Assembly (NCBI GenBank): GCA_041491005.1
Contig: JBGPUE010000010.1
Location: forward strand, 178 to 64,177
Reading direction: 5' to 3'
Length of the DNA stretch: 64,000 nucleotides
Source: Candidatus Binataceae bacterium
GTDB taxonomy: Bacteria; Desulfobacterota; Binatia; Binatales; Binataceae
Made by a program: the position numbers and the translations under genes
Shown here: piece after piece, positions 1-64,000 of the stretch
Position numbering within the stretch: the first letter of the stretch is position 1
How the letters are laid out: each line of letters starts with the position of its first letter
The notes under the pieces: model-generated
Seen by the model: the letters and a program-made list of their open reading frames with translations, nothing else
The model's database searches: none
Told to the model about the DNA's origin: nothing

Positions 1-196
1 CCCCAGGGGGAAGCACGATGTCTACATTCAGGTAAGTGTAATAGACCGCCACTGAGTGATTCGCAGCAGCAATGTGCGTGATTATGAGTCACGTGTGCTC
101 CAAGCGACTCCATCGTAGCAATGGACACCCTTGGCATATCAGCTTTGCCGACTCGGCATCAGTTGCTGTATGATTCACGCCGCCTAGGGGGAACAA

Positions 197-2293
197 TTGC
201 CCACGTTAACCGACATGCGCGCGCTAATGCGAGACCTCGCCGCCGAGCCGGCTCACAGTCAAAGACGGAGCAACCTTCCTCGCGACCAGGCACACTCACT
301 CGAATCGTCCGAAGCGCAAGAACAGATAGCAACGACAGATGACATGGCATCACGTCTGAGAGATTCCGAAGAGGAGCGCGCCGAGATTCTCAACCGCCTC
401 CAGTTTGCTTCACTGAGCCAACAGCATCTCGAGCAGCGAATCCTGGCCCTGGAGAACAGTTTTGTTTCCCGCTGCTTTCGGTCACTGGGCCGGGTCTACG
501 ATACCACCCGGGCGAGACTCGCCTACAAACTCGCCAATTCCCGCTTCAACCCTTACTATCTGAAGCTCAGGCGCACGGACCCACGAGGACGCCTTTACCG
601 GCAGTGGGCGCAGCTCGAGGAGGCATGCGCCCCATCACCCGAGTGGCATCGGCAGCAAGCGCATCGATGGCACTATCGCCCGCTGGTCAGCATCGTTACG
701 CCGGTGCACAACCCCAAGCGACAGTGGCTGGATGCCGCGGTCTCCTCGGTTGTCGGTCAAACGTACGATAACTGGGAGTTGTGCGTTTGCGACGACGCTT
801 CCCGCGAGGAATGGGTGGCCAAATTCCTCGACGCTAAAGCAAAGGCTGACTCTCGCATCCGGGTTGTCGGGTCAAACACGCCTATCGGCATCTCGGGCGC
901 TCTCAACCTCGCCGGAAGCCTTGCCCGCGGCGAATATGTAGGCTTCCTTGACCATGATGATCTCCTAAGCCCCTACGCTCTCCATTACGTCGTCGAGGCG
1001 CTTCAGGATTCGAACTTCGATCTCATCTACACAGACGAAGACATCGTGAACGAACAAGGAAACCGCATCTTGCCTAACTTTAAGCCAGGATGGTCGCCGG
1101 AGCTGTTGGCCGCCTGCATGTACATCAATCATTTCATGGTGGTATCGCGGCGGCGGCTCGATCAGGTTGGTTGGTTTAGATCTGAATGCGACGGCGCCCA
1201 GGACTACGACCTCGCCCTGCGCCTCAGCGACCTTACGCCGAGCGTTCAGCACTTGCCGCGCGTCCTGTATCACTGGCGTCGGCATGAGGGTTCGTCGATA
1301 GCTGATTCATCGGCGAAGCCTTATACTCACAACGCGGGGCGCCGCGCCCTCGCGGACGCCGTTGAGCGGCGTGGCCAGGACGCGGAAGTGGAAGATGGCC
1401 CGCGCCCGAACACGTACCATCTCAAATACCGGCCGTCCCGCACACCGTTGGTCAGTCTTATAGTTTGTTCGAGGCGCCACAAACTGCTTAGGCGCTGTCT
1501 ATCCGCGTTGAAATCCAGAACTGATTATCCAAACCGTGAAATCATCGTCGTCGAGCACTCGGGCGACGACGAAGCGATAGAGAAGCTGATCGAGCGCTTC
1601 GCGTGCCGGCGGGTTGTTTACTCGGCACCGTTCAACTTCTCATCAATGAACAACAGCGGAGTTGCGGTCGCCGAAGGCGAAGTGCTGGTCCTTCTGAACG
1701 ATGATGTCAAGCCGCTCGACTCGCGCTGGCTTGGCTATCTGGTGAGCCAGTTGGAGCGCCCTGAAGTGGGCGTCGTAGGCGCGAAGCTGCTCTACCCTTC
1801 CGGAGCGATCCAGCACGCGGGCTTGGTCATCGACGCGCTTGTCGGGGCGGCGCATCCCGGGCGCGGTTCCTTCACCAGTGGCTACTGGCCCTGGCTGGAT
1901 CTCACGCGCGATGTTTCCGCCGTTACCGGAGCATGCCTTGCGATTCGTAAGGACCTTTTTGAGCGGGTAGGTGGTCTGGACCCTTCGTTTCCGATGAACT
2001 ACAACGACGTAGATCTCTGCCTTAGAGTGAGGCAGTTGGGTTTCCGCGTTGTCTACGAGGCACGTGCTGTATTGTGCCACTATGAGGCCAGCACTCGCGC
2101 GCCAGGCATCGGCTACAAAGAACGGGAATCGTTCTTCGGGCGCTGGCCAGAGTCGTTCGCAAAGGGGGACCAGTACTACAATCCCAACCTTACTGCCGAG
2201 GCCGAAGTGTTGCCGGACTTAGAAGTGCTTCAACGGCGGGTCAGCGCTAGGCAAGTGACGGCGTTTTCTGGCACGCAGATCGCTCGATCCTAA
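197..2293 (+). CDS. Two-domain family-2 glycosyltransferase with an N-terminal coiled-coil segment
   Basis: Two GT2 cores, each with a DxD-type motif: (1) VSIVTPVHNPKRQWLDAAVSSVVGQTYDNWELCVCDDAS ... GFLDHDDLL; (2) VSLIVCSRRHKLLRRCLSALKSRTDYPNREIIVVEHSGDD ... LLNDDVKP. The N-terminal ~100 aa are heptad-like (RLRDSEEERAEILNRLQFASLSQQHLEQRILALENSF). The start is uncertain (TTG at 197, ATG at 215). Confidence 0.8.
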   Translation: MPTLTDMRALMRDLAAEPAHSQRRSNLPRDQAHSLESSEAQEQIATTDDMASRLRDSEEERAEILNRLQFASLSQQHLEQRILALENSFVSRCFRSLGRVYDTTRARLAYKLANSRFNPYYLKLRRTDPRGRLYRQWAQLEEACAPSPEWHRQQAHRWHYRPLVSIVTPVHNPKRQWLDAAVSSVVGQTYDNWELCVCDDASREEWVAKFLDAKAKADSRIRVVGSNTPIGISGALNLAGSLARGEYVGFLDHDDLLSPYALHYVVEALQDSNFDLIYTDEDIVNEQGNRILPNFKPGWSPELLAACMYINHFMVVSRRRLDQVGWFRSECDGAQDYDLALRLSDLTPSVQHLPRVLYHWRRHEGSSIADSSAKPYTHNAGRRALADAVERRGQDAEVEDGPRPNTYHLKYRPSRTPLVSLIVCSRRHKLLRRCLSALKSRTDYPNREIIVVEHSGDDEAIEKLIERFACRRVVYSAPFNFSSMNNSGVAVAEGEVLVLLNDDVKPLDSRWLGYLVSQLERPEVGVVGAKLLYPSGAIQHAGLVIDALVGAAHPGRGSFTSGYWPWLDLTRDVSAVTGACLAIRKDLFERVGGLDPSFPMNYNDVDLCLRVRQLGFRVVYEARAVLCHYEASTRAPGIGYKERESFFGRWPESFAKGDQYYNPNLTAEAEVLPDLEVLQRRVSARQVTAFSGTQIARS

Positions 2294-2408
2294 CCTGCGC
2301 ACGGGAAGCACGGGGTGCTCCTGCGCAAAAGATTCGTGATGCCAGTGGGCTGCGCCGAGAATTTGGAGCCGGGTCCAGCGGCCTCGAGAGAGGAGTCGAC
2401 GCTTCAAG

Positions 2409-5400
2409 ATGGCGAGCGACAGGCACAGCCCGAGCACGCAGGCGGCAGGTAGTCAGGGATTGGAGGTCAAGCCCGACGGTATCCGCGCTGACGGCGGTTC
2501 GGGGCGGCAGGCCGCTGCGATGCGATCCGAGATCGTTTCACCGGACGGCACGGAGCTCTCTCGTCTCTATAACGAGCACTATTTCCAGACCGGTTGCGGC
2601 CCGATCCCTTACGATCGCACGGAACCTTGGCTCACGTTTTTTGGAAACATTGCGGAACAGGTGATCCGTAGCCTCCGGCCGCGCAAGGTTCTCGACGCCG
2701 GCTGTGCGATGGGATTCCTCGTCGAGTCCTTTTGGGATCGAGGTGTCGAAGCTTGGGGGATAGACATCTCTCCTTACGCCATCTCCAGGGTTCGACCTGA
2801 CATGAGGCCGTTTTGCGCAGTTGGTTCGCTTACCGATCCGCTGCAAGGCCCCTTCGATATAGTCGTTTGCACCGAGGTCATCGAGCACATTCCCTCAGAG
2901 CATGAACGGACCGTGGCGGAGAATCTGTGTGCCGCCACCAGCACAATCCTCTTCTCTTCCACGCCCTCTGACTTCGCGGAGGCGACCCACTTCAACGTCC
3001 GGCCGCTTATCTACTGGCTGAGACTATTCTCCGAGTTCGGTTTCTGGCCAGATCTACTATTCGATACGAGCTTTGTCGCGCCTCACGCAATGCTGCTCAG
3101 GAAGAGCGAACAGCGACTGCCGGAAGAAGTGCTGGTGCTGTTCGCCGAGACCCTCCGTCACAAGGCGGCAATTCATGAGCTCAACACCCAGCTCGGTTCG
3201 GCAACCAGTGCATTGCAACAGGCGCGCGGCGATCTCGAAACGGTCCGAGCTCAGGAAGGGCGTGTCCGGCAAGAGACCGTGAGGCTCAAGCAAGCACTCA
3301 ACGCCGCCGAGCGCCGCCTCAGCGATACCTTCGCCAGCCCGGGCTGGAGAGTGATCGAGCGATACCGCGGCTGGGTTCAAAGGCAGCGACGGCTCCGCCC
3401 GCGATTATTCAATCGATACGAGAGAGTCGCGCTCTGGGCGCTTAGGCGGATAGCTCACGAACAGCGCCCAAGTAGACAGCCTGATAGAGGCCGTCGCGCG
3501 ACCGACCAACCTGTGACGCCCGACAACGATCCATCGGAGCCTCCGGCAAGTGCAATCGCGGAGGCCCAAGAACGTCCCGACCAAAGCATCTCCCGGTTCC
3601 TGCTGATCATCAGCGGCTGCCCAGGCGATGCCTACCGGTATCGCGTCGAGCACCAGGCGGAGGAGCTTCGCCTGCTCGGGTTGTCTGTCGAGGCCGCCCT
3701 ATTCGACGCAGTCGACTACACCAGCGTCATAACTCAATACAGCGCCTTTGTTCTCCATCGGGTGCCGCACACTTCAGGCATCGAGCAGTTCATCGATCGG
3801 GCAAAGAGGCTGGGCAAACCCGTTATCTTCGATACGGATGATTTGATTTTTAGCGAGAGCTTCATCGGAGACATTAAGGCAATACGTGACTTCGCGCCCG
3901 ACGAGTACAATCTCTACATAGATGGCGTGAGGCGCTACCACAGAACGCTCTCGCAATGCGCAGCCGCAATCGTTACCACGGAGCCTCTGCGCGACCGGGT
4001 CAAAGAGTCATTCCCCGATCGGCCTGTGTACGTCAATCGAAACGCCGTCAGCGACGAGATGCTCCAGCAGGCCGACTTCGCGCTCGAGCATATACCGAAA
4101 ACTGACGATGGTCTGGTCCGAATTTTATACATGAGCGGAACCAGCACACACAACGATGACTTCGCCCAGTGTGTTCCGGCGCTCGCGCGAATACTCGAGG
4201 CGTACCCGAACGTGCGCCTTATGATTGTCGGTCATCTCGACGTACCTGAACGTCTACGTAGCACGGTGGACCGGCTGGAGATTAGTCCGTTCATGCCATG
4301 GCAGGAATTGCCAGCGCTCATGCGCCGCGCAGACATCAATCTTGCGCCGCTCGAGCTGAATAACGCCTTCACGGAATGCAAGAGCGAACTGAAGTATTTC
4401 GAAGCCGGTCTGCTGGAGCTTCCGACGGTGGCCTCCGACCTGCCCGCCTATCGAGTCGCGATCACCCACGGCGAGAACGGGTTTCTGTGCCGAAGCGAGC
4501 AGGAGTGGTTCGAAACGCTTGAGCGGCTGGCGCTGGACCCCGCGCTGAGACGACGGGTCGGAAGCCGGGCGCGCACGGACGTACTCGCCCGTTACACAAC
4601 CCGCAGTCGTGCCCCTCAGCTCGCGACGGCGTTGCGCCGGATATTCACTGACCTCCGCCTCAATGCTCAAGGCCGTCTTTCTGTGGCGATCGTGATGCGA
4701 GCGCCTATAGCGCAGACGGGGGGAGGGTACCGGAATATCTTCGCCCTTGCGAACCATCTTGCGGCACGCGGACACGACGTACATCTGTATGTCGAGGCGA
4801 TTGCTCACCTCGAGGGAATGAACGATGCTCAGATAGTCTCGTTTTGTCACCGACATTTCGGAGAGAGTGCGGCTCAAATTCACGTTGGCCACGATCAGAT
4901 TCTCGCCAGTGACATTGCCGTCGCCACCAACTGGCCCACGGCCTATGCCGTCACCGCGCTCGAGAGCACGAGATGCAAGGCGTACCTGGTTCAGGACTTC
5001 GAACCGGATTTCTACGATCGGGTGGATCCGGCCCATGAACTGGCAGAACGGACCTACGACCTTCCGCTCAGGAAGATCACGTTGGGGAAGTATCTCCAGA
5101 AGCTGTTTTGCGAGCGTGACCGCCTGCCAACCCACCACATCCCCTTTTCCATTGACTCATCAATCTACCGCAACCTCAACACTCGGCCCCAATCGCCCGT
5201 CCGAGTCCTGTTCTTTGCGCGGCCGGGCCTGAAACGGCGCGCGTACCCGGTCGGCGTGAAAGCCTTGCGAATCTTGGCGCGCGCGTGCCCTGAAGTTGAG
5301 ATCGCGTTCTACGGTATGGTCGAGCGAGAGGAACTGGGGTTCGCCTATCAACACCTCGGGGAATTGTCCTCATCCGAACTCGCGCGGGAGATGAACCGCA

Positions 5401-6629
5401 GTCACATTCACCTCTCATTCTCCTTGACCAACATCTCGTGGGTGCCTTTCGAGGCGATGGCGTGTGGCTGCGCCGTCGTCGAAGCCAGGGTTCCCACCGT
5501 CGAGTCGTGGATGGAAGGGGAAGGCACCAACTCGCTGCTGGTTGACCCGGAGCCGAGAGCCGTCGCAGACGCTCTCATCACGCTCGTTAGAGATGCCGGC
5601 TTGCGCAAGCGGATAGCGGCCAATGGCGAAAAGCATGTAGCAAGGATCTCGTCGAGTTGGGAAGCGGCCTGTGCCCAGTTTGAAAGCATACTGCTTGACG
5701 CAGTATTCAAACAGTATCTTCCTACAGAGGGAGCGCTAATCACATCGCGAGACGGCCGCTTCGATGGGAAGATATTCTACGTACGCGGCGGGAGGCGTCG
5801 CTGGGTGCAGGATCTGGCACGGGCAGGGGAAGCGGGGTTGCGCACTACCGACGGCGTGTTGCGGCTGTCCGACGATGAGATAGCCAAGCTACCGCTGGGC
5901 GGGTACGTTCCTCGCGACTGGACGCTCGCTGATTGGAAATCGCCGCCGGCGACGGCACCGCTGCGCGAGATCGCAGCGTCAAGACTGACAGGCTCCGGCC
6001 TTGAGTTCGGAGCAGGCGACAATCCTTTCCCCACCCCATTGCACTGCGAGGTCCGCTACGTCGATAGGCTGCCACAGGAAGAGTTTGCCGCGCAGTATCA
6101 TCCAAACGAGAACATCGACGCCGTACGGCCTGATATGATCACAGGCCTTTGCCAAATGGAGGGCATTTCAAACGAGAGCGTCGACTTCGTCATCGCATGC
6201 CATGTGCTCGAGCATACGGCAAATCCGCTTCTTGCTTTGCGAACGGCATACTTGCGTCTGAAGCCGGGCGGCCAGTTGGTGCTCGTCATTCCGGACAAGC
6301 GCTATACCTTTGACCGGCAGCGCGAGCTGACTCCACTCGAACACCTGATTCTAGACTACGAGTCGCCCTCGCCTGACAGAGATCGTCAACATTGGCAGGA
6401 GTGGTACACGAAAGCCTTTCCAGTGTCTCCTGAGCAGATCGACGGATCAATCGCGTCTGCGTTGGAGCGCGACGCTGACATTCACTACCATACCTGGACC
6501 TACGAGAGTTTTACGGAAATGGTCGAATATGCGCGCCGCGACCTCGCTCCGTGGTCCGCCGTGTGGTCCCATCCTGTACGAAGAAATACCGAGGAGGGAA
6601 TCGAGTTCTACTTCGTCCTGACAAAATAG
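2409..6629 (+). CDS. 1406-aa multidomain glycan-assembly protein: SAM-methyltransferase / coiled coil / Pro-rich linker / GT4 / GT4 / SAM-methyltransferase
   Basis: N-terminal class I methyltransferase Rossmann motif VLDAGCAMGFLVE...DIVVCTEVIEHI. Coiled coil around aa 235-305 (HELNTQLGSATSALQQARGDLETVRAQEGRVRQETVRLKQALNAAERRLSD). Two GT4 (GT-B) units with EX7E-like segments ECKSELKYFEAGLLELPTVASD and VPFEAMACGCAVVEARV. C-terminal methyltransferase domain LEFGAGDNPF...FVIACHVLEHTANPLLALRTAYLRLKPGGQLVLVIPDKRYTFD. Confidence 0.8.
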   Translation: MASDRHSPSTQAAGSQGLEVKPDGIRADGGSGRQAAAMRSEIVSPDGTELSRLYNEHYFQTGCGPIPYDRTEPWLTFFGNIAEQVIRSLRPRKVLDAGCAMGFLVESFWDRGVEAWGIDISPYAISRVRPDMRPFCAVGSLTDPLQGPFDIVVCTEVIEHIPSEHERTVAENLCAATSTILFSSTPSDFAEATHFNVRPLIYWLRLFSEFGFWPDLLFDTSFVAPHAMLLRKSEQRLPEEVLVLFAETLRHKAAIHELNTQLGSATSALQQARGDLETVRAQEGRVRQETVRLKQALNAAERRLSDTFASPGWRVIERYRGWVQRQRRLRPRLFNRYERVALWALRRIAHEQRPSRQPDRGRRATDQPVTPDNDPSEPPASAIAEAQERPDQSISRFLLIISGCPGDAYRYRVEHQAEELRLLGLSVEAALFDAVDYTSVITQYSAFVLHRVPHTSGIEQFIDRAKRLGKPVIFDTDDLIFSESFIGDIKAIRDFAPDEYNLYIDGVRRYHRTLSQCAAAIVTTEPLRDRVKESFPDRPVYVNRNAVSDEMLQQADFALEHIPKTDDGLVRILYMSGTSTHNDDFAQCVPALARILEAYPNVRLMIVGHLDVPERLRSTVDRLEISPFMPWQELPALMRRADINLAPLELNNAFTECKSELKYFEAGLLELPTVASDLPAYRVAITHGENGFLCRSEQEWFETLERLALDPALRRRVGSRARTDVLARYTTRSRAPQLATALRRIFTDLRLNAQGRLSVAIVMRAPIAQTGGGYRNIFALANHLAARGHDVHLYVEAIAHLEGMNDAQIVSFCHRHFGESAAQIHVGHDQILASDIAVATNWPTAYAVTALESTRCKAYLVQDFEPDFYDRVDPAHELAERTYDLPLRKITLGKYLQKLFCERDRLPTHHIPFSIDSSIYRNLNTRPQSPVRVLFFARPGLKRRAYPVGVKALRILARACPEVEIAFYGMVEREELGFAYQHLGELSSSELAREMNRSHIHLSFSLTNISWVPFEAMACGCAVVEARVPTVESWMEGEGTNSLLVDPEPRAVADALITLVRDAGLRKRIAANGEKHVARISSSWEAACAQFESILLDAVFKQYLPTEGALITSRDGRFDGKIFYVRGGRRRWVQDLARAGEAGLRTTDGVLRLSDDEIAKLPLGGYVPRDWTLADWKSPPATAPLREIAASRLTGSGLEFGAGDNPFPTPLHCEVRYVDRLPQEEFAAQYHPNENIDAVRPDMITGLCQMEGISNESVDFVIACHVLEHTANPLLALRTAYLRLKPGGQLVLVIPDKRYTFDRQRELTPLEHLILDYESPSPDRDRQHWQEWYTKAFPVSPEQIDGSIASALERDADIHYHTWTYESFTEMVEYARRDLAPWSAVWSHPVRRNTEEGIEFYFVLTK

Positions 6630-6764
6630 AGCGCGACCGGACCTGGCAAAGAACATTCTCCGCTCGCATTCTGCCACACTCGGCGCCGATGCTTAGTTGA
6701 ATGCTCGACGTCATACGATGACCCTCGCAAGCAATCGCTTGTCACACTTCTCAAAGGATAGAGA

Positions 6765-7499
6765 ATGATAACGCGCGCGGACTACCAGCGGAATAGGTTC
6801 GCTTTCCTCACCGGTCTAACGGACGTGAAGAAAGGCCTCGGTTTGGAAATTGGCGCCGGCGATCTGCCCACGGTCCTGCCCGGCGCCGGCAGATGCCTGC
6901 ATGCAAACATGTACGGCAAGAGAGATCTGGTGACGCTCTTCAATCTTCCTGCCGAGCAGGTGCCTGAGGTCAATTACGTAGTGAGTCGGCGGCAGCCCCT
7001 GTCGGAGCAGATTGGATTGCAAACCTTCGACTACGTTTTTCTGGCCCACGTGATTGAGCATGTGGCCGACCCGATTGGTTATGTCAAGGATCTGACAAAT
7101 CTCTTGAGACAAGATGCGCTGATCGTGATGGCAGTTCCCGACAAGCGCAGAACGTTCGACAATCCCCGACCGGCAACTGCGATTGAGCATATCCTCAGCG
7201 ACTATCACGAGAGAGCCATGTACCCGTCGGTGGAACACATAATGCAGTTCGCACCGTGCATCATCGACGAGCTCAAAGGCAAAGATTCGGTCGAGCTATA
7301 CCAATGGGCACAGGCCAACCACGAAAGTGGTGCGGCAGATGTCCATTGTCACGTTTGGACAGACGAAGACTTCTTCCGCCAAGTCGACGAGATCAGACGA
7401 GCTGGTCTTTGGACCGGGCTGACAGTCGTGGCCAAATGGCCGAACAGTGGTGACTTCAACGAATTCATGATCGCGTTGAGGTACACGGGAGGGCGATAG
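6765..7499 (+). CDS. Class I SAM-dependent methyltransferase, paralogous to the C-terminal domain of the upstream 1406-aa protein
   Basis: GLEIGAGDLP...YVFLAHVIEHVADPIGYVKDLTNLLRQDALIVMAVPDKRRTFDNPRPATAIEHILSDYHE aligns colinearly with the C-terminal MT domain of ORF 2409-6629. Good SD (AAAGGATAGAG) before the ATG. Confidence 0.75.
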   Translation: MITRADYQRNRFAFLTGLTDVKKGLGLEIGAGDLPTVLPGAGRCLHANMYGKRDLVTLFNLPAEQVPEVNYVVSRRQPLSEQIGLQTFDYVFLAHVIEHVADPIGYVKDLTNLLRQDALIVMAVPDKRRTFDNPRPATAIEHILSDYHERAMYPSVEHIMQFAPCIIDELKGKDSVELYQWAQANHESGAADVHCHVWTDEDFFRQVDEIRRAGLWTGLTVVAKWPNSGDFNEFMIALRYTGGR

Positions 7500-8577
7500 G
7501 GGTACTGTCGGTGTTGGTGTGAATTGGAGTACATCCGCCAAGAATCGTGGCGCGGCGAGTTTCGCAAACATGCGCTGTTCGGCTTGAGCGCCCCCGGCCC
7601 TTCGGGCTGGTAGTAGAATGCCCACGATAGTCGCCCCAGTGCTGATGAGGTCGAGCGCCAGCCGCGCGCGACCACCTTGAGCAAAGCCAGATCTGGCCCC
7701 GGCGACGTGGGCGCCTGATTCCCGTTCAGGATGATGCGACTCACTCCGCCTCCGCAAGCGATTTCGAACGGAACTTCGAGTGGCGTGAGCTCCAACTGCT
7801 CAGGCGTTTTGGAATGAACTTCCATCGCTGAGTCATTCGTGCGACAAGGGTCGATGCTGATCCGAAGTCGCCCCTTCGCAACCACGACCTTCGGACAACA
7901 AGACGCAGTATCCGGTGGCGCTCGGACTCGTCGACAGACTTGAACCGCGCCATAGCGGCTCTCGCGCGCTCATCTTTGGACAAGGTCTTGAGCGTGGAGT
8001 CGATGACCAGCTGTTCCAGCTCGTGAGCTGCGACACGTGGCAGGCTACCGGCTTCTTCGGGCCGATGCTGAACGACTGCCTGACTTACATAGTAGCGATA
8101 GCGGCGGCCTCCCTTACTCGTATGCGGACCGATTCAGTTGTTCTTCTTAGCGCGCGCTCCCGCCTGATGCCCGTTTGCGCCACCTCGCTTCGTGATCCGC
8201 ATTGCAGCCGTTTGGACATCACCAGAACCCACAACGCAAGTAGTTCTTTCTTGCCAAGTCCGCTGACCAGATCTGTCGGCATTTTCGGCAACGAAGCCGA
8301 TCGCCGCCGATCAAGTCGACGCCGACGCCTCTGAGGACAAACTCCGCACCCGCGCCGGAAAGCTTTGGAGTATCCGGACACATCGGCGCCTCCGATTCGC
8401 ACGATGCTTCACCGCCCTGCCACCACGACCTTCATCGTTATAAGACTTTAGAGATAATCTTAATAATTCATGAGACGTCATAGTGGGTCAAGACCATCGA
8501 GTCTCCCCGGTCGCCGCCAGAGCAACTAGCGCCCTGCCGGTCACCACATGGCGACGAGGTACGTCTCGTTCCCTCGA

Positions 8578-11500
8578 TCATCCGAGGGTGATGCGTACTC
8601 GATGGGTCACGCCGTCGTTAGCCAGGGGGATAACGGGTCGGTTTCTCGACAGAGCTTCGCCGTCGAGCTCGATGGAGGCAATTCCGCGACTCACTCCGCG
8701 CGGGTTCTCCACCGCGATCTCATAGCGCGCAGAATGGTATAGGAAGACGATTTCGAAGCGTGGCCAAGCCTTCGGCACACACGGATCGATGACCAGGGTT
8801 GCGCCCCGCAAACGAAATCCGAGTATCCGCTCAAGGCCCACCCGATACATCCACGCGGCCGAGCCAGTGTACCAAGTCCATCCACCGCGTCCGACATGGG
8901 GAGGCGTAGCGTAGATGTCGGCACAAGCGACGTACGGTTCCACCTTGTAGCGATGAATGCCGGCGCGCGTGCTGGCGTGATTGATGGGATTCAGCATCGA
9001 GAATAGCTCGCCGGCTTTGTCTCCCTCGCCCAGCATGGCGAATGCAAGCACCGACCAAATTGCGGCATGTGTGTACTGGCCACCGTTTTCCCGGATTCCA
9101 GGTGGGTATCCTTTAACGTATCCAGGGTCGAGCGGTGCCAGATCGAACGGAGGGGTGAAGAGTAGGACCAGTTTTTCGTTCCGGCGGACGAGATATTTCT
9201 CCACCGCCGCCATCGCGGTTGCAGCGCGAGCCGGATCGGCGGCACCGGAGATCACTCCCCACGATTGCGCGATCGAATCAATTCGACATTCGGTACTCGA
9301 AGCCGAACCGAGCGGTGAGTCGTCGTCGAAGTAGCCCCGCCGGTACCAGTCGCCATCCCAGCCGTCTCGCTCAAGGGATTGCTTGAGAGCGGCCGCGTGT
9401 CGGCTCCAGTTTGCAGCGCGCGCATTCTCTCCGCGGTCATCGGCCAGGTGAGCGAAGTCGGAAAGCGTGGAATAAAGGAACCAGCCAAGCCAGATGCTCT
9501 CGCCTTTTCCCTTCTCACCGACCCGGTTCATGCCGTCGTTCCAATCGCCGGTGCCGATCAGTGGCAGGCCGTGGTGACCCACCGCGAGACTCACGTCAAG
9601 GGCCCGGGCGCAGTGCTCGAAGAGCGTGACGCGTTGCTCGGAAACCATCGGTCGAAAGTACGATTCGTGCTCGTCGGCACGGAGGGTTGGGCCTTCGACA
9701 AAGGGGACCATCTCGTCGAGGACTGCGAGGTCGCCTGTGACCTCCACATAATGGGCTGCCGCATACGGCAACCATACCCGGTCGTCGGAGATCCGGGTGC
9801 GAACCCCCTGGCCAGATGGCGGGAGCCACCAATGCTGAACGTCGCCCTCGGCGAACTGCCGCGCGGCCGCACGCAACAGATGCTCCCGCGTCACTTCAGG
9901 CGTCGATGCAGCGAGCGCCATCACATCCTGAAGCTGGTCGCGAAAGCCGTAGGCGCCGCTCGCTTGGTAAAACGCCGACCGAGCCCACACGCGGCATGCC
10001 AGTGTCTGGTAGAGCAGCCAGCGGTTCATCAGAATGTCCATCGCTCGGTCGGGTGTCTTCACTTGAACTGCGCCGAGGATCTCGTCCCATTGCCGAGTGA
10101 CCGCCCTGAAGACCGAATCCAGGTCTGTGGTTCGGTAGCGCGTGATCAAGGAAAGCGCCTCCGCCTTCGTCGCCGCCTCGCCGAGAAAGAAGACAATTTC
10201 GGCCGCACTGTTCGGCGCAAGCTGAAGCTGAGTCTGCAGGACGCCGCAGGGATCGAGACCGGCGCCGACCCGATCGGAGAGCGGCGTTGCGCTGGCGAGC
10301 GCGGCCGGAGAATCGAGCGTGCCGTTGCGGCCAACGAACTCCGTGCGGTCGCCGGTCCAAGCGCTTTGGCGTCCGGCGAGGTCGGCGAACGCCACGCGAC
10401 TACCGAAATCGTTACTCCGAGGGTTCCGCGCAAGCATCGCTCCGGTCGTCGAATCGATTTCCGTGACGACGAACGGCGCAGAAGTGATGCGGGAAGCGCC
10501 GAGCACCCACTCCACGTATGCGGTGACCGAAAGACGCCGCGATCGCGCCGAGAGATTCCGAATCTTCAACCGGGAAATCTTGATCGGATCCTCGGGGGAT
10601 ACATATTGCAGAAGTTCGAGCGAGATCCCGTGCGAAGTGTGCTCGAAGCGGCTGTAACCTTGGCCATGCCGAACGACGTACGGCGAGGTCTCCTCGCGAA
10701 TCGGCAGAGCGGTGGGACTCCAGAACGCACCTGTCGCTTCGTCACGAACATAGATCACCTCGCCCGGAGGGTCGGAGACGGGGTCGTTGGACCAAGGAGT
10801 GATCTGGTTCTCGCGGCTGCTGATCGACCATGTGTAGCCAGAGCCGGCGGCCGACACTTGGAAGCCAAACGAGCGATTCGCGATCACATTCACCCATGGC
10901 GCCGGTGTCCATAGCGCCTCGCTGAAGATTGTCACGTATTCTCGCCCGCCGGCGGCGAAGCCGCCGATGCCATTGAAAAACTCCAGGCTCGTTTGGGGCG
11001 GCGTAGCCTTCGGCTGTTCGTTCGCCGGCGCAGACTCGCGTCTCGGGGGCGGCGCGATGGCGGGTTGAGATTCCTCCAGGCGATTGACCTGCTCGGTGAG
11101 GCTTCCGTGGTGGCTGAGAAGCACCGCCCGGGCGGTGCTCTGAAGCAGGCTTCGCACCTCGACCGAGATCAGATCGGAGCGCAACACAAACACTGCTCCC
11201 CGCGCCGCTTCTCCGTCGGCCTGCGGCCGCGATTGGTTCGCACGGACCAGCGCTTCCAACGTGGCCTGCAGATCCTGATCGTAGGACGAAGGCTTTTCAT
11301 TCAGAATCACGAGATCGACGTCGAGCTGCTTCATCCGCCAGTATTCGTGGGCGCGGACCAATTGCCGAACGATCTCTCGATCCTCTGCTTCATCGATCCG
11401 GACCAACACGATCGGCAGGTCCCCGGAGATTCCGTGGGCCCATAGCGTCGAAGATCCGCGCTCGCTCCGCTTGAGCACCTCGGACGAAGGCCGCATCGTC

Positions 11501-14500
11501 GGGTTGGCATAGATGACGTGATTGGCGATGCGCTGGAAGAGGTGCGCTTCGTCGGGACTGACGCCGAGATGGTGCAGCTCCACCTGAGCCTGCGTCCAGG
11601 CCAGAGTGACCGCGCGCTCGAAGGCTGTAAAGTCGTGGTGCTTGTCTGCCAAGTCAAGCGCTTCGACTCGGGAGGGTGCGATCAGGGTCCAGAATGCGAC
11701 GCGCGCCCGGCCACCCGGCGGAATTCTTAAACGGTGGCGAAGGCTGAAGATCGGATCGAGCACGGTGCCGACCGTGTTGGAAAGCGGCCGGCCGTCGATC
11801 ACGGATATCGGCGTTCGGATCCCTCGCGCACGCCCAAGGAACGCCGCCCGGTCGGTCTCGAATTGCAAGTCGCCCACCGTCTCGCCTTCTACTACGGCAA
11901 GGTGGGCTGCCCAGACCGGCGCCTCGCCGGGCGACCGCAGCCGCCGCGTTGCCATCACAGCGCCCACGTCGGCGACGAATTCCGTCTGCACGAACAGCTT
12001 GGAGAAGGCGGGGTGCGCGGCGTCTTCCGCTGGGGGCGCCAAGACGACCTCAGCATAGGAGGTCACCTCGATTTCCCGATACCGGTTTCCAAGGTTTGAG
12101 ATCGATACGCGGCGAACCTCGGCGTCGTCCTCGGGCGAAACCGCGATCTCGAGTGTTGTCGTGAGCGTCCCGTCGCGCCTCGTGATTTCGGCTCGATCCT
12201 CGGAGAACACCACCCCGTAACTATCCGGCTCGACGCCGGTCGGTTGATATCCCGCCGACCATACTTCGCCGGTACGCACATCGCGCAGAAAAACGTACGT
12301 TCCCCAGGAGTCGCAGGTAACGTCTTCTCGCCAACGCGTGACCGCGAGGTCCCGCCAACGGCTGTATCCGGAACCCGCTGCAGTGATCATCACTGCGTAT
12401 CTGCCGTTCGAGAGAAGGTGCGTGCGCGGAATCACGTCGTGTGGCGATCGGAATCGTCGCAGCATCGGCGCAACGATCTCGCGGATGTTGGGGGCCACCT
12501 TCACTTCCTCGGCACGCGGACGCGCAACCAAAACGTCGCGCGGAGTTCGTTCTTGCAGCAAGAGTTCCGTCGCCTGCATGACTGGCGCGGCGTGAAAACG
12601 GGCGCGCATCGTTCCGTTCCGGAGAGCGTCGTCAATCGCGACCAGAGTCATCCCCTGGTGATGCGCCATAAAAGCTCGAACGACCGCCACGTCTTCGCCC
12701 TCAGGGAGGCGCGTCGGCGTGTAGTCAAGAGCCTCATAGTAGCCATAGCGGCCGAGGCCACCGGCCGCAGCGAGACGTGTGAAGTTTCGCGCCGCAGCTT
12801 TGGCATCTACCATCGCGGCGAGGGCCGTTGCGTAAGGGGCGACGACGACGTTCTCGCTGAGTCCGCGCTTGAGCCCCAGTCCAGGGACGCCAAAATTTGA
12901 GTACTGATAGGTGAGCTCCAGATCTCGCGCGCTGTAAGCCGATTCCGAGACACCCCACGGCACGCCGAGCTCGGCGCCATACTTCATTTGCCGGCGGACG
13001 ACGAGGCGATTCGACTGCGCGAGCAGGCTCCCCTCCGGTGCGCGCATCACCAACGACGGCATCAGGTACTCGAACATCGAACCCGACCACGAGATCAGGG
13101 CCGAACCGCGATCTACCGGCGTCAGGTCGCGCCCGAGCCGGAACCAATGGCGCGCCGGCACGTCTCCCTTGGCGATCGCCACGAAGCTGGCCAAGCGTGC
13201 CTCAGAGGCGAGCAAGTCATAGCAGTTTGGATCGAGGCTGCCTTCCGCGACCCGGTACCCAATCGCAAGAAGTTGCCGCGCTGGGTCGAAGAGGAAGCCG
13301 AACTCCATGGCCTCGAACATTTTCCCCGCCATTTCGCCGAGCGCCGCGAGGCGACGTTCGAGCACGCGTGCGGCGTTCGCGGAACGTTCGAAGGCGTCAA
13401 TCAGAGCGTCGGCTCGCACCACCGCGGCAGATACTCCACGGGCGTGCGGGTCAAGTTCCGATCGGTAACGCGTCAGGCCTCTGATCGCCTCTTCGCAGTG
13501 ACCCGGCAGATCGGCAATGGTCGGAACGGATTCGAACAGATAGCCGAGCACCTCCTCCAGCGGAGCGTCTCCATCTACCGCTCTCTCAGCGGCGACGAAC
13601 GCGACGTCGCCCGCGAGCTTCGCCCATGGCATCAACTGTTCGACGTCGCGCTGATGACTCAGGATCGACGCCCGCACCGCTTCTACCCAGTTCAGCACTT
13701 GGGCGCTAGCGTCGTCTCCCCGTTCCTGGTTGAGCGTCCACGCAATGTCGACGGCCGTGTGGGCGTCAAGCGCGAGCCCCGCAAGGCGCCTTCCAACATC
13801 CGCCGGAGTCGTGGCAGGACTTCGCAGCGAAGCGGTGAGAGCGTCGAGTGCGTCCTCGATATGCTTTCGAGTTACCGTTTGAGTCCGCCGATCGTCAGCG
13901 AGCAAACGCAGACACTCGCGGGCGATTTCCAGCGCGTCATCGATCCCGGCGAGCCATCCCGGCCTCGGCACTGGACCGCCGATCATCTCCCGCAAAGCGT
14001 TCTCAAGGGCGATCAGGTGTCCCGCCAGATTCCCGCTATCCACAGACGAGACATATTTGGGGTCTAGCGGACGAAGCTTCCGCGTGTCGTACCAGTTGTA
14101 GAAGTGGCCGTGGAAGCGTTCGAGTCCGCTCATCGTCGTGAGAGTCGCGTCCAACCGCTCCAATGTTTCGAGCACACCCAGCCAGCCGAAATCGTGCGCG
14201 GCGGTCACGGACAGAAGATACAATCCGAGGTTGGTGGGCGACGTCCGATGAGCCAGCATTGGGATTGGTTCTTCCTGGAAGTTGTCAGGCGGAAGCATGT
14301 GATCCTCCGCGGTGACGAAGGTCTCGAAGAAGCTCCAGGTGCGGCGGGCGATGAGCTTGAGTGTCTGCGCATCTGTCTCGGAGGGCGGATTTGGGCCCAC
14401 CATGGGCGGTGGAAGGCTCGCCCATCGCGCGACCGCCGGCGATAGCATCCACAGGATCACGAATGGAGCCGCGATCGGCCATGACCCACCCCCCAAGCAT

Positions 14501-17442
14501 GCGACGATGACGACGGCCACAACCGCAAGGGCGACACCGCCAGCCATTCGCCAATACGATCCGCGAAGATCAAGCCGGGTGCGGAACTTCGCCTGAGCGG
14601 CAGTAACCCACTCGAGCAGCCTCCGACGCCTCACGAACAGGCGGAAGAGCGTTCGCGAGATGGCGTCGGTCATCAACCACGCCTGATGCGCGAGGAATGT
14701 GACCACGAGCGCGATCTGTAAGAGAGCGACCAGGAGATCCGCGCCCACCGCGCGCAGATGGGTCCGCTTGGAGATACCGAGCCGTCGGGGCGCGATCCCG
14801 GCGAGCAGAGGCAACAGGGCAGGCACCGCGATCGTGACGAGCACGAAGGCGCTCCAGATTTTCGCGGAAAACAAGGGAAGAGACCATCCTGCCAGCAATG
14901 CCAGCAAGGCGGCCGGCGCCGACAGCGTTCGGCGCAGGTTGTCGATCATTTTCCAGCGGCCGATCAACGGAATCGCCGTGCGGCCCGGTTCGCCTTTTGG
15001 GTCGCGTCCCCGGCCGAAGATCCAGGGAAGTAATTGCCAATCGCCGCGCGCCCACCGATGCTGCCGCGCCGCGGCGACGTCATAGCGTGATGGAAACTCC
15101 TCGACCACCTCGATGTCAGAGACCAGTCCGGCCCGCGCGAAAATTCCTTCAAGCAGATCGTGACTCAGGAGCGTGCTGTCGGGAACCCGCCCTTCGAGAG
15201 CGGCTTCAAAGGCGTCCACGTCGTAGATTCCCTTACCGCTGTACGAACCCTCGCCGAAGAGGTCCTGGTATACGTCGGAGACGGCAGCCGCATACGGGTC
15301 GACGCCGCTGGCGCTCGAAAAGACACGCTGGAAAAGCGACCCGTCCCGACCGCTCGGCAACGACGGAGTAACTCGCGGCTGAAGCACCCCGTACCCCTCG
15401 ATCACGCGGCAGGAATGCGGGTCGAGGGTCGGACGGTTGAGCGGATGCGCCATCTTACCGATTAGCCGCTTGACGGCTCCCCGCGGTAGTCGCGTATCCG
15501 CGTCGAGCGTGATCACGTAGCGGACGCCGGGAGGCACGACCGGGAGGCGGGAGCCCATTGGCAGGAAGGTTGTGTCAGTCGCTCCGCGAAGCCATCGATT
15601 CAGCTCGTGTAGCTTGCCGCGCTTGCGTTCCCACCCGATCCACTTTCCCTCCCCGTCGTTCCAGATCCGCCGACGATGGAGCAGGAGGAATCGTTCCCCG
15701 TCCGGCGCCGGACCGTACAGCCGGTTCAGCCGCTCGATTCCCGCGACGGCTGCGCCGAGGAGCTTGTCGTCGCCCGGAGCATTCTCGGTGGCGCAGTCTG
15801 TCCAGTCCGAGAGGAGAGCGAAACGAAGATCGCCATCGGGAGTCGCGAGATGATGGACCTCGAGACGCTCGATCTGCTCCTCAAGTTCCGTTGGTGTCGT
15901 CAAGAGGGTGGGCACGACAACCATCGTGCGCAGACTCGACGGGACCCCGTCTCGAAGCTCCAGCCCAGGCAGTATCTTCGGGCCGAAGCAATTCATGACG
16001 CCGAGGTTCACCAGGGCCACACTCGCATCCAACGCCGGAAGGAATGCCAGGAGCGCGAGCATGACGAGAGTCCATCCGCCGACACCGGACTTTGCCACGC
16101 CGAGCAACAGTAGCGCGGAAATAAGCGTGACGACGATCGCGATGGTTCCGAGATAGCCCAGAATTCCCGCGGCCGCGTTGGCGCGAACGAGCCGTTGTCG
16201 CACCGGAACCTGAAATCCGATCTCGTTCTCGAGGGCCCGACGCCCTTTCGAGATGAGGTAATAGCCCGGCTCTTGCTCGCGGCGTGGGGTCGCCTCATCG
16301 CCGTTCACAGGATCTGCTGCCGCCCGCTTGGCGGCCACAATCGCCGATCGCGCGATATCGAGTTCCGTATGCGCCGACCCTCGCGCGAGCTCTTCGATCG
16401 CGTGCCTGTAGCGATCTCGAGTCGGGAAGTCCATTTCGGCAAAGTTGCCGCCGGCGCGGAGCACCGCATCAACGAGACTGACACTCTCGAAGAGTTCCGC
16501 CCAATCCACCGCGGACATCAGGCGCATGCTCATGATCGCATTGCGCACTGTCACGTTCATCGCGCCCTGCCTCTGATGCTCCTGACGGACGATCTCGTCG
16601 GCGGTCGTTCCCTGGGCTGCAAGGCGTTGGTCCAGCCAAAGGAGCGCTGGCGTCACGGTTGGGTCCTGATCGCGTAACCGCTGGACCAACTGAACCGCAA
16701 AGGCCGTCGGCAACGAGGTCTGATCGAAGCGTCGCAGAACAGTCTCCAGCGTCTCGCCCTTGCCATTGCCGACTCCCAATAGCCTGTCGGCTAGAGCGTC
16801 GGCCTCCTGGCGAGCCGCTCGACCCCTCACGATCCGCTCGGCCAAGCGCCGCAAATTCTCCACGAGCACGATTCGAAGCGTAATGGCAACGGCCCAGAGT
16901 TCGCCGATCGTCAGAGGCTGCACGCGCTGATAGGCCTGTAGGAACCGGGACAGCATCTGCGGATCGAAGCGGCTGTCGGTATGCGCAACGAAGGCCCAGG
17001 CAATTCCGAATACGCGGGGATAGCCTTCAAGTGGTCCTTCTGCAATTTTGGGCAACTGGCGATAGAAACCACGCGGAAGATCGTCCCGGACCTCGCGAAT
17101 TTGTTTTTCTACGACGTGGAAGTTGTCGACCAGCCATTCCGCCGCAGGCGTAATTGCGCGTTCCTCACGGATCGCTGCCGCGATCGCGCGATACGCTTTG
17201 AGCAGCACGCGACCATTTTCGCGCAGGCGTTTCAGCAGCCGTGAAGTAGTACCCGGCCTCGTCGTGACAGGCTGAGCAGCCGCAAGGCTCTCCGCATGCT
17301 GTTCGAGGCGCTCGATGCTGAACAATTCGGCGCGAATCGGCTCTTCAGCGTCTCCGGCGGTGGCCGCCAGCGGACCGTTAAGAGCTCGAAAAAATGAATA
17401 CTTCAAGTTTGCCTCTCGGCTTGGTGAACGCACCGAGAGCAA
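8578..17442 (-). CDS. ndvB: Cyclic beta-1,2-glucan synthase (NdvB/ChvB/Cgs type; GT84 glycosyltransferase region plus C-terminal GH94 glycoside-phosphorylase-like domain), 2954 aa
   Basis: Size and layout match Cgs: N-terminal membrane segments, a glycosyltransferase region (YDVAAARQHRWARGDWQLLPW) and a C-terminal GH94-like region (GGQYTHAAIWSVLAFAMLGEGDKAGELFSMLNPINH, GTGDWNDGMNRVG). The exact start is uncertain (TTG at 17442, GTG at 17433). Confidence 0.9.
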   Translation of the reverse strand: MLSVRSPSREANLKYSFFRALNGPLAATAGDAEEPIRAELFSIERLEQHAESLAAAQPVTTRPGTTSRLLKRLRENGRVLLKAYRAIAAAIREERAITPAAEWLVDNFHVVEKQIREVRDDLPRGFYRQLPKIAEGPLEGYPRVFGIAWAFVAHTDSRFDPQMLSRFLQAYQRVQPLTIGELWAVAITLRIVLVENLRRLAERIVRGRAARQEADALADRLLGVGNGKGETLETVLRRFDQTSLPTAFAVQLVQRLRDQDPTVTPALLWLDQRLAAQGTTADEIVRQEHQRQGAMNVTVRNAIMSMRLMSAVDWAELFESVSLVDAVLRAGGNFAEMDFPTRDRYRHAIEELARGSAHTELDIARSAIVAAKRAAADPVNGDEATPRREQEPGYYLISKGRRALENEIGFQVPVRQRLVRANAAAGILGYLGTIAIVVTLISALLLLGVAKSGVGGWTLVMLALLAFLPALDASVALVNLGVMNCFGPKILPGLELRDGVPSSLRTMVVVPTLLTTPTELEEQIERLEVHHLATPDGDLRFALLSDWTDCATENAPGDDKLLGAAVAGIERLNRLYGPAPDGERFLLLHRRRIWNDGEGKWIGWERKRGKLHELNRWLRGATDTTFLPMGSRLPVVPPGVRYVITLDADTRLPRGAVKRLIGKMAHPLNRPTLDPHSCRVIEGYGVLQPRVTPSLPSGRDGSLFQRVFSSASGVDPYAAAVSDVYQDLFGEGSYSGKGIYDVDAFEAALEGRVPDSTLLSHDLLEGIFARAGLVSDIEVVEEFPSRYDVAAARQHRWARGDWQLLPWIFGRGRDPKGEPGRTAIPLIGRWKMIDNLRRTLSAPAALLALLAGWSLPLFSAKIWSAFVLVTIAVPALLPLLAGIAPRRLGISKRTHLRAVGADLLVALLQIALVVTFLAHQAWLMTDAISRTLFRLFVRRRRLLEWVTAAQAKFRTRLDLRGSYWRMAGGVALAVVAVVIVACLGGGSWPIAAPFVILWMLSPAVARWASLPPPMVGPNPPSETDAQTLKLIARRTWSFFETFVTAEDHMLPPDNFQEEPIPMLAHRTSPTNLGLYLLSVTAAHDFGWLGVLETLERLDATLTTMSGLERFHGHFYNWYDTRKLRPLDPKYVSSVDSGNLAGHLIALENALREMIGGPVPRPGWLAGIDDALEIARECLRLLADDRRTQTVTRKHIEDALDALTASLRSPATTPADVGRRLAGLALDAHTAVDIAWTLNQERGDDASAQVLNWVEAVRASILSHQRDVEQLMPWAKLAGDVAFVAAERAVDGDAPLEEVLGYLFESVPTIADLPGHCEEAIRGLTRYRSELDPHARGVSAAVVRADALIDAFERSANAARVLERRLAALGEMAGKMFEAMEFGFLFDPARQLLAIGYRVAEGSLDPNCYDLLASEARLASFVAIAKGDVPARHWFRLGRDLTPVDRGSALISWSGSMFEYLMPSLVMRAPEGSLLAQSNRLVVRRQMKYGAELGVPWGVSESAYSARDLELTYQYSNFGVPGLGLKRGLSENVVVAPYATALAAMVDAKAAARNFTRLAAAGGLGRYGYYEALDYTPTRLPEGEDVAVVRAFMAHHQGMTLVAIDDALRNGTMRARFHAAPVMQATELLLQERTPRDVLVARPRAEEVKVAPNIREIVAPMLRRFRSPHDVIPRTHLLSNGRYAVMITAAGSGYSRWRDLAVTRWREDVTCDSWGTYVFLRDVRTGEVWSAGYQPTGVEPDSYGVVFSEDRAEITRRDGTLTTTLEIAVSPEDDAEVRRVSISNLGNRYREIEVTSYAEVVLAPPAEDAAHPAFSKLFVQTEFVADVGAVMATRRLRSPGEAPVWAAHLAVVEGETVGDLQFETDRAAFLGRARGIRTPISVIDGRPLSNTVGTVLDPIFSLRHRLRIPPGGRARVAFWTLIAPSRVEALDLADKHHDFTAFERAVTLAWTQAQVELHHLGVSPDEAHLFQRIANHVIYANPTMRPSSEVLKRSERGSSTLWAHGISGDLPIVLVRIDEAEDREIVRQLVRAHEYWRMKQLDVDLVILNEKPSSYDQDLQATLEALVRANQSRPQADGEAARGAVFVLRSDLISVEVRSLLQSTARAVLLSHHGSLTEQVNRLEESQPAIAPPPRRESAPANEQPKATPPQTSLEFFNGIGGFAAGGREYVTIFSEALWTPAPWVNVIANRSFGFQVSAAGSGYTWSISSRENQITPWSNDPVSDPPGEVIYVRDEATGAFWSPTALPIREETSPYVVRHGQGYSRFEHTSHGISLELLQYVSPEDPIKISRLKIRNLSARSRRLSVTAYVEWVLGASRITSAPFVVTEIDSTTGAMLARNPRSNDFGSRVAFADLAGRQSAWTGDRTEFVGRNGTLDSPAALASATPLSDRVGAGLDPCGVLQTQLQLAPNSAAEIVFFLGEAATKAEALSLITRYRTTDLDSVFRAVTRQWDEILGAVQVKTPDRAMDILMNRWLLYQTLACRVWARSAFYQASGAYGFRDQLQDVMALAASTPEVTREHLLRAAARQFAEGDVQHWWLPPSGQGVRTRISDDRVWLPYAAAHYVEVTGDLAVLDEMVPFVEGPTLRADEHESYFRPMVSEQRVTLFEHCARALDVSLAVGHHGLPLIGTGDWNDGMNRVGEKGKGESIWLGWFLYSTLSDFAHLADDRGENARAANWSRHAAALKQSLERDGWDGDWYRRGYFDDDSPLGSASSTECRIDSIAQSWGVISGAADPARAATAMAAVEKYLVRRNEKLVLLFTPPFDLAPLDPGYVKGYPPGIRENGGQYTHAAIWSVLAFAMLGEGDKAGELFSMLNPINHASTRAGIHRYKVEPYVACADIYATPPHVGRGGWTWYTGSAAWMYRVGLERILGFRLRGATLVIDPCVPKAWPRFEIVFLYHSARYEIAVENPRGVSRGIASIELDGEALSRNRPVIPLANDGVTHRVRITLG

Positions 17443-17518
17443 GCCGCGCAGGGTCGCGAGAGGTCAGACAATCTGGCCGGGCTGCGGTCCTGGAATCATT
17501 CCCGCGAGGTCGGCATCC

Positions 17519-17806
17519 TTACCGATTGCCAGTTCGGTTCTTGGCTCCGAAGCTCGATTCGCGGGGTTTGGCTTCGTTCACCTTGATGTTCCTGCCCTTG
17601 AGCTCGGTATCGTTGAATTGCTGTATCGCCTTGGCAGCGTCGTCCGCACTTGCCATTTCGACAAAGCCGAAGCCCTTGGATTGGCCGGAGACCTTATCCG
17701 TTATTACAGCCACACTTTGAACCTGACCTACCTGAGCGAAAAGTTCTTCGAGGTCGCCCTGAGTAACCGAATAGGCCAGATTGCCTACGTACAATTTGCT
17801 GGGCAT
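17519..17806 (-). CDS. Small RNA-binding protein with a single RRM (RNP-1/RNP-2) domain
   Basis: RNP-2 LYVGNL and RNP-1 KGFGFVEM. 95 aa. Strong SD GGAGGG 8 nt upstream of the ATG. Same strand as cgs and 76 bp upstream of it. Confidence 0.85.
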   Translation of the reverse strand: MPSKLYVGNLAYSVTQGDLEELFAQVGQVQSVAVITDKVSGQSKGFGFVEMASADDAAKAIQQFNDTELKGRNIKVNEAKPRESSFGAKNRTGNR

Positions 17807-17845
17807 TTATTGCCCTCCATAAGCTGTGCCGGGGAGTTCTCGAAC

Positions 17846-17875
17846 AGAAAACCCGGGCTTATTCCCGGGTCTAGA
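17846..17875 (-). terminator. Rho-independent-terminator-like hairpin (ACCCGGG-aataag-CCCGGGT followed by TTTTCTGTT), oriented on the minus strand
   Basis: Read on the minus strand: acccgggaataagcccgggttttctgttcg, a 7-8 bp GC stem, 6-nt loop and U-tract. It lies about 45 nt upstream of the RRM gene start, so it is either a terminator for an unannotated minus-strand transcript or a leader attenuator. Confidence 0.35.
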
Positions 17876-18502
17876 TGAAAGGAACAATCCAAGCGTTACA
17901 ACGCGCAGCGTATGCTTTTCGGGCCGCTAATGATACGGACACAAGCTTCGTGGCCAGTCGTGTCCCCTTTGATGCGAAATGTTCAACCGTGTTGGAGTCT
18001 CCTTGCATCTACTGAGAATTCCGAAAGCCAAGGGTCTTGCAATTCGCCGCTCCTGCGCTTGGCAAGATAGAGGTTCGTCGACGACACAATGTGCCTGACG
18101 GTGACCCGCCCCTTGGCCGGCGGTGCACACAAGACGATGAAGGTCGCGGTTACGGTCGGCGATTTCACCGCAGCTTCATCGCGGCCGCTGCTGGTCGACC
18201 CGATGGGCGCCGAGCAGTATGCGTTCTAGCCGGCGGGGGTCGCCCCGCCCCACACCGGTTGCTAGGCGACGACCCAACTGTTGCAAGTTGCGGCGCCGTA
18301 GGAAACGGATCTCCGCTTTGAGCAGGCCGGCGAGTAAAACTCAAGGGGCTCTCAGGAACCCATCTCCTCTACCGGGCGCTCTGGTAGTCGAGAGACAAAC
18401 GCTGGCCGCTCGGCTGCGGGCTGTCAGCGCCCCAGCTTCTCTGTGCGGGACGCAGGTAACCGTGTAGTTTGACTCGAAGTCTGTCCGTGAAGGAGACAAG
18501 TC

Positions 18503-19183
18503 ATGGCGGCGGCAGCATCGAGCACACCATCGCAGATCATCCGGATCAGCGAACGCCAATGGGAACAAATGTCACCCACGATCAAATTAAAGAGTCTGTG
18601 GTCCGATCCCGCAACCAAACGGCGCGCACAGTTAACTCGCTTCGAGCCCGGCGCGGTGTTGCCGATGCATCGTCACATCGGCGACGAACTGCTCTACGTA
18701 ATCGAGGGAGCAATTTCTGACGAGTCCGGGACCGTTCTTGCAGGCAGCGTGGGCTATCGACCCAACGGATGCGTGCATTCGGTAAGCAGCAAGACCGGCG
18801 CTACCGTGTTCGCGATCATCACCGGCGGCATCGAGCCGGCATCCGAAATCGGCAACGCGCCGCGCTCACAAACCCTCGTGCTGAGTGACATAGCGTGGGT
18901 CGACGCGATGGCGGGCGTACGTCAGAAGCCGATTTGGACCGATCGCGAGACGAAGCGGCGAGGCCTTTTGGTGCGCTTTGAACCTGGCGCCAGGCTTCCG
19001 CTTCATCGGCACGTCGGGGACGAACTGATCTTCGTCATCGAAGGCTCAAACGCGGACGAGTCCGGTGAGGTGATGACCGGTGACATGAACTACCGGCCCA
19101 ACGGATGCGTACATAGCGTTATGAGCAGGAATGGCGCGACGGCGCTGGCGCTAGTAACTGGCGGCGTCGAAATGCTCGAATGA
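18503..19183 (+). CDS. Tandem-cupin protein (two ChrR-like cupin_7 domains), no anti-sigma zinc domain
   Basis: Two colinear copies: ...RFEPGAVLPMHRHIGDELLYVIEGAISDESGTVLAGSVGYRPNGCVHSV... and ...RFEPGARLPLHRHVGDELIFVIEGSNADESGEVMTGDMNYRPNGCVHSV... Confidence 0.7.
   Translation: MAAAASSTPSQIIRISERQWEQMSPTIKLKSLWSDPATKRRAQLTRFEPGAVLPMHRHIGDELLYVIEGAISDESGTVLAGSVGYRPNGCVHSVSSKTGATVFAIITGGIEPASEIGNAPRSQTLVLSDIAWVDAMAGVRQKPIWTDRETKRRGLLVRFEPGARLPLHRHVGDELIFVIEGSNADESGEVMTGDMNYRPNGCVHSVMSRNGATALALVTGGVEMLE
18575..19133 (+). repeat. Intragenic tandem duplication (two ~260-bp cupin-coding units) within ORF 18503-19183
   Basis: The protein-level repeat (aa ~25-112 vs ~123-210) is about 55% identical. 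Confidence 0.55.
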
Positions 19184-19197
19184 GCCGATGGCATTGG

Positions 19198-19986
19198 TTA
19201 CGCGTTGCGGATCGTGAGACCTCCATCGACCGGAATGATCGCGCCCGTGAGGTAGGAAGCCGCCGGAAGACATAGGCTGAACGTGATGTGGGCGACCTCC
19301 TCCGGGTAACCGTAGCGCTTCAACGCGGTCCTGCGCTTGCCAAAAATCGTCTTGTGCTCTTCGGGAATCGCGTCAGTCAGTGCCGTCCGAATCGGTCCGG
19401 GGCAAATGCAATTGACCGTGATCCCTTCCGGGCCGAGGTCTACGGCCAATGCACGAGTGAGCCCGATCACCCCGGTCTTGGCAACCACGTAAGGACTGTC
19501 TCCAGGGGTAGCGCCGAGACCTTCGGTCGAGGCGATATTGACGATTCGCGCCGCGTCGGACTTTCTTAGATGTGGAAGCGCCGCCCGGACCAGCTGCTGC
19601 TGCGCCGTCAACAAGCCGGCGATCGTTCTGTCCCAGACTTGATCGTAGTCCTCCGCGTCGAGCGGACGAAAGCCGCCAAATCCGGCGTTGTTGATCAGGA
19701 TGTCGAGTCTGCCGAAGCGATCGGCGATTTCCGCGACGACGCGTTTGATCTCAGCGTGGTCCATCACGTCGAGGCGCCAAGCCTCCGCTCGCCCTCCTTC
19801 CGCTTTGATTTCCTCAACGACCCGCGCGACTCCCGGCTCGTTGATGTCAGTGGCCGCGACGAGCGCGCCTTCCTGAGCGAACACGTGAGCCGTGGCGCGT
19901 CCCATACCGCTCGCCGCGCCTGTAACCATTACTGCACGCCCTTTTACCGAGCGGTCTAGTTTCCTGATCGCGTCCATATCCGTCAT
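19198..19986 (-). CDS. Short-chain dehydrogenase/reductase (SDR)
   Basis: TGAASGMGRATA glycine-rich NAD(P) motif, NNAG, catalytic Y..K region (YVVAKTGVIGLTRA). Confidence 0.85.
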   Translation of the reverse strand: MTDMDAIRKLDRSVKGRAVMVTGAASGMGRATAHVFAQEGALVAATDINEPGVARVVEEIKAEGGRAEAWRLDVMDHAEIKRVVAEIADRFGRLDILINNAGFGGFRPLDAEDYDQVWDRTIAGLLTAQQQLVRAALPHLRKSDAARIVNIASTEGLGATPGDSPYVVAKTGVIGLTRALAVDLGPEGITVNCICPGPIRTALTDAIPEEHKTIFGKRRTALKRYGYPEEVAHITFSLCLPAASYLTGAIIPVDGGLTIRNA

Positions 19987-20102
19987 CTCCTCGTTCTGCT
20001 TGAAAAGCCATGGCGCAGAGAAACGCTCGCGTGCCGCAGACGCAGACCCATGCTATCGCGCTGCCGCCGCAGACACTCGACTACCGGTCGTAGAGCTTCT
20101 TC

Positions 20103-21128
20103 TCAACCCGGCTGGGGCCACACCAAGGGGACGCTGGTGGCCAGCCACTTCACAAGAGCCGCATTCACTTCGAGGGGCTTTTCCTGCGCCATCCAGTGGC
20201 TCGTGCGAAGCGTCTCTTCTGTGAGCTTGCGACAGTAGGTGCGCATGGGCTCCGCGAGTCGCGAATGCGTGCATTCGCACACATAGTCGTATTGAGCATT
20301 GAGGAATAAGACCGGCATGTCGAGGTAGCCATCATTGCGGGCTGCTTTTGCGTAGCCAGCATTCGCGGCGTGGTTCATATACCACGATGATGGACCAAAG
20401 AAACCGTTGCGTTCCAGCGCGGAGACATAAACGCTCAAGTCTTCCTCGCTGACAACGTCCTGGTCTCGCGGCAGATCGGGAATCTCGCCACCACCCAGCA
20501 TACCGTGACTGCGACGCGCCGTAGCCGTGATTGCGCGCTGCCCCTCGCCTTCTGGATTCCCCTTGCGGAAGATGAGTTTCATGAACCGGTAGACGTTAGC
20601 ATCCATCGGTGCGATGGCCTCGGCGAAACTCTCTTCGTAATAGCGCATGTAATCCCATTGGCCGGCGGGGAATTCCTTCTCGGGATAGAGATTCCGATCG
20701 ACCAAGGTGAGCGTATGGTCAAGACCACGCTCAATCGTGTAGTACGGAACACACAAGTTCGCGACCGAATTGCAGCGGTCGGGGTGATGACTGGCCATAT
20801 TCCACACGACCGGGCTACCCCAGTCATGTCCTACCCATACGGCTCTGTCTCTTCCGACGGAATCCAGCAACTCCAGCATGTCGCGCACAATATGTTCCTG
20901 TGCGTAGTCGCCGCGTTGACAATAGACGGAAGAACGCCCATAGCCGCGCATGTCGGGCGCGATGGCGCGAAAACCTAACGCAGCAAGGGCTGGAAGTTGA
21001 TGTCGCCAGCTAATGGACAGCTCGGGCCAGCCGTGGATGAAGACAATGAGCGGCCGATTTTCAGGTCCCGCAGCGAGATAGAAGGTAGTATGCCTAGCCG
21101 TTTTGGCCGTGTGCTCTGTGATTGACAC
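20103..21128 (-). CDS. Alpha/beta-hydrolase, epoxide-hydrolase-like
   Basis: VFIHGWPELSISWRHQLPALAALGFRAIAPDMRGYGRS (HGWP motif), nucleophile elbow GHDWGS. Confidence 0.8.
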   Translation of the reverse strand: MSITEHTAKTARHTTFYLAAGPENRPLIVFIHGWPELSISWRHQLPALAALGFRAIAPDMRGYGRSSVYCQRGDYAQEHIVRDMLELLDSVGRDRAVWVGHDWGSPVVWNMASHHPDRCNSVANLCVPYYTIERGLDHTLTLVDRNLYPEKEFPAGQWDYMRYYEESFAEAIAPMDANVYRFMKLIFRKGNPEGEGQRAITATARRSHGMLGGGEIPDLPRDQDVVSEEDLSVYVSALERNGFFGPSSWYMNHAANAGYAKAARNDGYLDMPVLFLNAQYDYVCECTHSRLAEPMRTYCRKLTEETLRTSHWMAQEKPLEVNAALVKWLATSVPLVWPQPG

Positions 21129-21353
21129 GCTGGTGGCTCCTCTTCATTGGCGATCGTAAGATGCGCCGAACGCTTGAGTTGAAATAGGCTTCACTATTTG
21201 GTGGCGCCACTTCTTGCGCGAGCCGACTGCGTCCCTGGAGGGTTCGTTGGACGCGTTTAGGACGCGGTGGTCGCGGCTTCGATTGTGGATTTCGACAACG
21301 CACTCATCGGATAAATCAGGTATACTTCGCCCGGTGTCTTTGACGCAAAGCAT

Positions 21354-21848
21354 GTGACACCGATCGCGACAGCACAGGGTGATGCCATGGGGGAGCGGGG
21401 TATTTCGGGTAATCTCGGGTTTTGTTGGCTCGCTATAATGATGGTTCTGTTGGTTCAGGGTCGAGCGGCGGCTCAGTGGACCGGCCGCGACGGTTGGGTC
21501 GAAGAGCCCGCTGCCAAATCGCTCAACGTGGAAGGAGACCCGGGTCATGCGTACCTGGACCCCGCGTCCGTCCGCCGCGGCGATGACGGACTGGTATATT
21601 TCAACGAAAGCTCCAACGTGTCCCGACCGGGGGAAATAGGCAACGTGGGTTTAATGAAGGATGCCTACGATTGTGCGAAGAACATCAAGTACATGTGCGT
21701 AGGGGTTGGGGATTGGCGCAACGATCTGAAGAGCACGATCAACGCCGCCAATGACCCCGCTTTGCCAGTTTACCGCAAGTACCTGTGCGGCGACGCGAAA
21801 CCCGGCGAGGACAGCCCGAGCTACCTCCGGGAGCATCAACAGCCGTAG
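21354..21848 (+). CDS. Hypothetical secreted protein (signal peptide, 4 Cys)
   Basis: Hydrophobic N-terminal segment GFCWLAIMMVLLVQGRAAAQ. No recognisable domain. The start codon is ambiguous. Confidence 0.4.
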   Translation: MTPIATAQGDAMGERGISGNLGFCWLAIMMVLLVQGRAAAQWTGRDGWVEEPAAKSLNVEGDPGHAYLDPASVRRGDDGLVYFNESSNVSRPGEIGNVGLMKDAYDCAKNIKYMCVGVGDWRNDLKSTINAANDPALPVYRKYLCGDAKPGEDSPSYLREHQQP

Positions 21849-21989
21849 GGCCAGATCAGCCGACGGGTATGTATGCGGCTGCGGCACTTGAAGTGTAACG
21901 CGCAACACTTCGCAGCATCCGTCACCTCAGACCTTTACGCCGGCAGTTTGGTGATGCAAAGCTCTCGCAATCAGAAATGAGGAGGGTCC

Positions 21990-22994
21990 ATGGCGTCTAA
22001 AGAGACTTGGCTCGCGCAGGTGCGGGAGGAAATCATCGAGCCGGATCTTCCGATCATCGATCCGCACCATCATCTTTGGGATCATCCCGATGACCGCTAC
22101 ACGCTCGATGAGCTAAGGGCGGATACCAGTAGCGGCCACAACGTCCGTGCGACCGTCTTCGTCGAGTGCATGTCGATGTATCGCGCTGATGGCTCCGCGC
22201 CGCTGAAGCCCGTCGGCGAAACGGAATTCGTCAATGGCATCGCCGCGCAGAGCGCAAGCGGCAACTATGGCGAGATGCGCGCGGCGGCGGGCATCGTGAG
22301 CTTCGCCGATCTGACGCTGGGGACTGCCGTCGACGAGGTGCTCGAAGCGCATCGGTCGGCAGCGCCCGCCCGCTTCCGCGGTATTCGCCACGCGTCGGCC
22401 TTCGATCCGAATCAAGACATCCGCCGATCGCACACTAACCCTCCGCCGGGCCTGCTGGGTCTGCCAAAGTTCCGCGAAGGCTTCGCCCGGCTCGGCTCGT
22501 ACGGGCTCAGCTTCGATGCCTGGCTCTACCATCACCAGATTCCGGAGCTCACCGCACTTGCCCGTGCAAACCCTGAGGTCACGATCATCCTCGACCACTT
22601 CGGGGGGCCTTTGGGCATCGGCCCTTATCAGGGCAAGCGCGGCGAGATCTTCGCACAATGGAAGCTCGACATCACCGAGCTCGCGCGCTGCCGGAATGTC
22701 GTCGCCAAGCTCGGGGGAATCAATATGCCAGTTAGCGGCTTCGCGTGGCACAAGCGCGCGCTGCCGCCCAGCTCCAACGAGCTCGTCGCCGCGACGCGAG
22801 ATTACTATCTGCATGCGATCGATTGCTTCGGGACGGATCGCTGCATGTTCGAGAGCAATTTTCCGGTCGACAAGCTGTCCTGCTCCTACCCAGTGCTATG
22901 GAACGCCTTCAAAAAAATCGCACAGAACTTCAGCTCGAGCGAAAAAGCGTCTCTCTTCCACGAGACCGCAGCGAGGGTCTATCGGCTGCGCTGA
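21990..22994 (+). CDS. Amidohydrolase-2 family metal-dependent hydrolase (TIM barrel)
   Basis: PIIDPHHHLWD metal-binding HxH motif near the N-terminus; ~330 aa. Confidence 0.8.
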   Translation: MASKETWLAQVREEIIEPDLPIIDPHHHLWDHPDDRYTLDELRADTSSGHNVRATVFVECMSMYRADGSAPLKPVGETEFVNGIAAQSASGNYGEMRAAAGIVSFADLTLGTAVDEVLEAHRSAAPARFRGIRHASAFDPNQDIRRSHTNPPPGLLGLPKFREGFARLGSYGLSFDAWLYHHQIPELTALARANPEVTIILDHFGGPLGIGPYQGKRGEIFAQWKLDITELARCRNVVAKLGGINMPVSGFAWHKRALPPSSNELVAATRDYYLHAIDCFGTDRCMFESNFPVDKLSCSYPVLWNAFKKIAQNFSSSEKASLFHETAARVYRLR

Positions 22995-23048
22995 ACGGAG
23001 GTGCTGCTTGCGCCGATTCGCAGCACCTCCACTCAACTCGATCATTCC

Positions 23049-23891
23049 TCAGCCCTCGAACGACGGCCCCATGAAGCGAGTTGGCGCAATTGCCTGCGGA
23101 ACGGCGCGGTCTTCAGGGCGCGTGAACGAAGCGCCAACGGTCAACCCGCCATCAACGACGATCGCCTGACCGGTCACGAACTCAGAGTCGTCGCTTGCCA
23201 GGAACAGCGCCGTAGCGGCGATGTCCTCGGGATGCCCGGCGCGCGGAATCGGCTGGCCCTTCGCCAGCCATTCTTCCATCGCTTCCTTCACGCCCGGTTG
23301 GTTGCGATGCAGAATCGGCGTGTTGATTCCGCCTGGGCAGATGCAGTTAACGCGGATCTTGTCCTTGGCGAACTCCAGCGACGCCGACCGCGTGAGGTTC
23401 ACCACGCCAGCCTTTGCGGCGCAGTAAGCGTGCAGGCCTGCGAATCCCCGGATTCCCGCGATCGAAGCTGTTGAAATGATCGATCCGCCGCCTACCTTTC
23501 TCATCTCGGGCACCGAATGCTTGATTCCCAAGAACACGCCGCGTAGCAGGACTGCCTGGCTCCGGTCCCAGTCTTCGACCGAGATTTGCTCCAGCGGCCC
23601 GACCGCGCCACCGATTCCGGCGTTGTTGTAGATGATATCGAGGCGGCCGAATTCCTTGATCGCTCGCGCGACCATCGCCTTGATTTCGGTCTCGGCCGAG
23701 ACGTCGGTTTTCTGGAACACCGCGCGCCCGCCGTTTTCCTTGCACTCGCGGACCGTTCCCTCGCCCCCGTCCTGGTTCAGGTCAGCGATCACTATCGCGG
23801 CGCCTTCGCCAGCGAACCGAATCGCTGTGGCACGCCCCATCCCACTCGCCGCGCCGGTGATCACGGCCACTTTTCCATCGAGTCTGCCCAT
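23049..23891 (-). CDS. Short-chain dehydrogenase/reductase (SDR), paralog of 19198-19986
   Basis: ITGAASGMGRATA, NNAG, YCAAKAGVVNLTRS. Confidence 0.85.
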   Translation of the reverse strand: MGRLDGKVAVITGAASGMGRATAIRFAGEGAAIVIADLNQDGGEGTVRECKENGGRAVFQKTDVSAETEIKAMVARAIKEFGRLDIIYNNAGIGGAVGPLEQISVEDWDRSQAVLLRGVFLGIKHSVPEMRKVGGGSIISTASIAGIRGFAGLHAYCAAKAGVVNLTRSASLEFAKDKIRVNCICPGGINTPILHRNQPGVKEAMEEWLAKGQPIPRAGHPEDIAATALFLASDDSEFVTGQAIVVDGGLTVGASFTRPEDRAVPQAIAPTRFMGPSFEG

Positions 23892-24183
23892 TGCACTTTT
23901 CCTCTGCTTTGGAAGGTTGGATTGTTACGCGATGTCTTAACTAGCAGGCGATGAGGCGAACCGGTTAGCGCCGCGAGCTCTAGGTCTGCTAGTCGCCGCG
24001 CCCGATCTCCCCAATCATTGATTGAAACAGCGGGCGACCCAAAGAACGGAGCGAGTTCCCGGAAAGCGACCGTCGATGGAGGGTCGCGGTTGTGATAGCG
24101 TCGCGCAACACCATGCCCAGGCGCAATCCTGACGGAACGTTTCGGAATCGCCTCCTCTAACGAAACAAGAAACGAGGACAATC

Positions 24184-24636
24184 ATGAAAACAACAGATGA
24201 ACTGGTAATCGAGCTTGCTGATCGCGAAGCGATTCGTGAACTGCCCGTGCGCTATTGCGATTGTGTTTGGCAAAACGATCTCAAGACGATGGTCGAGCTT
24301 TTCGCCGAGGATGGGACATTTGTCGTAAAGGGACGTGAGCGAGAGGCGACGACCAAAGGACGCGCCGAACTTCGCAAGATGTACGAGCGGGCACTCGGTG
24401 AAGTGTCGCCGCGCCCTTATATCCACAACCATGTTGTGAATCTGCAGAGCAAAACCAAGGCGACTGGCAGATGCTACGTGGAACTGCGCAGCGCTGCGCG
24501 TGAGATGGAATGGATTGGAACTGGCTATTACGACGACGAGTACGTGAAAGTCGGTGATCAGTGGAAGTTCGCGACGCGACGCTTTACTAGTATCAGGATC
24601 CCGACCCCGCCTGCCAAAAGCGCAAGCAAATCGTAG
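24184..24636 (+). CDS. NTF2-like / SnoaL-like small protein
   Basis: ~150 aa with an alpha+beta cone-like pattern (DREAIRELPVRYCDCVWQND...DGTFVV...YVKVGDQWKF), the same family as 47859-48332. Confidence 0.6.
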   Translation: MKTTDELVIELADREAIRELPVRYCDCVWQNDLKTMVELFAEDGTFVVKGREREATTKGRAELRKMYERALGEVSPRPYIHNHVVNLQSKTKATGRCYVELRSAAREMEWIGTGYYDDEYVKVGDQWKFATRRFTSIRIPTPPAKSASKS

Positions 24637-24836
24637 CTCAGAGACGGACGTCTTTGTACCGGCTCGGGCGCGAATTCCAAGATTTGGTTCAGCGAAGTCT
24701 CATGAGGTCTGGCCTTTGAGCTGGCTCATAGTTCACGATCGTCGCTATCGACTTGTTTCGGCGCTAACCTGTATAAGGCGCATAGCCCGGCTGGCTGCCG
24801 CCATTCGACCCGGCGGCGGAATTGGCCAAGGGAGCG

Positions 24837-25658
24837 GTGAACTTGATTTTGAAAGATTCTGTCTATCGCGAAAAGCTCTATCGCGCATATCTCGATTTCT
24901 TCAAATCGGCCGAGACCAAACGGCGATGGAATGTCTTCGATGACGTTCCATGGGACCGGCTCGACCCTTCCAGGGCAAGCGAACAGACCCTGCAGGGAGT
25001 GGAACACGCCTGTGCCGAGGAGCTCTATCTCCCGGACTATGGTTCCAAAGTGATGCATCTTTTGCGCTCTTCATTCGGTGAGGCCTGGTTCTGGGCCAAT
25101 TGGTGCTACGAAGAATCCAAGCATGGCCTCGCCTTGCGCGAATACATGGTTCGTTCGGGTTATCGTTCAAGTGAAGGGATGGCTGAATTCGAGGACGTCC
25201 TCTCATCGGTTCAATGGGAACTGCCCTTCACAAAAATCCGCCAGATGACCTGCTACGGCGCGCTCCAGGAAGCCGCGACCTATCTCGGCTACAAAATCCT
25301 CCGAGACCGGGTAATCGCAGCCGACGACCAGCTGCTTGAAGCGATCTTCTCCTTCATCGGCCGCGACGAAGCCGCTCACGCCGGTTTCTACCGAACGCTC
25401 ATGGCGATCGATATGGAACAGGATCGCGAAGGAACCATGGCCGATATGGCGTTCGTCATCCCGCGGTTCAAGATGCCGGGTGATGGCCTCATCCCGGGCT
25501 ACAGCGAAAGGCTCGTTGCCTCTGGCCTGGCGCATGACACCCGCTGGTATGTTGAGAAGGTCGTCATGCCGACCCTCAAATCCGCGGGTACGAGCTGGGA
25601 GGAATTGAGGGCTCACTCTCGCAAGCGGCTGTCCGACCGCACCGTCGCGCGCGCCTGA
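24837..25658 (+). CDS. Soluble di-iron acyl-ACP desaturase-like (ferritin-like) protein
   Basis: Two E-x-x-H iron ligand motifs (EESKHG and DEAAHAGFY), the same layout as the acyl-ACP desaturase (FA_desaturase_2) family. GTG start at 24837 with SD AAGGGAG is preferred over TTG at 24822. Confidence 0.65.
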   Translation: MNLILKDSVYREKLYRAYLDFFKSAETKRRWNVFDDVPWDRLDPSRASEQTLQGVEHACAEELYLPDYGSKVMHLLRSSFGEAWFWANWCYEESKHGLALREYMVRSGYRSSEGMAEFEDVLSSVQWELPFTKIRQMTCYGALQEAATYLGYKILRDRVIAADDQLLEAIFSFIGRDEAAHAGFYRTLMAIDMEQDREGTMADMAFVIPRFKMPGDGLIPGYSERLVASGLAHDTRWYVEKVVMPTLKSAGTSWEELRAHSRKRLSDRTVARA

Positions 25659-25791
25659 CCCTCTGGTAGCATTCCGAGCGTCGCAGAATTCAAGGCAGAG
25701 ACCTCCAAACAGTCAGCACCGAGACTCTTCCAGCGTTGAAGCAACGACGATTTTGCGCTTGAACGGGGGCTACGCTACGCTTTGTGCTGCC

Positions 25792-26139
25792 ATGAAGAAG
25801 GTACTGATGGTCTGCACAGGAAACTTGGATAGGAGTCCGACTGCCGCGGTGGTGCTGGCGCAAATGCGCGTCCCGATGTGGGTGACCTCGGCCGGCACTG
25901 AGCCTTGGGCGCACAATCAGCTCACCCTCGAACTGGTCGAAGAGGCAGACGTGATTTGCGTGATGGAGGAGGCCCATCGGCGCTTCATCCGCGACCGGTT
26001 CGGCGATTCTCATGAGGCCAAGGTCGTCGTGCTCGACATTTCCGACAACTACATCAGCGGCGAGGATGCGCTCATACATCTGCTTCGCCCGAAATTGCTT
26101 GCCGCGCTGGGCTTGTCGGGTACGCGCCAGAACCCCTAA
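25792..26139 (+). CDS. Low-molecular-weight phosphotyrosine-protein phosphatase / arsenate-reductase-type phosphatase
   Basis: P-loop VLMVCTGNLDRSP (C-X5-R) at the N-terminus; ~115 aa. Confidence 0.6.
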   Translation: MKKVLMVCTGNLDRSPTAAVVLAQMRVPMWVTSAGTEPWAHNQLTLELVEEADVICVMEEAHRRFIRDRFGDSHEAKVVVLDISDNYISGEDALIHLLRPKLLAALGLSGTRQNP

Positions 26140-26273
26140 TAGGGCTGAAATCGCCGCTCTCCGGACCGAGACGCACGGCACAATCGAGCGAACCGGAGCT
26201 AGCTGCGATGTGATTGTGCGCGCCTGAGCGACAGGCCTTGGCAAAGAACGATACTGCGAGAGGACAATGAGCC

Positions 26274-27245
26274 ATGGAAAAGAGGAAACTTGGCAGCCAA
26301 GGACTGGAAGTGTCGGAACTGGGCCTTGGATGCATGGGGATGTCGCAATTCTACGGTCCACGTGACGACAAGGAATCGCGTGCGACGATCGAACGGGCGG
26401 TCGAGCTCGGTATCAATTTCTTCGACACCGCGGACGTTTACGGCGCCGGTCACAATGAAGAGCTGGTCGGCGAAGCGCTGAAAAAACACCGCGCCAAGGT
26501 GATCATCGCGACCAAGTTCGGGAATCAGGTCCTCCCCGACGGCAAACGCGCGATCAACGGCAAGCCGGATTACGTGCGCTCCGCCTGCGAAGGATCGCTG
26601 AAGCGGCTCGGCGCCGATTACATCGATCTTTATTACCAACATCGGGTGGACAAGAAAGTGCCGATCGAGGAGACCGTTGGCGCGATGGCGGAGCTTGTGC
26701 GCCAGGGAAAGGTCCGCTACCTGGGCCTGTCGGAGGCGGGGGCGAAAACGATTCGCCGGGCCCACATGACGCATCCGATTACCGCGCTTCAGTCGGAATA
26801 CTCGCTGTGGACGCGCGACTACGAGGACGAGGTGATTCCGACCCTTCGCGAACTCGGGATCGGATTCGTTCCGTTCAGCCCGCTGGGGCGCGGGTTCCTG
26901 AGTGGAAATATACGCGACCTGCCCGCTGACGATATGCGAGTACGCATTTCGCCGCGCTTCGAGCGCGAGAATATGGAACGGAATCTCAAGGTCGTCGATC
27001 GCATCAAGGAAATTGCGAACGAGAAGGGAATCACCCCAAGCCAACTCGCGCTCGCCTGGGTGCTTTCACAAGGAAGGGACCTGGTCCCGATTCCCGGCAC
27101 CAAGCGTCGCCGCTATCTGGAAGAGAATGCTGCGGCGACCAGGATCGAGCTATCGAAGAGCGACCTGGCGCGAATCGAGGAAGTCGCGCCGAAGGGCTTC
27201 GCAGCCGGAGGACGTTACCATGATATGAGCACCGTGAACGTTTGA
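26274..27245 (+). CDS. Aldo/keto reductase
   Basis: [24 protein letters not shown], later [13 protein letters not shown] and LGLSEA. Confidence 0.9.
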
Positions 27246-27354
27246 GCCTGGTGAAGCTGAACCCTTCCAGCGGAAGGCCCGCCGGCCCGCAACGATTCGG
27301 CTGCGTACGCCTTCTGAGCACCCGCACGGATCGCTGGCGGGATAAAAGTGCCGG

Positions 27355-27999
27355 TCAGGTCGGCGGTGGAAAACATGGCAGCGTGTGGGTCAACGCATAC
27401 TGATACACGCGGCCACTCCAGTTGAAGGTTCCGACTGCTGTACCAAAATTGGTAGTCAAGGCGGCGATGCGCTCTTGCTCGGCCAGAGACTCAGATTTCG
27501 CCGGCGCATATGCCAGGTAGTCGATTTCCGTGCCGGAGAGTGCGCCGTCAAGCGGCGGTGCGAAATTCATCTGCAAAAAATTCACCGCCGGACGCCAGCC
27601 ATCAGCGGCCGTGTCACTGTCGACTACCGTCATCCAGCGCCCATCGTCGAGCGAACCGCCCAGGCTAAGTTCACGGTATTCCGGGACCCCGGCGGCATTC
27701 TTGTGCAGTTCAATCACACCCGGAACCTCGACTTGGAGCTGTTCGCAGCGATCCCGGCGATCCCCCTCGTCTTCACCGGGGCGGAGGTCTTCGTGCGGAG
27801 GCGCGGAGCCGTGATGCGCGAGCATGACCGCCCCCTCGACCGTACGGACGACAGCACTCAAGGCGACTGGCGCGAGTTGGATTGCAGCGTACCAGCATCC
27901 GCTCAGGCCGATCATTGCCGCCCCCGCGAGAAGCACGAGGAGTATCGTAGAACGATTTGACTTCAGACGCTCGATACCGCCTCCAACCTGCTCCGCCAC
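27355..27999 (-). CDS. Hypothetical lipoprotein (signal peptide + LSGC lipobox)
   Basis: N-terminus KSNRSTILLVLLAGAAMIGLSGC; no other recognisable domain. Confidence 0.4.
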   Translation of the reverse strand: MAEQVGGGIERLKSNRSTILLVLLAGAAMIGLSGCWYAAIQLAPVALSAVVRTVEGAVMLAHHGSAPPHEDLRPGEDEGDRRDRCEQLQVEVPGVIELHKNAAGVPEYRELSLGGSLDDGRWMTVVDSDTAADGWRPAVNFLQMNFAPPLDGALSGTEIDYLAYAPAKSESLAEQERIAALTTNFGTAVGTFNWSGRVYQYALTHTLPCFPPPT

Positions 28000-28145
28000 A
28001 CAACCACTTTCGCGGCTATCCGCCAGCCTAGCACGCGCGCGAACGCCAAACTGCTGCGAAACGAACGAGCAGCACAGCCGCTATCGACGGAAAAGATTCC
28101 CTCGGCTATCTGAAATGAAGTAGAGAAACTTGGGAGATTAGTAGT

Positions 28146-30722
28146 GTGCCCACCGAAATCGCAGAAGCCCAACCGGATCCCGTGTCGATCGAGGCGTTAT
28201 TCGAGCGCTGTCAAGTCACCGAGGCGGGCCTCTCGAGCGAAGAGGCTTCCCGCCGCCTCGTGCGATACGGCCCGAACGAACCAGTTCCGCTCCGCCGTGG
28301 TACCGCGATCACTCAGTTCATCCGGTTTTGCAGCAATCCGCTGGTCCTGATTCTCCTATCGGCGTGTGCTATTTCGGCCCTGGTCGGCCAGAGAATCGAT
28401 GCCGCGATCATTGCCGCGATGGTGGCAATCAGCATCGCGCTGAATTTCGTCCAGGCGTACCGGTCAGAACGCGCAGTGCTCCGCCTCCGTGAGCAGGTCG
28501 CACCGAGCGCAACCGCTCTGCGCAACGGACGGTACGTTGAGGTGCCCCGCCGCGCGATCGTGCCGGGAGATATCGTGCGGCTTGCCGCCGGCGATCTGGT
28601 ACCCGCTGACGCGCAGCTCATTCAGAGCCGCGATCTTCACCTTCAGCAGGCGGCGCTGACCGGAGAATCGATGCCGGTCGAAAAGTTCGCCATCGGGAGT
28701 GAACCCGTGGCAGACAAGTCGGCGAGCCTGATCTTTCTTGGCAGTTCGGTCGTTAGCGGCAGTGGCACAGCAGTAGTCATCGCCACGGGATCGGCCACGG
28801 CCTTCGGCGGCATCGCGGCCCGGCTGGCGGTCCGGCCGCCTGAGACCGAGTTCGATCGCGGCACGCGACAGTTCGGTTTCCTGATCATGAGGACGGTCTC
28901 TTTCCTCATCCTGTTCATCCTGCTGGTCAACCTGAGCGCGCATCGCAACGCACTCGAATCACTCCTTTTCGCAGTCGCTCTGGCAGTCGGGCTGACCCCT
29001 GAGTTCCTGCCGATGATCACGACGGTGACGCTCTCGATGGGCGCGGTGAGGATGGCGCGCAAGAAGGTGATCGTAAAGCACCTCATCGCGATCGAAGACT
29101 TCGGCAGTATCGATGTGCTGTGCAGCGACAAGACTGGCACGCTTACTACCGGCACGATGTCACTCGATCGTTCGCTCGACCCCTTCGGTCAGCCGTCGGA
29201 TCGTGCTCTATCGCTCGCCTATCTCAATAGCCGCTTCGAAACGGGCATCAAGAGTCCGCTTGATGCCGCGATATTGGCGAATCCGCGCGACGATGCAGAG
29301 CCTTACCAGAAGCTCGACGAAATCCCGTTTGACTTCGAGCGTCGCCGTCTTTCGATCCTGGCCGGAAGGAACGGCGCCCGTCTCCTTGTTACCAAGGGAG
29401 CGCCTGAGAGCGTCATCGGTGTCAGTGCATATTTCGAAGCTGGCGGAACTACGCATCCGCTGGAGGAAGAGCCACGACGCCGATGCGAAAAGACTTTCCG
29501 GGAGCTCAGCGCGCAGGGCTTTCGCGTGCTCGCGGTGGCGTGTCGCCAGATCGAGGGCCGTGATCGACTGGCGACGGACGATGAGCACGATCTCATCCTC
29601 ACCGGATTCCTAACCTTCTTCGATCCTCCAGTCGGAGATGCGTCAGAATCGCTTGCGGCGCTGCGACGGGACGGAGTGCAGGTAAAGATTCTGACCGGTG
29701 ACAATGAGCTGGTCACAAGGCATGTCTGCGAGCAGGTCGGGATAAAGGCTGAGCGGATCGTGCTCGGAGACGAGGTCCAGGGCATGAGCGACTCGGCATT
29801 GGGTCACGTCGCCGAACAGGTGGACGTCTTCGCGCGTGTGTCGCCGGCTCAGAAAAATCGGATCATTCAGGCTCTCAGGCAGCGCAGCCACGTGGTCGGC
29901 TTCCTGGGTGACGGCATCAATGACGCGCCCTCTCTGCACACCGCCGATGTCGGGATCTCAGTGGCCGGAGCTGTCGATGTAGCCAAGGATGCTGCCGATA
30001 TCATTTTGCTGGAGCACAATCTTCAGGTGCTCCACAGCGGCATCATCGAGGGCCGCAAGGCCTTCGGCAATGTTCTGAAGTATTTGCTGATGGGGACCAG
30101 TTCGAATTTCGGCAACATGTTCAGCATGGCGGCTGCGTCGGTCTTTTTACCATTCCTTCCGATGCTGCCGACCCAGATCCTGCTGAACAATTTCCTCTAT
30201 GATCTTGCCCAGGTGACGATTCCCACCGACAATGTCGACCCGCTGTACATCCGCAAGCCTCAACGCTGGGACATCACGATAATCCGCAACTTTATGCTGG
30301 TGATTGGTCCGATCAGTTCTATCTACGACTTCCTGACCTTCTACGTCCTGTTGAAGGTCTTTCACTCTTCCGAGCAGCTGTTTCACACCGGTTGGTTCGT
30401 CGAGTCGCTCGCGACGCAGACTCTGGTGCTTTTCGTGATCCGAACGGCGGGCGTCCCCTGGAGCAGTCTGCCCAGCCGGCCGCTGGCGGCGACGACCGTG
30501 TTGGTCGTCGTGATCGGCGTGTTGCTGCCGTTCTCTCCGCTCGCGCAGGCTTTGGGGTTTGTGCCCCTCCCCGGCCGCTACTTTGTCTTCCTGACAGTAG
30601 CGACGCTGACCTACCTGTGTCTGGTCGAAGTCGCGAAGCGCTGGCTCATGGGGCGGCTGCTGGCCAAGCCGGACCGGCGCGTCGGCCATCGTGTGCGCCG
30701 ACACTCTGGAGCCGTCGCATGA
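28146..30722 (+). CDS. mgtA: Magnesium-translocating P-type ATPase
   Basis: DKTGTLT phosphorylation motif, TGD, GDGINDAP, 858 aa with the MgtA-type N-terminus (LSSEEASRRLVRYGPNE). GTG start with SD GGGAGA. Confidence 0.9.
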   Translation: MPTEIAEAQPDPVSIEALFERCQVTEAGLSSEEASRRLVRYGPNEPVPLRRGTAITQFIRFCSNPLVLILLSACAISALVGQRIDAAIIAAMVAISIALNFVQAYRSERAVLRLREQVAPSATALRNGRYVEVPRRAIVPGDIVRLAAGDLVPADAQLIQSRDLHLQQAALTGESMPVEKFAIGSEPVADKSASLIFLGSSVVSGSGTAVVIATGSATAFGGIAARLAVRPPETEFDRGTRQFGFLIMRTVSFLILFILLVNLSAHRNALESLLFAVALAVGLTPEFLPMITTVTLSMGAVRMARKKVIVKHLIAIEDFGSIDVLCSDKTGTLTTGTMSLDRSLDPFGQPSDRALSLAYLNSRFETGIKSPLDAAILANPRDDAEPYQKLDEIPFDFERRRLSILAGRNGARLLVTKGAPESVIGVSAYFEAGGTTHPLEEEPRRRCEKTFRELSAQGFRVLAVACRQIEGRDRLATDDEHDLILTGFLTFFDPPVGDASESLAALRRDGVQVKILTGDNELVTRHVCEQVGIKAERIVLGDEVQGMSDSALGHVAEQVDVFARVSPAQKNRIIQALRQRSHVVGFLGDGINDAPSLHTADVGISVAGAVDVAKDAADIILLEHNLQVLHSGIIEGRKAFGNVLKYLLMGTSSNFGNMFSMAAASVFLPFLPMLPTQILLNNFLYDLAQVTIPTDNVDPLYIRKPQRWDITIIRNFMLVIGPISSIYDFLTFYVLLKVFHSSEQLFHTGWFVESLATQTLVLFVIRTAGVPWSSLPSRPLAATTVLVVVIGVLLPFSPLAQALGFVPLPGRYFVFLTVATLTYLCLVEVAKRWLMGRLLAKPDRRVGHRVRRHSGAVA

Positions 30723-30782
30723 CGGTGTTACCGATCGGGCCGCTCGAGAAATGACGCAAAGCAGCGGCCAGGATCCGCGGCA

Positions 30783-31940
30783 TCATTGTAGACGAAACCG
30801 CGCGTACTGCTCCGCAGAGCTGTCGAAATCGATGCTCGCGTGCTGTGCGCCAACATTGATGTTTCGGAACGCAGCCTGCAACGCGCTGGGATCGTAGACC
30901 GCATGCGCGCCCGAGCCGGTAAACATCCTAACGACCGCGCGCCGGCATAGCTCCGCGGCGTATGCCGCGTGCCATTTGGCACGCACGCGTCCTTCGGTAC
31001 CGGCGGGATCCGCGCTGCCCATCAGCTGGTCGAATTCGGCGAACGTCTCTTGAAGGAGCAACTCGGCCGACTCGATTTCCGCAGCCGCTTCCGCCAATCG
31101 GACCTGAGTCGGTCCATGTTCGGCCTTCGAGGCGCCGGTCAGGATAACCTTGCGCTCGCGCGTCCGGTTGACGAACTGTTCGAGTGCGAATTTGGCGGAT
31201 CCCAGAACAGCGGTCGCGACCGAAACCGACAGGATGGCCTCCGCGGACAGCCGGTACACCGAGGTCGCGTGATTCTTACTGTGCGGGCTCTCACCGCGAA
31301 ACATGATTCGCGTATCGATCGCGCGATGAGCCGGGACCAGGATGCCGCGGGCTACGACGTCCTTGCTGCCGGTCCCCCGCAGACCCATCACATGCCAGGT
31401 GTCGTCGACCTCGATCTCGTGTCGCGGAACGACCACATGCACCAACGGTCCATGCGTCGACGAGTCCGCACAGCCAAGCATCACCCATTGCGCATTGTCC
31501 ACGCCACTGCAGAACTCCCATCGGCCGTCGACCCGGTAGCCGTCGCCTTCCTGCATCGCCGCGCCCTGCCAAGAGAGAGTTCCTGCGACCAACCCGTCAC
31601 GGCCCGCTCCGAATACTTCGTCCTGGGCGCCTTCCGGGAAAGATCCGAGACACCAGTGATGCGCCTCCATCACCATCAGCACCCACCCGCTCGATGGACA
31701 AGCCTGCGAGATGAGCGTGACAGCGTTCCCCAGTGTTCGGAGATTCATTTCGAAGCCGCCGGTGCGCGCGGGTTGTGAGATGCGAAACATACCGGCGGAG
31801 ATCATCGCCTCCATGCTTTCAGGGATGACACGCCGGGCCGCATCGCAAGCCTGGGCGTTGCGGGCAAGCGTTGGCGAGATAGCTGATACGCGCCGCATTA
31901 TTTCGCCGTGGTCGATCCGCATCTGCTCTTCACTCGGCAT
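30783..31940 (-). CDS. Acyl-CoA dehydrogenase-fold flavoprotein (possibly a flavin-dependent monooxygenase type)
   Basis: ~385 aa with ACAD-like middle beta-domain and C-terminal helical region; divergent N-terminus. Confidence 0.6.
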   Translation of the reverse strand: MPSEEQMRIDHGEIMRRVSAISPTLARNAQACDAARRVIPESMEAMISAGMFRISQPARTGGFEMNLRTLGNAVTLISQACPSSGWVLMVMEAHHWCLGSFPEGAQDEVFGAGRDGLVAGTLSWQGAAMQEGDGYRVDGRWEFCSGVDNAQWVMLGCADSSTHGPLVHVVVPRHEIEVDDTWHVMGLRGTGSKDVVARGILVPAHRAIDTRIMFRGESPHSKNHATSVYRLSAEAILSVSVATAVLGSAKFALEQFVNRTRERKVILTGASKAEHGPTQVRLAEAAAEIESAELLLQETFAEFDQLMGSADPAGTEGRVRAKWHAAYAAELCRRAVVRMFTGSGAHAVYDPSALQAAFRNINVGAQHASIDFDSSAEQYARFRLQ

Positions 31941-32115
31941 CTGCTTGGCAGTTCAACGGATTCTATCGTCGCCGGTTCGTTTGATCGAGCGGCGTTTCAG
32001 AATATCGATTCCGCGAAGTTCTGCGCAGCCGCGCAGCCCGATATTTCGAGCGAGAGTTACCCGATTCGCACACTTTAATGAGTCCTCTTAGAGGAAGGTC
32101 CCCGAAGGGCCGCTT

Positions 32116-33054
32116 CTACGCGTGGACGATTAGATCGGCGAGCGATCGATCGCTATGCAGGCGGTCGATTGCGTCCGCGAGCAGTGGTGCGAGGCTGACG
32201 CGCTGGACCGGGACAACCGCCGGGTCGGGCCCCCTCACGCTGTCGGTATAAAATAGTCGCTTTATGGGTAGTCCGCGCAGGCGCTCGATGGCCGGCCCGA
32301 CGAACAACCCATGGGTGCATACCACCGTGATCTGCGGATCGCATCCCGCCGCGAGCAGGGCGTTGATTGCCGCTTCGATCGTCCCCGCCGTCGTGATCAT
32401 GTCGTCGACGATCAGCGGCGCGAGTCCGCGCACGTCGCCCACCACGCCCCGCGCTTCGACCCGCTCTCCGCTCAGACGGCGCTTGTAGACCACCGCGGTC
32501 GGCGCGTGAAGAGTCCGGGCGTAGCGCTCAGCGAGCTTTACGCCGCCAAGGTCGGGGCTGACGATAACGGTTCGTGACCCGGCTACGGCGCTGATCGCGG
32601 GCACCAGAATCGGCAATGCAGCGAGATGCTCCAGCGGAACGGGAAAGAAACCCTCCAGCGACGTCATATGAAGGTCGACGGCGACGATCCGGCTGACGCC
32701 GACAGTCGCAATCAGATCCGCCGCGATTCGCGCACCGACCGGGCCGCGGCCCGTCGCCCGTCGATCCTGGCGCGCATACCCGAAGTACGGGATGATCGCC
32801 GTCATCCTTTCTGCGCCTGCCCGCCGGCAGGCATCGGCGAGGAAGATTAACTCGAGCAGATGTTCGTCGACGGGCGGCCCCGTAGGCTGCACAAGATAGA
32901 CATCCTGCCCACGCACACTCTGCTCGAGCTCGATGTTGAGCTCGCTGTCGGGAAACCGGCCCACGATGCGCCCCCCCAGCGGGACGCCGAGTCGGTCGGC
33001 GATTGACTCTGCAAGCGGGAGGTTGGCCGATCCGGCAAGGATAGTCAGGTTCAT
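32116..33054 (-). CDS. prs: Ribose-phosphate pyrophosphokinase (PRPP synthetase)
   Basis: MNLTILAGSANLPLAESIA...DVYLVQPTGPPVDEHLLELIFLADACRRAGAERMTAIIPYFGYARQDRR; PRPP-binding loop DLGGVKL...VDDMITTAGT. The start is set at MNLTIL (SD GGAAGAG). Confidence 0.9.
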   Translation of the reverse strand: MNLTILAGSANLPLAESIADRLGVPLGGRIVGRFPDSELNIELEQSVRGQDVYLVQPTGPPVDEHLLELIFLADACRRAGAERMTAIIPYFGYARQDRRATGRGPVGARIAADLIATVGVSRIVAVDLHMTSLEGFFPVPLEHLAALPILVPAISAVAGSRTVIVSPDLGGVKLAERYARTLHAPTAVVYKRRLSGERVEARGVVGDVRGLAPLIVDDMITTAGTIEAAINALLAAGCDPQITVVCTHGLFVGPAIERLRGLPIKRLFYTDSVRGPDPAVVPVQRVSLAPLLADAIDRLHSDRSLADLIVHA

Positions 33055-33191
33055 TGTGCTCTTCCTGCATTCCCGATTCTGCATCGAGAACGTGACGAGC
33101 AATGCTTGCCGCGCCGCGCGGTGACGCTGTCATCGAGCCTAGGCGAGCCAGTGCGGCTGGGCAACTGCACCTCCTCTATCTGAACCGCATG

Positions 33192-33980
33192 CTATTTCGC
33201 CAACGCTTGGCCTTCTTTGGCGGCGCCCGTGCAGCGGAGGGCACACTTGTCGGGGACCGGCCAAAGGCCCGGCGCGTTCGGCTCTATGCGCTCGCCCAGT
33301 GCAATCAGAAAAGGACCTGAAAGTAGATAGCCGGTAGCGAAGAGAAATGCTGCGAGCTGGGGTAAGGCCACTAGAACGCTCAAGGTGACGATCATCGCGA
33401 TCATCGTTGGAAGCGATAGGCGCCGAAGGTTGAGTGATTTGAAGCTCGGATATGGAACGCGTGAAACCATCAGGCCCCCCAAAATCAATGTCAATCCAGC
33501 GATCACTGCACATAGTGTGCGGGGCGCGGTGATCTCGAAGTATTGGTATGCGAGCACGACGCCCGCGACCATTGCGGCGGCAGCGGGAACGGGCAGACCG
33601 ACGAAGCGGCTCTTGTCGACACTACCTGCCTGGATATTGAAGCGCGCGAGGCGCAGCGCCGCACACACGACATAGAGGCCGCAAATCGTCGCGCCCCATA
33701 CACCCAGTGGCTCGAGCGCCCAGGTATAGACGAGCACTGCGGGCGCCACGCCGAAGGCCGTTACATCGGAAAGGCTGTCAAATTCCACTCCAATGGCGCT
33801 GGTGGTGCGCAGGGCGCGAGCTATCGACCCATCGAGCCAGTCGAACACAACCGCGATTTCGGTCATGAGCGCGGCGCGTCCGTAATGACCATGAACGGCG
33901 AAGACCAGCGAGAAGAAACCAATCAAAAGTCCAAGCGAAGTAGTCGCTTCAGGTAGCAGCGCGCTCATAAGCGAGGTCAT
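33192..33980 (-). CDS. CDP-alcohol phosphatidyltransferase (phosphatidylserine-synthase-like)
   Basis: D-G-x2-A-R-x7-G-x3-D-x3-D motif (DWLDGSIARALRTTSAIGVEFDSLSD); multiple TM helices. Confidence 0.75.
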   Translation of the reverse strand: MTSLMSALLPEATTSLGLLIGFFSLVFAVHGHYGRAALMTEIAVVFDWLDGSIARALRTTSAIGVEFDSLSDVTAFGVAPAVLVYTWALEPLGVWGATICGLYVVCAALRLARFNIQAGSVDKSRFVGLPVPAAAAMVAGVVLAYQYFEITAPRTLCAVIAGLTLILGGLMVSRVPYPSFKSLNLRRLSLPTMIAMIVTLSVLVALPQLAAFLFATGYLLSGPFLIALGERIEPNAPGLWPVPDKCALRCTGAAKEGQALAK

Positions 33981-34110
33981 CTCGCTGCGCGCCTCCTGTC
34001 TGGGAGATGCAGGTCGCACGGCGTCCCTTTTACAACCGTCCACAGCCTGATTTCTCCGGTATCTCGAACGATTCCGGTGCGAGAAATCGCGTTTGCAAGG
34101 TTATCGCCGG

Positions 34111-34644
34111 CTAGTCAGCCAACGTGACGGTGCTGGCCTGCGGACCCTTCTCGCCCTCTTCTTCGGCGAAGCGGACATGACTGCCGACTTCGAGACGCTC
34201 GAAGCCGGGCGCCAGCACGCTGTTGCGATGGAAGTAGATCTCGCGACCGTCGGGCGTCTCGAGGAATCCGTAGCCGTCATCGCTGAAGAGCCTCGCGACG
34301 CGCGCCAAGGCCGGCCCTTCGTGGCTCTTAACCGCGCCGCGCACCTCGCGCACGTGGTCTTCAAGCCGCCGCCGGGCCGCGTCGAAGGCCTCGCGGATCG
34401 CCGTCATGAGTTCCTCGTCGGACTGATGGCTAATCGCGAGTTCGCCCCTCGGGACCTTCAGGTCGATTCGAATCTTGAACGGACCGCCCCGGCGGTGATG
34501 GCGCACCGGAGCTTCGACCGCGATGCGGCATCCGCTGATTTGGGGATCAAACTGTTCGAGCTTCGCAGCCCTGCGCCGAAGCTCAGCCTCTTCTGCCTCG
34601 GTCAACTGAAAGTTACGCGCTGTGATTTGAACCGGATATTCCAC
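34111..34644 (-). CDS. Ribosome hibernation factor (HPF/RaiA-like) N-terminal domain fused to a C-terminal cold-shock domain
   Basis: N-terminus MEYPVQITARNFQLTEAEEAELRRRAAKLEQF...FKIRIDLKVPRGELAISHQSDEELMTAIREAFDAARRRLEDH (HPF/YfiA fold pattern). C-terminus DDGYGFLETPDGREIYFHRNSVLAPGFERLEVGSHVRFAEEEGEKGPQASTV (CSD RNP-like GYGFL and FH motifs). Confidence 0.7.
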   Translation of the reverse strand: MEYPVQITARNFQLTEAEEAELRRRAAKLEQFDPQISGCRIAVEAPVRHHRRGGPFKIRIDLKVPRGELAISHQSDEELMTAIREAFDAARRRLEDHVREVRGAVKSHEGPALARVARLFSDDGYGFLETPDGREIYFHRNSVLAPGFERLEVGSHVRFAEEEGEKGPQASTVTLAD

Positions 34645-34877
34645 GTCGTTCCTCTCTTAGCCGAGCTTTCCGCAATCCCTGTGCCACCAGTCACGAACGC
34701 CAGCTTGGCCGAATCGGCGGCCGTTGTGTCACCAAGAGAGACACGCGTGACCCCGTTGGGCGCAAACTTTGAAGTGACGGGCGTGGCGGTTGGCGGCCGA
34801 CCCTTCTGACGCACGATCGGCGTTCACGGCGCACGTCTTGCAAGTTGGCCTGATCGGGCTAGGCTCGTCACAGATCG

Positions 34878-35300
34878 ATGCCCAGCGACGAATTCTACCG
34901 TGAGATCGAGCACACCGGGGATGCGGGTGTCGAGCTCGTCGCCACGTCGCGCGCTGAACTGTTCCGCAGGGCCGCGATCGCGATCGCGCGGCTGATGGTG
35001 GCGCCCGAGGGCGTCCGCCCGATCGAGCGGCGCGAGGTGCGGGTCAGTGCAGTGAGCGATGCCGACCTGATGCACGACCTGCTCGCGGCGTTGCTCAACT
35101 TGTTCCTGGTTGAAGGGTTCATTTGGTGCGATGCGGTGGTGAATGAAGACGGCGATTCAGTGCGCGCGGACGTAGTCGGCGAACGCTATGATCCCGCGCG
35201 CCACGAGCTGCGCACCGAGATCAAAGCCGTGACCTACCATCAGCTGTCGGTCGAGCGCGTGGGAGATCGCTGGCAGGCGCAGGTGATTTTCGACATCTAG
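34878..35300 (+). CDS. Archease (RtcB activator)
   Basis: YREIEHTGDAGVELVA signature; 140 aa; immediately upstream of rtcB. Confidence 0.85.
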   Translation: MPSDEFYREIEHTGDAGVELVATSRAELFRRAAIAIARLMVAPEGVRPIERREVRVSAVSDADLMHDLLAALLNLFLVEGFIWCDAVVNEDGDSVRADVVGERYDPARHELRTEIKAVTYHQLSVERVGDRWQAQVIFDI

Positions 35301-35359
35301 GCTGCCCCGCGCGCAATCGTGCGAAGCGCGGCCGTCGAACGCGTCGGCGGTATCCGGTT

Positions 35360-36796
35360 ATGGAACTCCAGAAGATCAGCGACTTTCTATGGGAAATCCC
35401 GCGCCATGGAGCGATGCGCGTGCCGGGGCGGATTTACGCCAGCCAGCAGATGATCGACGAACTCCGCGATGATCCAGCGCTGACGCAGGTCGCGAACGTC
35501 GCGTGCCTGCCCGGCATCGTCGGCTACTCGCTCGCGATGCCCGATATCCATTGGGGCTACGGATTTCCGATTGGCGGTGTTGCCGCGACCGATGCCGACG
35601 AAGGAGTGATTTCACCCGGCGGTGTCGGCTACGACATCAACTGCGGCGTGCGGCTGATCAAGACCAACCTCGAGTACACGGCCATCGCGGACAAAGTTGA
35701 TCGTCTGGCTGACGCGCTCTTCGATGCTGTGCCCGCGGGCGTTGGCTCCAGCGGCGCGATTCCCGGCCTCGCGACCGACGAGCTCAAACGTCTGCTCGGC
35801 TCCGGCGCCGTATGGGCGATGAACCACGGCTACGCTTCGATGGATGATCTCGAGCACACCGAAGAGAGCGGCCGGCTCGAGATGGCTGACCCATCGGCCG
35901 TCAGCGAGATGGCGCTCAGGCGCGGGCGCATCCAGCTCGGCACACTCGGCTCGGGCAATCACTTCCTCGAATGCGACCGTGTCGATCAGATCTACGACCC
36001 CGACATCGCGCGCGCCTTCGGCCTCGAGCTCGGCCAAGTGACTGTGATTATCCATTCAGGCTCGCGCGGACTGGGCCATCAGATCTGCGACGACCATTTG
36101 CGCGTGATCGGCAAGGCGATGAGCGGTTACGGGATCACTCTACCCGACCGCCAACTCGCCTCGGTGCCGATCCGCTCGCCGGAGGGTCGTGCCTACCTGG
36201 GCGCGATGGCGGCGGCGGCCAACTTCGCCTGGTGCAACCGGCAGATCATGATGCATCTGGCCGAGCGCGCCTTCATGGAGACGCTGGGCACAGGGCCGCG
36301 CGAAGTCGGCTTCTCGTTGCTGTACGACGTTTGCCATAACATCGCCAAGTTCGAGCGCCATGTGGTGGGCGGTGTCGAACGGCGCGTATGTGTGCATCGC
36401 AAAGGTGCAACGCGCGCCTTCGGCCCAGGCCATCCGGCGCTGCCCATCGCCTTTCGAATGATCGGGCAGCCAGTGCTGATCCCCGGTGACATGGGCCGCT
36501 ATTCGTATGTGCTGGTGGGACGCGAACGTGCGATGGCCGAGACCTTCGGTTCGACCTGTCACGGCGCTGGGCGCTTAATGAGCCGCGCCGAAGCCAAGCG
36601 CCGGGCGCGCGGCCGCGACCTACTGGCGGAATTGCGGGAGGCCGGCGTGACGATCAGGTACCAAGGCCGTTCGACAGTCGCGGAGGAAATGCCGGCCGCT
36701 TACAAGGATGTCGCAGACGTGGTCGGAGTGATGGAAGCGGCTGGCGTCAGCAAGCGAGTGGCGCGGCTCAAACCCTTCGCCGTAATAAAGGGTTGA
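35360..36796 (+). CDS. rtcB: RNA 3'-phosphate/2',3'-cyclic-phosphate RNA ligase RtcB
   Basis: DIHWGYGFPIGGVAA, GYDINCG, HSGSRGLGHQ, THNHAGR-like CHGAGR motifs; 478 aa. Confidence 0.9.
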   Translation: MELQKISDFLWEIPRHGAMRVPGRIYASQQMIDELRDDPALTQVANVACLPGIVGYSLAMPDIHWGYGFPIGGVAATDADEGVISPGGVGYDINCGVRLIKTNLEYTAIADKVDRLADALFDAVPAGVGSSGAIPGLATDELKRLLGSGAVWAMNHGYASMDDLEHTEESGRLEMADPSAVSEMALRRGRIQLGTLGSGNHFLECDRVDQIYDPDIARAFGLELGQVTVIIHSGSRGLGHQICDDHLRVIGKAMSGYGITLPDRQLASVPIRSPEGRAYLGAMAAAANFAWCNRQIMMHLAERAFMETLGTGPREVGFSLLYDVCHNIAKFERHVVGGVERRVCVHRKGATRAFGPGHPALPIAFRMIGQPVLIPGDMGRYSYVLVGRERAMAETFGSTCHGAGRLMSRAEAKRRARGRDLLAELREAGVTIRYQGRSTVAEEMPAAYKDVADVVGVMEAAGVSKRVARLKPFAVIKG

Positions 36797-37132
36797 TGCC
36801 GCGTCCATCGGCCTAGCCACCGCTATTGACGTTATTGAGTCCTACGAGTGTGTCAGGCGATGCGCCGAGCGCTCTGGATGCCGTAAGCGTCAGCCGCGTC
36901 GCCGCAGTGCGCGATTACGCGACGCGAATCTGCCTGATTGGCGCTGCTGCATCTAACGGAGTCATTGGTTCCCGGCTGACCCTCCTTACGAAAGCACCCA
37001 TCTCCGACATACTCTGTCTTTCGACATGGCGTTCCAATTCATAAGCAGCGATGGTGCGATTCGCTGGACTTAGACGCGAGCATCGGCGCATCCAGTTGAT
37101 TGTGCGGGGCTGAATACCTCCGCCTGTTTGTG

Positions 37133-37148
37133 CGGCAGGAGAATTGCT
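37133..37148 (+). promoter_or_regulatory. Weak sigma54-type (-24/-12) promoter candidate upstream of usp
   Basis: cGGCAGgagaaTTGCT: GG and GC are at the canonical 10-nt spacing but with 2 mismatches to TGGCAC-N5-TTGC. The resulting leader would be very short (~14 nt). Confidence 0.2.
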
Positions 37149-37172
37149 CAGGGCTCATGCAATAAGTCGGCG

Positions 37173-37583
37173 ATGAGACTGCTGTTCCGAAAGATTCTTT
37201 GTCCTATCGATTTCGACCGCATCGCGATCGGAGCAATCCAACTCGCGCGCGAGCTAGCCGGGCGAGACGGCGGCCTCGTCTACCTCTTGTGCGTCGTCCC
37301 CAAAGACCGGACTCGTCTGAAAGCCGACTTGGAGCAGGTCGCACACAACAGCTTGCGCGGGATTGGCCGCAAATGGTTCGAGGGAAAAGCGCCGTACGAG
37401 ATCCTCGTTCGCGCCGGCCGGCCAGCGCGGGCGGTGCTTGATGCGGCGGAGGAACTCGGCGTTGACGTCGTGGTGATGGCAACTCATGGGCGAACAGGAA
37501 CCAGGCGTGTGCGTCTGGGCAGCGTTACCGAGGAAGTGGTTCGGCAGTCGACACGACCGGTGGTGACAATCAGGCCAACGTAG
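37173..37583 (+). CDS. Universal stress protein (UspA family)
   Basis: MRLLFRKILCPIDFD... aligns with the second Usp (MSKLFNRILCPIAFE); C-terminal ATP-binding motif VVMATHGRTGTRRVRLGSVTEEVVRQSTRPVVTIRP. Confidence 0.8.
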   Translation: MRLLFRKILCPIDFDRIAIGAIQLARELAGRDGGLVYLLCVVPKDRTRLKADLEQVAHNSLRGIGRKWFEGKAPYEILVRAGRPARAVLDAAEELGVDVVVMATHGRTGTRRVRLGSVTEEVVRQSTRPVVTIRPT

Positions 37584-37637
37584 GGCTTGGCCTGCTTCGT
37601 CGATCTTAACGCGCCAAATCGAGGAGGACATCGCACA

Positions 37638-37838
37638 ATGAGCAGATACAATTGGGACGAAATCAACCGCACGGTTGAGGACTTAACCAAGCGTTACAAC
37701 ATCGCAGCGGTCGACAGCGTGACCGTCGGTGGAAATAGCGATGGAGTCGAGTTGACGCTCACCTCGCTGACCCCCGAGCAAGCCGAGCAGATCTTCAGGC
37801 TCATCGGGCTCAAGCAAGTCGAGCTCACAGTGCTCTGA
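37638..37838 (+). CDS. Small hypothetical protein (66 aa)
   Basis: Strong SD GAGGAGGA 7 nt before the ATG; protein-like composition (MSRYNWDEINRTVEDLTKRYNIAAVDSVTVGGNSDGVELTLTSLTPEQAEQIFRLIGLKQVELTVL). No recognised domain. Confidence 0.5.
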   Translation: MSRYNWDEINRTVEDLTKRYNIAAVDSVTVGGNSDGVELTLTSLTPEQAEQIFRLIGLKQVELTVL

Positions 37839-38109
37839 TCGCGCATCAAGCCGCCTCACTCTCTCGTTGACGGTCCGCAATGGTAGTCGTCGCGAAGAGC
37901 ACCCTTGTTCCGACGATACGGCGGAGTCGCGTAGATGCGGCGAGGCTGCTTCGTCCCCCGCTTCGATGCCGGGCCTCACGATGTTTGTGTGGAGCGATCC
38001 GGAGCGCGGCTGGCGCCTTTGGAAACACATCAGAGGGGGCTGGCTTACCGTGGTTCACTGTGGCCTACCCGGAAGCTGAGAATTCAGTGCAACGAATCCA
38101 GGAGTTCGA

Positions 38110-38125
38110 TGGCAAGTTTCTTGCG
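38110..38125 (+). promoter_or_regulatory. Sigma54-type (-24/-12) promoter upstream of hsp20
   Basis: TGGCAAG-tttc-TTGCG matches TGGCACG-N4-TTGCW at 13/15 positions with exact GG/GC spacing. The predicted TSS (~38136) leaves a 35-nt leader containing the SD AAAGGAGGAGAG. Confidence 0.45.
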
Positions 38126-38170
38126 ACACAGCATCATCGAACACCAACAATTTGAAAGGAGGAGAGATCA

Positions 38171-38623
38171 ATGGGAGCATTAACCCCATGGAGGCCGTTT
38201 CGCGAAATGGAGCGATGGGCGCGCAATCTGGAGGGCCGCTTTCCGCGAGTCTTTGAGGACTGGCCGTTTCGGGCCGAGGAAGCGGAGTTTCTGCCGCCGA
38301 TTGAGAGCTTCGTCCAGAACGGCAATATCGTCGTGCGCGCCGACGTTCCCGGACTGGAGGCCAAGGACATCGAGGTCAGCGTTTTGGGCAACGTGCTGAC
38401 GATCAAAGGCGAGCGCAGGGATCAGAAGGAAGTCAAGGCCGAGGATTACATCCGGCGCGAGATCTCCTACGGCTCCTTCGAGCGCAGGCTTACGCTGCCC
38501 GATGGCGCCGATGCCGACAAGGTCAAGGCGCAGTTCAAAAACGGGACGGTCGAGATCACGATGCCGATGGCCAAGGGCGCCAGCCCCAAGAAAGTGCTGG
38601 TGGAGAGCGCAGAGAAGAAGTAG
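38171..38623 (+). CDS. Hsp20/alpha-crystallin small heat-shock protein
   Basis: 150 aa; alpha-crystallin-domain pattern (...FLPPIESFVQNGNIVVRADVPGLEAKDIEVSVLGNVLTIKGER...FERRLTLPDGADADKVKAQFKNGTVEITMP). Confidence 0.9.
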   Translation: MGALTPWRPFREMERWARNLEGRFPRVFEDWPFRAEEAEFLPPIESFVQNGNIVVRADVPGLEAKDIEVSVLGNVLTIKGERRDQKEVKAEDYIRREISYGSFERRLTLPDGADADKVKAQFKNGTVEITMPMAKGASPKKVLVESAEKK

Positions 38624-38734
38624 TCAATCGGTCACAGGGGCAGGCGGCTACCACGCATCGCAGTTGTGCCTGCCTCCCCCGCGGCACTGGATTGTCGCAG
38701 CTCACGCGGCCTGACGCGAAAGGAGGAGATTCAG

Positions 38735-39337
38735 ATGCCAGCCGGGTCGACGATCTTGAATACCAATCACGAGCGGGTCGAGAAGCTCCGAACAGTGCTA
38801 GTCAGCCAACGCGACCATGCGTGGGCAAGGGTGCGGGAGTTCCGTCACGACCAGGAAGGCGACGCGATTCCGCCGCCGGCGGATGAGATGGACCTGGCGC
38901 GTTCGACCGCCGACCTCGAGACTCATGCGAGCCTGATCGAACAAGCGGAAGACCGGCTCGCACAAATCGACGACGCGCTGGCGCGGCTCAACGAAGGCCG
39001 CTATGGGATCTGCGCAAAATGCGTCGAGGAGATCGCGGTCGAGCGTCTCAACACGCTGCCCTTCGTGCTGTACTGCGTCGATTGCCAGCGCGAACTCAAC
39101 CGTGCGCGCCGCCGCGGCGAGGGCAGCCTGTCGCGCAGTTTCGGCCGCCGCTGGGAGACGCCGCTGGAGATGGATGAATCGCTGGAGAGGACCGACGCGA
39201 TGAGCCAGCCCGAGGAAGAAACCACCATACGCGAAGGCCGGCCTTTCGGCCGCGAAGAGGGCACTCCAGACCACGGCCGGATGCCGCGTACGGGCAGGGG
39301 CTTGGTTCGGCGCGGACGGCCCAAGCGCAGTGCGTAG
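38735..39337 (+). CDS. DksA/TraR-family C4 zinc-finger protein with a long disordered C-terminal tail
   Basis: Coiled-coil N-terminal region plus CAKCVEEIAVERLNTLPFVLYCVDC (C-x2-C-x17-C-x2-C). SD AAAGGAGGAG; 200 aa. Confidence 0.7.
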   Translation: MPAGSTILNTNHERVEKLRTVLVSQRDHAWARVREFRHDQEGDAIPPPADEMDLARSTADLETHASLIEQAEDRLAQIDDALARLNEGRYGICAKCVEEIAVERLNTLPFVLYCVDCQRELNRARRRGEGSLSRSFGRRWETPLEMDESLERTDAMSQPEEETTIREGRPFGREEGTPDHGRMPRTGRGLVRRGRPKRSA

Positions 39338-39355
39338 TCGCGCAGGGGATACCGG

Positions 39356-39802
39356 ATGAGCAAACTATTCAACCGGATTCTCTGCCCGATCGCGTTCGAG
39401 CACGAGTCGTTGAGCGCCCTCGATCTGGCCATAGCGATCGCGCAGCAGAACGACGCGACCCTCGTGCTGCTCAACGTCGCGCCGCTCCCAATCGGAGCCG
39501 GCGAATTCGCGCCGACGCTCGATCCGTATCCCGCGATCGAGCAAGTGGCGCGCGAACGGCTTGAGCGACTGGCCCACGATCGGCTTGAAGGCAAGGTCGC
39601 ATACAACACCCATGTCGTCGCGGGCGATCCGGCGACGCAGATCCTCCGTGCGATCGAGGCCTTCGCCGCCGATCTGGTCGTGATGGGGACGCATGGGCGC
39701 AAGGGCGTCAAACATCTGCTGTTGGGGAGCGTCGCGGAGAAGGTCGTGCGCGAGTCACCGCGGCCTGTGCTGACCGTGCGTCCCGCAGAGGAAGCGCGCT
39801 GA
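39356..39802 (+). CDS. Universal stress protein (UspA family)
   Basis: MSKLFNRILCPIAFEHESL...VVMGTHGRKGVKHLLLGSVAEKVVRESPRPVLTVRP. Confidence 0.85.
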   Translation: MSKLFNRILCPIAFEHESLSALDLAIAIAQQNDATLVLLNVAPLPIGAGEFAPTLDPYPAIEQVARERLERLAHDRLEGKVAYNTHVVAGDPATQILRAIEAFAADLVVMGTHGRKGVKHLLLGSVAEKVVRESPRPVLTVRPAEEAR

Positions 39803-39828
39803 CGGCTTGATACGCGGGAGGCAGACAC

Positions 39829-40479
39829 TTGCAGATAACTACCGACTCAGTTGAACTTGAGGGCGACCTCGAGATGCCGGCGGGCGTTGCGCGGGGAATC
39901 GTGATCTTCGCGCATGGGAGCGGAAGCAGCAGGCTCAGCCCGCGTAACATGTACGTGGCTGCCCGTTTGCGTGCGGCCGGAGTCGCCACATTGCTTTTCG
40001 ACCTGCTCACCGAGGCCGAGGCGCTGGATCGCCAAAACGTCTTCGATATGGAGCTGCTCGCCCGCCGCTTGCGGGCCGCTACCGCATCGGTGCGCCGCCA
40101 TCGGCTCGCCGGGATACTACCGGTCGGCTATTTCGGCGCCAGTACCGGCGCTGCTGCTGCACTAATCGCCGCAACGCGCGATCCAGCGATCACCGCGATC
40201 GTGTCGCGCGGTGGGCGACCCGACCTCGCGGGAGATGCGCTCGCTCAGGTGAAGGCGCCGACGCTGCTCATCGTCGGCGGCGAAGACCGCGAAGTGCTGG
40301 AGTTGAATCGGCGCGCGCTCAGGCGCCTGAGCTGCGAGAAAGAACTCCGGGTAGTTCCGGGTGCGACGCATCTGTTCGAGGAGCCGGGAACGCTCGACGA
40401 GGTAGTGAAGCTCGCCAGCGATTGGTTCGTGCGCCATCTGCACGCTCACCCGGGCGAAAAGGAGACCCATGTTCACTAA
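39829..40479 (+). CDS. Dienelactone-hydrolase-like alpha/beta hydrolase
   Basis: GIVIFAHGSGSSRLSPRN, nucleophile elbow GYFGASTGAAAAL, PTLLIVGGEDREV, ATHLFEEPGTL. Confidence 0.75.
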   Translation: MQITTDSVELEGDLEMPAGVARGIVIFAHGSGSSRLSPRNMYVAARLRAAGVATLLFDLLTEAEALDRQNVFDMELLARRLRAATASVRRHRLAGILPVGYFGASTGAAAALIAATRDPAITAIVSRGGRPDLAGDALAQVKAPTLLIVGGEDREVLELNRRALRRLSCEKELRVVPGATHLFEEPGTLDEVVKLASDWFVRHLHAHPGEKETHVH

Positions 40480-41173
40480 TCGCCAGGATGCGGGACGCCG
40501 GCTCGCCAAGGCTCTCGCCCGCTACAAGGATGACCATCCCGTCGTGCTGGCACTGCCGCGCGGTGGAGTTCCGGTCGGTTTCGAGGTAGCCAAGGCGCTG
40601 AGCGCGCCGCTGGACATTATCGTCGTGCGCAAGCTGGGCGCTCCCGGACAACACGAGCTGGGGATCGGCGCGGTCGTCGACGGCGACCATCCGCAGACCG
40701 TGCTCAATGAGGAACTGCTGCGAAGGATCGATGTGCCCAAGAGTTACCTCGAAGCAGAGATCCTGCGCGAGCTTGAGGAGATCCACCGCCGCCAGCAGAC
40801 CTACCGCAAGGGGCATCCACCGGTCGATCCAGCCGGGCGGATTGTAATCGTCGTCGATGATGGGATCGCGACTGGCGCCTCGATACGCGCGGCGTTGCGC
40901 GGTCTGCGAAAGCTCGCTCCCCGCCGTCTGGTGCTCGCCGTGCCGGTCGCACCCGCCGAGACGATCGAGTCGCTCAGAGCCGAGGTCGACGAGGTGGTTT
41001 GTCTTGCGACCCCGCCCGATTTCTTCGCTATCGGACAGTACTATGACGATTTCAGGCAGACTTCTGACGCGCAGGTAGTCGAGCTGCTCGACAAGGCGCG
41101 CAATCGTGTGCTGGCGCCCTCGCCGCCAGCGGCACGCTCTCCATCAGAAGAGAGCAAAGCGCCCTCCTGCTAG
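40469..41173 (+). CDS. Predicted phosphoribosyltransferase (type I PRTase fold)
   Basis: PRPP-binding motif IVIVVDDGIATGASIRAAL; N-terminus MFTNRQDAGRRLAKAL. Confidence 0.75.
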   Translation: MFTNRQDAGRRLAKALARYKDDHPVVLALPRGGVPVGFEVAKALSAPLDIIVVRKLGAPGQHELGIGAVVDGDHPQTVLNEELLRRIDVPKSYLEAEILRELEEIHRRQQTYRKGHPPVDPAGRIVIVVDDGIATGASIRAALRGLRKLAPRRLVLAVPVAPAETIESLRAEVDEVVCLATPPDFFAIGQYYDDFRQTSDAQVVELLDKARNRVLAPSPPAARSPSEESKAPSC

Positions 41174-41235
41174 TCGAGTTGCGTATCGTCATTATTGTAG
41201 TTTCAGGCCGTCGCTCTATCTGTGATCCTTAGCTT

Positions 41236-42183
41236 GTGCGCTGGGAATCGCGGGCAAAGGCAGCCCTGGCACTAGCCCGATGGACTGGCGGGCTGGTCTT
41301 GTGCGTTCTGTTACTCGTCGCCGAAGCCGCCGCTGACGAACTACCGCCGCTTGGCACGGCGCTGGTTGGGGGCGAGTTCTCCTACGTCGTGCGGCGTAGC
41401 GACTCGCTGCGAAGCATCGGCTCGCGCTATGGCGTGGAGCCCACGGCGCTGGCGGCGGTCAACGGGTTTGCCGCCTCGGCGCGCCTGCGCGTCGGACGGA
41501 CGCTTCGGATCGACAACCGCCACGTCGTGCCGCGCGCAGTCGCACGCGGAATATTGATCAACATTCCTCAGCGCTACCTGTTCCTGTTCCGCGGCGGCAA
41601 AGCGGATGTTGCCTGCCCGGTGGGGCTCGGCAGGCCATCGTGGCGCACTGTCACCGGGAAGTTTACCGTCATCGGCAAACGGACCGATCCGGTATGGACC
41701 GTGCCGGAATCGATACAACGCGAGATGAAGCGCGAGGGCAAAGAAGTCCGCAGCTGCGTGCCGCCGGGCCCCGGCAACCCGTTGGGCAGTTACGCCCTCG
41801 ACTTGAGCATCGCCAGCTACCTGATTCACGGTACGATCGCGCCGTCGAGCATCTACGCATTCCAGACCCACGGATGTATCAGGCTCCATCCCGACGACAT
41901 CGCGGCGCTGTTTGGCCGCGTTGAAGTCGGCGAGCCGGGCGAGATCATTTACCAGCCCGTGTTGCTCGCGCGCCTGGACAACGGGCGCATTTTTCTGGAG
42001 GTCAACCGCGATATCTACCGCAAGGCGGGCGACGCGATGTTGCTGGTAAGGGCGTGGGCGGAGACCTCCGGTCTTGACGGCGAAATTGATTGGCGGCAGG
42101 CAACGGCTGTCATCGAACGAAGGGAGGGAGTGGCGCGCGAGGTCGATCGAGCGGGCGGGCGGCTGTCTTTGTGGCGACATTGA
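41236..42183 (+). CDS. L,D-transpeptidase with an N-terminal LysM domain
   Basis: LysM YVVRRSDSLRSIGSRYGVEPTALAAVNG; YkuD catalytic motif HGTIAPSSIYAFQTHGCIRL. Confidence 0.8.
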   Translation: MRWESRAKAALALARWTGGLVLCVLLLVAEAAADELPPLGTALVGGEFSYVVRRSDSLRSIGSRYGVEPTALAAVNGFAASARLRVGRTLRIDNRHVVPRAVARGILINIPQRYLFLFRGGKADVACPVGLGRPSWRTVTGKFTVIGKRTDPVWTVPESIQREMKREGKEVRSCVPPGPGNPLGSYALDLSIASYLIHGTIAPSSIYAFQTHGCIRLHPDDIAALFGRVEVGEPGEIIYQPVLLARLDNGRIFLEVNRDIYRKAGDAMLLVRAWAETSGLDGEIDWRQATAVIERREGVAREVDRAGGRLSLWRH

Positions 42184-42241
42184 TTGGCAACCCGTGGCGG
42201 CTATCATGGATCGCATCGATGAGGTTCTTACGGGTCGGTCG

Positions 42242-42850
42242 ATGAATCGCAAGAACAGGCCTCCATCCGAGCAGCGGGCCGCGGCTGAACTGAATGAGCC
42301 GCGCGTCATGCTGACCCGCCGCGGTTTCATGCGGGTCGCCACCGTAGCGGCCGCAACCGCGTTGATCCCGCATCGGGCGCTGGCCGGGCTGCGGCTGCCG
42401 GTCGCCCCGGCACGCTCTCTCGCGCTGCACAATCTCCATACCGGTGAATCGTTCCGTGCGGTCTACTGGACGGCGGGTGGCTACATCCGCGAAGCCGTGG
42501 AGAATATCAACTTCATTCTACGCGACTTTCGCACCGGCGAGATCAAGCCGATTAACCCGGGTTTGCTCGACCTGATGCACGCGATCGCGGGCCGCCTCGA
42601 TACCCGCGAACCCTTCCTCATCATCTCGGGCTACCGCTCGGCCGCGACCAATGCGATGCTGCGCGCGCACGGCGAAGGTGTGTCGCCGCGAAGCCTCCAT
42701 ATGAAGGGGATGGCCGCCGACATCCGCTTGCCGGGCCGGGAGCTCTCGGCGCTGCACAATGCGGCGCTCGCGCTGCACCGGGGCGGCGTCGGCTTCTATC
42801 CAAAGTCGGACTTCGTACATATCGACGTCGGCCGAGTGCGCTGGTGGTAG
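42242..42850 (+). CDS. Tat-secreted DUF882/peptidase-M15A-like (YcbK-type) Zn-dependent cell-wall hydrolase
   Basis: Twin-arginine signal MLTRRGFMRVATVAAATALIPHRALA; DUF882 motif HMKGMAADIRLPG...DFVHIDVGRVRWW. The start is either 42242 or 42307. Confidence 0.7.
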   Translation: MNRKNRPPSEQRAAAELNEPRVMLTRRGFMRVATVAAATALIPHRALAGLRLPVAPARSLALHNLHTGESFRAVYWTAGGYIREAVENINFILRDFRTGEIKPINPGLLDLMHAIAGRLDTREPFLIISGYRSAATNAMLRAHGEGVSPRSLHMKGMAADIRLPGRELSALHNAALALHRGGVGFYPKSDFVHIDVGRVRWW

Positions 42851-42886
42851 GCCGGCCGGGTTCCGATCGCGTTCCTGGTTGCTCGC

Positions 42887-43384
42887 ATGTCGGCGGCGGC
42901 GAAAACATTCATGAAGCCTGACCGCAACTGGGATCGTACGGCGATTCTTGCGATTGCCTCGCGGCAAAGCGCAAAGCCGGGCGCGCTGATGCTGGTCCTG
43001 CGGGAGATTCAGGACCGCTTCGGTTTCATCCCTCCTGACTGCGTGCCGACAATCGCCCAGGCGCTCAACCTGTCGCGAGCAGAAGTCCACGGCGTCATCA
43101 GCTTCTACCATGACTTCCGCGCCAAGCCCGCAGGCAGACACCTCTTGCGCGTCTGCCGCGCGGAATCGTGCCAGGCGATGGGCGCAGTCGAGCTGCTCTC
43201 TCACATCAAGAAGCGCACGGGAATCGGCCTCGGCGAGACGAGCGAAGATGGCACGTTTACGCTCGAGCCCGTCTATTGTCTTGGCAACTGTGCCTGCTCG
43301 CCGGCAATCGTGATCGATGGCGAGCTTCATGGCCGCGTTACAGCCGACGCCTTCGATCATTTGATCGCGGGTCTCAGGGAATAG
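42887..43384 (+). CDS. fdsG: NAD-dependent formate dehydrogenase gamma subunit / NuoE-like 2Fe-2S thioredoxin-fold subunit
   Basis: LLRVCRAESCQAMGAVELLSHIKK...PVYCLGNCACSPAIVIDGELHG (four Cys of the NuoE-type 2Fe-2S site). Confidence 0.75.
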   Translation: MSAAAKTFMKPDRNWDRTAILAIASRQSAKPGALMLVLREIQDRFGFIPPDCVPTIAQALNLSRAEVHGVISFYHDFRAKPAGRHLLRVCRAESCQAMGAVELLSHIKKRTGIGLGETSEDGTFTLEPVYCLGNCACSPAIVIDGELHGRVTADAFDHLIAGLRE

Positions 43385-43386
43385 CA

Positions 43387-44988
43387 GTGGCGCTGTCCGT
43401 CTATGTCCCTTGTGATTCGGGCGCCCGCTCTTTGGGGGCGGACACGGTTGCACGCACTATCCGCGAGGAGGCATCACGCCGTGGCGTTGCGCTCGAAGTC
43501 GTGCGCACGGGCTCGCGCGGACTTTATTTTGCCGAACCCCTGGTCGAGGTCGCGACCGCGGCTGGCTGCGTCGCGTATGGGCCGGTATCGGCCGCTGACG
43601 TTGCATCGCTATTCGAAAGTGATTTCCTCGCGGGCGGCGAGCATCGTCTCCGGCTCGGCCTAGCCGACGATATCCCTTATCTCAGATCCCAACAGCGGCT
43701 CACGTTCGCACGCGCCGGAATTGTCGATCCGGCCTCTCTCGATGATTACTTGGCGCATGGCGGTTACAGCGCGCTCCGAATGGCTCTGGAAAGGACGCAG
43801 TCCGCCGTTATCGATGAGATTGCAGCGTCGGGGTTGAGGGGCCGCGGCGGCGCCGGATTCCCCACCGGCATCAAATGGCGAACCGTTCTCGAGACCGCTG
43901 CGGATACGAAATACGTTGTATGCAACGGCGACGAGGGCGACTCGGGCACTTTTTCGGATCGCATGATCATGGAGGGCGATCCGTTTGCGCTACTCGAAGG
44001 CATGACGATCGCGGCATTCGCCGTCGGCGCGACGCAGGGCTTCATCTATGTCCGCTCCGAATACCCGGATTCATATCGCCAGCTTGGCCAGACACTACAG
44101 ACCGCTCGCAAACACGGCTGCTTGGGCGACAAGATCCTTGGTTCGAGCCTGCGCTTCGACGTCGAACTCAGGCTCGGCGCCGGCGCTTACATCTGCGGCG
44201 AGGAGACCGCGATGCTCGAAAGCATTGAAGGCAAGCGCGGGATGGTGCGCGCAAAGCCGCCGGTGCCGGCAATCAGCGGGCTCTTCGCCAAGCCGACGGT
44301 GGTCAACAATGTCATCACGTTTGCGTCTGTCCCGGTTATCATTGCGAATGGAGCGCAGTCTTATCACCAGCGCGGCACGGGCCGCTCGCGGGGGACCTTG
44401 CCCTTTCAGCTCGCCGGCAACGTCAAGCGCCCGGGGTTGGTTGAACTGCCGTTCGGCGTCACCATCCGCGAACTCGTCTTCGACTACGGGGGTGGCACCG
44501 CAAGCGGCCGTCCAGTTGGAGCCGTGCAAGTCGGTGGCCCACTGGGTGCGTACTTCCCGCTCAAGATGTTCGACACGCCGCTGGATTACGAGGCGATGGA
44601 CGCGGCCGGGGGAATCCTCGGCCACGGTGGCATCGTAGTCTTCGACGACTCGGTAGATATGGCGCGAATGGCGCGATACGCGATGGAATTTTGTGCGCTG
44701 GAGTCATGCGGGAAGTGCACGCCATGCCGGATCGGCTCGGTGCGCGGGACGGAGGTGATCGATCGCATCGTGAACCGCCACAATCCGCGCGCGAACCTCG
44801 AGTTGCTGCGCGACCTCTGCGATACGATGATGCACGGCTCGCTGTGCGGTCTGGGCGGCCTCACTCCGCTTCCAGTGATGAGCGCGCTCAGATACTTTCC
44901 TGAGGACTTCGGCCTCGAGCCCGCTAACATCGAGGAAGTCTGGCCGAACCCCACACGACAGGCGGACGACGATGCTGTCAAAGGCTGA
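43387..44988 (+). CDS. fdsB: NAD-dependent formate dehydrogenase beta subunit / NuoF-like (NAD, FMN, 4Fe-4S)
   Basis: GRGGAGFPTGIKW (NADH/FMN site), CGKCTPCRIG (4Fe-4S). GTG start right after the fdsG stop; the listed ORF's upstream extension overlaps fdsG in another frame. Confidence 0.85.
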   Translation: MALSVYVPCDSGARSLGADTVARTIREEASRRGVALEVVRTGSRGLYFAEPLVEVATAAGCVAYGPVSAADVASLFESDFLAGGEHRLRLGLADDIPYLRSQQRLTFARAGIVDPASLDDYLAHGGYSALRMALERTQSAVIDEIAASGLRGRGGAGFPTGIKWRTVLETAADTKYVVCNGDEGDSGTFSDRMIMEGDPFALLEGMTIAAFAVGATQGFIYVRSEYPDSYRQLGQTLQTARKHGCLGDKILGSSLRFDVELRLGAGAYICGEETAMLESIEGKRGMVRAKPPVPAISGLFAKPTVVNNVITFASVPVIIANGAQSYHQRGTGRSRGTLPFQLAGNVKRPGLVELPFGVTIRELVFDYGGGTASGRPVGAVQVGGPLGAYFPLKMFDTPLDYEAMDAAGGILGHGGIVVFDDSVDMARMARYAMEFCALESCGKCTPCRIGSVRGTEVIDRIVNRHNPRANLELLRDLCDTMMHGSLCGLGGLTPLPVMSALRYFPEDFGLEPANIEEVWPNPTRQADDDAVKG

Positions 44989-47758
44989 ACGAGACTACGG
45001 AACGCCCGCGGTCGCCACCACAGCAGCGCTCGTGGAGCTGCAAATTGACGGGATCCGCGTCGGCGTGCCACAGGGTACCTCGCTGATGCGCGCCGCCGCC
45101 GAGGCCGGCATCCATATTCCGAAGCTCTGCGCGACCGACTCGCTCGAGGCCTTCGGCTCGTGCCGGCTGTGCCTGGTTGAGATCGACGGCAAGCGCGGCT
45201 ACCCCGCCTCGTGCACTACACGCGTCGAATCGGGGATGCGGGTGCGCACCGAAACGCCGAGGCTCGCGGCGCTGCGGCGAAACGTGATGGAACTCTACGT
45301 CTCGGATCATCCGCTTGATTGCCTGACATGCCCGGCCAACGGCAATTGCGAACTGCAGAACATGGCGGGCGTCGTGGGGTTGCGCGAGGTCCGCTACGGC
45401 TACGACGGTGCGAACCATCTCGACTCCGCAAAGGACCGCTCGAATACCTACTTCACGTTCGATCCGGCCCGATGCATTGTGTGCTCGCGATGCGTGCGCG
45501 CATGCGAAGAGATACAGGGCACTTTCGCTCTGACTATTGACGGCCGGGGATTCCAGTCAGTCATTTCGCCGGGACAGAAGGGTCCGTTCGCCGAGTCTGA
45601 ATGCGTAACTTGCGGTGCATGCGTTTCTGCATGCCCGACCGCGGCGCTCACCGAAAAGTCGATCATTGAGCATGGACAGCCCGAGCGCGACGTAGTCACG
45701 ACCTGTGGCTACTGCGGGGTTGGATGCACGTTCAGAGTCGAGCTCAAAGGCGACACGATTGTAAGGCTGGCTCCGGAGCGCGATGGCCGCGCGAATCACG
45801 GGCACGCGTGCGTCAAGGGCCGTTTCGCGTGGGGCTTTGCCACTCATCCCGACCGCGTGAAGCGACCCCTGATTAGAGAGCGGATCGAGCAGCCGTGGCG
45901 CGAGGTGTCGTGGGAGGAAGCGATCGCTTTCGCGGCCGCGGGGTTCAAGCGCGTCCGGCAGCGCTATGGTCGTGGCGCGCTGGGCGGCATCACGTCGTCG
46001 CGATGCACGAACGAAGAAACCTACCTGGTGCAGAAGCTGGTGCGCGCGGCATTCGGCAATAACAACGTCGATACCTGCGCCCGCGTCTGCCACGCACCGT
46101 CGGGCTACGGGCTCAAGGTCGCCTTCGGCACTGGAGCCGCAACGCAGGACTTCGATTCCGTCCTGGATGCCGATGTCATCATGATAATCGGCGCCAATGT
46201 GACCGAAGCCCATCCGGTATTCGCCTCGCAGATCAAGCGGCGTGTCCGCGAGGGCGTGAAACTCATTGTGGTCGATCCGCGCGCTGTGGAAATCGCGCGG
46301 CTGCCGCACGTCGAGGCCAGCTATCACCTGCGGCTCCATCCCGGTACCAACGTTGCGCTGGTCAACGCATTCGCACATGTCATCATCGTTGAGGGGCTGG
46401 CTCGGGAGGATTTCGTCACTGAGCGATGCGAGCCCGGCGAGTATGCCGCGTGGAAGAAGTTCATTGCGGAAGAGCGCAACTCGCCCGAGGCCGTGGAGCA
46501 CATCACGGGCGTGCCGGCTCAGCAGATTCGCGCCGCCGCACGCCTGTACGCAAACGCACGTAACGGCGCGATCTACTACGGGCTGGGCGTTACGGAGCAC
46601 AGCCAGGGCAGCACGATGGTCCTGGCGATGGCTAACTTGGTGATGGTGACCGGGAACATCGGGAGGCCGGGTGTCGGACTGAATCCACTGCGTGGCCAGA
46701 ACAACGTCCAGGGTGCGTGCGACATGGGCTCATTTCCACACGAGCTGACCGGCAACCGGCCAATCTCGGATCCGATCGTGCGGGCCGAATTCGAGCAGGC
46801 CTGGTCGGCAAAGCTTGATCCGGCGCCCGGCTTCCGGATGCCGAACATGTGGGATGCCGCGCTCGCTGGCAGTTTCAAGGCGGTCTACATCGAAGGCGAG
46901 GATGTCGCCCAGTCGGAACCGAACCTCGATCACGTCGCTCAGGCCCTCCGCGCCATGGAGTTGGTTGTCGTCCAGGATCTCTTCCTCAATGAGACCTCGA
47001 AATTCGCGCACGTATTCCTGCCGGGTGCCTCCTTCCTCGAAAAGGACGGCACCTTCACGAACTCGGAACGCCGCATCTCGCGGATCAGGAAGGTCATGGC
47101 TCCACTCTCCGGCAAACCCGACTGGGAAATTACCTGCAATCTTGCTACCGCGCTCGGCTATCCGATGCACTACTCACACCCGTCGGAGATCATGGACGAG
47201 ATCGCCCGCCTCACGCCGACCTTTCGCGGCGTCAGCTTCGAGAAACTCGACCGGCTCGGCGGCATCCAGTGGCCATGCAACGATGCGGCGCCTGCGGGCA
47301 CGCCGGTCATGCACGTTGGTCAGTTCGTTCGTGGCAAAGGCCAATTCACGATCACCGAGTATGTGCCGACTCCGGAGAAGACCAGCGCGGCCTTTCCGCT
47401 CATCCTTACGACCGGACGAATACTCAACCAATACAACGTCGGGACGCAGACGCGGCGAACGCCGAACATGGAAATGCATACTGAGGATCGTCTCGAAATC
47501 CATCCGCATGATGCTGATCAGCGCGGGATTCGCGATGCCGACTGGGTCGAGGTCAGAAGCAGACAGGGTTCGACCCAGCTTCGCGCGCAACTATCCGGTC
47601 GCGTCCAGCCCGGTCTGGTCTATACGACGTTTCACCATCCGGAGTCGCATACAAATGCGCTCACCACCGACAACTCCGACTGGGCGACAAACTGTCCCGA
47701 GTTCAAGGTGACCGCCGTCGAAGTGGCGCCAGTCGTCGTCGCCCAGAGGAAGCAATGA
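44972..47758 (+). CDS. fdsA: Formate dehydrogenase alpha subunit (molybdopterin, N-terminal 2Fe-2S and 4Fe-4S domains), Cys-type (no UGA)
   Basis: N-terminal ferredoxin-like Cys clusters (CRLCLVEIDG, CLTCPANGNCELQ, CIVCSRCVRACEE, CVTCGACVSACP) and molybdopterin-domain Cys motif CGYCGVGCTF; 928 aa; no in-frame TGA. Confidence 0.9.
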   Translation: MLSKAERDYGTPAVATTAALVELQIDGIRVGVPQGTSLMRAAAEAGIHIPKLCATDSLEAFGSCRLCLVEIDGKRGYPASCTTRVESGMRVRTETPRLAALRRNVMELYVSDHPLDCLTCPANGNCELQNMAGVVGLREVRYGYDGANHLDSAKDRSNTYFTFDPARCIVCSRCVRACEEIQGTFALTIDGRGFQSVISPGQKGPFAESECVTCGACVSACPTAALTEKSIIEHGQPERDVVTTCGYCGVGCTFRVELKGDTIVRLAPERDGRANHGHACVKGRFAWGFATHPDRVKRPLIRERIEQPWREVSWEEAIAFAAAGFKRVRQRYGRGALGGITSSRCTNEETYLVQKLVRAAFGNNNVDTCARVCHAPSGYGLKVAFGTGAATQDFDSVLDADVIMIIGANVTEAHPVFASQIKRRVREGVKLIVVDPRAVEIARLPHVEASYHLRLHPGTNVALVNAFAHVIIVEGLAREDFVTERCEPGEYAAWKKFIAEERNSPEAVEHITGVPAQQIRAAARLYANARNGAIYYGLGVTEHSQGSTMVLAMANLVMVTGNIGRPGVGLNPLRGQNNVQGACDMGSFPHELTGNRPISDPIVRAEFEQAWSAKLDPAPGFRMPNMWDAALAGSFKAVYIEGEDVAQSEPNLDHVAQALRAMELVVVQDLFLNETSKFAHVFLPGASFLEKDGTFTNSERRISRIRKVMAPLSGKPDWEITCNLATALGYPMHYSHPSEIMDEIARLTPTFRGVSFEKLDRLGGIQWPCNDAAPAGTPVMHVGQFVRGKGQFTITEYVPTPEKTSAAFPLILTTGRILNQYNVGTQTRRTPNMEMHTEDRLEIHPHDADQRGIRDADWVEVRSRQGSTQLRAQLSGRVQPGLVYTTFHHPESHTNALTTDNSDWATNCPEFKVTAVEVAPVVVAQRKQ

Positions 47759-47858
47759 GTATTCGGACCATCGAGCGTGAACGCTGACCCGACGAGCTTG
47801 CGCCGCGACGGCGGGCGTCACCACGCAAGCCCAAGCCTTGTCGCATCGGAGGCCGGCC

Positions 47859-48332
47859 TCAGTCGCTCCGCTTGGTTTCCTTGTTCGCCCAGCCGGTTTC
47901 ATATGGTGCCGACATTCGACCGATCGCGCGCAGGTGCTTGAACTTCCACTCGCCGTTGACTTTCACGTAGTCCTCTTCGTATCGCGCGGCGAGCCACATC
48001 GCGCGGTTGCCTTTGCGAAAAGTGAATGGCCCCAGGAAGTACCAGGTGCCTTTTGCCTGGTTGCCGTCGACCTCGATGATCGGGTTCATCACGTTATGCT
48101 GCGAAAAGCTGATCCTCTTTTGAAACCCAAGGAACAGGGCGCGAATCGCCTCGTGCCCCTGATGGCGCCCGATTTCTTCGCCTTCCCAGATACCGTCGGC
48201 GGCAAACAGCTTGGTAATCTCGTCAGGATTGTGATCATTGTCGCATACGGCGCAGTACCGCGCCTTCAGCTTCCTGATAGCTTCGATGTCTTCGATAATC
48301 GTAGTGCGTTTCTCGAGTTCTTCTGTAGTCAT
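47859..48332 (-). CDS. NTF2-like / SnoaL-like protein
   Basis: 157 aa; IEDIEAIRKLKARYCAVCDNDHNPDEITKLFAADGIWEG...YVKVNGEWKFKH, paralogous to 24184-24636. Confidence 0.6.
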   Translation of the reverse strand: MTTEELEKRTTIIEDIEAIRKLKARYCAVCDNDHNPDEITKLFAADGIWEGEEIGRHQGHEAIRALFLGFQKRISFSQHNVMNPIIEVDGNQAKGTWYFLGPFTFRKGNRAMWLAARYEEDYVKVNGEWKFKHLRAIGRMSAPYETGWANKETKRSD

Positions 48333-48342
48333 CGTTGTCTCC

Positions 48343-48700
48343 TTATGCCTGATTGAATATGCGTGCGTAAGTCTTCTGAGTGGCTGCCGCTTGTTCCTGA
48401 GCTTTGCGGCGTTCCTCCGGCGTTGCCATCTCGCCGATCATCTTCCGCTCCAGCGCGATGCCCTCTTTCAACGAAAGCTCCACGCCGCGGTTCATAAGCC
48501 GCTTCACAGTTTTCAGCGCATAAGCCGCCCGCTCGATATAAACGCGCGCCATCTCTTCGCATGTCCCGATCAGCTCGCCCGGGGGCACTACTCGATTCAC
48601 GAGGCCCACGCGAAATGCTTCCTGTGACGTCCACGGAAGACCGCTGCATTCCGGCCTGACCATGAGCGCCACCGGATAGGTCGAAGAAAAAGGGTGCTTG
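48343..48700 (-). pseudogene. C-terminal remnant (~115 aa) of an enoyl-CoA hydratase/isomerase (crotonase) gene; the N-terminal two-thirds are absent
   Basis: ...QEAFRVGLVNRVVPPGELIGTCEEMARVYIERAAYALKTVKRLMNRGVELSLKEGIALERKMIGEM matches the crotonase C-terminal helices. The upstream part of the ORF is GC-junk and abuts the ATPase remnant. Confidence 0.5.
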
Positions 48701-49515
48701 CGCCATCTTGTTGCAGCCCAAGATGCTGACGCCGCGCGCGCTCTCGCTGGGGATGGACTTGGCCGTAAACCCGAACCACCATTTGACACTGCCTACCCCA
48801 AGCACATTTTCCCATCCATCATTCTCTCCTTGGAAGCGAAATTGCCGGGTTGGGCTGTACACCGCGATTGGGTTGCCATTGATTTCGACCTCAAAGCTCT
48901 TCCCGAGGATGGAGAAGCGTCGCGACATGGACTGACGGAAATCATCTTCGTCGATTGAGCGGGCGATCTGCAGGTCTCTCAACAGTACGACCGTTCCATT
49001 AGCATCCTTTGTCTTGGCATCTTCCAAGATCGTTGGCTCATAGTTCTCCACCAGATTGCCTGCCCGCCCTTCGTTATCTTCTCGAAGTCCATCTGGAAAT
49101 GCGTGGCCCACCGGGAACACACCGTCCGCACCTCCACGACCTGAGCGATGCCGAAACCAGCGCGCTTGCCCAAGCCTTTCCGGCCCATCACGACCCGGTT
49201 GCCCGGCGTCTTCTCCCCTTCAGCTTTTCGGCGGTCGCGGCCCACGACGAGATATGCCTGCTGCACCTCGTCCCAAGTCATACCGCGGCCGTTGTCGGCC
49301 ACGATGATCCGCTGGTCCTTCATGCCCACGCCGAAAGGAACGGTCACTGTGACCTTGGTGGCGTCAGCGTCCCAAGAGTTTGATATCAGCTCGGCAAGAG
49401 CCGGTACCGCGCCCCTATACATGGACAGACCAAGGTGCTTCACCAAGCCACCCGCGTACTGCATCTGCAGGCGACGCGGGCGTTTCAGAACAATGGCCGT
49501 CTTGCTTGAAGGCAT
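48700..49515 (-). pseudogene. Frameshifted and C-terminally truncated GHKL (Hsp90/MutL/histidine-kinase-like) ATPase gene
   Basis: Bergerat-fold motifs ELISNSWDADATKV, IIVADNGRGM and GRKGLGKRAGFG lie in ORF 48979-49671. The protein-like continuation (GTVVLLRDLQIARSIDEDDFRQSMSRRFSILGKSFEVEINGNPI) is in a different frame (ORF 48329-49120), so there is a frameshift near 49065. Coding ends at ~48700, far short of the usual 500-700 aa. Confidence 0.5.
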
Positions 49516-49736
49516 CTGAAGATAGTAACGCGGTCGTGTCAGCACGTCGACGAATGTCGATGTTTGCAAACGGTTTTGGCGCCAGCAGGATTGGAATCTT
49601 GCCGACCGGCAAACGTACAACTGAAGGTCTGGTGAGATGGCCGATTTTGTGACCGGCGAGAGCATGGTCATCTTGTGCCAGTTGCGATAAGGAATAGGGC
49701 AGGATCAACCATTAGACTGCGCGTCGATGCGGCCCT

Positions 49737-51470
49737 ATGCGGCGCACGACAACGGAGGTCGCGATGTACGATCTGATCATTCGCAATGGCACCGTCATAG
49801 ATGGCACCGGCATGCCGCGCTTTCGGGCCGATGTCGGCATCGCCCAACGCAAGGTCGTGGCGATCGGGAGAATCCGCGAGAGTGCCCGGGAGACGATCGA
49901 TGCAGAAGGCCATATTGTGGCTCCGGGCTTCGTCGACGCACACACCCATATGGACGCGCAGGTCTTCTGGGATGCGCTCGGCACCTGCTCATGCTGGCAT
50001 GGCGTCACCTCGGTGGTGATGGGCAATTGCGGCTTCTCGCTGGCGCCATGCGCAGAGAAGGACAAGCTTTTGGTGATGCGAAATCTCGAACGGGCCGAGG
50101 ACATCGCTCGCGAAGCGATGGAGGCGGGCATCAAGTGGTCGTGGACCACCTTCCCGCAGTACCTCGATGCCGTCGACGGATTGCCCAAAGGCATCAACTA
50201 CGCGGCCTACATAGGCCATTCCGCCCTGCGCACCTATGTGATGGGCGAACGTGCGTTCAATGAGACCGCGACCACCGAAGACCTGGCGCTGATGAAGCAT
50301 GAGCTGCGCAGCGCGATTCGCGCCGGCGCGATCGGCTTCACCACTTCGCGGACCAGCAACCATCAGACGCCGGATGGGCATCCCGTCGCCAGCCGCATCG
50401 CCAACTGGGATGAAGTCAGGCAACTGGTGGGCGAGATGGGCGATCTGAACGCGGGCATCTTTGAAATCGCCGGCGAAGATACCGGTGCCGAGGGCGAACG
50501 TCTGGACAACTACCTCGCCCGCCTCAAGGCGCTGGCGGTCGACACCGGCGTTCCCGTGACTTATGGCATGTTCAGCTCGCGCCGCGCCCCGGGCTATTGG
50601 CGGCGTTACTTTGCGATGGCGGATGAAGCCGAGGCTGCTGGTGGACGGATGTTTGTCCAGGTGCACAGCCGGGCGCTCAACCTGCTGCTCTCCTTCGAAA
50701 CATACATGCCCTTCGACCGGCTGCCGGCCTGGCGCGAAATTCGCAAATTGCCGCTGGCCGAACAGGAAGCCGCGCTACGCAATCCCGAAGTGCGGCGCAA
50801 GCTGGTTGAGGCATCCCACGAACGGTCCCCATCGAGCCAGCATGAGGTTGGCGCGGAGGCGCGGCCAGCGAACTACAACTGGATTTTCCCGCTCGACAAG
50901 CCAACTCCGCCTTATCGTTCGATCGCTCAGATCGCCGATGAACTGAAGAAGGATCCGGTTGACGTAGTCATCGATCTGGCCCTGGACAAGCACCTGAAGC
51001 AGTTCTTCCTGCAGACTCTGGTCAACGAAAACCAGGACGACGTGCTCGAGATGATGCGCCATCCGCGCTCAGTGGTCACCTTCTCGGATTCTGGCGCACA
51101 CGTCTCGCAGATCATGGATTCGTCGCTGCAGACGCACGTGCTGAGCCATTGGGTGCGCGAACGACAAGCGCTGACGTTGGAAGACGCGGTCCGGATGCTG
51201 AGTTTCGTCCCGGCGTATCGCTGGGGTCTCACCGGACGCGGGATGCTGCGCGAAGGCAGCTTTGCCGACGTCATCGTGTTCGATCCTGAAACGATAACGC
51301 CGAAACTTCCCGAACTGGTTTACGACCTGCCGGCCGGTGCGCGGCGCCTCAAGCAGAAGTCAACGGGCCTGCTCGCCACAGTCGTGAACGGCGAGGTCGT
51401 GCTGCGCAATAACGAACATACCGGTGCGCTTCCTGGCCAGCTATTGCGCGGCCCCCTGGCCGGAAACTGA
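49737..51470 (+). CDS. N-acyl-D-amino-acid deacylase (D-aminoacylase) family amidohydrolase
   Basis: MYDLIIRNGTVIDGTGMPRFRADVGIAQRKVVAIGRI...APGFVDAHTHMD; 577 aa. Confidence 0.85.
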   Translation: MRRTTTEVAMYDLIIRNGTVIDGTGMPRFRADVGIAQRKVVAIGRIRESARETIDAEGHIVAPGFVDAHTHMDAQVFWDALGTCSCWHGVTSVVMGNCGFSLAPCAEKDKLLVMRNLERAEDIAREAMEAGIKWSWTTFPQYLDAVDGLPKGINYAAYIGHSALRTYVMGERAFNETATTEDLALMKHELRSAIRAGAIGFTTSRTSNHQTPDGHPVASRIANWDEVRQLVGEMGDLNAGIFEIAGEDTGAEGERLDNYLARLKALAVDTGVPVTYGMFSSRRAPGYWRRYFAMADEAEAAGGRMFVQVHSRALNLLLSFETYMPFDRLPAWREIRKLPLAEQEAALRNPEVRRKLVEASHERSPSSQHEVGAEARPANYNWIFPLDKPTPPYRSIAQIADELKKDPVDVVIDLALDKHLKQFFLQTLVNENQDDVLEMMRHPRSVVTFSDSGAHVSQIMDSSLQTHVLSHWVRERQALTLEDAVRMLSFVPAYRWGLTGRGMLREGSFADVIVFDPETITPKLPELVYDLPAGARRLKQKSTGLLATVVNGEVVLRNNEHTGALPGQLLRGPLAGN

Positions 51471-51513
51471 TTTGGAGATCGCCAACCATCGATAGAACGG
51501 AGGCGAACCCGCG

Positions 51514-52668
51514 ATGGCATCGACAGCAATCAAGGTAATCTCCGCCGATTCGCACATGATGGAGCCAGCGGATCTGTGGACGCAGCGGCTTGATCAGAAG
51601 TTCAGAGACCGCTCGCCGCGTGTCATCAAGACCGAAGACAAGGGGCAGTTCGTTTTCGTCGCGCCCGATATTCCTCCCTTTCCGGTCGCCGGAGGATTTG
51701 CGGCTGGCCGTAGCGGCCAGGAGCTGAAGGAATTCATGAAGCGGGCGAACACCGACGAGGGCTACAAGGCGGCGCGCCCCAGCGGCTGGGATCCTGTCGA
51801 GCGCATCAAGGACCAAGACATCGATGGCGTCCAGGCCGAGGTGCTTTATACGACACTCGGCATGCCGCTCTTCGGCCTTCATGATGTCGAGCTGCAGCAA
51901 GCCTGCTTCCGGGTCTATAACGATTGGGTTGCCGAGTTCGCATCGCACGATCCTCGCCGTTTCCATGCGATCGCGCTGATCTCGCTGGAGGATGTCGGCG
52001 AAGGCGCAAAGGAGCTCGAGCGCGCCGCCAAGCTGGGGCTCAAGGGCGCGATGATTTGGGGATCGCCACCCAAAGAGAAACCTTACTGGCAGAAGTCTTA
52101 CGATCCGTTCTGGCAGGTAGCCCAGGACCTCGAGATGCCGCTATCGCTCCATGTCATCACCGGCAAGAAGCCGCCCAAGTCCAAGGAAGAGCAGGAAAAG
52201 ATCCGTTCGCGAGAGCCGTCGTTCATCCGCGGCTACATGAACATCCTGCACGAGGTGCAGCGCTCGCTTACCGACATCATCTGCGGGGGAGTGCTGATGC
52301 GCTTTCCGCGTCTGAGGATCGTTTCGGCGGAAAACGACAGCGGCTGGATTGCTCACTACATGTATCGGTTGGACCACGCCTTCGAGAAGTTCGGCGCGAT
52401 GATGCAAGAGCCGCTGGACATGAAGCCCAGTGACTACCTCCGCCGCAATGTCTGGGCGACCTTCCAGGACGACCCGATCGGGCCGATGTTGTTCAGGTTC
52501 TTCGGCGAAGACAATTTCATGTGGGCTTCGGACTTCCCGCATACCGATTCGACCTGGCCGAATTCGCTGCAGGTCATCGCGCGGGATTTCGAGCAAGTGC
52601 CACCGGCAGTTCGACAGAAGATCATTTGCGGGAACGCGGCCAAGCTCTATCGAGTCGATCTGAACTAG
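51514..52668 (+). CDS. Amidohydrolase-2 family metal-dependent hydrolase
   Basis: ISADSHMMEPADLW (HxH-type motif); TIM-barrel length; paralog of 21990-22994. Confidence 0.8.
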   Translation: MASTAIKVISADSHMMEPADLWTQRLDQKFRDRSPRVIKTEDKGQFVFVAPDIPPFPVAGGFAAGRSGQELKEFMKRANTDEGYKAARPSGWDPVERIKDQDIDGVQAEVLYTTLGMPLFGLHDVELQQACFRVYNDWVAEFASHDPRRFHAIALISLEDVGEGAKELERAAKLGLKGAMIWGSPPKEKPYWQKSYDPFWQVAQDLEMPLSLHVITGKKPPKSKEEQEKIRSREPSFIRGYMNILHEVQRSLTDIICGGVLMRFPRLRIVSAENDSGWIAHYMYRLDHAFEKFGAMMQEPLDMKPSDYLRRNVWATFQDDPIGPMLFRFFGEDNFMWASDFPHTDSTWPNSLQVIARDFEQVPPAVRQKIICGNAAKLYRVDLN

Positions 52669-52701
52669 AGATGCTGGCGAGCTCGCCGGAGAGGATTGCC
52701 T

Positions 52702-53145
52702 ATGGTAGTTCGAGAGCTGGGGCATATTGTCCTCTACGTGAGAGACATCGAGCGGTCCCGGCACTTCTATCGCGACCTGCTCGGCTGGAAGGAAGTAGTG
52801 GGCGGGCGAGCGGCGGCGGCTTTTTCCTCCGGCCGGACGCATCACGAGTTGCTGCTCATCCAGGTGGGAGCGGAGGCCGCGGCGATTCCTCACAAACCGC
52901 GCGTGGGCCTGTATCACTTCGGGCTCAAGGTCGGAGATAGCGACGACGAGTTGCGCCAGACCATTGAGCAGTTGCGCGCGGCGGACGTGCAGATAGACGG
53001 GATGTCAGATCACGGAGTCAGCCACAGCATCTACATTCGAGACCCGGACGGAAACGAAGTGGAGCTGTATATCGACGTTCAGCCCGAGGTTTGGCGCGAT
53101 CAGCCGGTCGCAAATTTGATGACCACCCGTCCGCTGCGCATCTGA
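52702..53145 (+). CDS. VOC-family (glyoxalase/bleomycin-resistance/dioxygenase) protein
   Basis: LGHIVLYVRDIERSRHFYRDLLGW...HHELLL...GLYHFGLKV. ATG at 52702 with SD GGAGAGG. Confidence 0.8.
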   Translation: MVVRELGHIVLYVRDIERSRHFYRDLLGWKEVVGGRAAAAFSSGRTHHELLLIQVGAEAAAIPHKPRVGLYHFGLKVGDSDDELRQTIEQLRAADVQIDGMSDHGVSHSIYIRDPDGNEVELYIDVQPEVWRDQPVANLMTTRPLRI

Positions 53146-53358
53146 ACTACTCAGTAGCTCGATAACCTGCCCCTAAGCCACGGGATGGAGGTGTTCGGCG
53201 TTCATCTCCGCGCATGCAAGCACCGTTATCCGCGCTCGCACTAGATGCTGTCGGCATTCCCGACGACGGTCTTCAGCGCGGGTAGCATCTCTGATGGCTT
53301 CTCGGCCATAATCCGAAGCCCGTGCTCGCGAGTTGATCTGACAGGAGCGAAAGTCGCC

Positions 53359-54540
53359 ATGGCCGACCCTGAGACGTTCCGCGAAGAGACCTTGGCTTGG
53401 CTCGAGGCCAACTGCCCACCGGAGATGCGCCGCCCTGCGCAGGGCGAGAAAGACACCTGTTGGGGCGGACGGCGCTGGGTCTTCCAATCCGATGCCCAGC
53501 GGATCTGGCTCGAACTGATGGCTGAAAAAGGCTGGACCGTACCGGAGTGGCCGCGCGAATACGGCGGCGGTGGATTGTCGCGCGACGAAGCCAAGATCCT
53601 CCACCAGCAGATGCGCGCACTGGATTGTCGCTCGCCGCTGGACAGCTTTGGCATCTGGATGCTGGGGCCGGCGCTGCTGAAATACGGCTCCGAGGCGCAG
53701 AAGCGTGAATACCTGCCCAAAATCGCGCGCGGCGAAATCCGCTGGTGCCAGGGCTACTCCGAACCCGGTGCGGGCTCCGACCTCGCCTCGCTCCAAACCA
53801 AGGCGGAGCTCAAGGGCGATCACTTCGTGATCAACGGCCAGAAGATCTGGACCTCATACGCCGACCAGGCGGATTGGATCTTCTGCCTCGTTCGCACTGA
53901 CCCCAAGGCGCCGAAGCACGAAGGTATCAGTTTCGTCCTCTTCGACATGGAGAGTCCCGGCGTCTCTACGGCGCCGATCACTTTGATCTCCGGCAATTCG
54001 CCCTTTTGTCAGACTTTCTTCGAGGATGTGGTGGTGCCGCGGGAAAACCTCGTTGGCGAGATCAATAAGGGATGGGGGATCGCCAAGTATCTGCTCACCC
54101 ATGAGCGGGAGATGATCAGCGGCGTGGGTAATTCGACGGGCAGCCGTCCGCTGGGCCAGATCGCCGCCGACACGCTGGGAACCGAGAACGGCCTGCTGGC
54201 CGACACGGTGCTGCGCGGCCAGATGGCATTGTTCGAGGTCGATGCCCTCGCGTTTCGCCTGACGGGCGAGCGAATCGGGGATATGGCAAAAGTCGGCCAG
54301 GCGCACCCGGCGCTGTCTTCCCTGCTTAAATACTACGGCGCTGAGCTCAACAAACGCCGGTTCGAGTTGATAATGGCCGCTGGCGGCTCGGACGCGCTGG
54401 AATGGGAAGGGCAGCGGTCCCGCGACGGCGACTTGGCCCGCGCATGGTTGCGCACGAAGGCCAACTCGATCGAAGGCGGAACCAGCGAGGTTCAGCTCAA
54501 CATCATCGCCAAGCGCATACTCGGTCTGCCGGGAGCGTAG
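53359..54540 (+). CDS. Acyl-CoA dehydrogenase
   Basis: WCQGYSEPGAGSDLASLQTKAE...VINGQKIWTSYA (ACAD middle-domain signature) and a C-terminal helical domain. The start is set at MADPETF. Confidence 0.85.
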   Translation: MADPETFREETLAWLEANCPPEMRRPAQGEKDTCWGGRRWVFQSDAQRIWLELMAEKGWTVPEWPREYGGGGLSRDEAKILHQQMRALDCRSPLDSFGIWMLGPALLKYGSEAQKREYLPKIARGEIRWCQGYSEPGAGSDLASLQTKAELKGDHFVINGQKIWTSYADQADWIFCLVRTDPKAPKHEGISFVLFDMESPGVSTAPITLISGNSPFCQTFFEDVVVPRENLVGEINKGWGIAKYLLTHEREMISGVGNSTGSRPLGQIAADTLGTENGLLADTVLRGQMALFEVDALAFRLTGERIGDMAKVGQAHPALSSLLKYYGAELNKRRFELIMAAGGSDALEWEGQRSRDGDLARAWLRTKANSIEGGTSEVQLNIIAKRILGLPGA

Positions 54541-54594
54541 CTCGCAAGATGCTCACGGGCCGCAATTGTAGCCAGATCGTTCGGAACTGCTGAC

Positions 54595-55734
54595 ATGCCG
54601 CTGGTCCTCACCGAAGAACAGGCCATGCTTCGCGACAGCGCGCGGGGCTTCTTGCGCAAGAATGCGCCGATCGCACATCTGCGCCAGCTCCGCGACAGCC
54701 GTGACCCGGCGGGTTTCTCGCGTCCGCTTTGGAAGGACTTCGCGCAACAAGGCTGGGCGGGCATCCTCGTCCCCGAGGCGTTAGGCGGTCTGGGCTTGGG
54801 CTATGTCGAAGCCGGTATCGTGATGGAGGAATTGGGACGGACGCTGACGCCCTCTCCTTTTCTGGCGACGGCGGTGCTCACCGCCACCGCTATCGCGCGC
54901 GCCGGTAGCAATGCCCAAAAGAATGAGTATCTCGCGCGCATCGCCGGGGGCGATTTGATCGCGAGCTTGGCGGTCGATGAGACCACCAAACACCGACCCG
55001 AGAAAACCGCGTTGACCGCGACTCGATCGGGAAACGGTTTCGTTCTCAATGGCGCCAAGACTTTCGTGCTGCATGGTCATGTGGCCGACATTCTGCTCGT
55101 GGTCGCCCGAACCGCCGGCACGCCGGGCGAAACTCGAGGTCTCACGCTCTTCGCGGTGGATGCGAAGACGAAGGGACTCCATCCTGAGCGCACATTGATG
55201 GTCGACAGCCACGACGCTGCGCGGGTGGCCTTCGACAAGGTGGAGGTCGGCCGCGATGCCGTTTTGTGCGAGGTCGACGCAGGCTGGGGCGTGCTCGAAG
55301 GCGTGCTGAACGCCGGACGGGCCGCAGTCGCTGCGGAACTCGTGGGAGCGAGCGAGGAAGCCTTCAGTCGGACCGTCAGCTACCTCAAGGAACGCAAGCA
55401 ATTCGGCCGGCCGATCGGCGAGTTCCAAGCCCTCCAGCATCGTGCCGCCAACATCTATATCGAACTGGAACTCACGCGCTCGGCTGTGCTGAAAGCCCTG
55501 CAGACGCTCGACGAGTCTTTCGACAGCGCTGGCACGATTTGCTCCGCAGCAAAGGCGAGGGCTGGCATCAGCGCTACGCTCGCTGTGCAGGAGGCCGTCC
55601 AGATGCACGGCGGAATCGGTATGACCGACGAATTCGACGTCGGATTGTTCATGAGACGCGCCCGCGTCGCCCAGGAGTTATTCGGCGACTCGAACTTTCA
55701 CGCGGACCGGCTGGCGCGGCTGAACCACTACTGA
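54595..55734 (+). CDS. Acyl-CoA dehydrogenase
   Basis: MPLVLTEEQAMLRDSARGFL..., VLNGAKTFVLHGHVAD, C-terminal QMHGGIGMTDEFDVGLFMRRA. Confidence 0.85.
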   Translation: MPLVLTEEQAMLRDSARGFLRKNAPIAHLRQLRDSRDPAGFSRPLWKDFAQQGWAGILVPEALGGLGLGYVEAGIVMEELGRTLTPSPFLATAVLTATAIARAGSNAQKNEYLARIAGGDLIASLAVDETTKHRPEKTALTATRSGNGFVLNGAKTFVLHGHVADILLVVARTAGTPGETRGLTLFAVDAKTKGLHPERTLMVDSHDAARVAFDKVEVGRDAVLCEVDAGWGVLEGVLNAGRAAVAAELVGASEEAFSRTVSYLKERKQFGRPIGEFQALQHRAANIYIELELTRSAVLKALQTLDESFDSAGTICSAAKARAGISATLAVQEAVQMHGGIGMTDEFDVGLFMRRARVAQELFGDSNFHADRLARLNHY

Positions 55735-55830
55735 TCGCGAAGGCAGCTCAACCCTGCTCCAAGCGGCGAGCGCTTTGAGCGGCACTCAGAGCGCCTAGCC
55801 TCACGGATAACTAGTATCCATGCGCGCCAC

Positions 55831-57162
55831 TCATTCGATTCCATAGCGTCTGCGTTTGCGCCAGAGCGTGGTGGCGTTGATTCCGAGCGTTGCGGCGGCC
55901 TCATCAAGTGTCGCGCTCTCGGCCAGCACTCGCGCGATATGTTCTCGTTCGACGTCTTCGAGACTCGCGGCAGGCGAGGTGGTGCCCGGCGCCTGCGGTA
56001 TATCGCGGAAGATCGAATCGGGCAGATCGTCGGGCCCGATGGTATCGCTGCGGCTTAGCACCGCGGCGCGCTCAAGAGCGTTACGCAACTCGCGCACGTT
56101 TCCCGGCCATTGATAGCGGGCCAGGGCCGCGCCGGCCTGCGGCGCGAGCCGGAGCTGCGGACGGTGGTTGCGAATCGCCGCCGCACGCAGCATCCACTCC
56201 GCCAGCGCCGGGATGTCCTCGCGGCGCTCGCACAGCGGCGGCACGCGGAGCGTAATCACGTTGAGCCGGTAGAACAGATCTTCGCGGAAGCGGCGCGCCT
56301 TGACCTCGTCTTCCAGATCGCGATTGGACGCGGCGATGATTCGCGCGTCGACCCGGATCGTGCGTTCTCCGCCCACGCGTTCGAAGCTCTGTTCCTGGAC
56401 GAAGCGTAGAAATTTGGTCTGCAGTGCGGCCGAGAGGTCGGCGATCTCGTCGAGAAATACCGTGCCGCCGTCGGCCGCCTCCAGGCGGCCGGGCTTGTCC
56501 TTGATGGCGCCGGTGAATGAACCGCGCATATGGCCGAAGAGCTCGCTTTCGAGCAGCTGCTCCGAGAGCGTCGTGCAGTTGACCACGACGAACGGGCGCT
56601 CGCATCGCGGACTCCATCTGTGAATCTGGCGGGCGAGGACGTTCTTGCCGGTGCCGCTCTCGCCGCTGAGCAGGATCGTCGCCTCGCTGCGCGCAGCCTG
56701 CCGCGCGGTTTCCAGCATGCGAACCATTGCGGCGCTGCGCGATTCCAGCATCGGCATCTCGTCGATAGTCTCGCGTAGCACCTGGTTCTCCGCCTGCAGG
56801 CTGTGCATCTGCAGCGCGCGATCGACCACATGGCGTATCTGGTCGAGCGAGAAAGGCTTGGCAATATAGTCGGAGGCGCCGGCCTTCATCGCGGCCACTG
56901 CGTTCTCGACGGTCGCGTAAGCCGTCATCAGGATCACCGGCGTGTAGGGATGCAGCCGCTTCGCCTCGTTGAGCAGCTCGAGTCCGTTCATCTCCGCCAT
57001 CCGGAAGTCGGTCAAAACCAGATCCAGCGGTCCTGCGGCGAGCGTCTGTATCGCCGCGACGCCGCTGGCGGCTTCGCGCACCTCGTGTCCGAGCGACTGG
57101 AAGAACGCCGCGAGGCTGCGGCGAATGTTCTTCTCGTCGTCGACGATGAGCAGTCGCGCCAT
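55831..57162 (-). CDS. Sigma54-dependent (NtrC-family) two-component response regulator
   Basis: Receiver MARLLIVDDEKNIRRSL...DLVLTDFRM; AAA+ sigma54-interaction domain GESGTGKNVLARQIH, GSFTGA (GAFTGA variant), ERVGG; C-terminal Fis-type HTH. The start ATG overlaps the kinase stop (ATGA). Confidence 0.9.
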   Translation of the reverse strand: MARLLIVDDEKNIRRSLAAFFQSLGHEVREAASGVAAIQTLAAGPLDLVLTDFRMAEMNGLELLNEAKRLHPYTPVILMTAYATVENAVAAMKAGASDYIAKPFSLDQIRHVVDRALQMHSLQAENQVLRETIDEMPMLESRSAAMVRMLETARQAARSEATILLSGESGTGKNVLARQIHRWSPRCERPFVVVNCTTLSEQLLESELFGHMRGSFTGAIKDKPGRLEAADGGTVFLDEIADLSAALQTKFLRFVQEQSFERVGGERTIRVDARIIAASNRDLEDEVKARRFREDLFYRLNVITLRVPPLCERREDIPALAEWMLRAAAIRNHRPQLRLAPQAGAALARYQWPGNVRELRNALERAAVLSRSDTIGPDDLPDSIFRDIPQAPGTTSPAASLEDVEREHIARVLAESATLDEAAATLGINATTLWRKRRRYGIE

Positions 57163-58952
57163 CAGGCCTCCGTCATCGCCGGCAATTCGACTACGAAGCG
57201 GCTGCCGCGATCGCCGTTGCTTTCGACGAAGATCCGGCCGCCGTGTGCCTCGACGATGTCCCTTACGATTGCGAGTCCCAGTCCTGCCGAACCGGCTCCA
57301 CCGCCGTTGGCGGCGTATTGAGCGAAGCGCTCGAAGATGTAGTCGCGAATCTCCGGCGCAATCCCGGGCCCCGAGTCCGCGACTTCGAGTATCACCGTAT
57401 GATTGCGCGGCCGCGCAACGATCTCGATTTTTCCGCCGCTGGGCGTATAGCGCAGCGCATTGCCGATCAGATTGGAGACCATCCACGACAGCTTCACAGG
57501 ATCTCCGTTGAGCTGCGGCACAGGCTCGATGCGCCGCTCAAGCACGACTTGCTTCTCGCGCGCCTGCAGGGCGAAGCGTTCGCTCACCTCCTCCGCGAGG
57601 CGGCCGATGTCGAGCGGCCGGCGCTGCACCGCGATCGCGGCTGCTTCGCCGCGGGCGAGGCTCAGCAGGTTGTCGCTAAGCTGCTTCATCCGCGCGCATT
57701 CCTCAAGGATAGCGCCCAACAACGCCCGCTGTCTTGGCTCCAGGCCCTCATGCTCGCGGCCGAGCAGCTCGGCAGAAAGCGCGAGCGAGGTGAGCGGCGT
57801 GCGGAGCTCATGCGAGAGCGTCGCGACCAGGTTCGTGCGTGCGCGATCCTGATCGCGCAGGTAGGTAACATCCTGCATGATGAGCAGCGTACCCAGCGCG
57901 CCGCCCTCGGGATGGCGCAGCGGCACCGGCTTCAGCACGTAAGAGTGTTCGCGGCCGCGCACGTGGAGTTCCACCTCGATGCGCTGGGCGCCGGAAGCGG
58001 ACTTGCGCGACGTCCTGAGCGCGTCCCGGATGCGCAGGTAGTGCGGATGGTTGCTGCTCAGATCATCGAAGATGCTGCCGAGCGCGTCGGCCGCATCGAT
58101 GCCCAGAATGATCGCCGCGATCTCGTTGATGTGTGCGACGACACCTCCCGAGTCAATCAGCACGACGCCGTCCTCGAGGCTCTCGATGATCGCCTCGGTC
58201 TTGCTCTTCTCATAGACCAGCCGCTCGACGTTGAGCTTCTCATACTGTTCCAGCCGCTCGGCCATCTCGTTGAACTCGCGCGCCACGATATCGAGTTCGG
58301 TGAGTCGCTGCGGGCCGAGCCGCAAATGCGTGTCGCGGCGGCTGATTCCGCGCAGCCGCTCGGCAAGTTCCGTCAGCGGCCTCGACAGTGTCCACGACAG
58401 CCCCCACGACAGTGCCACGCCGGTGAAAATGAGCACCAGCAATCCGGCTGCGAACTCGTAGGTCAGGCGCATGCCAAGCCGCATCGCGCGGCTATCGGCA
58501 CGGAACATCGCCGCCCGGTTCATCTGGATCAGATCGTCGAGCAACCCATGAAGCCGGTCATACCCTGCGTCGCGCTCCGCCTGGGGCTGCCCAGCGGCGA
58601 TCTCGCGAAATAACTCGAGAGCATTCGACTCGACGCTGTGTGCCAGCTCCGGCTCACCCACTTCCGTATGGATATGATTCTCGACGTCAATCCAGTGCAT
58701 AAAGGCAGCGCTCGAGGAGGGCAGCGCCGCGCGCCCTTGGCCCGCACGATCGGCAAGTTGCAACCGCCTGAGCTCTGAGTGCATGTGCTGAGCGGCGTCG
58801 ATGCTGACGTAGTTGCGGTACAGTGTCTCGCGAATCGCACCGCCGAGCCGGTACAAGTGCGGCAGGGCGTATCCGCCAAGAATCAAAACCACCGCCAGCA
58901 TCAGCAACGTACCGTTGCGAATCCGGCCGCGGAGCGATGGCGTCTTCATCGC
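57162..58952 (-). CDS. Membrane sensor histidine kinase (two TM helices, periplasmic-type sensor, HAMP, HisKA, HATPase_c)
   Basis: TM1 LLMLAVVLILGGYALP, TM2 LLVLIFTGVALSWGLSWTL, H-box LVATLSHELRTPLTSL, N/G boxes NLIGNALRYTP...DSGPGI...GLGLAIV. The start is set at MKTPSLRG. Confidence 0.85.
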   Translation of the reverse strand, partial: AMKTPSLRGRIRNGTLLMLAVVLILGGYALPHLYRLGGAIRETLYRNYVSIDAAQHMHSELRRLQLADRAGQGRAALPSSSAAFMHWIDVENHIHTEVGEPELAHSVESNALELFREIAAGQPQAERDAGYDRLHGLLDDLIQMNRAAMFRADSRAMRLGMRLTYEFAAGLLVLIFTGVALSWGLSWTLSRPLTELAERLRGISRRDTHLRLGPQRLTELDIVAREFNEMAERLEQYEKLNVERLVYEKSKTEAIIESLEDGVVLIDSGGVVAHINEIAAIILGIDAADALGSIFDDLSSNHPHYLRIRDALRTSRKSASGAQRIEVELHVRGREHSYVLKPVPLRHPEGGALGTLLIMQDVTYLRDQDRARTNLVATLSHELRTPLTSLALSAELLGREHEGLEPRQRALLGAILEECARMKQLSDNLLSLARGEAAAIAVQRRPLDIGRLAEEVSERFALQAREKQVVLERRIEPVPQLNGDPVKLSWMVSNLIGNALRYTPSGGKIEIVARPRNHTVILEVADSGPGIAPEIRDYIFERFAQYAANGGGAGSAGLGLAIVRDIVEAHGGRIFVESNGDRGSRFVVELPAMTEA

Positions 58953-60163
58953 GCGTTCTCCTGCTCGGAGTCGCCCACAATCTCGACGTCGACACCACGC
59001 GCCTGCGCGAGTATGCGCATGGTCACATCGAGGTGAAGCCACCGCCGCCAGATCGGCTGATGAGTACGCCCGAGGATGATTTTCGTGATGCCCTTTTCGC
59101 GGGCAAAGTCAAGCATCGTCCTGACGATGTCATCGCCCTTGAGCCAGACTGATTCCGCGCCCAGATCGCCAGCCAGGTTGATGTTGTCGAGCAGCGCCAC
59201 GAAGTCGCTGGTGCGCACCTTGTGCACCGATTCGGACGGCGTTTCCACGTGGATGGCATACCACTCGGCGTTGAGCCGCCCCGCGATACGCGAGGCCTTG
59301 CGCAACAGCTTGTCACCGTCGGCCGGATTGGAGGAGAGCCCGACCATGATCCGCTCGGTGATTTGGAGCCGGCGGCCGCCTTCGCGCTTGAGCGCTTCCT
59401 GCCCTTCGCGCTGGCGGCTGAGCCCGCGCGCAACCTCACGAAGAGCCATCTCGCGCAACGAGGCAAGATTGCTCGGCTTGAAGAAGTTTCGCAGCGCCTG
59501 CTCGATCTGCGCGGCAGGATAGATCTTGCCTTCTCGCAGCCGCTCACGGAGCGCCTCGACCGTCACGTCGACGTTTACGACCTGATCCGCACGCGCAAGG
59601 AAGGCGTCGGGCACGGTCTCGCGCACCTCGATACCCGTCACCCGTTTCATCAGCGGGTTGAGGCTCTCGACGTGCTGGATGTTCATCGCCGAGATGACGT
59701 TGATGCCTGCGGCAACCAGATCCTCGACGTCCTGGTAGCGCTTTTCGTGTTTGGAGCCGGGTACGTTGGTATGCGCCAGCTCGTCGACGATCGCGACCTC
59801 CGGTTTGCGCGCGAGGATGGCGTCGACATCCATCTCCTGCAACGTCACGCCCCGGTGCGCAATCGTGCGGCGCGGGACGACCTCCAATCCCGCGATTTTC
59901 TCGGCAGTTTCGGCGCGCCCATGAGTCTCGACCACCCCGATTACAGCGTCGACGCCTTTGGCGCGCAGCTGATGCGCCTCTTCGAGCATCTCGTACGTCT
60001 TGCCGACACCCGCTGCAGCGCCGACGTAGATCTTGAGGCGGCCCTTGAACGCCTGCGGAACGAGATCGAGAAACGACTCGGGCTCGGGGCGCACATCGTC
60101 AGGGGGCCGGGCAGAGCCACGGTCCGCTTCACCCTTCGGCGACTGCGTCATTCGCCAAGTCAT
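58946..60163 (-). CDS. kdpD: Stand-alone KdpD N-terminal sensor domain + Usp domain protein (no transmembrane or kinase part)
   Basis: KdpD-N P-loop region LKIYVGAAAGVGKTYEMLEEAHQLRAKGVDAVIGVVETHGRAET followed by a Usp-like domain; 405 aa; ends 6 bp into the next ORF. Confidence 0.8.
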   Translation of the reverse strand: MTWRMTQSPKGEADRGSARPPDDVRPEPESFLDLVPQAFKGRLKIYVGAAAGVGKTYEMLEEAHQLRAKGVDAVIGVVETHGRAETAEKIAGLEVVPRRTIAHRGVTLQEMDVDAILARKPEVAIVDELAHTNVPGSKHEKRYQDVEDLVAAGINVISAMNIQHVESLNPLMKRVTGIEVRETVPDAFLARADQVVNVDVTVEALRERLREGKIYPAAQIEQALRNFFKPSNLASLREMALREVARGLSRQREGQEALKREGGRRLQITERIMVGLSSNPADGDKLLRKASRIAGRLNAEWYAIHVETPSESVHKVRTSDFVALLDNINLAGDLGAESVWLKGDDIVRTMLDFAREKGITKIILGRTHQPIWRRWLHLDVTMRILAQARGVDVEIVGDSEQENAR

Positions 60164-60238
60164 TTGCGCGGCTGCCCTGTCGATCCGGTCTCGGCAGGGA
60201 TCCCTTCCTATTATCCATCTAAGGTCAGCTCGATAGTA

Positions 60239-60844
60239 TCATCTCTCGTTGCGAACTTGCCGAGTGCGGTCCGGGGACAATGCGTCGAGGGCGAGGTTCA
60301 GGCGCAAAACATTCACCCCGGGCTCGCCGAAGATTTCGGCCCATCGCCGACTTGTATTCACCCTGACTAGCCGGCGTACCGCGTCTTCGGCCAAGCCTCT
60401 GGTCTTTGCGACGCGGGCGACCTGGATATCCGCGGCGGCCGGGCTGATCTCGGGATCCAATCCACTACCCGACGCAGTGACCAGATCGATCGGTACCTGT
60501 GCCGGCCGCACGCCCTCGGTTTCGACCACCGCCTTGAGCCGCGTCTGGACGGCGTCGATCAGCGTCTTGCTGGTTGGGCCGAGGTTCGAGCCGCCCGAAC
60601 TCAATCCATCGTAGCCCTTCGCCCCAGCCGTTGAGGGCCGCCCGTGAAAGTTGCGCGCACTTGAGAAGTTCTGTCCGATAAGTGACGACCCGACCAGCTT
60701 GCCGTTCACATATACGAGGCTGCCATTGGCCTGTAGCGGGAAGAGCAACTGGGCCACCGCCCAGACTGCCAGCGGGTAGATGACGCCCGTTAGCAACGTC
60801 ATCACCACGGTAAGCCGGGTTGCGATCCACAGTGAACGCATCAT
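60239..60844 (-). CDS. kdpC: Potassium-transporting ATPase subunit C
   Basis: TRLTVVMTLLTGVIYPLAVWAVAQLLFPLQANGSL (KdpC signature N-terminus). Confidence 0.9.
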   Translation of the reverse strand: MMRSLWIATRLTVVMTLLTGVIYPLAVWAVAQLLFPLQANGSLVYVNGKLVGSSLIGQNFSSARNFHGRPSTAGAKGYDGLSSGGSNLGPTSKTLIDAVQTRLKAVVETEGVRPAQVPIDLVTASGSGLDPEISPAAADIQVARVAKTRGLAEDAVRRLVRVNTSRRWAEIFGEPGVNVLRLNLALDALSPDRTRQVRNER

Positions 60845-60851
60845 CTGTACC

Positions 60852-62894
60852 TCAGGCCAGATGCAGAGCAGTAATCATCAGATCGATCGCCTTGATCCCG
60901 ATGAACGGAACTACCACTCCGCCGAATCCATAAATGAAGAGATTGCGCGTGAAGATCGCGGCAGCGCCCAATGGCCGATACCGCACGCCGCGCAGCGCAA
61001 GCGGGATTAGCGCGATGATAATCAGGGCATTGAAGATGACTGCAGAGAGGATCGCGCTTTGGGGCGTCGCGAGACGCATCACGTTGAGCGCCTGGAGCTC
61101 GGGATAGCCAACCACGAACATGGCCGGGATGATCGCGAAATACTTGGCGACATCGTTGGCGATCGAGAACGTGGTCAATGCGCCACGCGTCATCAGCAAC
61201 TGCTTGCCGATCTCGACCACCTCCATGATCTTGGTCGGATTCGAATCGAGATCGACCATGTTGCCGGCCTCGCGCGCGGCCTGAGTGCCGGCGTTCATTG
61301 CGATACCCACGTCGGCCTGCGCCAGCGCCGGCGCATCGTTGGTGCCGTCGCCGATCATCGCGACCAGCTTGCCTTGCGCCTGTTCCTCGCGGATCAATCT
61401 GAGCTTGGCTTCAGGAGTGGCCTCGGCCAGAAAGCCGCCGACTCCCGACTCGCGAGCGATTGCCGCCGCGGTTAGAGCGTTATCGCCGGTGATCATCACC
61501 GTTCGCATGCCCATCGCATGCAGCCGCTCGAAGCGTTCGCGGATGCCCTCCTTGATGACGTCCTTCAGATGGATGACGCCGAGCGCGCGCGGCCCATCGG
61601 CCACCACCAGCGGCGTGCCACCATCGCGCGCGATTCGCTCGACAGCCGCGGCGAGATCGGCTGGCACGGTACCACCCTGCTCGCGCACGAACGCGATGAC
61701 CTGATCGGCGGCGCCTTTGCGGATGCTGCGGTTTGCGATATTGACGCCGCTCATCCGCGTCTGAGCAGAGAATGGGATGAACTCGACACCGTCCTCGGAC
61801 AGTGGACGGCCGCGGAGATTGAAATCACGCTTGGCGAGCACCATGATCGACCGCCCCTCCGGTGTCTCATCAGCGAGCGAGGCGAACTGTGCGGCCTCTG
61901 CCAGCGCGGCGATCTCGACGCCCTCGACCGGAACGAACTCGTACGCCATCCGATTGCCCAGCGTGATCGTACCGGTCTTATCCAGCAACAGCGTATCGAC
62001 GTCACCCGCCGCCTCGACCGCCCGCCCGGACATCGCGAGCACGTTGTGCTGCACCAGCCGGTCCATGCCGGCAATTCCGATCGCGGACAGCAACCCGCCA
62101 ATGGTGGTCGGAATAAGACAGACCAGCAACGACACCAGCACTGGCAGCGAAAGAGCTACGCTTGCGTACCGTGCGAACGGATAGAGTGAGACAATCACCA
62201 GCATAAAGATGATAGTCAGTCCGGCAAGAAGGATTTCGAGTGCGATTTCGTTGGGTGTCTTCTGACGCCGTGCGCCTTCGACCAGGGCGATCATCCTGTC
62301 CAGGAAGGTTTCACCCGGGTTGGCAGTGATGCGGACCTTAATCCAGTCCGAGATCACGGTCGTGCCGCCGGTGACCGCACTGCGATCGCCGCCGCTCTCA
62401 CGAATCACGGGCGCCGATTCGCCGGTGATCGCGGCCTCGTTGACCGCGGCGACGCCTTCGATCACTTCGCCGTCGCCCGGGATCACCTCGCCTGCCTCGA
62501 CCAGTACTACGTCGCCACGCCTGAGCGAGGTCGCAGAGACCAATGTGGTCGCGCTGGTTTCGGTCACGAGTTTGGCCTGGGTCTCGATGCGGGTCTTGCG
62601 CAGATTGTCGGCCTGCGCCTTGCCGCGGCCCTCGGCCATCGCTTCTGCGAAATTGGCGAACAGCACTGTGAACCAAAGCCATAGCGTGATTTGCAGTTCG
62701 AAGACCGCCAGCGCGTGGCGTCCGGCTGCGAAATCGCGGATCAGGATCATCGCGGTCATGAGGCTGGTGACTTCGACCACGAACATCACCGGATTGCGAA
62801 TCATCAGGCGCGGATCGAGTTTGTACAACGCATCCAGGGCCGCACGCGTAACGATCGCGCGATCCCATACAGCAATCTGCTTTTTCGATGCCAT
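60852..62894 (-). CDS. kdpB: Potassium-transporting P-type ATPase subunit B
   Basis: [31 protein letters not shown]; 680 aa. Confidence 0.95.
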
Positions 62895-62900
62895 GACTTC

Positions 62901-64000
62901 CTAGAAAAGCCTGCCGGTCATCATTGCGAGCTGTTCAACAATCGGGCCGAGCGCGAGTGCCGGAAAGAAGGTCAGCGCGCCCACGATCACGACAACGGAA
63001 ACCAGCAGTACCACGAAGGTCGCACCGTTGGTGGGAAAAGTCCCGGCGCTCGGCGCCGCGATTTTCTTGCCGGCCAGCGAACCCGCGATCGCCAGCGCGG
63101 GAATCGCCATCATGAAGCGGCCGGAGAGCATCGTGATTCCGAGGGTCACGTTGTAGAAGGTCGTGTTGGCGTTGAGCCCCGCGAACGCCGACCCGTTATT
63201 TGCCACTGCCGATGAGAATGCATAGAGAATTTCCGAAAAGCCATGCGGCCCCATATTGGCGCGGCTCGCAAGCCCCGCCTCGGTGACGCTTGCGGCGGCT
63301 GCGGGCAGCAGGATAAGCGCGGGGAAGATCAGCACGTAGAGCATCACCAGCTTCATCTCGCGCGCCTGAATCTTCTTACCCAGGTATTCTGGCGTGCGGC
63401 CCACCATCAGCCCTGCGATGAAGACCGCGAGCACCGCCATCACGAGCATCCCGTACAAGCCCGATCCCACGCCGCCAAAAACCACTTCGCCCAGATGCAG
63501 GTTCACCAGCGCCATCAGCCCGCCCAATGGCGTGAAGCTGTCATGCATCGAGTTAACCGAGCCGTTGGAGGCCGCGGTCGTGGCCGTCTCCCAAATCCCG
63601 GAGCTGACGATGCCGAAGCGGACTTCCTTGCCCTCCATGTTGCCACCGCTTTGACCGCCGGTGGCTGCCTGATTGATTCCCATGCTCGCGAACTGCGGGT
63701 TGCCATGCTGCTCCGACCAGACCGCGGGCACGAGCGTCATCACATAGAGCACGGCCATCGCGGCAAACAACGCCCATCCTTGCCGCATGTCGCCGGCCAT
63801 CTTGCCGAACGTCAAAGTGAGCGCTCCGCCGAGCGCCAGGATTGCCAGCATCTCGATCAGATTTGTCAGCCTGGTCGGATTCTCGTACGGATGCGCCGAG
63901 TTGGCGTTGAAGAAGCCGCCGCCGTTGGTGCCGAGCTGTTTGATTGCGATTTGCGACGCGACGGGGCCCTGCGGGATGGTCTGCGCAGCGCCTTCGAGCG
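62901..64000 (-). CDS. kdpA: Potassium-transporting ATPase subunit A (3' part; the gene continues beyond the window end)
   Basis: C-terminal half of KdpA (…[11 protein letters not shown]…[13 protein letters not shown]…). The reading frame stays open to position 64000. Confidence 0.85.

Follow-up and report, generated by a model that had tools for sequence, protein, structure and literature searches.

The 64-kb stretch of DNA analysed here (the window) comes from an uncultured soil bacterium and contains three adjacent open reading frames of the same orientation, which encode two multidomain enzymes and one single-domain methyltransferase (MT); all coordinates given below for these genes refer to the + strand. 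The first gene (197..2293, TTG start) encodes a 698-aa protein in which, according to the ORF and Pfam analyses, a short helical N-terminal region is followed by two glycosyltransferase (GT) modules of family GT2 (GT-A). The product of the second gene (2409..6629, ATG start) has 1406 aa and comprises an MT, a helix, a linker, a GT4 module, a WsaF-like GT4 module, and another MT, while the third gene (6765..7499, ATG start) encodes a free MT of 244 aa. The same three products are obtained when the genes of a metagenome contig are called independently. The profile-HMM check proposed in the sequence-only reading of this DNA was run with Pfam and recovered the GT2, GT4 and methyltransferase domains; with the ORF list, it confirms the count of seven catalytic domains in three co-directional genes as well as the ORF coordinates. 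By Kyte-Doolittle hydropathy, in which the 19-residue mean reaches 1.3 at most, all three proteins are devoid of transmembrane segments, which fits the expectation for cytoplasmic assembly enzymes. The window carries neither wzm/wzt nor rml genes, nor any gene for a priming GT or a ligase, and no ABC ATPase motif occurs anywhere in it; the earlier statement that a transporter and a priming GT are missing from the window holds across the full 64 kb. Because the locus adjoins the contig end and the window is devoid of exporter genes, the linkage to an exporter can be drawn only from the relatives of these genes.

The N-terminal part of the 698-aa protein (344..511, residues ~50-105) consists of a short heptad-like stretch and a basic amphipathic motif. 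The heptad-like part spans only ~35-40 residues (~50-92), and its value of 8.3 in our crude, home-made heptad score lies above the 99% threshold derived from shuffled sequences (7.6) but below the 99.9% one (8.7). The basic motif, SRCFRSLGRVY, is similar to SPGWRxIxRYR, which is found in the 1406-aa protein and its homologs, and the hydrophobic moment of the 698-aa protein is highest at residues 86-105. GT2 module 1 (689..1396, residues ~165-400) matches PF00535 at 165-292 and PF10111 at 165-359, while module 2 (1451..2095, residues ~419-633) matches PF13641 at 419-633 (75.6 bits); PF00535 scores 118.9 bits over two stretches. The metal/nucleotide motifs read from the sequence are LDHDD (DXD type) in module 1 and LNDDV (NXD type) in module 2, so that the protein has two PF00535-type domains with a DXD-type motif in each, as members of the GT2 family do. 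The GT2 domain of the chondroitin synthase K4CP is its top PDB match (E 3e-25).

Residues 1-45 of the 1406-aa protein are predicted to be disordered, and its homologs begin near residue 38-40, which indicates that Met38 may be the true start. In the AlphaFold2 (AF2) model, which took in residues 1-1190 (mean pLDDT of 82), the N-terminal class I SAM methyltransferase (2544..3113, residues ~46-235), a candidate chain-terminating cap enzyme, adopts a Rossmann fold (pLDDT ~90); Pfam identifies Methyltransf_23 at residues 88-189 (85 bits). The profile of its family matches the MT domain of WbdD at E 2e-6, but UbiG scores better, and thus the likeness to WbdD is at the superfamily level only. The MT is followed by a continuous alpha-helix of 71 residues (3123..3335, residues 239-309), a candidate coiled-coil spacer of ~10 nm. 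In the predicted structure, this helix lies between the N-terminal MT and the GT modules, and its heptad signal exceeds the 99.9% shuffle threshold for residues 252-282 only. Of the long heptad segments attributed previously to two of the proteins, that of the 1406-aa protein corresponds to this predicted helix, while that of the 698-aa protein is reduced to a short and weak one. Compared with characterised rulers, the 71-residue helix is short, which speaks against a ruler.

Two basic amphipathic helices (3339..3455, residues 311-329 and 331-349 in the AF2 model) come next and form a candidate element for docking to a membrane or to a partner. The conserved motif SPGWRVIERYR, at residues 310-320 and thus at the start of this element, recurs in homologs; the hydrophobic moment of the whole protein peaks at residues 331-349, and the net charge over residues 306-350 is +9. 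The Pro-rich linker noticed earlier (3456..3593, residues ~350-395) is confirmed, as it contains 8 Pro in 47 residues and is disordered in the AF2 model (pLDDT <50 for residues 349-392).

The linker leads to two GT-B modules. Module 1 (3594..4658, residues 396-750) is GT4-like, has a GT-B fold in the AF2 model, the Glyco_trans_1_4 domain at residues 572-708 (84 bits in Pfam), and an invariant FDTDDL motif. An E. coli plasmid encodes, in a cluster that reads rfbBADC-wzm-wzt-MT/GT, an MT/GT protein of 1181 aa, one module of which shares 31% identity with module 1 over 338 aa. Module 2 (4659..5738, residues 751-1110) is a WsaF-like retaining GT4 according to Pfam, PDB and Foldseek comparisons. 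Its WsaF_N/WsaF_C region lies at residues 831-1056, and it belongs to the WsaF-family GT4 model by its match to WsaF_C (PF22772, 60.0 bits vs. the cut-off of 27), whereas the match to WsaF_N (PF21374, 21.7 bits) is under the cut-off of 27. The WsaF structures 2x0d/2x0e match this module at E 6e-10, with a Foldseek TM(target) of 0.69. Mutagenesis of WsaF indicated the importance of D171, F176, Y247, R249, R254, K302, Y329, and E333 (PMC3898925). Five of these residues are kept in module 2, namely D863 (D171), F868 (F176), R938 (R249), R943 (R254), and E1015 (E333), while Y247 is replaced by Phe and Y329 by Trp, which are still aromatic, K302 by Glu, and, additionally, H326 by Asn. The proposed rhamnose signature PHPSYPPLE is absent from module 2, where the aligned stretch is TNISWVPFE, and this replacement makes the sugar donor uncertain. 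TNISWVPFE resembles the TNLSLLPLE of a fucosyltransferase and the TNLSYLPVE associated with 6-deoxyaltrose (PMC3898925), and its closeness to these relatives suggests that the donor may be another 6-deoxyhexose. A small beta-rich connector (5739..5978, residues 1111-1190) without a family match follows module 2; its strands in the AF2 model lie at residues 1110-1153 (pLDDT ~59-75), and it is disordered past residue 1164.

The C-terminal class I SAM methyltransferase (5979..6626, residues 1191-1406; AF2 pLDDT of 86) corresponds to a second Methyltransf_23 stretch in Pfam, and Foldseek matched it to generic class I MTs only (E 6e-9). The free 244-aa MT also matches Methyltransf_23, at 27.8 bits vs. 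the cut-off of 27. In a BLASTP comparison, it is 27% identical over 193 aa to residues 1195-1377 of the 1406-aa protein (E 6e-19), and both share the GLEFGAGDNP motif; by this measure the two MTs are true paralogs. All three MT domains have the Rossmann-like fold and a glycine-rich motif of class I SAM enzymes (LDAGCAMG, LEFGAGDNP, and LEIGAGDLP). Orthologs of the free MT adjoin GT4-WsaF genes in three related loci (L004, L016, and L087).

Among the top 120 database homologs of the 1406-aa protein, 30 are single chains of the MT-spacer-GT4-WsaF type and 55 are single chains of the MT-spacer-GT2-GT2-WsaF type. The presence of GT2-GT2 within the latter indicates that the double GT2 module of the 698-aa protein is fused in elsewhere, and such a fusion speaks, by Rosetta-stone logic, for joint action of the 698-aa and the 1406-aa protein. 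A gene of the double GT2 type, either stand-alone or fused, accompanies a GT4-WsaF gene in 13 loci. The equivalent of the spacer varies in homologs from 116 to ~460 aa and consists in 53-66% of L/E/A/Q/R/K, as expected of a tunable ruler. Extra C-terminal MT domains occur in about nine of the 120 homologs, a single chain having as many as three or four MTs, and in four homologs (P0002, P0016, P0019, and P0030) MT domains flank the GT pair on both sides, so that this feature, previously regarded as unmatched, has counterparts. Neither does the claim that the whole arrangement matches no described enzyme hold, as WsaE (PMC2943079) and Klebsiella O7 ORF6 (PMC11231755) have the same MT-spacer-GT-GT layout. 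Thus, the 1406-aa protein belongs to a known and widespread kind of enzyme, of which its architecture is a domain variant that has yet to be characterised, and does not constitute a new system.

Gene neighbourhoods of the relatives point to export by an ABC transporter. BLAST searches revealed Wzm/Wzt genes within 10 kb in 42 of the 80 related genome loci, and they are the most recurrent neighbours across the family; in representative loci, Pfam assigned Wzm to PF01061 and Wzt to PF00005, the latter with or without PF14524 (Wzt_C). Judging by the best BLAST hit, Wzt is of the carbohydrate-binding Wzt_C type in 27 of these 42 loci, while in about a dozen related loci it is without the cap-binding Wzt_C domain; in L018, a Wzt bearing Wzt_C was confirmed by Pfam. 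Upstream of the multi-MT homolog P0016, at a distance of 7 kb, lie wzm and wzt, and the locus of P0019 contains Bac_transf and a gene of the Wzy_C ligase family. Genes of the rml group lie beside several relatives, including the 64%-identical P0002, which has rmlC and rmlD before it and a gene of the double GT2 type after it. The order in Nostoc (L016) is wzm, wzt+CBM, GT4-WsaF, the free MT paralog, GT2, GT4, rmlA, rmlC, and rmlD, and related loci of Bacillota and Paenibacillus have the order rml, wzm, wzt+CBM, and GT4-WsaF. The earlier proposal that polymerising GTs and a terminal MT on a coiled-coil spacer follow the logic of ABC-transporter-dependent systems is supported by the Wzm/Wzt genes in the 42 loci, by the P0016 locus, and by the rml genes. 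No ABC exporter was found within 10 kb in several loci of the closest relatives (L004, L005/L085, L087, and L089), where genes of the GT-C (PMT_2), Bac_transf, or GtrA-GT2 kind take its place; a GT2-GtrA-MT arrangement was also noted there.

Taken together, these results lead us to favour, with moderate confidence, the view that the three genes encode a cytoplasmic, membrane-peripheral polymerase-terminator/modification set for a lipid-linked, O-methylated 6-deoxyhexose (rhamnose-type) surface glycan that depends on an ABC transporter. As to the sugar, the rmlC and rmlD genes beside P0002 and the rfbBADC genes of the E. coli plasmid cluster speak for this type. An undecaprenyl-diphosphate-linked chain would be extended on the membrane's inner face by two pairs of modules, the GT-B modules of the 1406-aa protein and the GT2 modules of the 698-aa protein, while the basic amphipathic helices 311-349 would anchor the 1406-aa protein at the membrane or at a partner. 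The 71-residue helix would keep the N-terminal MT ~10 nm away, so that the non-reducing end would be methylated only when the chain is long enough, and this methylation would halt chain growth. The C-terminal MT and the free paralog would put further O-methyl groups on cap or backbone residues. However, judging by the sequence, any of the three MTs, or none of them, may be the terminator. A Wzm/Wzt exporter, a priming phosphoglycosyltransferase, and the sugar-nucleotide genes would be expected elsewhere in the genome of the source organism, probably just past the contig edge.

The same pathway might operate without a ruler: the helix would serve oligomerisation or scaffolding, the three MTs would decorate the internal backbone, and enzyme balance or the exporter would set the chain length. 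We consider this fairly unlikely, although it agrees with the helix of just 71 residues, the chain-length independence of WsaE methylation in vitro (PMC2943079), the activity of P. aeruginosa CPA methyltransferases without WbdD-like length control (PMC3560663), and the dozen or so related loci whose Wzt lacks Wzt_C. The constant position of the MT at the variable helical spacer's distal end, which is the arrangement of all characterised terminators (PMC11231755), and the cap-binding type of Wzt in 27 related loci argue for a terminator. A departure from Wzm/Wzt export altogether, with the product being a protein-linked or envelope glycan (PMT_2, Bac_transf, GtrA-type) or a polymethylated polysaccharide of the cytoplasm, comparable to the methylmannose polysaccharide of mycobacteria, seems distinctly unlikely. 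It would account for the exporter-free loci of the closest relatives and for the three methyltransferases of the system, and 7qsg, a methylmannose polysaccharide mannosyltransferase, is among the best structural matches. The latter match, however, reflects a generic GT4 fold, as it appears alongside MshA, PimA, and WsaF, and Wzm/Wzt genes are the commonest recurring neighbours in the family as a whole. Moreover, GT-C, GtrA, and GT2 form a known three-component system of side-group addition after export (PMC11127046), and their presence would thus imply export rather than exclude it.

A narrower variant, in which the MT-helix-GT-GT-MT enzyme of the Binatota-like lineage and its acidobacterial relatives acts without Wzm/Wzt and makes a cytoplasmic, heavily O-methylated, hydrophobic deoxyhexose polymer, similar in function to the polymethylated polysaccharides of mycobacteria, or a glycan passed on to a GT-C/Bac_transf route, is in our opinion very unlikely; were it true, the three MTs would build a multiply methylated sugar made by no characterised terminator. 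Finally, the convergent gene at 8578-17442 encodes a GH94, cyclic beta-1,2-glucan-synthase-like protein, whose product had been named as a possible acceptor. That the three proteins modify this glucan is suggested by adjacency only (the convergent genes are 1.08 kb apart) and appears exceedingly improbable, as a homolog of the GH94 giant was found in no related locus outside the same organism, the G+C content of the glycan locus (0.55-0.60) is lower than that of the synthase gene (0.61-0.65), and the relatives are tied to lipid-carrier and exporter genes instead.

The family illustrates the freedom with which bacteria distribute one set of modules over stand-alone and fused genes, namely capping methyltransferases or sulfotransferases, a spacer helix, paired GT2 modules, GT4, GTs of the WsaF-like type, and additional MTs. 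The window adds an arrangement that is uncharacterised, with MTs at both ends and a free paralog, and, to our knowledge, no glycan chemistry is known from the phylum of the source organism. A study of the system could show whether several MTs jointly produce a single cap with multiple methyl groups or whether some serve the cap and others the backbone, and also whether chains are kept short by a helix that is short. The system represents no new class, since its layout is widespread and its logic is already understood from Geobacillus, Klebsiella, and E. coli.

As regards its described layout, the 1406-aa protein resembles WsaE, an enzyme of S-layer glycan rhamnan synthesis in Geobacillus stearothermophilus NRS 2004/3a, which acts with WsaF and Wzm/Wzt. 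WsaE is composed of an MT and two rhamnosyltransferase domains (PMC2943079), and its methyl cap provides a precedent (PMC2943079, PMC3898925). Its partner WsaF is the best solved-structure match of our GT-B module 2, and the gene order of the related Bacillota/Paenibacillus loci is like that of the slg cluster (PMC2943079). Unlike in the WsaE system, the WsaF-like module is fused in the same chain and has not kept the rhamnose signature of WsaF, a second MT is fused C-terminally, a third is encoded next door, and a separate double GT2 protein is present. Coiled-coil rulers have been described in Klebsiella O7, O12, and O3 (PMC11231755). ORF6 of Klebsiella O7, an MT-kinase followed by a coiled coil and two dTDP-Rha GT2 modules (PMC11231755), is similar by its description in that an N-terminal terminator is followed by a coiled coil and a two-module polymerase; its domain order recurs in the MT-spacer-GT2-GT2-WsaF homologs, and its DXDD-then-NXD order of GT2 motifs in the 698-aa protein. 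However, in our system there is no kinase, the two GT2 modules reside in a protein of their own, and the helix-bearing chain has GT-B modules.

The WbdD-WbdA pair of E. coli O9a and Klebsiella O3 likewise includes an MT protein with a coiled-coil spacer and a membrane-proximal amphipathic region; WbdD recruits a two-module polymerase, and the cap is read by the carbohydrate-binding domain of Wzt. It differs in the kinase of WbdD, the methylphosphate cap, the separate polymerase, and the use of mannose. WbbB of Klebsiella O12 and Raoultella, encoded in an rml-wzm-wzt cluster, also combines all polymerising and terminating activities in one coiled-coil protein (PMC11231755), but it terminates with a beta-Kdo transferase (GT99) and polymerises with GT102 and GT103 modules; a search of PDB sequences with the 1406-aa protein as the query retrieved no chain of WbbB. 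The use of more than one MT for one rhamnan has a described parallel in the CPA of P. aeruginosa, which requires two partly redundant MTs (PA5457/PA5459; PMC3560663), and the TET operon of P. syringae unites wzm and wzt with genes for a bifunctional GT and an O-MT, the GT and MT genes being fused in some isolates (PMC7820976). Unlike in the system described here, the sugar of Pseudomonas CPA is D-rhamnose derived from GDP-mannose, and its MTs are free-standing and have no helix.

Three genes on the + strand, at window positions 197-2293, 2409-6629, and 6765-7499, encode proteins of 698 aa, 1406 aa, and 244 aa, exactly where the sequence-only reading had placed them, and the same products are called on an independent metagenome contig. 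The first of these genes has a TTG start codon preceded by a Shine-Dalgarno-like stretch (AGGGGGA). Pfam mapping bore out all the catalytic domains that had been claimed: two GT2 glycosyltransferase (GT) domains in the 698 aa protein; an N-terminal methyltransferase (Methyltransf_23), a GT4-type module (Glyco_trans_1_4), a WsaF_N/WsaF_C module, and a C-terminal second methyltransferase stretch in the 1406 aa protein; and a class I methyltransferase in the 244 aa protein. This small methyltransferase and residues 1195-1377 of the 1406 aa protein are true paralogs, with 27% identity across 193 residues (E 6e-19). With regard to a specific function of this C-terminal methyltransferase family, a PDB profile search and Foldseek returned only generic class I methyltransferases (TM ~0.5), and NCBIfam only weak UbiG-like hits.

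The AlphaFold2 model of residues 1-1190 of the 1406 aa protein (30-sequence alignment, mean pLDDT 82) comprises a disordered N-terminus (residues 1-45, window 2409-2543), a methyltransferase fold (46-232), a single uninterrupted helix of 71 residues (239-309), two more helices (311-329 and 331-349), a disordered Pro-rich linker (349-392), and two GT-B modules (396-748 and 758-1098) followed by a small beta-rich connector. A separate model of the C-terminal methyltransferase has a pLDDT of 86. Homologs begin near residue 38-40, and translation may actually begin at Met38 (window 2520). The long coiled coils proposed earlier are a fair description of the 1406 aa protein with its 71-residue helix, but an overstatement for the protein with two GT2 domains, where a short, weakly heptad-like region precedes residues 86-105; the heptad score used here is home-made and uncalibrated and serves as a rough check only. 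None of the three proteins contains a membrane-spanning segment. The highest hydrophobic moment in the 1406 aa protein is that of the segment 331-349, the net charge across residues 306-350 is +9, and an equivalent basic amphipathic stretch occupies residues 86-105 of the 698 aa protein.

A conserved motif, S-P-G-W-R-x-I-x-R-Y-R, follows the helical spacer of the 1406 aa protein (residues 310-349, window 3336-3455) and of many of its homologs, in versions such as SPGWGVIRRYR, SPGWQLIRKYR, and SRAWRLAEKCR; a degenerate copy, SRCFRSLGRVY, is present at residues 86-105 (window 452-511) of the 698 aa protein. In both proteins the motif is situated in their most amphipathic, strongly basic part. 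It may be a candidate membrane-docking or partner-docking element; we know of no described function for it.

Homologs of the 1406 aa protein number in the hundreds and are encoded in Acidobacteriota, Chloroflexota, Cyanobacteria, Verrucomicrobiota, Bacillota, and other phyla, the top genome match among species representatives being 55% identical and coming from a Solibacteraceae MAG. When the domains of the window proteins were mapped onto the best 120 of these hundreds of hits, the order methyltransferase-spacer-GT4-WsaF was found in 30, and methyltransferase-spacer-GT2-GT2-WsaF, in which both GT2 modules of the 698 aa type are fused into the same chain, in 55. The full core with the C-terminal methyltransferase was represented by three hits, GT4-WsaF-methyltransferase by two, and methyltransferase-GT4-methyltransferase by four. 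The spacer between the N-terminal methyltransferase and the first GT module ranges in homologs from 116 to ~460 residues and is of coiled-coil-like composition. Additionally, Pfam assigns three or four methyltransferase domains per polypeptide to the homologs P0016 and P0019. Taken with the fusion patterns of the best 120 hits, this indicates that the arrangement in the window is one draw from a combinatorial family rather than a one-off fusion. Good evidence that the 698 aa and 1406 aa proteins act on one common product also comes from these fusions.

In certain homologs a sulfotransferase domain (Sulfotransfer_3) replaces a methyltransferase, at the C-terminal position in P0003 and P0015 (Pfam) and at the N-terminal position in P0041 (Pfam) and in P0043, P0044, and P0046 (precomputed Pfam lists), and it is encoded next door at two related loci (L004, 15828-16598; L090, 8283-10625). 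These occurrences are a hint that the scaffold also makes glycans in which sulfate is a modification or a cap. The unannotated Rhizobium rhododendri chromid NZ_CP117268.1 (locus L092, 8902-14100 and 22576-23511) encodes a 1372 aa fused relative that matches residues 772-1406 of the window protein, namely, its WsaF-like module and C-terminal methyltransferase, as well as two more free paralogs of the latter.

The assignment of the second GT-B module as WsaF-like is consistent in Pfam, in the PDB sequence search (E 6e-10), and in fold. WsaF is a dTDP-beta-L-rhamnose-dependent beta-1,2-rhamnosyltransferase of Geobacillus S-layer glycan synthesis (PMC3898925). In the alignment with WsaF, the acceptor-tunnel residues D171 and F176, R249, R254, and the nucleotide-binding E333 are kept. 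However, the proposed rhamnose signature of WsaF, PHPSYPPLE, is replaced by TNISWVPFE (residues 1007-1015, window 5427-5453), which is closer to the sequences that PMC3898925 gives for a fucosyltransferase and for a transferase of 6-deoxyaltrose, and the donor may therefore be other than L-rhamnose. Together with the rmlC and rmlD genes that adjoin the closest homolog, this comparison is most safely read as pointing to a 6-deoxyhexose donor, which probably belongs to the dTDP-L-rhamnose branch.

For 37 related loci, the flanking ORFs were clustered without prior labels, and the recurrent clusters, annotated by Pfam, include Wzm (ABC2_membrane), Wzt (ABC_tran, often with the carbohydrate-binding domain Wzt_C), nucleotidyltransferases and epimerases, extra GT2 and GT4 proteins, and methyltransferases. 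A BLAST search with these clusters detected Wzm and/or Wzt in the fetched flanks of 42 of the 80 genome loci. The gene order is wzm, wzt with a carbohydrate-binding module (CBM), GT4-WsaF, a free methyltransferase paralog, GT2, GT4, rmlA, rmlC, rmlD in Nostoc (L016), and rml, wzm, wzt with CBM, GT4-WsaF in Paenibacillus and Bacillota loci. The 64%-identical homolog P0002 has rmlC and rmlD upstream and a gene with two GT2 domains downstream; wzm and wzt lie 7 kb upstream of P0016; and the P0019 locus encodes a priming enzyme (Bac_transf) and a protein of the Wzy_C ligase family. In an E. coli plasmid, rfbBADC-wzm-wzt is followed by a gene of a 1181 aa methyltransferase/GT protein, a module of which shares 31% identity with the first GT-B module of the 1406 aa protein. 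An assignment of the latter module as WbbB was rejected, as the plasmid protein gave no WbbB hit and its N-terminus is a TylF-type methyltransferase.

The glycan locus occupies the left end of the window, in which no ABC-type ATPase is encoded over its 64 kb. An exact look-up of the 1406 aa protein recovered no more than two contigs, both short, whose ends fall within ~180 bp of window position 1. Since three independent assemblies, the public NCBI contig of 65,142 bp, a JGI contig, and a Logan contig, all break within ~180 bp upstream of the locus (window 1-196; 1-162 of locus L001), this point suggests a repeat or strain-variable region. In L001, only the last 39 codons of a + strand ORF precede the genes. 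Neither an exact 33-mer scan of the metagenome contig collection nor a search of it with the degenerate back-translation of this 39 aa ORF end recovered upstream sequence, and therefore the exporter and priming genes belonging to this locus remain unseen. The G+C content is 0.55-0.61 over the locus (window 1-8000), with a minimum near the free methyltransferase gene, and 0.61-0.65 in the adjacent glucan synthase gene (8500-16000); the lower value is consistent with a horizontally exchanged, variable locus. The Rfam scan of window 1-20000 detected no RNA families, and promoter and terminator scans gave no more matches than in shuffled sequence. The 1.08 kb that separate the convergent genes for the methyltransferase and the glucan synthase (7500-8577) and the ORFs in or overlapping it (7915-8334, +; 7296-7757, -; 7349-7885, -) have no Pfam or Rfam matches. 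Unrelated metabolic genes lie past the convergent neighbour; genes of a P-type cation ATPase (28146-30722, +) and of KdpB (60852-62894, -; 82-84% identical to Candidatus Binatus and Binataceae proteins) were also observed. The KdpB identities make an uncultured Binatota-like bacterium the probable source of the DNA.

Beyond the domain anatomy and gene neighbourhoods, which are direct observations, we infer a mechanism in which a lipid-linked deoxyhexose chain would be extended by the four GT modules, with the 71-residue helix keeping the N-terminal methyltransferase ~10 nm off. This methyltransferase would cap the chain end once the end reaches it, more methyl groups would be added by the C-terminal methyltransferase and its free paralog, and the finished chain would be moved by a Wzm/Wzt exporter encoded elsewhere. 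The main rival explanation is the same pathway with neither a ruler nor a cap role.

An exporter-independent product is a minor alternative. No exporter was found within 10 kb at several of the closest relatives, where GT-C (PMT_2), Bac_transf, or GT2-GtrA genes are present. At the closest acidobacterial ones, L085 (12330-16967) and L087 (16808-18562), GT-C (PMT_2) genes adjoin the methyltransferase-GT4-WsaF gene, with no ABC exporter within 10 kb; L085 additionally encodes a GT2-GtrA-methyltransferase fusion, and the set resembles three-component systems by which side groups are attached outside the cytoplasm. Modification of a cyclic glucan, which had been suggested as the acceptor made by the convergent neighbour (8578-17442, a GH94 protein like cyclic beta-1,2-glucan synthase), is another minor alternative, which the data disfavour and which is rejected here, since a homolog of this synthase occurs in no related locus.

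The three-gene set represents a known, widespread enzyme class in an uncharacterised domain variant; its source phylum is poorly known, and its exporter context is missing from the window. The observation made in the sequence-only reading is largely confirmed, and the logic of its interpretation is right, but the view that the fusion has no match among described enzymes is wrong, as the same kind of layout is found in WsaE and Klebsiella O7 ORF6. WsaE, a partner of WsaF and Wzm/Wzt, combines two rhamnosyltransferase modules with an N-terminal methyltransferase responsible for the 2-O-methyl cap (PMC2943079, PMC3898925). The profile of the N-terminal methyltransferase of the 1406 aa protein finds the WbdD methyltransferase domain (E 2e-6), but UbiG scores higher, so this similarity is at the superfamily level. 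In Pseudomonas, several methyltransferases serve one rhamnan, and GT-methyltransferase fusions are present (PMC3560663, PMC7820976). Klebsiella O7 ORF6 comprises a methyltransferase-kinase, a coiled coil, and two dTDP-Rha GT2 modules whose motifs are DXDD and NXD (PMC11231755), and in the 698 aa protein LDHDD and LNDDV follow each other in the same order as these motifs.

Follow-up and report, generated by a model that had tools for sequence, protein, structure and literature searches.

In Bacteroides, the small single-RRM proteins RbpA, RbpB and RbpC occur in several copies and are associated with cold adaptation (PMC13370968; PMC11697453). The rbp genes have long 5' UTRs (122–155 nt) and are subject to feedback control (PMC13370968), the proteins act post-transcriptionally on a global scale, polysaccharide loci included, and rbpB is found in an operon with unrelated genes (PMC13370968; PMC11697453). 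The cyanobacterial RRM proteins Rbp1, Rbp2 and Rbp3 are cold- and stress-related (PMC9333190; PMC12232666). In Vibrio fischeri, the SYP polysaccharide biofilm is regulated by RtmR, a membrane-embedded protein of the RRM family that is encoded away from its target (PMC12265689). A long 5' UTR with thermosensor and autoregulatory functions precedes cspA of E. coli (discussed in PMC13370968). Our literature search on cyclic glucan synthases together with RRM proteins found no regulatory link between them.

The window analyzed here (i.e., the whole stretch of 64,000 nucleotides from a Candidatus Binataceae bacterium) contains a gene for an RRM protein followed on the same strand by cgs, a gene for a cyclic beta-1,2-glucan synthase. 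The first-pass annotation had considered their co-transcription plausible. The features of this locus, in the direction of transcription, are:

17907..17935, minus strand: promoter-like element of the RRM unit (TATCAT, 17 nt, TACGCT), which recurs in 25 RRM loci
17807..17906, minus strand: conserved 5' leader of the RRM gene, about 100 nt (alignment A1, covariance model R1)
17519..17806, minus strand: gene for an RRM_1 single-domain RNA-binding protein, 95 aa (ATG open reading frame, profile matches)
17523..17524, minus strand: junction of a 289-bp deletion (blastn of the window against contig L172)
17464..17523, minus strand: 3' relic of a gene for a small basic protein (GKDADLAGMIPGPQPGQIV and stop; frame translation, tblastn with intact proteins)
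17407..17463, minus strand: 57-nt spacer between the small gene and cgs, including the ribosome-binding site GAGAGG (orthologous to the spacers of relatives)
8578..17406, minus strand: cyclic beta-1,2-glucan synthase gene of the cgs/ndvB/chvB type, 2942 aa (PDB and Pfam matches)

Both gene identities of the first-pass annotation were borne out. The RRM protein matches PF00076 RRM_1 (E 9.4e-24; 83.5 bits, cut-off 20.7; residues 5–75 on profile positions 1–70) and the NCBIfam model NF058537 "RNA-binding regulator" (108.1 bits, cut-off 100; residues 5–82). Its translation includes RNP2 (LYVGNL, residues 5–10) and RNP1 (KGFGFVEM, residues 44–51), it is homologous to solved RRMs, the bacterial 7jly, 2ki2 and 7qzp among them, and its dN/dS against relatives is 0.08–0.16. 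The accompanying remark on the rarity of such proteins among bacteria goes too far for the soil habitat, because 7995 of the 8000 scored protein clusters match the window protein at E<=1e-10, many of them at 85–93% identity. The subfamily is multi-copy and found mostly in unrelated contexts. Cgs is homologous over its full length to the Agrobacterium cyclic beta-1,2-glucan synthase (PDB 8rf0/8rf9; 2531 bits), and it is collinear with this solved enzyme in its architecture of a membrane glycosyltransferase, a cyclization domain (8wy1 match, 3.5e-130) and a GH94 phosphorylase. The Pfam matches comprise two GH94 supersandwich domains, the GH94 catalytic domain and Glycoamylase, with E-values of 8e-171 and 6.7e-124 for GH94, and the string RQHRWARGDWQ in the translation is, read as a motif alone, of the Q-x-x-R-W type. 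The 8.8-kb gene has no internal stop codon and is under purifying selection, with dN/dS values of 0.24 against L175 and 0.17 against L006.

The previously given length of 2954 aa and gap of 76 nt are those of the longest open reading frame, which opens at TTG 17442. The true start of cgs is almost certainly TTG 17406: the ribosome-binding site GAGAGG lies 5 nt before it, orthologous TTG starts are found in L006, L172 and L175, Cgs homologues align from residue 1 of the resulting 2942-aa product, and gene calls on the identical contigs L001–L004 place the start of cgs 112 nt past the RRM stop codon. Thus, the gap is 112 nt rather than 76 nt. A hairpin hiding this ribosome-binding site (CUCUCGG/CCGAGAG) was considered and rejected as a conserved element, as its fold z-score was 0.6 and the changes in L173 were not compensatory.

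By the usual operon criteria, the two genes are on the same strand, 112 nt apart, with no terminator consensus in between; a scan of the gap with sigma-70 and intrinsic-terminator consensus sequences found neither, in agreement with the earlier remark that no obvious terminator was present, although for promoters of the host phylum such a scan is uninformative. What the gap does contain is the last 19 codons, with no start codon of their own, of a conserved gene for a 53–58-aa basic protein, the usual follower of this RRM subfamily. The relic is 84% identical in nucleotide sequence to the intact small gene of L006, the intact genes have dN/dS values of 0.16–0.27, and their product belongs to no Pfam or NCBIfam family. 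The remaining 57 nt of the gap are orthologous to the 58–59-nt spacers between the small gene and cgs in L006, L172 and L175–L177. In the blastn alignment with L172, window positions 17937–17528 correspond to L172 positions 560–970 and positions 17524–17383 to positions 1260–1403. A deletion of 289 bp has thus taken about 10 codons from the end of the RRM gene, its terminator, the spacer behind it, in which a GATAAT box lies, and the small gene as far as codon 34, so that only 112 nt now separate the RRM stop codon from the start of cgs. A terminator directly follows the stop codon in 21 of 27 close RRM homologues, and the absence of this usual feature from the window is due to the deletion.

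The deletion ends at short CGG/GG repeats, and the identical junction is found in L085/L086. The deletion is old, as the RRM genes of the window and L085 have diverged to a dS of 0.26. It cut the C-terminal tail of the RRM protein, Gly/Arg-rich in relatives, down to GAKNRTGNR. A tblastn result had suggested that this tail was out-of-frame small-gene DNA, and this was rejected when blastn against L172 placed the junction at 17524/17523; the tail is native, and only its stop codon TAA (17521–17519) is made of small-gene codons. In the L085 lineage cgs has been lost: homology with the window ends at 17433, inside the spacer, and the relic precedes a different gene at a distance of 9 nt, an amidohydrolase gene being what follows this closest RRM homologue. 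A single inversion between 17433 and 21981 would fit the geometry of the L085 arrangement; no inverted repeats were found at the breakpoints, and this stays conjecture.

The order RRM gene, terminator, small gene, 58–59 nt and cgs is intact in the metagenome contigs L172 (cgs aa 1–174, 84% identity) and L175–L177 (in L175, cgs aa 1–1104, 87% identity), each with an R1 leader before the RRM gene and a hairpin plus T-run after it. Conservation in related genomes was the test named by the first-pass annotation, with absence of the pairing from every relative as the ground for refutation. That refutation fails because L172 and L175–L177 carry both RRM gene and cgs, and the conservation is confined to one narrow Cgs clade. 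An interim reading, that the adjacency was unique to the window genome, had been based on 80 cgs loci without an upstream RRM gene, on the three closest Cgs-homologue contigs, which are without cgs, and on the amidohydrolase gene behind the closest RRM homologue (L085); it was overturned by the relic in the gap, whose close relatives led to the intact strings. A neighbor-joining tree of the N-terminal 820 aa of Cgs, computed with no bootstrap, groups the window, L175/L176 and L006 in a single clade. The string marks a small clade of uncultured soil bacteria, which probably belongs to the Binataceae.

Within this clade every gene of the string has been lost somewhere: L006 and L174 are without the RRM gene, the window and L109b have lost the small gene, and cgs is decayed or lost in the five lineages L173, L178/179, L109b, L085 and L174, of which L173 is a Logan contig whose internal cgs deletion may be an assembly artifact. 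The member most often lost is cgs. Full-length cgs was seen only in the window and L006, as most contigs with the trio are short. The upstream flanks differ among the window, L085/86, L172, L175, L174, L109 and L087/88, and a search for the window neighbors in the cgs loci and the trio contigs found no synteny.

From these comparisons, we consider it more likely than not that the locus derives from an inherited three-gene string with the RRM gene at one end and cgs at the other, and that its truncation in the window has led to read-through into cgs. The ancestral string would have consisted of a promoter and a structured leader of about 100 nt, the RRM gene, an intrinsic terminator, the small gene with a product of 53–55 aa, a spacer of 57–59 nt and cgs, and it would have arisen when cgs joined, once, downstream of a widespread and autonomous RRM-small gene pair. 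In the intact relatives the terminator behind the RRM gene probably makes it monocistronic. The small gene and cgs there resemble an operon of two genes, as the stretch between them leaves too little room for a promoter and the small gene is preceded by a GATAAT box. In the lineage of the window and L085/L086, the deletion between the CGG/GG repeats took the RRM terminator, the spacer with this box and two-thirds of the small gene from its 5' end. Transcription of the window cgs would therefore most likely start at the RRM promoter and read through the leader and the RRM gene. Such read-through would be the most economical route to cgs expression, because both the terminator and the GATAAT box were lost while cgs stayed intact under purifying selection long after the deletion. 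Co-transcription is thus plausible and on firmer ground than before, with the terminator of the relatives gone from the window. The earlier interpretation nevertheless holds in part only: the adjacency on which it was built is derived, as a third gene and a terminator once lay in between. Judged from the sequence comparison, the direct juxtaposition of the RRM gene and cgs is a derived accident.

Alternatively, the string may be a selected unit, with its adjacency maintained either for cold or osmotic co-regulation or because the RNA-binding proteins control the cgs mRNA post-transcriptionally. At least six lineages that differ in sequence and come from different samples carry the string; the linkage of the small gene and cgs, together with the length of their spacer, has been kept at a dS of 0.88 while every other neighbor changed, which could reflect selection for a functional link and not just inheritance; cgs was kept after the deletion that placed it under the RRM unit; and RbpB (PMC11697453) and RtmR (PMC12265689) are RRM proteins that regulate polysaccharide systems. 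However, none of the other 80 species-level cgs loci has a co-oriented RRM gene immediately upstream, and L006 is the single one with the small gene at that place. Conversely, 83 of the 84 RRM loci found through RRM similarity lack cgs, and intact RRM-small units without cgs were found (n=8). A terminator parts the RRM gene from the small gene and cgs in the intact strings, and each of the three genes is missing from some lineage in which the others persist. We thus regard a selected unit as rather unlikely. Taken at its strongest, the RRM protein, the small basic protein and cgs would form a stress-responsive module in which both RNA-associated proteins tune cyclic-glucan synthesis post-transcriptionally, which we consider distinctly improbable. 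Periplasmic cyclic glucan is an osmoprotectant, and cold or osmotic co-regulation of the RRM gene and cgs is speculation.

The first-pass annotation had also offered an RNA chaperone that aids expression of the long, GC-rich cgs mRNA; in this account, the RRM protein would be dedicated to, and needed for, its transcription or translation. Apart from the adjacency itself, the account has in its favor only that small RRM and Csp proteins are generally known as chaperones (PMC13370968). There is no support for such a special role because in 80 other species cgs is just as long and lacks an adjacent RRM gene; in addition, the subfamily is multi-copy and mostly in unrelated contexts, and L006 keeps an intact cgs behind its small gene with no RRM gene within 10 kb upstream. 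We found nothing that would indicate a specific action of the RRM protein on the cgs mRNA, and a chaperone dedicated to it is barely credible.

Upstream of the RRM gene, homology between the window and all relatives starts at 17937–17943, next to the element at 17907..17935, a putative promoter read from the alignments, which the sigma-70 consensus scan did not flag. The leader that follows scores 116 bits with the covariance model R1, which also matches the leaders of 42 other RRM genes (34 + 8) in unrelated contexts and, in a search of 1.57 Mb of cgs loci, had no match besides RRM-gene leaders. It includes the hairpin CCCGGG-AAUAAG-CCCGGG (17869–17864 paired with 17857–17852), which is 95% paired with compensatory changes at 3 pairs, and an invariant hairpin GGGCA...UGCCC (17815–17811 paired with 17805–17801), which holds the Shine-Dalgarno sequence and the start codon and extends into the first RRM codons. 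An anti-terminator between the 3' arm of the first hairpin and a downstream CCCGG was rejected, as it had no covariation and paired no better than shuffled sequences. An Rfam scan of 16800–18600 at E<=1 gave no match, and the RRM gene thus has a structured leader without a described counterpart in Rfam.

The leader also bears on a third account, in which the window cgs has its own cryptic or undetected promoter in the RRM coding region, the relic or the 57-nt spacer, and the neighborhood has no transcriptional consequence. The first leader hairpin is terminator-like and followed by UUUUCUGUU, so that many RRM transcripts might end early; weak −10-like strings were read by eye in the relic, and in this phylum a consensus scan is uninformative. 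However, the deletion took GATAAT, the only conserved promoter-like box before the small gene and cgs in the intact relatives, the relic and spacer together offer about 115 nt without conserved promoter features, and the position of the L085 relic 9 nt before a different gene suggests dependence on upstream transcription. A separate cgs promoter is therefore quite unlikely. Under read-through from the RRM promoter, cgs expression would follow the control of the RRM gene, which may, by analogy with the Bacteroides rbp genes and E. coli cspA, be by cold or feedback.

A regulatory partnership between an RRM protein and a glucan synthase, as the locus would suggest at face value, thus shrinks to an inherited, clade-specific string that a deletion has turned into a probable read-through operon. 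As its distribution indicates, the link is limited to one small clade and is a modest curiosity rather than a general rule. It nevertheless offers a natural experiment in how a large biosynthetic gene may come under the promoter and leader of a gene for a stress protein. If the module were real, the window lineage would have hard-wired cgs to a cold- or feedback-controlled RRM leader by deleting a terminator, bacterial RRM proteins would be linked for the first time to envelope glucan and osmoadaptation, and a new small-protein family would gain a function. Two by-products are more durable: a strongly conserved structured leader, lacking an Rfam counterpart, before a very abundant RRM subfamily of soil bacteria, and an unannotated family of 53–58-aa basic proteins as a frequent downstream partner. 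Both bear on the role and control of bacterial RRM proteins.

Compared with the systems described above, the window protein resembles the Bacteroides Rbps in being a small single-RRM protein of a multi-copy subfamily that passes NF058537 and is preceded by a long leader. Unlike them, it is known from sequence alone and belongs to a different phylum, probably Binatota; its leader has no counterpart in Rfam or otherwise described, its frequent partner is the small basic protein rather than a Csp or a DEAD-box helicase, and its neighbor is a glucan synthase rather than a polysaccharide utilization locus. With the cyanobacterial Rbps it shares one RRM of about 80 aa and a short C-terminal tail, and the Gly/Arg-rich tail of its relatives resembles that of class I, whereas the tail in the window has been shortened and the genomic context is unrelated. 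RtmR provides a precedent for control of an exopolysaccharide by a bacterial RRM protein, but the window protein is a soluble RRM of 95 aa. The similarity to cspA lies in a small nucleic-acid-binding protein gene with a long, conserved and structured leader that includes the ribosome-binding site, spanned together with AUG by the GGGCA/UGCCC hairpin in the window; neither the fold of the protein nor the leader sequence is related to that of cspA, and thermosensing would be an analogy only. Finally, the window Cgs is collinear over its full length with the Cgs/ChvB/NdvB proteins of Agrobacterium, Brucella and Sinorhizobium, with a QHRW string in the glycosyltransferase region, the cyclization domain and a C-terminal GH94 phosphorylase domain, and differs from them in its phylum and in the position of its gene behind an RRM/small-protein unit.

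The first-pass annotation placed an RRM gene directly upstream of, and co-oriented with, a cyclic beta-1,2-glucan synthase gene (cgs); the ORF listing and the domain and structure matches confirmed this. The relevant features of the window are:

197-7499, plus strand: polysaccharide-modification cluster, convergent to cgs
ending at 8578, minus strand: cgs, a very long ORF directly downstream of the RRM gene on the same strand
17523..17464, minus strand: relic of a small gene, reading GKDADLAGMIPGPQPGQIV and a stop, in the +1 frame relative to the RRM gene
17519..17806, minus strand: RRM gene, a 95-aa ATG ORF (ORF listing and translation)
17807-17935, minus strand: RRM leader and promoter-like element (alignment A1)

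As a canonical single RRM, the 95-aa protein matched PF00076 (E 9.4e-24) and many solved RRMs, bacterial ones included, contained the motifs LYVGNL (RNP2) and KGFGFVEM (RNP1) and passed NCBIfam NF058537, "RNA-binding regulator" (108 bits vs a cut-off of 100). Its family is huge and strongly conserved (7995 of 8000 scored clusters at E<=1e-10), and the best matches shared 85-93% identity, those with names being Candidatus Binataceae. The large ORF encodes a full-length cyclic beta-1,2-glucan synthase, which matched the Agrobacterium enzyme (8rf0/8rf9) with 2531 bits and the cyclization domain 8wy1 and ended in a GH94 domain. Many N-terminal homologues of Cgs (P0123, P0128, P0141 and others) were only 400-680 aa long, though on contigs of 0.07-1.6 Mb; these are probably frameshift-split long-read assemblies and not a real short protein family. 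The convergent cluster encodes a 698-aa double GT2 protein, a 244-aa methyltransferase and a 1406-aa protein in which methyltransferase, GT1 and WsaF-like rhamnosyltransferase domains are fused; it might modify a glucan or another envelope glycan.

The previously proposed 76-nt gap and 2954-aa product presuppose the longest ORF, starting at TTG 17442. The true start is almost certainly TTG 17406, and the gap 112 nt, for four reasons: GAGAGG precedes this codon by 5 nt as a ribosome-binding site; the gene calls of four identical metagenome contigs start cgs 112 nt past the RRM stop; alignments of homologues begin at residue 1; and in other cgs genes, too, a ribosome-binding site of the AAAGGC type comes before a TTG or GTG-AAG start. 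In a consensus scan of the gap, no sigma-70 promoter and no intrinsic terminator came up.

Scanning species-representative genomes with the Cgs N-terminus yielded 80 cgs loci (58-75% identity) from Binataceae, Acidobacteriota, several proteobacterial classes, Chloroflexota, Nitrospira and others. None of the 80 had a co-oriented upstream RRM gene or shared any other window neighbor, and an RRM gene occurred within 10 kb in only three, adjacent in none. Cgs similarity was found in only one of 84 loci gathered via RRM similarity (contig L109), as a 33-aa N-terminal relic past a second RRM gene and a strong terminator. At L085, the locus with the closest RRM (93% aa), an amidohydrolase gene comes next, and its window orthologue lies 4.5 kb off in inverted orientation. 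The proposal that the RRM protein serves as an RNA chaperone for the long cgs mRNA is contradicted by these 80 loci, where cgs is just as long and no RRM gene adjoins it, and by L006 (one of the two loci closest in cgs), which keeps cgs without an RRM gene within 10 kb upstream. The first impression that the pairing was unconserved was, however, overturned by intact strings of the RRM gene, a small gene and cgs in one clade.

Comparison of the 3' flanks of RRM homologues revealed, behind many of them, a small ORF beginning MEKRRRE and ending in ...KDADLxxMxPGPQPGQI(I/V). This frequent downstream partner encodes a basic protein of 53-58 aa (consensus MEKRRREQxRKQKQxDKQQRR...KDADLxxMxPGPQPGQII) that is well conserved (alignment A3) and has no model in Pfam or NCBIfam; searched with a profile, 1.84 billion representatives gave 390 matches at E<=1e-3, 34 of them at E<=1e-10. 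Its dN/dS of 0.16-0.27 indicates purifying selection, which acts on the RRM gene, the small gene and cgs alike. By tblastn, the small gene is intact after the RRM gene in L087, L091, L094, L099, L101, L104, L105 and L109, and a relic in the window and L085/L086. In the same search L006 had an intact small gene followed by cgs at 58 nt, and this junction is 77% identical in nucleotides to window 17520..17403. Intact copies include L006 9781-9942, L172 1159-1320, L175 1107-1274, L087 10446-10613 and L104 5819-5992, among others.

The contexts of the closest small-protein homologues contained intact strings, on contigs from different samples, in the order leader, RRM gene, hairpin with T-run, small gene, 58-59 nt, cgs; eroded versions occur too:

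L172, intact: Cgs aa 1-174, 84%
L175, intact: Cgs aa 1-1104, 87%
L176, intact: Cgs aa 1-829
L177, intact: Cgs aa 1-596
L173 1015-1479, eroded: RRM-small-cgs, in which cgs has apparently lost an internal stretch, aa 119 now running into aa 2080 (a Logan contig, so that the deletion could be an assembly artefact)
L178-L180, eroded: RRM-small, then an ORF retaining just the first 64-70 Cgs residues; the 174-aa truncated ORF recurs in two samples (L178 766-1290; L179 645-1169)
L174, eroded: leader relic, RRM coding region absent, small gene intact, cgs absent
L109b (a locus on L109), eroded: RRM gene, terminator and a cgs relic, a frameshifted 55-codon stub at L109 3556-3730
L085, eroded: RRM gene, small-gene relic, half of the spacer, then a different gene

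In a neighbor-joining tree of the N-terminal 820 aa of Cgs (no bootstrap), the window, L175/L176 and L006 formed one clade, whose sister comprised Binataceae-type loci without the string. The string is limited to a single clade, and its distribution fits a single origin; within the clade cgs was lost repeatedly, and the RRM or small gene was lost in other lineages.

Alignment by blastn matched window 17937-17528 to L172 560-970 and window 17524-17383 to L172 1260-1403. So 289 bp are missing from the window: the final ~10 codons of the RRM gene and its terminator, a ~160-nt spacer and the first 34 small-gene codons. The RRM-small spacer (L172 1001-1158; L173 622-787; L175 947-1106; L178 374-538; L174 1364-1466) contains the conserved boxes GAGCGCTGATT, CCAAGC and a -10-like GATAAT hexamer, the last 20-35 nt before the small gene in most loci with the trio, and probably serves the small gene and cgs as promoter region; exactly this region is deleted in the window. 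Short CGG/GG repeats flank the junction, and the RRM stop TAA was made from the small-gene codons GGT-AAG. The identical junction occurs in L085/L086, where RRM dS from the window is 0.26; the deletion is therefore old. A terminator-like hairpin directly follows the RRM stop in 21 of 27 close homologues and is absent in the window, L085 and L086. At L085 the amidohydrolase gene (1060-1372) starts 9 nt past the RRM/small relic, its window orthologue (21981-22994, plus strand) being 87% identical in amino acids; we conjecture that one inversion, from 17433 to 21981, would interconvert the two arrangements, and no inverted repeats were found at these putative breakpoints.

In intact strings the RRM gene would be its own transcription unit, and the small gene and cgs would form one operon, as the spacer between them is too short for a promoter. 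The 8.8-kb cgs of the window is undisrupted, with dN/dS of 0.24 against L175 and 0.17 against L006, which indicates that it stayed functional, hence expressed, after the deletion. With the terminator and the sole conserved promoter-like box gone and cgs nonetheless kept under selection, transcription of cgs in the window would now depend on read-through from the RRM promoter and leader. The co-transcription anticipated by the first-pass annotation is thus likely in the window lineage, apparently as a by-product of deletion in a narrow clade and with no sign of a dedicated role. Nothing among the evidence gathered pointed to the RRM protein acting on cgs mRNA. That the association of the three genes was selected for function seems improbable, though two points speak for it: the small-cgs linkage was kept to a dS of 0.88 while every other neighbor changed, and there are RRM proteins elsewhere that regulate polysaccharide systems (PMC11697453; PMC12265689).

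The RRM unit is autonomous. The window's homology to its relatives begins at one point in every case, 17937-17943, upstream of which the flanks are unrelated between lineages. RRM paralogues of the family are often clustered, two to four within a few kb, part divergent and part tandem (L094 7877-10270; L109 40-3454; L088 8073-8920; L096-L098 and L106), and such repeated, closely similar modules may cause the flank shuffling observed at that point. A 46-aa ORF (18089-18229, plus strand), which is among the gene calls of identical JGI contigs and has no Pfam match on record, diverges from the RRM promoter; a ChrR-type cupin gene (18503-19183, plus strand) is internally duplicated in tandem into two Cupin_7 halves, in agreement with direct DNA repeats at 336-nt spacing.

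The ~100-nt leader is strongly conserved upstream of the RRM subfamily (L085-L117, L156, L172-L180), with a putative promoter-like TATCAT-17-TAnnnT beside it, read from alignment A1. It contains a CCCGGG-loop-CCCGGG hairpin, 95% paired with compensatory changes at three pairs, and an invariant GGGCA/UGCCC hairpin spans the Shine-Dalgarno sequence and AUG of the RRM gene. No Rfam match was found at the leader; our covariance model R1 matched 42 other RRM genes (34 and 8 in two scans) and, in 1.57 Mb of cgs loci together with the window, nothing beyond the window copy. The leader is a candidate autoregulatory or thermosensing element, and this undescribed RNA and the small-protein partner are of more interest than the RRM-cgs pairing. 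The features of the leader resemble those of the long 5' UTRs under feedback control in cspA and the Bacteroides rbp genes (PMC13370968).

Follow-up and report, generated by a model that had tools for sequence, protein, structure and literature searches.

A member of the HPFcold class of ribosome hibernation factors encoded divergently from archease and rtcB in an uncultured environmental bacterium

The gene studied here lies on the minus strand of a 64-kb stretch of DNA, the whole of which was analysed and is referred to below as the window; the positions of the gene, of the parts of its product and of the neighbouring features are collected in Table 1. Its reading frame contains neither a stop codon nor a frameshift between the two domains of the product, which are encoded in the same frame throughout, and the continuous ORF claimed for this position in an earlier reading made from the sequence alone was thus recovered with exactly the same coordinates. 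No longer in-frame start is possible, and Met1 of the 177-aa protein was aligned with Met1 in 106 of 113 family members. An overlapping ORF of 238 aa on the plus strand was found to be without support and was rejected as an antisense artefact of GC-rich DNA. On the opposite strand, and in line with the divergent pairing noted in the earlier reading, the genes for archease and RtcB follow each other, and further downstream are genes coding for a universal stress protein (Usp), a small heat-shock protein (Hsp20) and a DksA/TraR-type zinc-finger protein, with an 83-aa ORF between the Usp and Hsp20 genes and with an alpha/beta hydrolase gene and a phosphoribosyltransferase gene beyond the DksA/TraR-type gene. 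The other flank of the gene codes for a CDP-alcohol phosphatidyltransferase, a PRPP synthetase, an acyl-CoA dehydrogenase and a P-type ATPase. A scan of positions 33900–35400 for σ70 promoters and intrinsic terminators found none, a result that is uninformative in GC-rich DNA. An Rfam scan of the whole 64-kb window detected no RNA family, hence no 16S rRNA and no riboswitch or leader, and the 3′ end of the organism's 16S rRNA is therefore absent from these 64 kb.

Table 1. Coordinates of the HPFcold gene, of the parts of its product and of neighbouring features in the window.
Feature	Position	Strand	Basis or remark
HPFcold CDS	34111..34644	minus	177 aa + stop codon (34111-34113), GTG start; ORF list
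N-terminal HPF/RaiA (Ribosomal_S30AE) domain, aa 1-103	34336..34644	minus	Pfam, AF2 model, Foldseek
Interdomain linker, aa 104-110	34315..34335	minus	only segment with pLDDT < 50
C-terminal cold-shock domain, aa 111-177	34114..34314	minus	Pfam, Foldseek
R118	34291-34293	minus	equivalent of CBU_0020 R123
F127	34264-34266	minus	equivalent of CBU_0020 F132
Y137	34234-34236	minus	equivalent of CBU_0020 Y142
Shine-Dalgarno GAGAGGA	34650..34656	minus	6 nt upstream of GTG start, read from sequence
Candidate σ54 promoter TGGCACAGGGATTGC	34672..34686	minus	exact -24/-12 consensus TGGCAC-N5-TTGC, ends 27 nt upstream of start codon
Archease, RtcB activator	34878..35300	plus	PF01951, E 9e-37; divergent from HPFcold, 233-nt gap
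RtcB RNA 3'-phosphate/5'-OH ligase	35360..36796	plus	PF01139, E 4e-174, full length
Universal stress protein (Usp)	37128..37583	plus	PF00582, E 7e-24
Hsp20 small heat-shock protein	38171..38623	plus	PF00011, E 1e-23
DksA/TraR-type zinc-finger protein	38666-39337	plus	

Two Pfam domains were recognized in the protein, both above their curated cut-offs: Ribosomal_S30AE (PF02482) at aa 5–99 (E = 6e-12, 46.6 bits versus a cut-off of 23.7) and the cold-shock domain (CSD, PF00313) at aa 120–175 (E = 2.9e-11, 43.5 bits versus a cut-off of 27). Neither the dimerisation domain of long HPFs (Ribosom_S30AE_C, PF16321) nor any other C-terminal HPF domain was present in the Pfam search, even at E ≤ 1. In an AlphaFold2 model built from 36 homologues (mean pLDDT 85.9), aa 6–102 adopt a beta-alpha-beta-beta-beta-alpha fold and aa 112–175 form a five-stranded barrel, and the two are joined by a 7-residue stretch of low confidence that we read as a flexible linker. 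With Foldseek, the N-terminal domain matched E. coli HPF (6h4n_x) with a TM-score of 0.91 and an rmsd of 1.5 Å, as well as 4v4g_Aa and 2rql with TM-scores of 0.82–0.86, and the C-terminal domain matched the Csp of Bacillus caldolyticus (1hzb, TM-score 0.86, rmsd 1.6 Å). The CSD carries an RNP1-like motif (DGYGFL) and an RNP2-like motif (IYFHR), and in a phmmer search against the sequences of the PDB it was similar to free Csps, with E = 7e-9 to CspLA and Bc-Csp and E-values of 1e-8 to 1e-9 to CspE/CspB sequences. The domain mapping proposed in the sequence-only reading thus returned both of the domains it had named: the N-terminal part matches S30AE/HPF profiles and the fold of E. coli HPF, and a bona fide CSD takes the place of the C-terminal dimerisation domain. 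The N-terminal domain (aa 1–103) is basic, with a computed pI of 8.0, and the isolated CSD is acidic, with a computed pI of 4.85, which is unusual in RNA binders, yet many Csp proteins are likewise acidic.

The NCBIfam models placed a yfiA equivalog (TIGR00741) on aa 5–97 and CspE/CspA-type models on aa 120–174, at scores below their cut-offs: TIGR00741 gave 24 bits (cut-off 40.9), the HPF model PRK10470 only 13 bits, and the CSD fell far under the cut-off of every Csp equivalog (35.3 bits for the best, CspE, versus 120). A match of the CSD to the retron Se72 effector model (27 bits versus a cut-off of 82) was set aside as generic CSD similarity. By NCBI's strict models, the N-terminal domain is accordingly classed as a divergent HPF. 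We know of no role that the S30AE fold plays off the ribosome. Should the low TIGR00741 and PRK10470 scores reflect a change of function, the protein might act away from the ribosome in this lineage as a stress protein with general nucleic-acid binding, for instance a transcription antiterminator or a DNA binder, for which the S30AE fold was recruited. We regard this as very improbable, given that the S30AE match in Pfam reaches twice the cut-off score, that the model of the N-terminal domain superimposes closely on ribosome-bound E. coli HPF and that the full-length orthologue CBU_0020 was seen on native ribosomes (PMC13392368).

The top match of the protein among PDB sequences was an entry named 'Ribosome hibernation promoting factor' (9t0z_9/9tze, E = 3.2e-40), to which it could be aligned without gaps over aa 1–174 (residues 6–179 of 9t0z_9) with 42% identity. 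This entry is CBU_0020 of Coxiella burnetii, which was found on the ribosomes of this organism by cryo-EM (PDB 9T0Z and 9TZE) in the study that gave the class, also represented by Q5ZW81 of Legionella pneumophila, the name HPFcold (Stuart et al., Nat Commun 2026, PMC13392368). The N-terminal PF02482 domain of CBU_0020 occupies the tRNA cleft of the 30S subunit and blocks the decoding centre, a linker of six residues follows, and the PF00313 CSD sits in the mRNA exit channel, where it is bound to the anti-Shine-Dalgarno sequence ACCUC of the 16S rRNA and is held by bS21 and uS7; the outcome is hibernation as 70S and not as 100S particles, with the 3′ end of the 16S rRNA protected in monomeric 70S ribosomes (PMC13392368). 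The HPF–CSD fusion is therefore not new: it has been named, its structure on the ribosome has been determined, its phylogenetic spread has been surveyed, and the gene described here is an ordinary member of the class. CBU_0020 (183 aa) and our protein (177 aa) both consist of PF02482 and PF00313 domains joined by a short linker, and both are without a dimerisation domain.

Conservation in the CBU_0020 family clusters on the residues that contact the anti-Shine-Dalgarno sequence (PMC13392368). Four rRNA contacts have been described in the CBU_0020 CSD: Y142 and F132 stack on U1534 and C1535, respectively, C1535 is also paired with R123, and R177 bridges the backbone (PMC13392368 supplement). 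Three of the four are kept in the 177-aa protein, as R118, F127 and Y137, whereas the arginine at position 177 in Coxiella is replaced by a threonine (T172). In an alignment of 113 family members, the columns of F127 (105/113) and Y137 (104/113) belong to the best conserved, and R or K is found at position 118 in 86 of the 113. At the column equivalent to R177, threonine is the family consensus (57/113) and arginine is rare (10/113), and the R177 salt bridge is for this reason probably specific to Coxiella.

The CSD also keeps the generic single-stranded RNA-binding aromatic face of CspA/CspB-type chaperones, it matches CspE/CspB sequences with E-values of 1e-8 to 1e-9, and R177, an rRNA bridge in Coxiella, is not conserved, all of which could be expected if the N-terminal domain docked on the ribosome and the CSD acted on mRNA or free RNA as a tethered chaperone or a selector of mRNAs, for example in the cold. 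Such a division of labour is nevertheless unlikely in our view, as the CSD of the only solved member lies on the anti-Shine-Dalgarno sequence by way of contact residues that are conserved in the family and kept here (PMC13392368), an N-terminal domain placed in the decoding centre leaves no path along which an mRNA could be threaded, and the linker of seven residues gives the CSD little reach. Of the proposal in the sequence-only reading that ribosome inactivation is coupled to an RNA-binding or chaperone module, the RNA-binding part agrees with these data, but a chaperone of free RNA does not, since the CSD of the solved homologue binds the 3′ tail of the 16S rRNA.

The product of the gene is very probably an HPFcold orthologue, that is, a two-domain ribosome hibernation factor that acts as CBU_0020 does. 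By analogy with CBU_0020, the basic N-terminal domain would bind the decoding centre of the 30S subunit and block access of tRNA and mRNA, and the short linker would let the CSD reach into the mRNA exit channel, where its aromatic RNP-type face (F127 and Y137, together with R118) would stack on and form hydrogen bonds with the single-stranded bases of the anti-Shine-Dalgarno sequence, at the 16S rRNA 3′ end. The predicted outcome is a silenced, monomeric 70S ribosome that keeps its exposed 16S 3′ tail out of reach of RNases and does not enter the 100S dimers brought about by RMF or long HPF. What the present data show are the domain architecture, the homology to CBU_0020 over the full length, the retention of three of the four contact residues and the fold; that the protein binds the ribosome and the anti-Shine-Dalgarno sequence in its own host, and that 70S particles result, we infer from the homologue of Coxiella burnetii, a host that differs from the uncultured, GC-rich environmental bacterium studied here.

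Long HPF, as found in Staphylococcus aureus and Lactococcus lactis (PF02482 and PF16321), has a homologous N-terminal domain that presumably occupies the same 30S site, and like HPFcold it is a two-domain protein of about 180–190 aa, a similarity in size owing to which HPFcold genes frequently carry the annotation long HPF. However, the C-terminal domain of long HPF homodimerises and thereby gives rise to 100S particles, whereas the last 67 residues of our protein form a CSD, predicting 70S hibernation; neither the comparable length nor the generic 'HPF/RaiA family' label makes the protein a long HPF, an assignment ruled out by this CSD and by the lack of PF16321. The fold of the N-terminal domain is shared with two E. 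coli proteins, short HPF and YfiA/RaiA (TM-score 0.91 to 6h4n_x), but short HPF consists of this one domain and depends for 100S formation on RMF, the factor that covers the anti-Shine-Dalgarno region. The C-terminal tail of RaiA is unstructured. In HPFcold it is the fused CSD that assumes the protection of the anti-Shine-Dalgarno sequence (PMC13392368). Csps of the CspA/CspB family have the same five-stranded OB barrel with aromatic RNP1- and RNP2-like motifs as the CSD described here; these free proteins of about 70 aa stand alone, in contrast to a CSD that is fused to an HPF domain and whose ligand in the solved homologue is rRNA. A free CspA-family protein was excluded by the fusion and by the score of 35.3 bits against the cut-off of 120 for CspE.

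Csp–HPF chimeras have been described as HPF variants without the C-terminal dimerisation domain that are scattered over the phylogeny, lie at variable loci, are often found beside other non-canonical factors such as Balon and coexist with a canonical HPF in the genomes of all chimeras (bioRxiv 10.1101/2025.11.04.686544). The fusion to a Csp, the missing dimerisation domain, the variable loci and the scattered distribution all fit the gene described here. In contrast to the Balon neighbours often reported for the chimeras, no Balon-like gene was found among the approximately 30 annotated neighbours in the window. HMM searches of the six-frame translation revealed no second S30AE or CSD gene (HPF or Csp) within the 64 kb.

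The best 120 homologues among 5.8 billion proteins were all two-domain proteins of about 180 aa, which are named in their sources as 'HPF/RaiA family ribosome-associated protein' or 'cold shock CspA family protein/ribosome-associated translation inhibitor RaiA'. When representatives at 50% identity were counted, at least 207 clusters were obtained at E ≤ 1e-30 and 1828 at E ≤ 1e-10, and a scan of one genome per species, with an alignment of 12 sequences as the query, identified at least 555 genomes with a relative. MAGs with relatives were labelled as Methylomirabilota, Binatia, Nitrospirota, Acidobacteriota, Planctomycetota, Myxococcota, Gemmatimonadota, Chloroflexota, Cyanobacteria, Latescibacteria and Alpha-, Beta- and Gammaproteobacteria, and the taxonomic distribution of the fusion, which the earlier reading had left as a point to be looked up, is thus a wide one. 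Among the matches listed, the nearest labelled relatives were 66% identical and came from MAGs of Candidatus Methylomirabilis (Methylomirabilota) and of 'Deltaproteobacteria'. At least four metagenome contigs, independent of one another and obtained in different runs, encode the identical 177-aa protein, which recurs with the same neighbours, and the 90% cluster of the protein has eight members (NCBI, JGI, Logan). A short HPF gene and a Csp gene that were joined only by a frameshift in sequencing or assembly, or by a lost stop codon, could in principle have produced such a fused frame. We give this practically no weight, since the recurrence of the protein on independent contigs with the same neighbours excludes an assembly artefact, the same collinear architecture is found in hundreds of clusters from many phyla, and the structure of a fused protein has been solved (9T0Z/9TZE). 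The gene adds one more environmental HPFcold orthologue to the class, and its value for annotation is that such proteins, which are labelled 'HPF/RaiA family' or taken for long HPF, are better read as factors of the 70S type that guard the anti-Shine-Dalgarno tail.

Upstream of the HPFcold gene we found an exact match to the σ54 consensus (Table 1), the only one in the 64-kb window, where 0.18 would be expected by chance. An NtrC-type activator is encoded in the window (55831–57486), indicating that the organism uses σ54. Among the 79 orthologues analysed, 13 had a site of at least 9/10 within 200 nt upstream of the HPFcold gene, against a frequency of 0.94% in random 200-nt windows and of 4.6% in the upstream regions of neighbouring genes; the enrichment over the neighbouring genes corresponds to a binomial p-value of 6e-5 if kinship is ignored. 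A gene coding for a σ54 activator (bEBP) was located within 6 kb at four loci, three of which had the motif. Within the cluster described here, a 9/10 σ54-like site lies ahead of the Hsp20 gene (38110–38124). An 8/10 site upstream of the archease gene (34827–34841) is weak and of background frequency, and a search for repeats in the 233-nt intergenic region, where an activator might bind, gave weak, imperfect repeats only.

In E. coli, transcription of rtcBA is dependent on σ54 and RtcR. Control of the HPFcold gene by σ54 is a prediction from these motifs and, if it holds, the promoter would offer a regulatory handle on when this mode of hibernation is used. The gene is probably expressed under stress, because it is clustered with archease-rtcB and with the Usp, Hsp20 and DksA/TraR-like genes and is preceded by the candidate σ54 promoter. 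Neither the stress cluster with archease-rtcB nor a σ54 promoter is discussed for Coxiella (PMC13392368), and neither the structural study nor the survey of chimeras mentions rtcB, RpoN or promoters (PMC13392368; bioRxiv 10.1101/2025.11.04.686544).

A census of the genes within ±6 kb of HPFcold at 80 species-level loci showed that rtcA or rtcB lies within 6 kb of HPFcold at 13–15 of the 80 loci, in several phyla, with RtcB present at 7 loci and RtcA at 8 (6 of them robust). By our own estimate, which ignores kinship, the probability that a gene present once per genome, with genomes of a few Mb, falls into such a 12-kb window is about 0.3%, which amounts to less than one locus in 80. Other recurrent neighbours were Usp (17/80), Hsp20 (13/80), CBS (12/80), PRPP synthetase (7/80), DksA-like proteins (5/80) and P-type ATPases (5/80). 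Directly adjacent Rtc genes on the same strand were found in four genomes: at two loci hpfcold is followed by rtcA with a gap of 49 nt (L027 and L034), and at two others rtcB is followed by hpfcold (L048 and L059). At a further locus (L066), the HPFcold–Rtc pair is convergent. The linkage of HPFcold with Rtc genes is therefore real but loose, and describes a stress or dormancy neighbourhood and not a fixed operon. Its recurrence lends the earlier remark on an RNA damage-response neighbourhood better support than the single locus did, whereas the pairing with archease-rtcB itself proved not to be a conserved operon.

A possible functional link between HPFcold and the Rtc enzymes is offered by the 3′ end of the 16S rRNA. 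The MazF 'stress ribosome' model is contested. RtcB of E. coli has been reported to re-ligate the 3′ fragment of 16S rRNA cleaved by MazF (PMC5416887), and any functional coupling of HPFcold and Rtc would lean on this report. HPFcold and Rtc could form a 'protect and repair' pair for the 16S 3′ end, both under the control of σ54 in this lineage, in a stress or dormancy cluster (Usp, Hsp20, CBS, DksA/TraR-like): on idle ribosomes, HPFcold would keep the anti-Shine-Dalgarno tail covered, and the Rtc enzymes (RtcB with archease here, RtcA elsewhere) would heal tails that have been cut. We put this forward as a tentative idea that is more probably wrong than right. If true, the 16S 3′ end would be indicated as a target shared by HPFcold and Rtc, and ribosome protection would be tied, through the link to RtcA/RtcB, to a pathway of RNA repair; which RNAs this pathway naturally acts on in bacteria is still under debate.

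Similar gene contents were observed at three further metagenome loci, two of which carry RtcA together with CBS, Hsp20, Usp and DksA/TraR genes; the third has genes for BON-domain proteins and a P-type ATPase.

The −24/−12 consensus of σ54 promoters is matched exactly just once in the window, against 0.18 expected. This site, a candidate promoter, is placed 27 nt upstream of the start of the gene for HPFcold (a ribosome hibernation factor joining an S30AE domain to a cold-shock domain). Similar σ54-like sites were enriched upstream of HPFcold orthologues (13 of 79). The window also encodes an NtrC-type activator 21 kb from HPFcold, which shows that the organism uses σ54. Three further, inexact σ54-like sites lie upstream of genes for Hsp20, archease and a 1406-aa ORF; each of these, taken singly, is within chance expectation.

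Coordinates of features in the window
Feature	Position	Strand	Description
Candidate σ54 promoter	34672-34686	-	exact, TGGCAC-N5-TTGC
NtrC-type σ54 activator	55831-57486	-	receiver, AAA+ (ESELFGH/GSFTGA), HTH_8
σ54-like site	38110-38124	+	9/10; 46 nt upstream of Hsp20
σ54-like site	34827-34841	+	8/10; 37 nt upstream of archease
σ54-like site	2269-2283	+	9/10; 126 nt upstream of 1406-aa ORF
Stress-type cluster	37128-41173 and 28146-33102		around HPFcold
HPFcold T172	34126-34128		equivalent of CBU_0020 R177
Very long ORF	2409-6629	+	1406 aa
Very long ORF	8578-17442	-	2954 aa
Nuo51-type and molybdopterin oxidoreductase genes	43168-47758	+	606 aa (FMN/NADH) and 928 aa

The stress-type genes clustered around HPFcold code for Usp, Hsp20, a DksA/TraR zinc-finger protein (223 aa), an alpha/beta (dienelactone-type) hydrolase paired with a phosphoribosyltransferase, a PRPP synthetase and a P-type cation ATPase. 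Genes for Usp, Hsp20, CBS, BON, DksA-like proteins, PRPP synthetase and P-type ATPases recurred near HPFcold orthologues. An Rtc RNA-repair gene, for either the RtcA cyclase or the RtcB ligase and whether or not archease accompanied it, was found no more than 6 kb from HPFcold in 13-15 of 80 species-level genomes, spanning several phyla (loci L027, L034, L048, L059, L066 and ten more among L005-L084), as well as in the metagenome loci L085 and L086, and in some loci the two genes were immediate neighbours on the same strand. This proximity is not mentioned in two papers on HPFcold (PMC13392368; bioRxiv 10.1101/2025.11.04.686544).

In the structure of the Coxiella burnetii HPFcold, CBU_0020, residue R177 joins two rRNA segments (PMC13392368). 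Its equivalent here is a threonine, as in 57 of the 113 members of the family alignment, while arginine occupies the position in 10; this contact is probably lineage-specific.

Among proteins from the search of 50%-identity representatives, four far longer ones carried the entire HPFcold module at their C-terminus (P0126, 361 aa; P0140, 365 aa; P0161, 643 aa; P0169, 274 aa); they may represent additional fusions or else read-throughs in the gene calls. Two very long ORFs appeared in the ORF list of the window. The adjoining Nuo51-type and molybdopterin oxidoreductase genes, which bear no relation to the HPFcold finding, resemble those of an NAD-linked enzyme of the formate dehydrogenase type.

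Follow-up and report, generated by a model that had tools for sequence, protein, structure and literature searches.

The window analysed here, a 64-kb stretch of DNA, comes from a soil-dwelling member of Binatota, an uncultured phylum. It encodes an HPF-CSD fusion protein, archease, the RNA ligase RtcB, two universal stress proteins (Usp1 and Usp2), the small heat-shock protein Hsp20, a DksA-like factor, a dienelactone-hydrolase-type protein (DLH) and a phosphoribosyltransferase (PRT) (Table 1). Every family named in the initial annotation was confirmed by Pfam at or near the coordinates given there, and the same gene calls are recorded on the JGI contig carrying this sequence. That description was right in its genes and families but not in the strand of HPF-CSD, and an island in the sense of acquired DNA is not supported (see below). 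The block is not one co-directional unit, because HPF-CSD is encoded on the minus strand and diverges from archease; only 34878-41173 is co-directional.

Table 1. Genes and candidate regulatory features of the neighborhood, in window coordinates.
Feature	Coordinates	Strand	Evidence or position
PRPP synthetase	32116..33054	-	Pfam Pribosyltran_N and Pribosyl_synth
HPF-CSD fusion, 177 aa, GTG start	34111..34644	-	Pfam Ribosomal_S30AE (residues 5-99) and CSD (residues 120-175)
Sigma-54-type promoter of HPF-CSD, TGGCACAGGGATTGCG	34671..34686	-	26 nt before GTG start
Degenerate palindrome TGTCTCTCTTGGTGACA	34727..34743	-	40 nt upstream of HPF-CSD -24 element
Candidate sigma-54 promoter of archease-RtcB, CGGCGCACGTCTTGCA	34827..34842	+	35 nt before ATG
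Archease (RtcB activator), 140 aa	34878..35300	+	Pfam Archease, E 9e-37, full length
RtcB, 3'-phosphate/5'-OH RNA ligase, 478 aa	35360..36796	+	Pfam RtcB, E 4e-174
Terminator-like hairpin, then T-rich tail	37104..37123	+	Between RtcB and Usp1 promoter
Candidate sigma-54 promoter of Usp1, CGGCAGGAGAATTGCT	37133..37148	+	24 nt before ATG
Universal stress protein 1 (Usp1), 136 aa	37173..37583	+	Pfam Usp, E 7e-24; JGI contig gene call
66-aa ORF	37638..37838	+	Strong Shine-Dalgarno sequence; absent from earlier gene list
Candidate upstream activator site TGGCGCCTTTGGAAACA	38011..38027	+	82 nt upstream of Hsp20 -24 element
Sigma-54-type promoter of Hsp20 operon, TGGCAAGTTTCTTGCG	38110..38125	+	45 nt before ATG
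Hsp20/alpha-crystallin small heat-shock protein, 150 aa	38171..38623	+	Pfam HSP20, E 1e-23
DksA/TraR-type RNA-polymerase-binding factor, 200 aa	38735..39337	+	Pfam zf-dksA_traR; NCBIfam DksA_like, E 5e-18
Universal stress protein 2 (Usp2), 148 aa	39356..39802	+	Pfam Usp, E 3e-32
Dienelactone-hydrolase-type alpha/beta hydrolase (DLH), 216 aa	39829..40479	+	Pfam DLH, 26.8 bits (cut-off 21), and Hydrolase_4
TT1426-type phosphoribosyltransferase (PRT), 234 aa	40469..41173	+	Pfam Pribosyltran, E 2e-17
LysM-YkuD L,D-transpeptidase and DUF882/M15 peptidase	41299..42850	+	Pfam; co-directional with block

The block appears to hold about four transcription units, and with about four promoters a single locus-wide unit is unlikely. 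The hairpin after RtcB is the sole terminator-like site within 33900-41400. Hsp20, DksA-like, Usp2, DLH and PRT most likely form one operon, whose last two genes overlap by 11 nt. The 66-aa ORF is called on all same-species contigs and has a GC3 of 0.71, with no match in Pfam or NCBIfam. PRPP synthetase is probably an outlying member that extends the conserved region leftward; it adjoins DksA-like, Hsp20 and HPF-CSD genes in five related Binatia loci and HPF-CSD in metagenome loci, and is found near DLH-PRT in a Sphingobium replicon. The transpeptidase/peptidase pair is a possible downstream extension of uncertain membership; such a pair also lies near the DksA-like gene of one related locus.

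Together, 34878-41173 and the divergent HPF-CSD form a stress neighborhood that is loosely conserved in Binatia, probably chromosomal and concerned with ribosome preservation. Of 26 metagenome loci anchored on HPF-CSD and 6 kb or longer, 16 had at least one partner family within 8 kb, 12 at least two and 9 at least three; these families cluster more than expected by chance. The full gene set was retained only in about the six closest of 80 DksA-anchored loci. Conservation of the neighborhood, on which the initial annotation had partly staked its reading, is found as clustering that recurs in relatives, but loosely and with gene order shuffled.

By its sequence HPF-CSD is a member of the recently solved HPFcold class of ribosome hibernation factors. 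Residues 1-174 match Coxiella burnetii HPFcold (CBU_0020; PDB 9T0Z and 9TZE) with E=3e-40, the two proteins being alike in two-domain architecture, length and conserved cold-shock RNP-like motifs; of these motifs GYGFL and IYFH are invariant across the family alignment, and 5592 cluster representatives share the architecture. The structure of HPFcold and the part it plays at the anti-Shine-Dalgarno end of 16S rRNA have been described (PMC13392368), and homology to 9T0Z suggests that the protein here binds the 30S decoding centre and that same end. Regulation and gene neighborhood are not treated in that report, where the term RpoN is absent, whereas here the gene has a perfect sigma-54-type promoter and stands back-to-back with archease-RtcB. 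One related locus has archease-RtcB divergent from HPF-CSD in exactly the same arrangement.

The archease and RtcB genes are adjacent and co-directional (gap 59 nt), like the pairs of archaeal and Thermus operons; activation of RtcB by archease and the pairing of their genes have been noted (PMC3973293). Among solved structures, this RtcB comes closest to T. thermophilus TTHA1785 and P. horikoshii RtcB (E ~1e-167), which marks it as the archaeal/Thermus, archease-using type. E. coli rtcBA is preceded by a sigma-54-type promoter, and in joining the ligase to such an upstream promoter the locus also resembles the RtcR-RtcBA operon. Unlike the E. coli system, it has no RtcA cyclase (RTC domain) and no adjacent RtcR activator (CARF-AAA+), neither being found in the window; RtcA is present in four related HPF-CSD loci. 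The 3' fragment of 16S rRNA is religated by RtcB in E. coli (PMC5416887).

The DksA-like protein has the features of DksA/TraR secondary-channel factors: a C4 zinc finger (C93, C96, C114 and C117, invariant in the family alignment), a coiled coil with a DxxDxA tip (D50 and D53 invariant, A55 nearly so), and DksA-like proteins as nearest solved structures (2KQ9 and 4IJJ). It departs from other DksA/TraR proteins in a conserved 55-residue C-terminal tail, acidic then basic, in a family rich in Binatia paralogues (546 relatives in species representatives), and in the sigma-54-type promoters that precede most members of this family. Usp2 carries a G-x2-G-x9-GS nucleotide-binding motif, as read from the translation. 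PRT matches T. thermophilus TT1426 (PDB 1WD5, E 4e-45), and DLH-PRT is kept as a unit both in Binatia and on proteobacterial replicons.

We found -24/-12 sites of sigma-54 type before HPF-CSD, archease, Usp1 and Hsp20, with the GC of the -12 element at 34672, 34841, 37147 and 38124. The HPF-CSD promoter is the window's only perfect match to TGGCAC-N5-TTGC and has the top score in the scan, in which sites were scored with ad hoc weights on the -24/-12 consensus rather than with a trained model. A search for a motif shared by the regions before 37173, 38171 and 38735 had been proposed; the first two have a -24/-12 site but 38735 has none, and the DksA-like gene is most likely transcribed from the Hsp20 promoter. 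Similar sites occur in relatives. Hsp20 orthologues in four related species have TGGCGCG-N4-TTGC 56-59 nt upstream, and -24/-12 sites also precede Usp genes in three loci and homologues of DLH(-PRT) and HPF-CSD. MAGs, those of Entotheonellia among them, likewise have such sites ahead of the first gene in HPF-CSD operons. The RtcB gene of one relative is preceded by a comparable site, AGGCACAGCTTTTGCA; in metagenome loci the archease-RtcB site was not corroborated (1/4 archease genes, 0/5 RtcB genes).

Many of these -24/-12 promoters have a candidate 17-bp enhancer pattern, TGGCGC-N3-TGG-N2-ACA, 40-105 nt upstream. In the window it is clean only at Hsp20, where TGGCGCCTTTGGAAACA lines up with TTGGCGCTTTTGGCAACA, found before Hsp20 orthologues; elsewhere in Binatia the pattern also stands ahead of promoters of HPF-CSD and DksA-like genes. 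The palindrome TGTCTCTCTTGGTGACA, with two mismatches to TGGCGCNNNTGGNNACA, is a possible enhancer site common to the divergent HPF-CSD and archease promoters, although weak on its own, and no copy was found at Usp1. Across the Binatia loci pattern and sigma-54-type site co-occur 14 times vs. 0.2 in shuffles, but because the pattern was derived partly from sites later counted, and many of the loci are orthologous, the independent support is about six promoter groups rather than 14. The window's one NtrC-type activator gene, which sits within the kdp cluster, suggests that the organism uses sigma-54; rpoN was not seen in the window, nor was a cognate activator for the block promoters.

The gene set had been said to mirror the DosR regulon, with the RNA ligase and hibernation factor as additions to the DosR core. 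The resemblance is stronger than that, since both belong to the parallel: the regulon of M. tuberculosis includes Rv2631 (RtcB) and Rv0079 (RafH, an HPF-type ribosome factor), as well as the alpha-crystallin Rv2031c, six Usp and the putative phosphoribosyltransferase Rv0571c (PMC5309233). By Pfam the characteristic effectors are all here, namely Hsp20, two Usp, RtcB, an HPF-type factor and a PRTase. Rv0571c combines a PRTase with a hydrolase. Related loci extend the likeness with NAPRTase, class II ribonucleotide reductase, a CBS-pair protein, PGA_cap, erythromycin esterase and pfkB. Unlike the DosR regulon, which is spread over nine blocks, the genes here are packed into 7 kb; archease and the DksA-like factor are added, and the hibernation factor is of HPFcold rather than RafH type. 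The regulatory parts differ as well, the promoters being of sigma-54 type. As the initial annotation stated, a DosR-like regulator (REC-GerE protein) is missing from those ORFs of the window that were scanned with Pfam. A GAF kinase of the DosS/DosT type is missing from them too, and the Dev box (GGGACT-N2-AGTCCC core, up to two mismatches) occurs 0 times in the window vs. 2.2 expected by chance.

A link to FixLJ/DosRS-type clusters is provided by the Sphingobium replicon AP027340, whose DLH-PRT pair (65% DNA identity) accompanies CBS-pair proteins, PRPP synthetase, erythromycin esterase and pfkB. There, genes for a PAS-PAS histidine kinase and for a REC-GerE response regulator lie directly upstream, whereas the corresponding effector genes of Binatia have sigma-54-type promoters.

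On balance, then, the locus is probably a stress and ribosome-preservation neighborhood whose roughly four promoters depend on sigma-54 and are switched jointly by an enhancer-binding ATPase encoded outside the window. Much of the earlier interpretation survives in this reading (the DosR parallel, the missing DosR, sigma-54 and loose conservation), but its co-directional block does not. Hypoxia or dormancy may be the inducing condition, by analogy with DosR.

The same sigma-54 co-regulation might instead answer proteotoxic or general stress (heat, envelope, starvation), as for E. coli psp, ibpB and rtcBA, and not hypoxia or dormancy, the likeness to DosR arising only as all stress regulons draw on common families; we regard this as rather unlikely. 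Hsp20, Usp, CBS and BON are generic stress families, ibpB, pspA and rtcBA of E. coli are sigma-54-dependent, and no oxygen-sensing component was found in the window. In two relatives a globin-fold activator adjoins Hsp20/DksA-like clusters; haem binding is doubtful because the predicted F helix of a relative's globin-fold activator has no histidine, which would also suit a general stress response. However, the overlap with DosR goes beyond chaperones to RtcB, the HPF-type factor and an unusual PRTase plus hydrolase, and takes in the additional genes of related loci listed above, while one activator homologue adjoins narGHJI.

We consider it improbable that the genes are neighbors without common control, each unit having its own sigma-70 or ECF promoter and the -24/-12-like strings being chance products of GC-rich DNA. 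The totals for the window do match chance (8 observed vs. 8.8 +/- 2.7 expected; 57 vs. 63 for a looser pattern), the archease and Usp1 sites, two of the four, have two mismatches each to the 10-base core, and gene order is shuffled among relatives. The placement is nevertheless non-random: of the window's eight best sites, four fall 24-45 nt before start codons, and all four are in the block (binomial P ~1e-4). Moreover the sites are kept in non-coding DNA across species, with about ten-fold enrichment upstream of DksA-like genes (54/83 with a site within 260 nt vs. 3.9% of random positions) and of HPF-CSD genes in metagenome loci (28/73 vs. 3.8% background), and no sigma-70-like promoter was found in the intergenic regions of the block. 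Promoter placement and conservation in other genomes thus support the sigma-54 control that had been proposed.

That the locus is a horizontally acquired island, as its first label might imply, or serves defence or counter-defence, with RtcB mending RNA that phage-triggered nucleases have cut, is very improbable: RtcB does repair nuclease-cut tRNA, the cold-shock domain and PRTase have weak PADLOC similarities (to CSD_V, E 3e-7, and ShosT, E 8e-5), and DLH-PRT pairs are found on large proteobacterial replicons, but PADLOC matched no complete defence system, the GC content of the block (0.62-0.66) is close to that of its flanks with no compositional break, no integrase, tRNA or repeat boundary was found at the block, no plasmid was near-identical or covered more than 17% of it, and the same families cluster on the chromosomes of many Binatia.

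A jointly switched, sigma-54-dependent neighborhood could work as follows. On a growth-arrest signal the activator would bind TGGCGC-N3-TGG-N2-ACA-type sites some 40-100 bp ahead of the promoters and open the sigma-54 complexes. HPFcold would plug the 30S decoding centre, its cold-shock domain covering the anti-Shine-Dalgarno 3' end of 16S rRNA, and archease-activated RtcB would reseal the tRNA and rRNA that stress ribonucleases had cleaved, the 16S 3' end included. Unfolding proteins would be held by Hsp20, the DksA-like factor would enter the secondary channel of RNA polymerase and retune transcription, and the Usp proteins, the DLH-PRT pair and the nearby PRPP synthetase may adjust nucleotide metabolism.

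Functionally the locus would amount to the mycobacterial DosR dormancy toolkit wired, through sigma-54-type promoters, to a different regulator. More speculatively, and with the whole of it rather doubtful, Binatia, and some further soil phyla with them, may have a sigma-54 counterpart of DosR as their dormancy programme. A globin-fold enhancer-binding protein sensing oxygen or redox state would be its switch, HPFcold and archease-RtcB would be a dedicated pair that shields the anti-Shine-Dalgarno 3' end of 16S rRNA and re-ligates it when cut, and growth-related transcription would be shut down by a DksA-like paralogue induced through sigma-54.

We found every gene family that the initial annotation had named for the stress block. 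The block had been called co-directional, which is right for archease through the phosphoribosyltransferase (PRTase); it is not fully co-directional because the gene for HPF-CSD, a ribosome hibernation factor fused to a cold-shock domain, diverges from the others. A 106-kb contig of a JGI soil metagenome and an NCBI MAG, both with the identical DksA-like protein, have the same gene calls on record. The best relatives of the DksA-like gene are all in Candidatus Binatia or Binataceae genomes, which puts the organism in the phylum Binatota. The view of the block as an island of acquired DNA is unsupported: base composition is even throughout the block, no integrase or tRNA was found in it, and the plasmid search returned no plasmid covering more than 17% of it, the hydrolase-PRTase pair (65% identity) being the sole match. 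PADLOC found no defense system. An Rfam scan of the whole window gave no match; neither a riboswitch nor a ROSE-type thermometer was found in the long intergenic stretches.

Genes of the stress block and other features located in the window
Feature	Position	Strand	Basis or remark
HPF (S30AE) + cold-shock domain (HPF-CSD)	34111-34644	-	ORF listing, Pfam/NCBIfam
Archease	34878-35300	+	ORF listing, Pfam/NCBIfam
RtcB	35360-36796	+	ORF listing, Pfam/NCBIfam
Usp (Usp1)	37173-37583	+	ORF listing, Pfam/NCBIfam
66-aa ORF, no family	37638-37838	+	ORF listing, Pfam/NCBIfam
Hsp20	38171-38623	+	ORF listing, Pfam/NCBIfam
DksA/TraR-type zinc-finger protein (DksA-like)	38735-39337	+	ORF listing, Pfam/NCBIfam
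Usp (Usp2)	39356-39802	+	ORF listing, Pfam/NCBIfam
Dienelactone-hydrolase-type alpha/beta hydrolase	39829-40479	+	ORF listing, Pfam/NCBIfam
PRTase	40469-41173	+	11-nt overlap with hydrolase gene
Perfect TGGCAC-N5-TTGC match	34686-34672	-	HPF-CSD
One-mismatch TGGCAC-N5-TTGC match	38110-38124		Hsp20
Terminator-like hairpin	37104-37123		
TGGCGC-N3-TGG-N2-ACA, two mismatches, palindromic	34727-34743		
TGGCGC-N3-TGG-N2-ACA, clean copy	38011-38027		
Cyclic beta-1,2-glucan synthase-like ORF	8578-17442	-	2954 aa
L,D-transpeptidase and peptidase pair	41299-42850	+	
Formate dehydrogenase operon	42887-47758	+	
NtrC-type sigma-54 activator	55831-57486	-	in kdp cluster
kdp cluster	55831-63851	-	KdpA cut by window end

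The 66-aa ORF that follows Usp1 has coding-like GC3 and is preceded by a strong Shine-Dalgarno sequence. No match to it was found among Pfam or NCBIfam families, and tblastn gave no homologue in 160 related loci. An ORF of the same length in L092 (L-numbers denote loci fetched from other genomes, metagenomes and replicons) was rejected as its counterpart, there being no similarity between the two.

Predicted sigma-54 promoters, with -24/-12 elements, precede much of the block. A search for TGGCAC-N5-TTGC gave a single perfect match in 64 kb, located 26 nt before the GTG of HPF-CSD, and a one-mismatch match 45 nt before Hsp20; a weighted scan added two more, CGGCAGGAGAATTGCT ahead of Usp1 (by 24 nt) and CGGCGCACGTCTTGCA ahead of archease (by 35 nt). 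Sites at this score are as numerous as expected (8 in the window vs 8.8 +/- 2.7 by a Markov model). Their placement is telling: four of the eight are correctly oriented and stand 24-45 nt before a start codon, all within the 7-kb block, where chance would so place about 3.6% (binomial P ~1e-4). A sigma-70 scan of 33900-41400 found one site, in the small-ORF region, and none upstream of the stress genes. The sole terminator-like hairpin lies between RtcB and the Usp1 promoter.

From these promoters and the intergenic gaps we read four predicted transcription units, not a single locus-wide one: HPF-CSD; archease-RtcB; Usp1 with the 66-aa ORF; and Hsp20-DksA-like-Usp2-hydrolase-PRTase. The DksA-like gene is assigned to the last of these because it has no -24/-12 site of its own, has the same strong ribosome-binding site as Hsp20 (GAAAGGAGGAGA, the only shared exact k-mer that a comparison of the four intergenic regions gave) and is followed by short gaps (18 nt, 26 nt, then the overlap). 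An internal terminator in the 111-nt gap between Hsp20 and the DksA-like gene is unsupported, since hairpin stability there is no better than in shuffles (z = -0.38). The proposed sigma-54 control is supported by predicted sites before four units, with none directly before the DksA-like gene.

Sigma-54-type elements recur among relatives in 80 Binatia loci fetched with the DksA-like family as anchor. Four Hsp20 orthologues have TGGCGCG-N4-TTGC 56-59 nt upstream, and further elements precede the hydrolase(-PRTase) genes of L009, L016 and L018, HPF-CSD in L033, RtcB in L019, and Usp genes in L087, L065 and L075. A site lies within 260 nt of 54 of 83 DksA-like genes, compared with 3.9% of random positions, a count that overstates independence because many of these loci are orthologous. 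Entotheonellia and other MAGs have -24/-12 sites before the first genes of HPF-CSD operons, and among metagenome loci a strong site stands at most 220 nt upstream of HPF-CSD in 28 of 73 genes (background 3.8%). Judged by such upstream sites, genes of this HPF-CSD class (HPFcold) are predicted to be frequently sigma-54-dependent. In the literature searched we found no description of sigma-54 control of this effector set, nor of frequent sigma-54 dependence of HPFcold or of Binatia DksA-like paralogues. Two upstream peculiarities were seen: in L019 (~5938-5990) the -12 element of the HPF-CSD promoter is followed directly by four tandem copies of the 13-nt unit CTGGATCATTGCT, every one of which duplicates the -12 sequence, and in the Candidatus Binatus subgroup an invariant AGGCACGATCAATGCT stands ~90 nt upstream of the DksA-like gene.

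A candidate activator site was also found. Alignment of Hsp20 upstream regions showed a conserved TTGGCGC(T/C)TTTGG(C/A)AACA ~40-80 nt upstream of the -24 element, from which the search pattern TGGCGC-N3-TGG-N2-ACA was derived; its 6-N5-6 layout resembles NtrC-type sites. The pattern lies upstream of HPF-CSD promoters in L009, L017 and L019, of a DUF2267 gene in L075, and of DksA-like promoters in L033, L034, L036, L037, L073 and L084, a group in which another copy, in inverted orientation, serves a CBS gene that diverges. Counting copies with at most one mismatch, the window and the loci together have 33 (10.4 +/- 2.2 in shuffles), of which 14 are followed 25-125 nt downstream by a sigma-54 site (0.2 in shuffles). 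We take these as ~6 independent promoter groups, since many are orthologous and the pattern itself came from part of the counted sites. In the window the clean copy precedes Hsp20, and the palindromic copy has the HPF-CSD promoter on one side and the divergent archease promoter on the other; none was found for Usp1.

The sole GAFTGA/ELFGH-type activator in the window is the NtrC-type response regulator of the kdp (potassium pump) cluster; it indicates that the organism uses sigma-54, and is unlikely to regulate the block. This cluster encodes KdpA, KdpB and KdpC, with KdpD split into a separate 405-aa protein (N-domain plus Usp domain) and a HAMP-PAS histidine kinase, and the activator stands where KdpE is usual, which suggests that kdp is also under sigma-54 control here. 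Only 2 of the 80 loci anchored on the DksA-like family were found to have any activator gene inside 10 kb. One activator of 527 aa, in L075 (11928-13511, minus strand), lies directly upstream of a motif-plus-promoter pair and adjoins a cluster of Usp, DksA-like, Hsp20 and DUF2267 genes; homologues are beside Hsp20 and a DksA-like gene in L098 and beside narGHJI in L096. Its N-terminal domain belongs to a small family restricted to Binatia and scores 23.7 bits for Pfam Protoglobin, just under the cut-off of 25. By sequence, its AAA+ part alone matched the PDB. The AlphaFold model (pLDDT >95 over residues 50-190) has as best Foldseek matches the globin-coupled sensor domains of AfGcHK, HemAT and BpeGReg, at weak significance (best E 9e-3; target TM-score 0.65-0.73), so that the modeled domain appears to have a globin-like fold. 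For this protein as a candidate oxygen sensor, heme binding is doubtful because the predicted F helix contains no histidine. Nothing relevant on a globin-coupled sigma-54 activator was found in the literature searched, and we regard this protein as a candidate regulator of such clusters, a lead and not a result.

The neighborhood is conserved in a loose, shuffled form. Among the 80 DksA-anchored loci, only the closest (L008, L009, L016-L020) keep the full set of HPF-CSD, Hsp20, PRPP synthetase, DksA-like, hydrolase-PRTase and Usp together, in shuffled order; that the genes stay close while their order changes suggests that proximity is under selection and speaks against one operon having simply been inherited. 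We also examined 80 metagenome loci anchored on HPF-CSD. The commonest Pfam families among two neighbors on each side were Usp, CBS, Pribosyltran, Hsp20, BON and DUF2267. At least one partner family lies within 8 kb in 16 of the 26 loci of at least 6 kb, and at least three in 9. Individual HPF-CSD contexts from Entotheonellia and other MAGs show the same families: L088 (NAPRTase, Hsp20, BON, Usp, HPF-CSD, CBS, CBS, hydrolase, Usp), L092 (RtcA, CBS, Hsp20, Usp, HPF-CSD), L093 and L095 (Usp, class II ribonucleotide reductase, CBS, HPF-CSD), and L094 (RtcA, CBS, DksA-type protein, DUF2267, PGA_cap, HPF-CSD, BON). The hydrolase-PRTase pair is conserved as a unit, also on proteobacterial replicons. 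The two overlapping genes of the window are one ORF of 444-485 aa in L009, L016 and L018, a fusion that presumably resembles M. tuberculosis Rv0571c. The DksA-like family has many paralogues: as many as three copies occur in one MAG, and species-representative genomes contain 546 relatives.

All component proteins are from known families, including the recently described HPFcold. The DksA-like protein has a C4 zinc finger, the DxxDxA tip motif of secondary-channel factors, and a conserved tail that is acidic and then basic; the PRTase is of the T. thermophilus TT1426 type. HPF-CSD, an architecture shared by 5592 cluster representatives, matches over its full length (E 3e-40) the Coxiella burnetii protein of PDB 9T0Z/9TZE, from the study that named the HPFcold class (PMC13392368). 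There the N-domain sits in the 30S decoding center and the 3′ end of 16S rRNA, with its anti-Shine-Dalgarno sequence, wraps around the cold-shock domain; RNase protection during 70S hibernation was proposed (PMC13392368). The window RtcB is of the archaeal/Thermus type, which archease activates (PMC3973293), and E. coli RtcB religates the 16S 3′ fragment that MazF removes (PMC5416887). Since the shielding factor is back-to-back with a ligase able to restore the 16S 3′ end, the arrangement suggests a ribosome-preservation pair. HPFcold genes repeatedly adjoin RtcB, archease or RtcA, suggesting that protection and repair of this end cooperate; RtcB is in 6 and archease in 4 of the 80 HPF-CSD loci, and L158 has archease-RtcB divergent from HPF-CSD as in the window. 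We found no description of this recurrent linkage in the literature searched.

The initial annotation likened the block to the DosR regulon, with the ligase and hibernation factor as additions. The parallel holds and reaches further, because the regulon itself includes Rv2631 (RtcB) and Rv0079 (RafH, ribosome-associated factor in hypoxia), besides Rv2031c (alpha-crystallin), six Usp proteins, Rv2626c, Rv0574c, Rv0570 (B12-dependent ribonucleotide reductase), Rv0571c (putative phosphoribosyltransferase) and Rv0573c (nicotinamide recycling) (PMC5309233). The block differs from the regulon in its archease, its DksA-like factor and its cold-shock fusion. As had been stated, no DosR-type regulator was found in the window by Pfam scans, nor any Dev-box-like palindrome (the DosR binding site). 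Dormancy or hypoxia may, by analogy, be the trigger. The literature search on the combined gene set with DosR returned nothing relevant.

A Sphingobium sp. replicon (L179; AP027340, 214314-229176) has a homologous hydrolase-PRTase pair and a different regulator. Directly upstream of genes for CBS, erythromycin esterase, hydrolase, PRTase, pfkB, CBS, PRPP synthetase and thymidine phosphorylase it encodes a PAS-PAS kinase and a REC-GerE regulator, the latter of the type to which DosR and FixJ belong. The same effectors seem here to be wired in the DosR manner, and this alphaproteobacterium, a cultured one, might be used as an experimental model; the set looks like a module that has come under different regulators in different lineages.

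Other genes of the window deserve mention. The 2954-aa ORF has GH94 supersandwich, catalytic and glucoamylase-like domains and looks like a cyclic beta-1,2-glucan synthase. Co-directional after the PRTase are a LysM-YkuD L,D-transpeptidase and a DUF882/M15 peptidase, a pair also near a DksA-like gene in L036, and an operon for NAD-linked formate dehydrogenase begins 37 nt after that region; both may be part of the same stress programme.

Overall the interpretation is partly supported, with sigma-54 wiring and DosR-like content both holding up at the level of sequence. The effector set recurs across distant phyla, where its regulators appear interchangeable (DosR in actinobacteria, PAS kinase with REC-GerE in Sphingobium, predicted sigma-54 here); this argues that the module is an ancient functional one, not peculiar to mycobacteria. 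Soils are rich in Binatota, which to our knowledge have never been grown in culture. The locus, with four predicted promoters, one predicted enhancer site and a defined effector set, is a compact, testable candidate for how such slow growers enter and leave inactivity.
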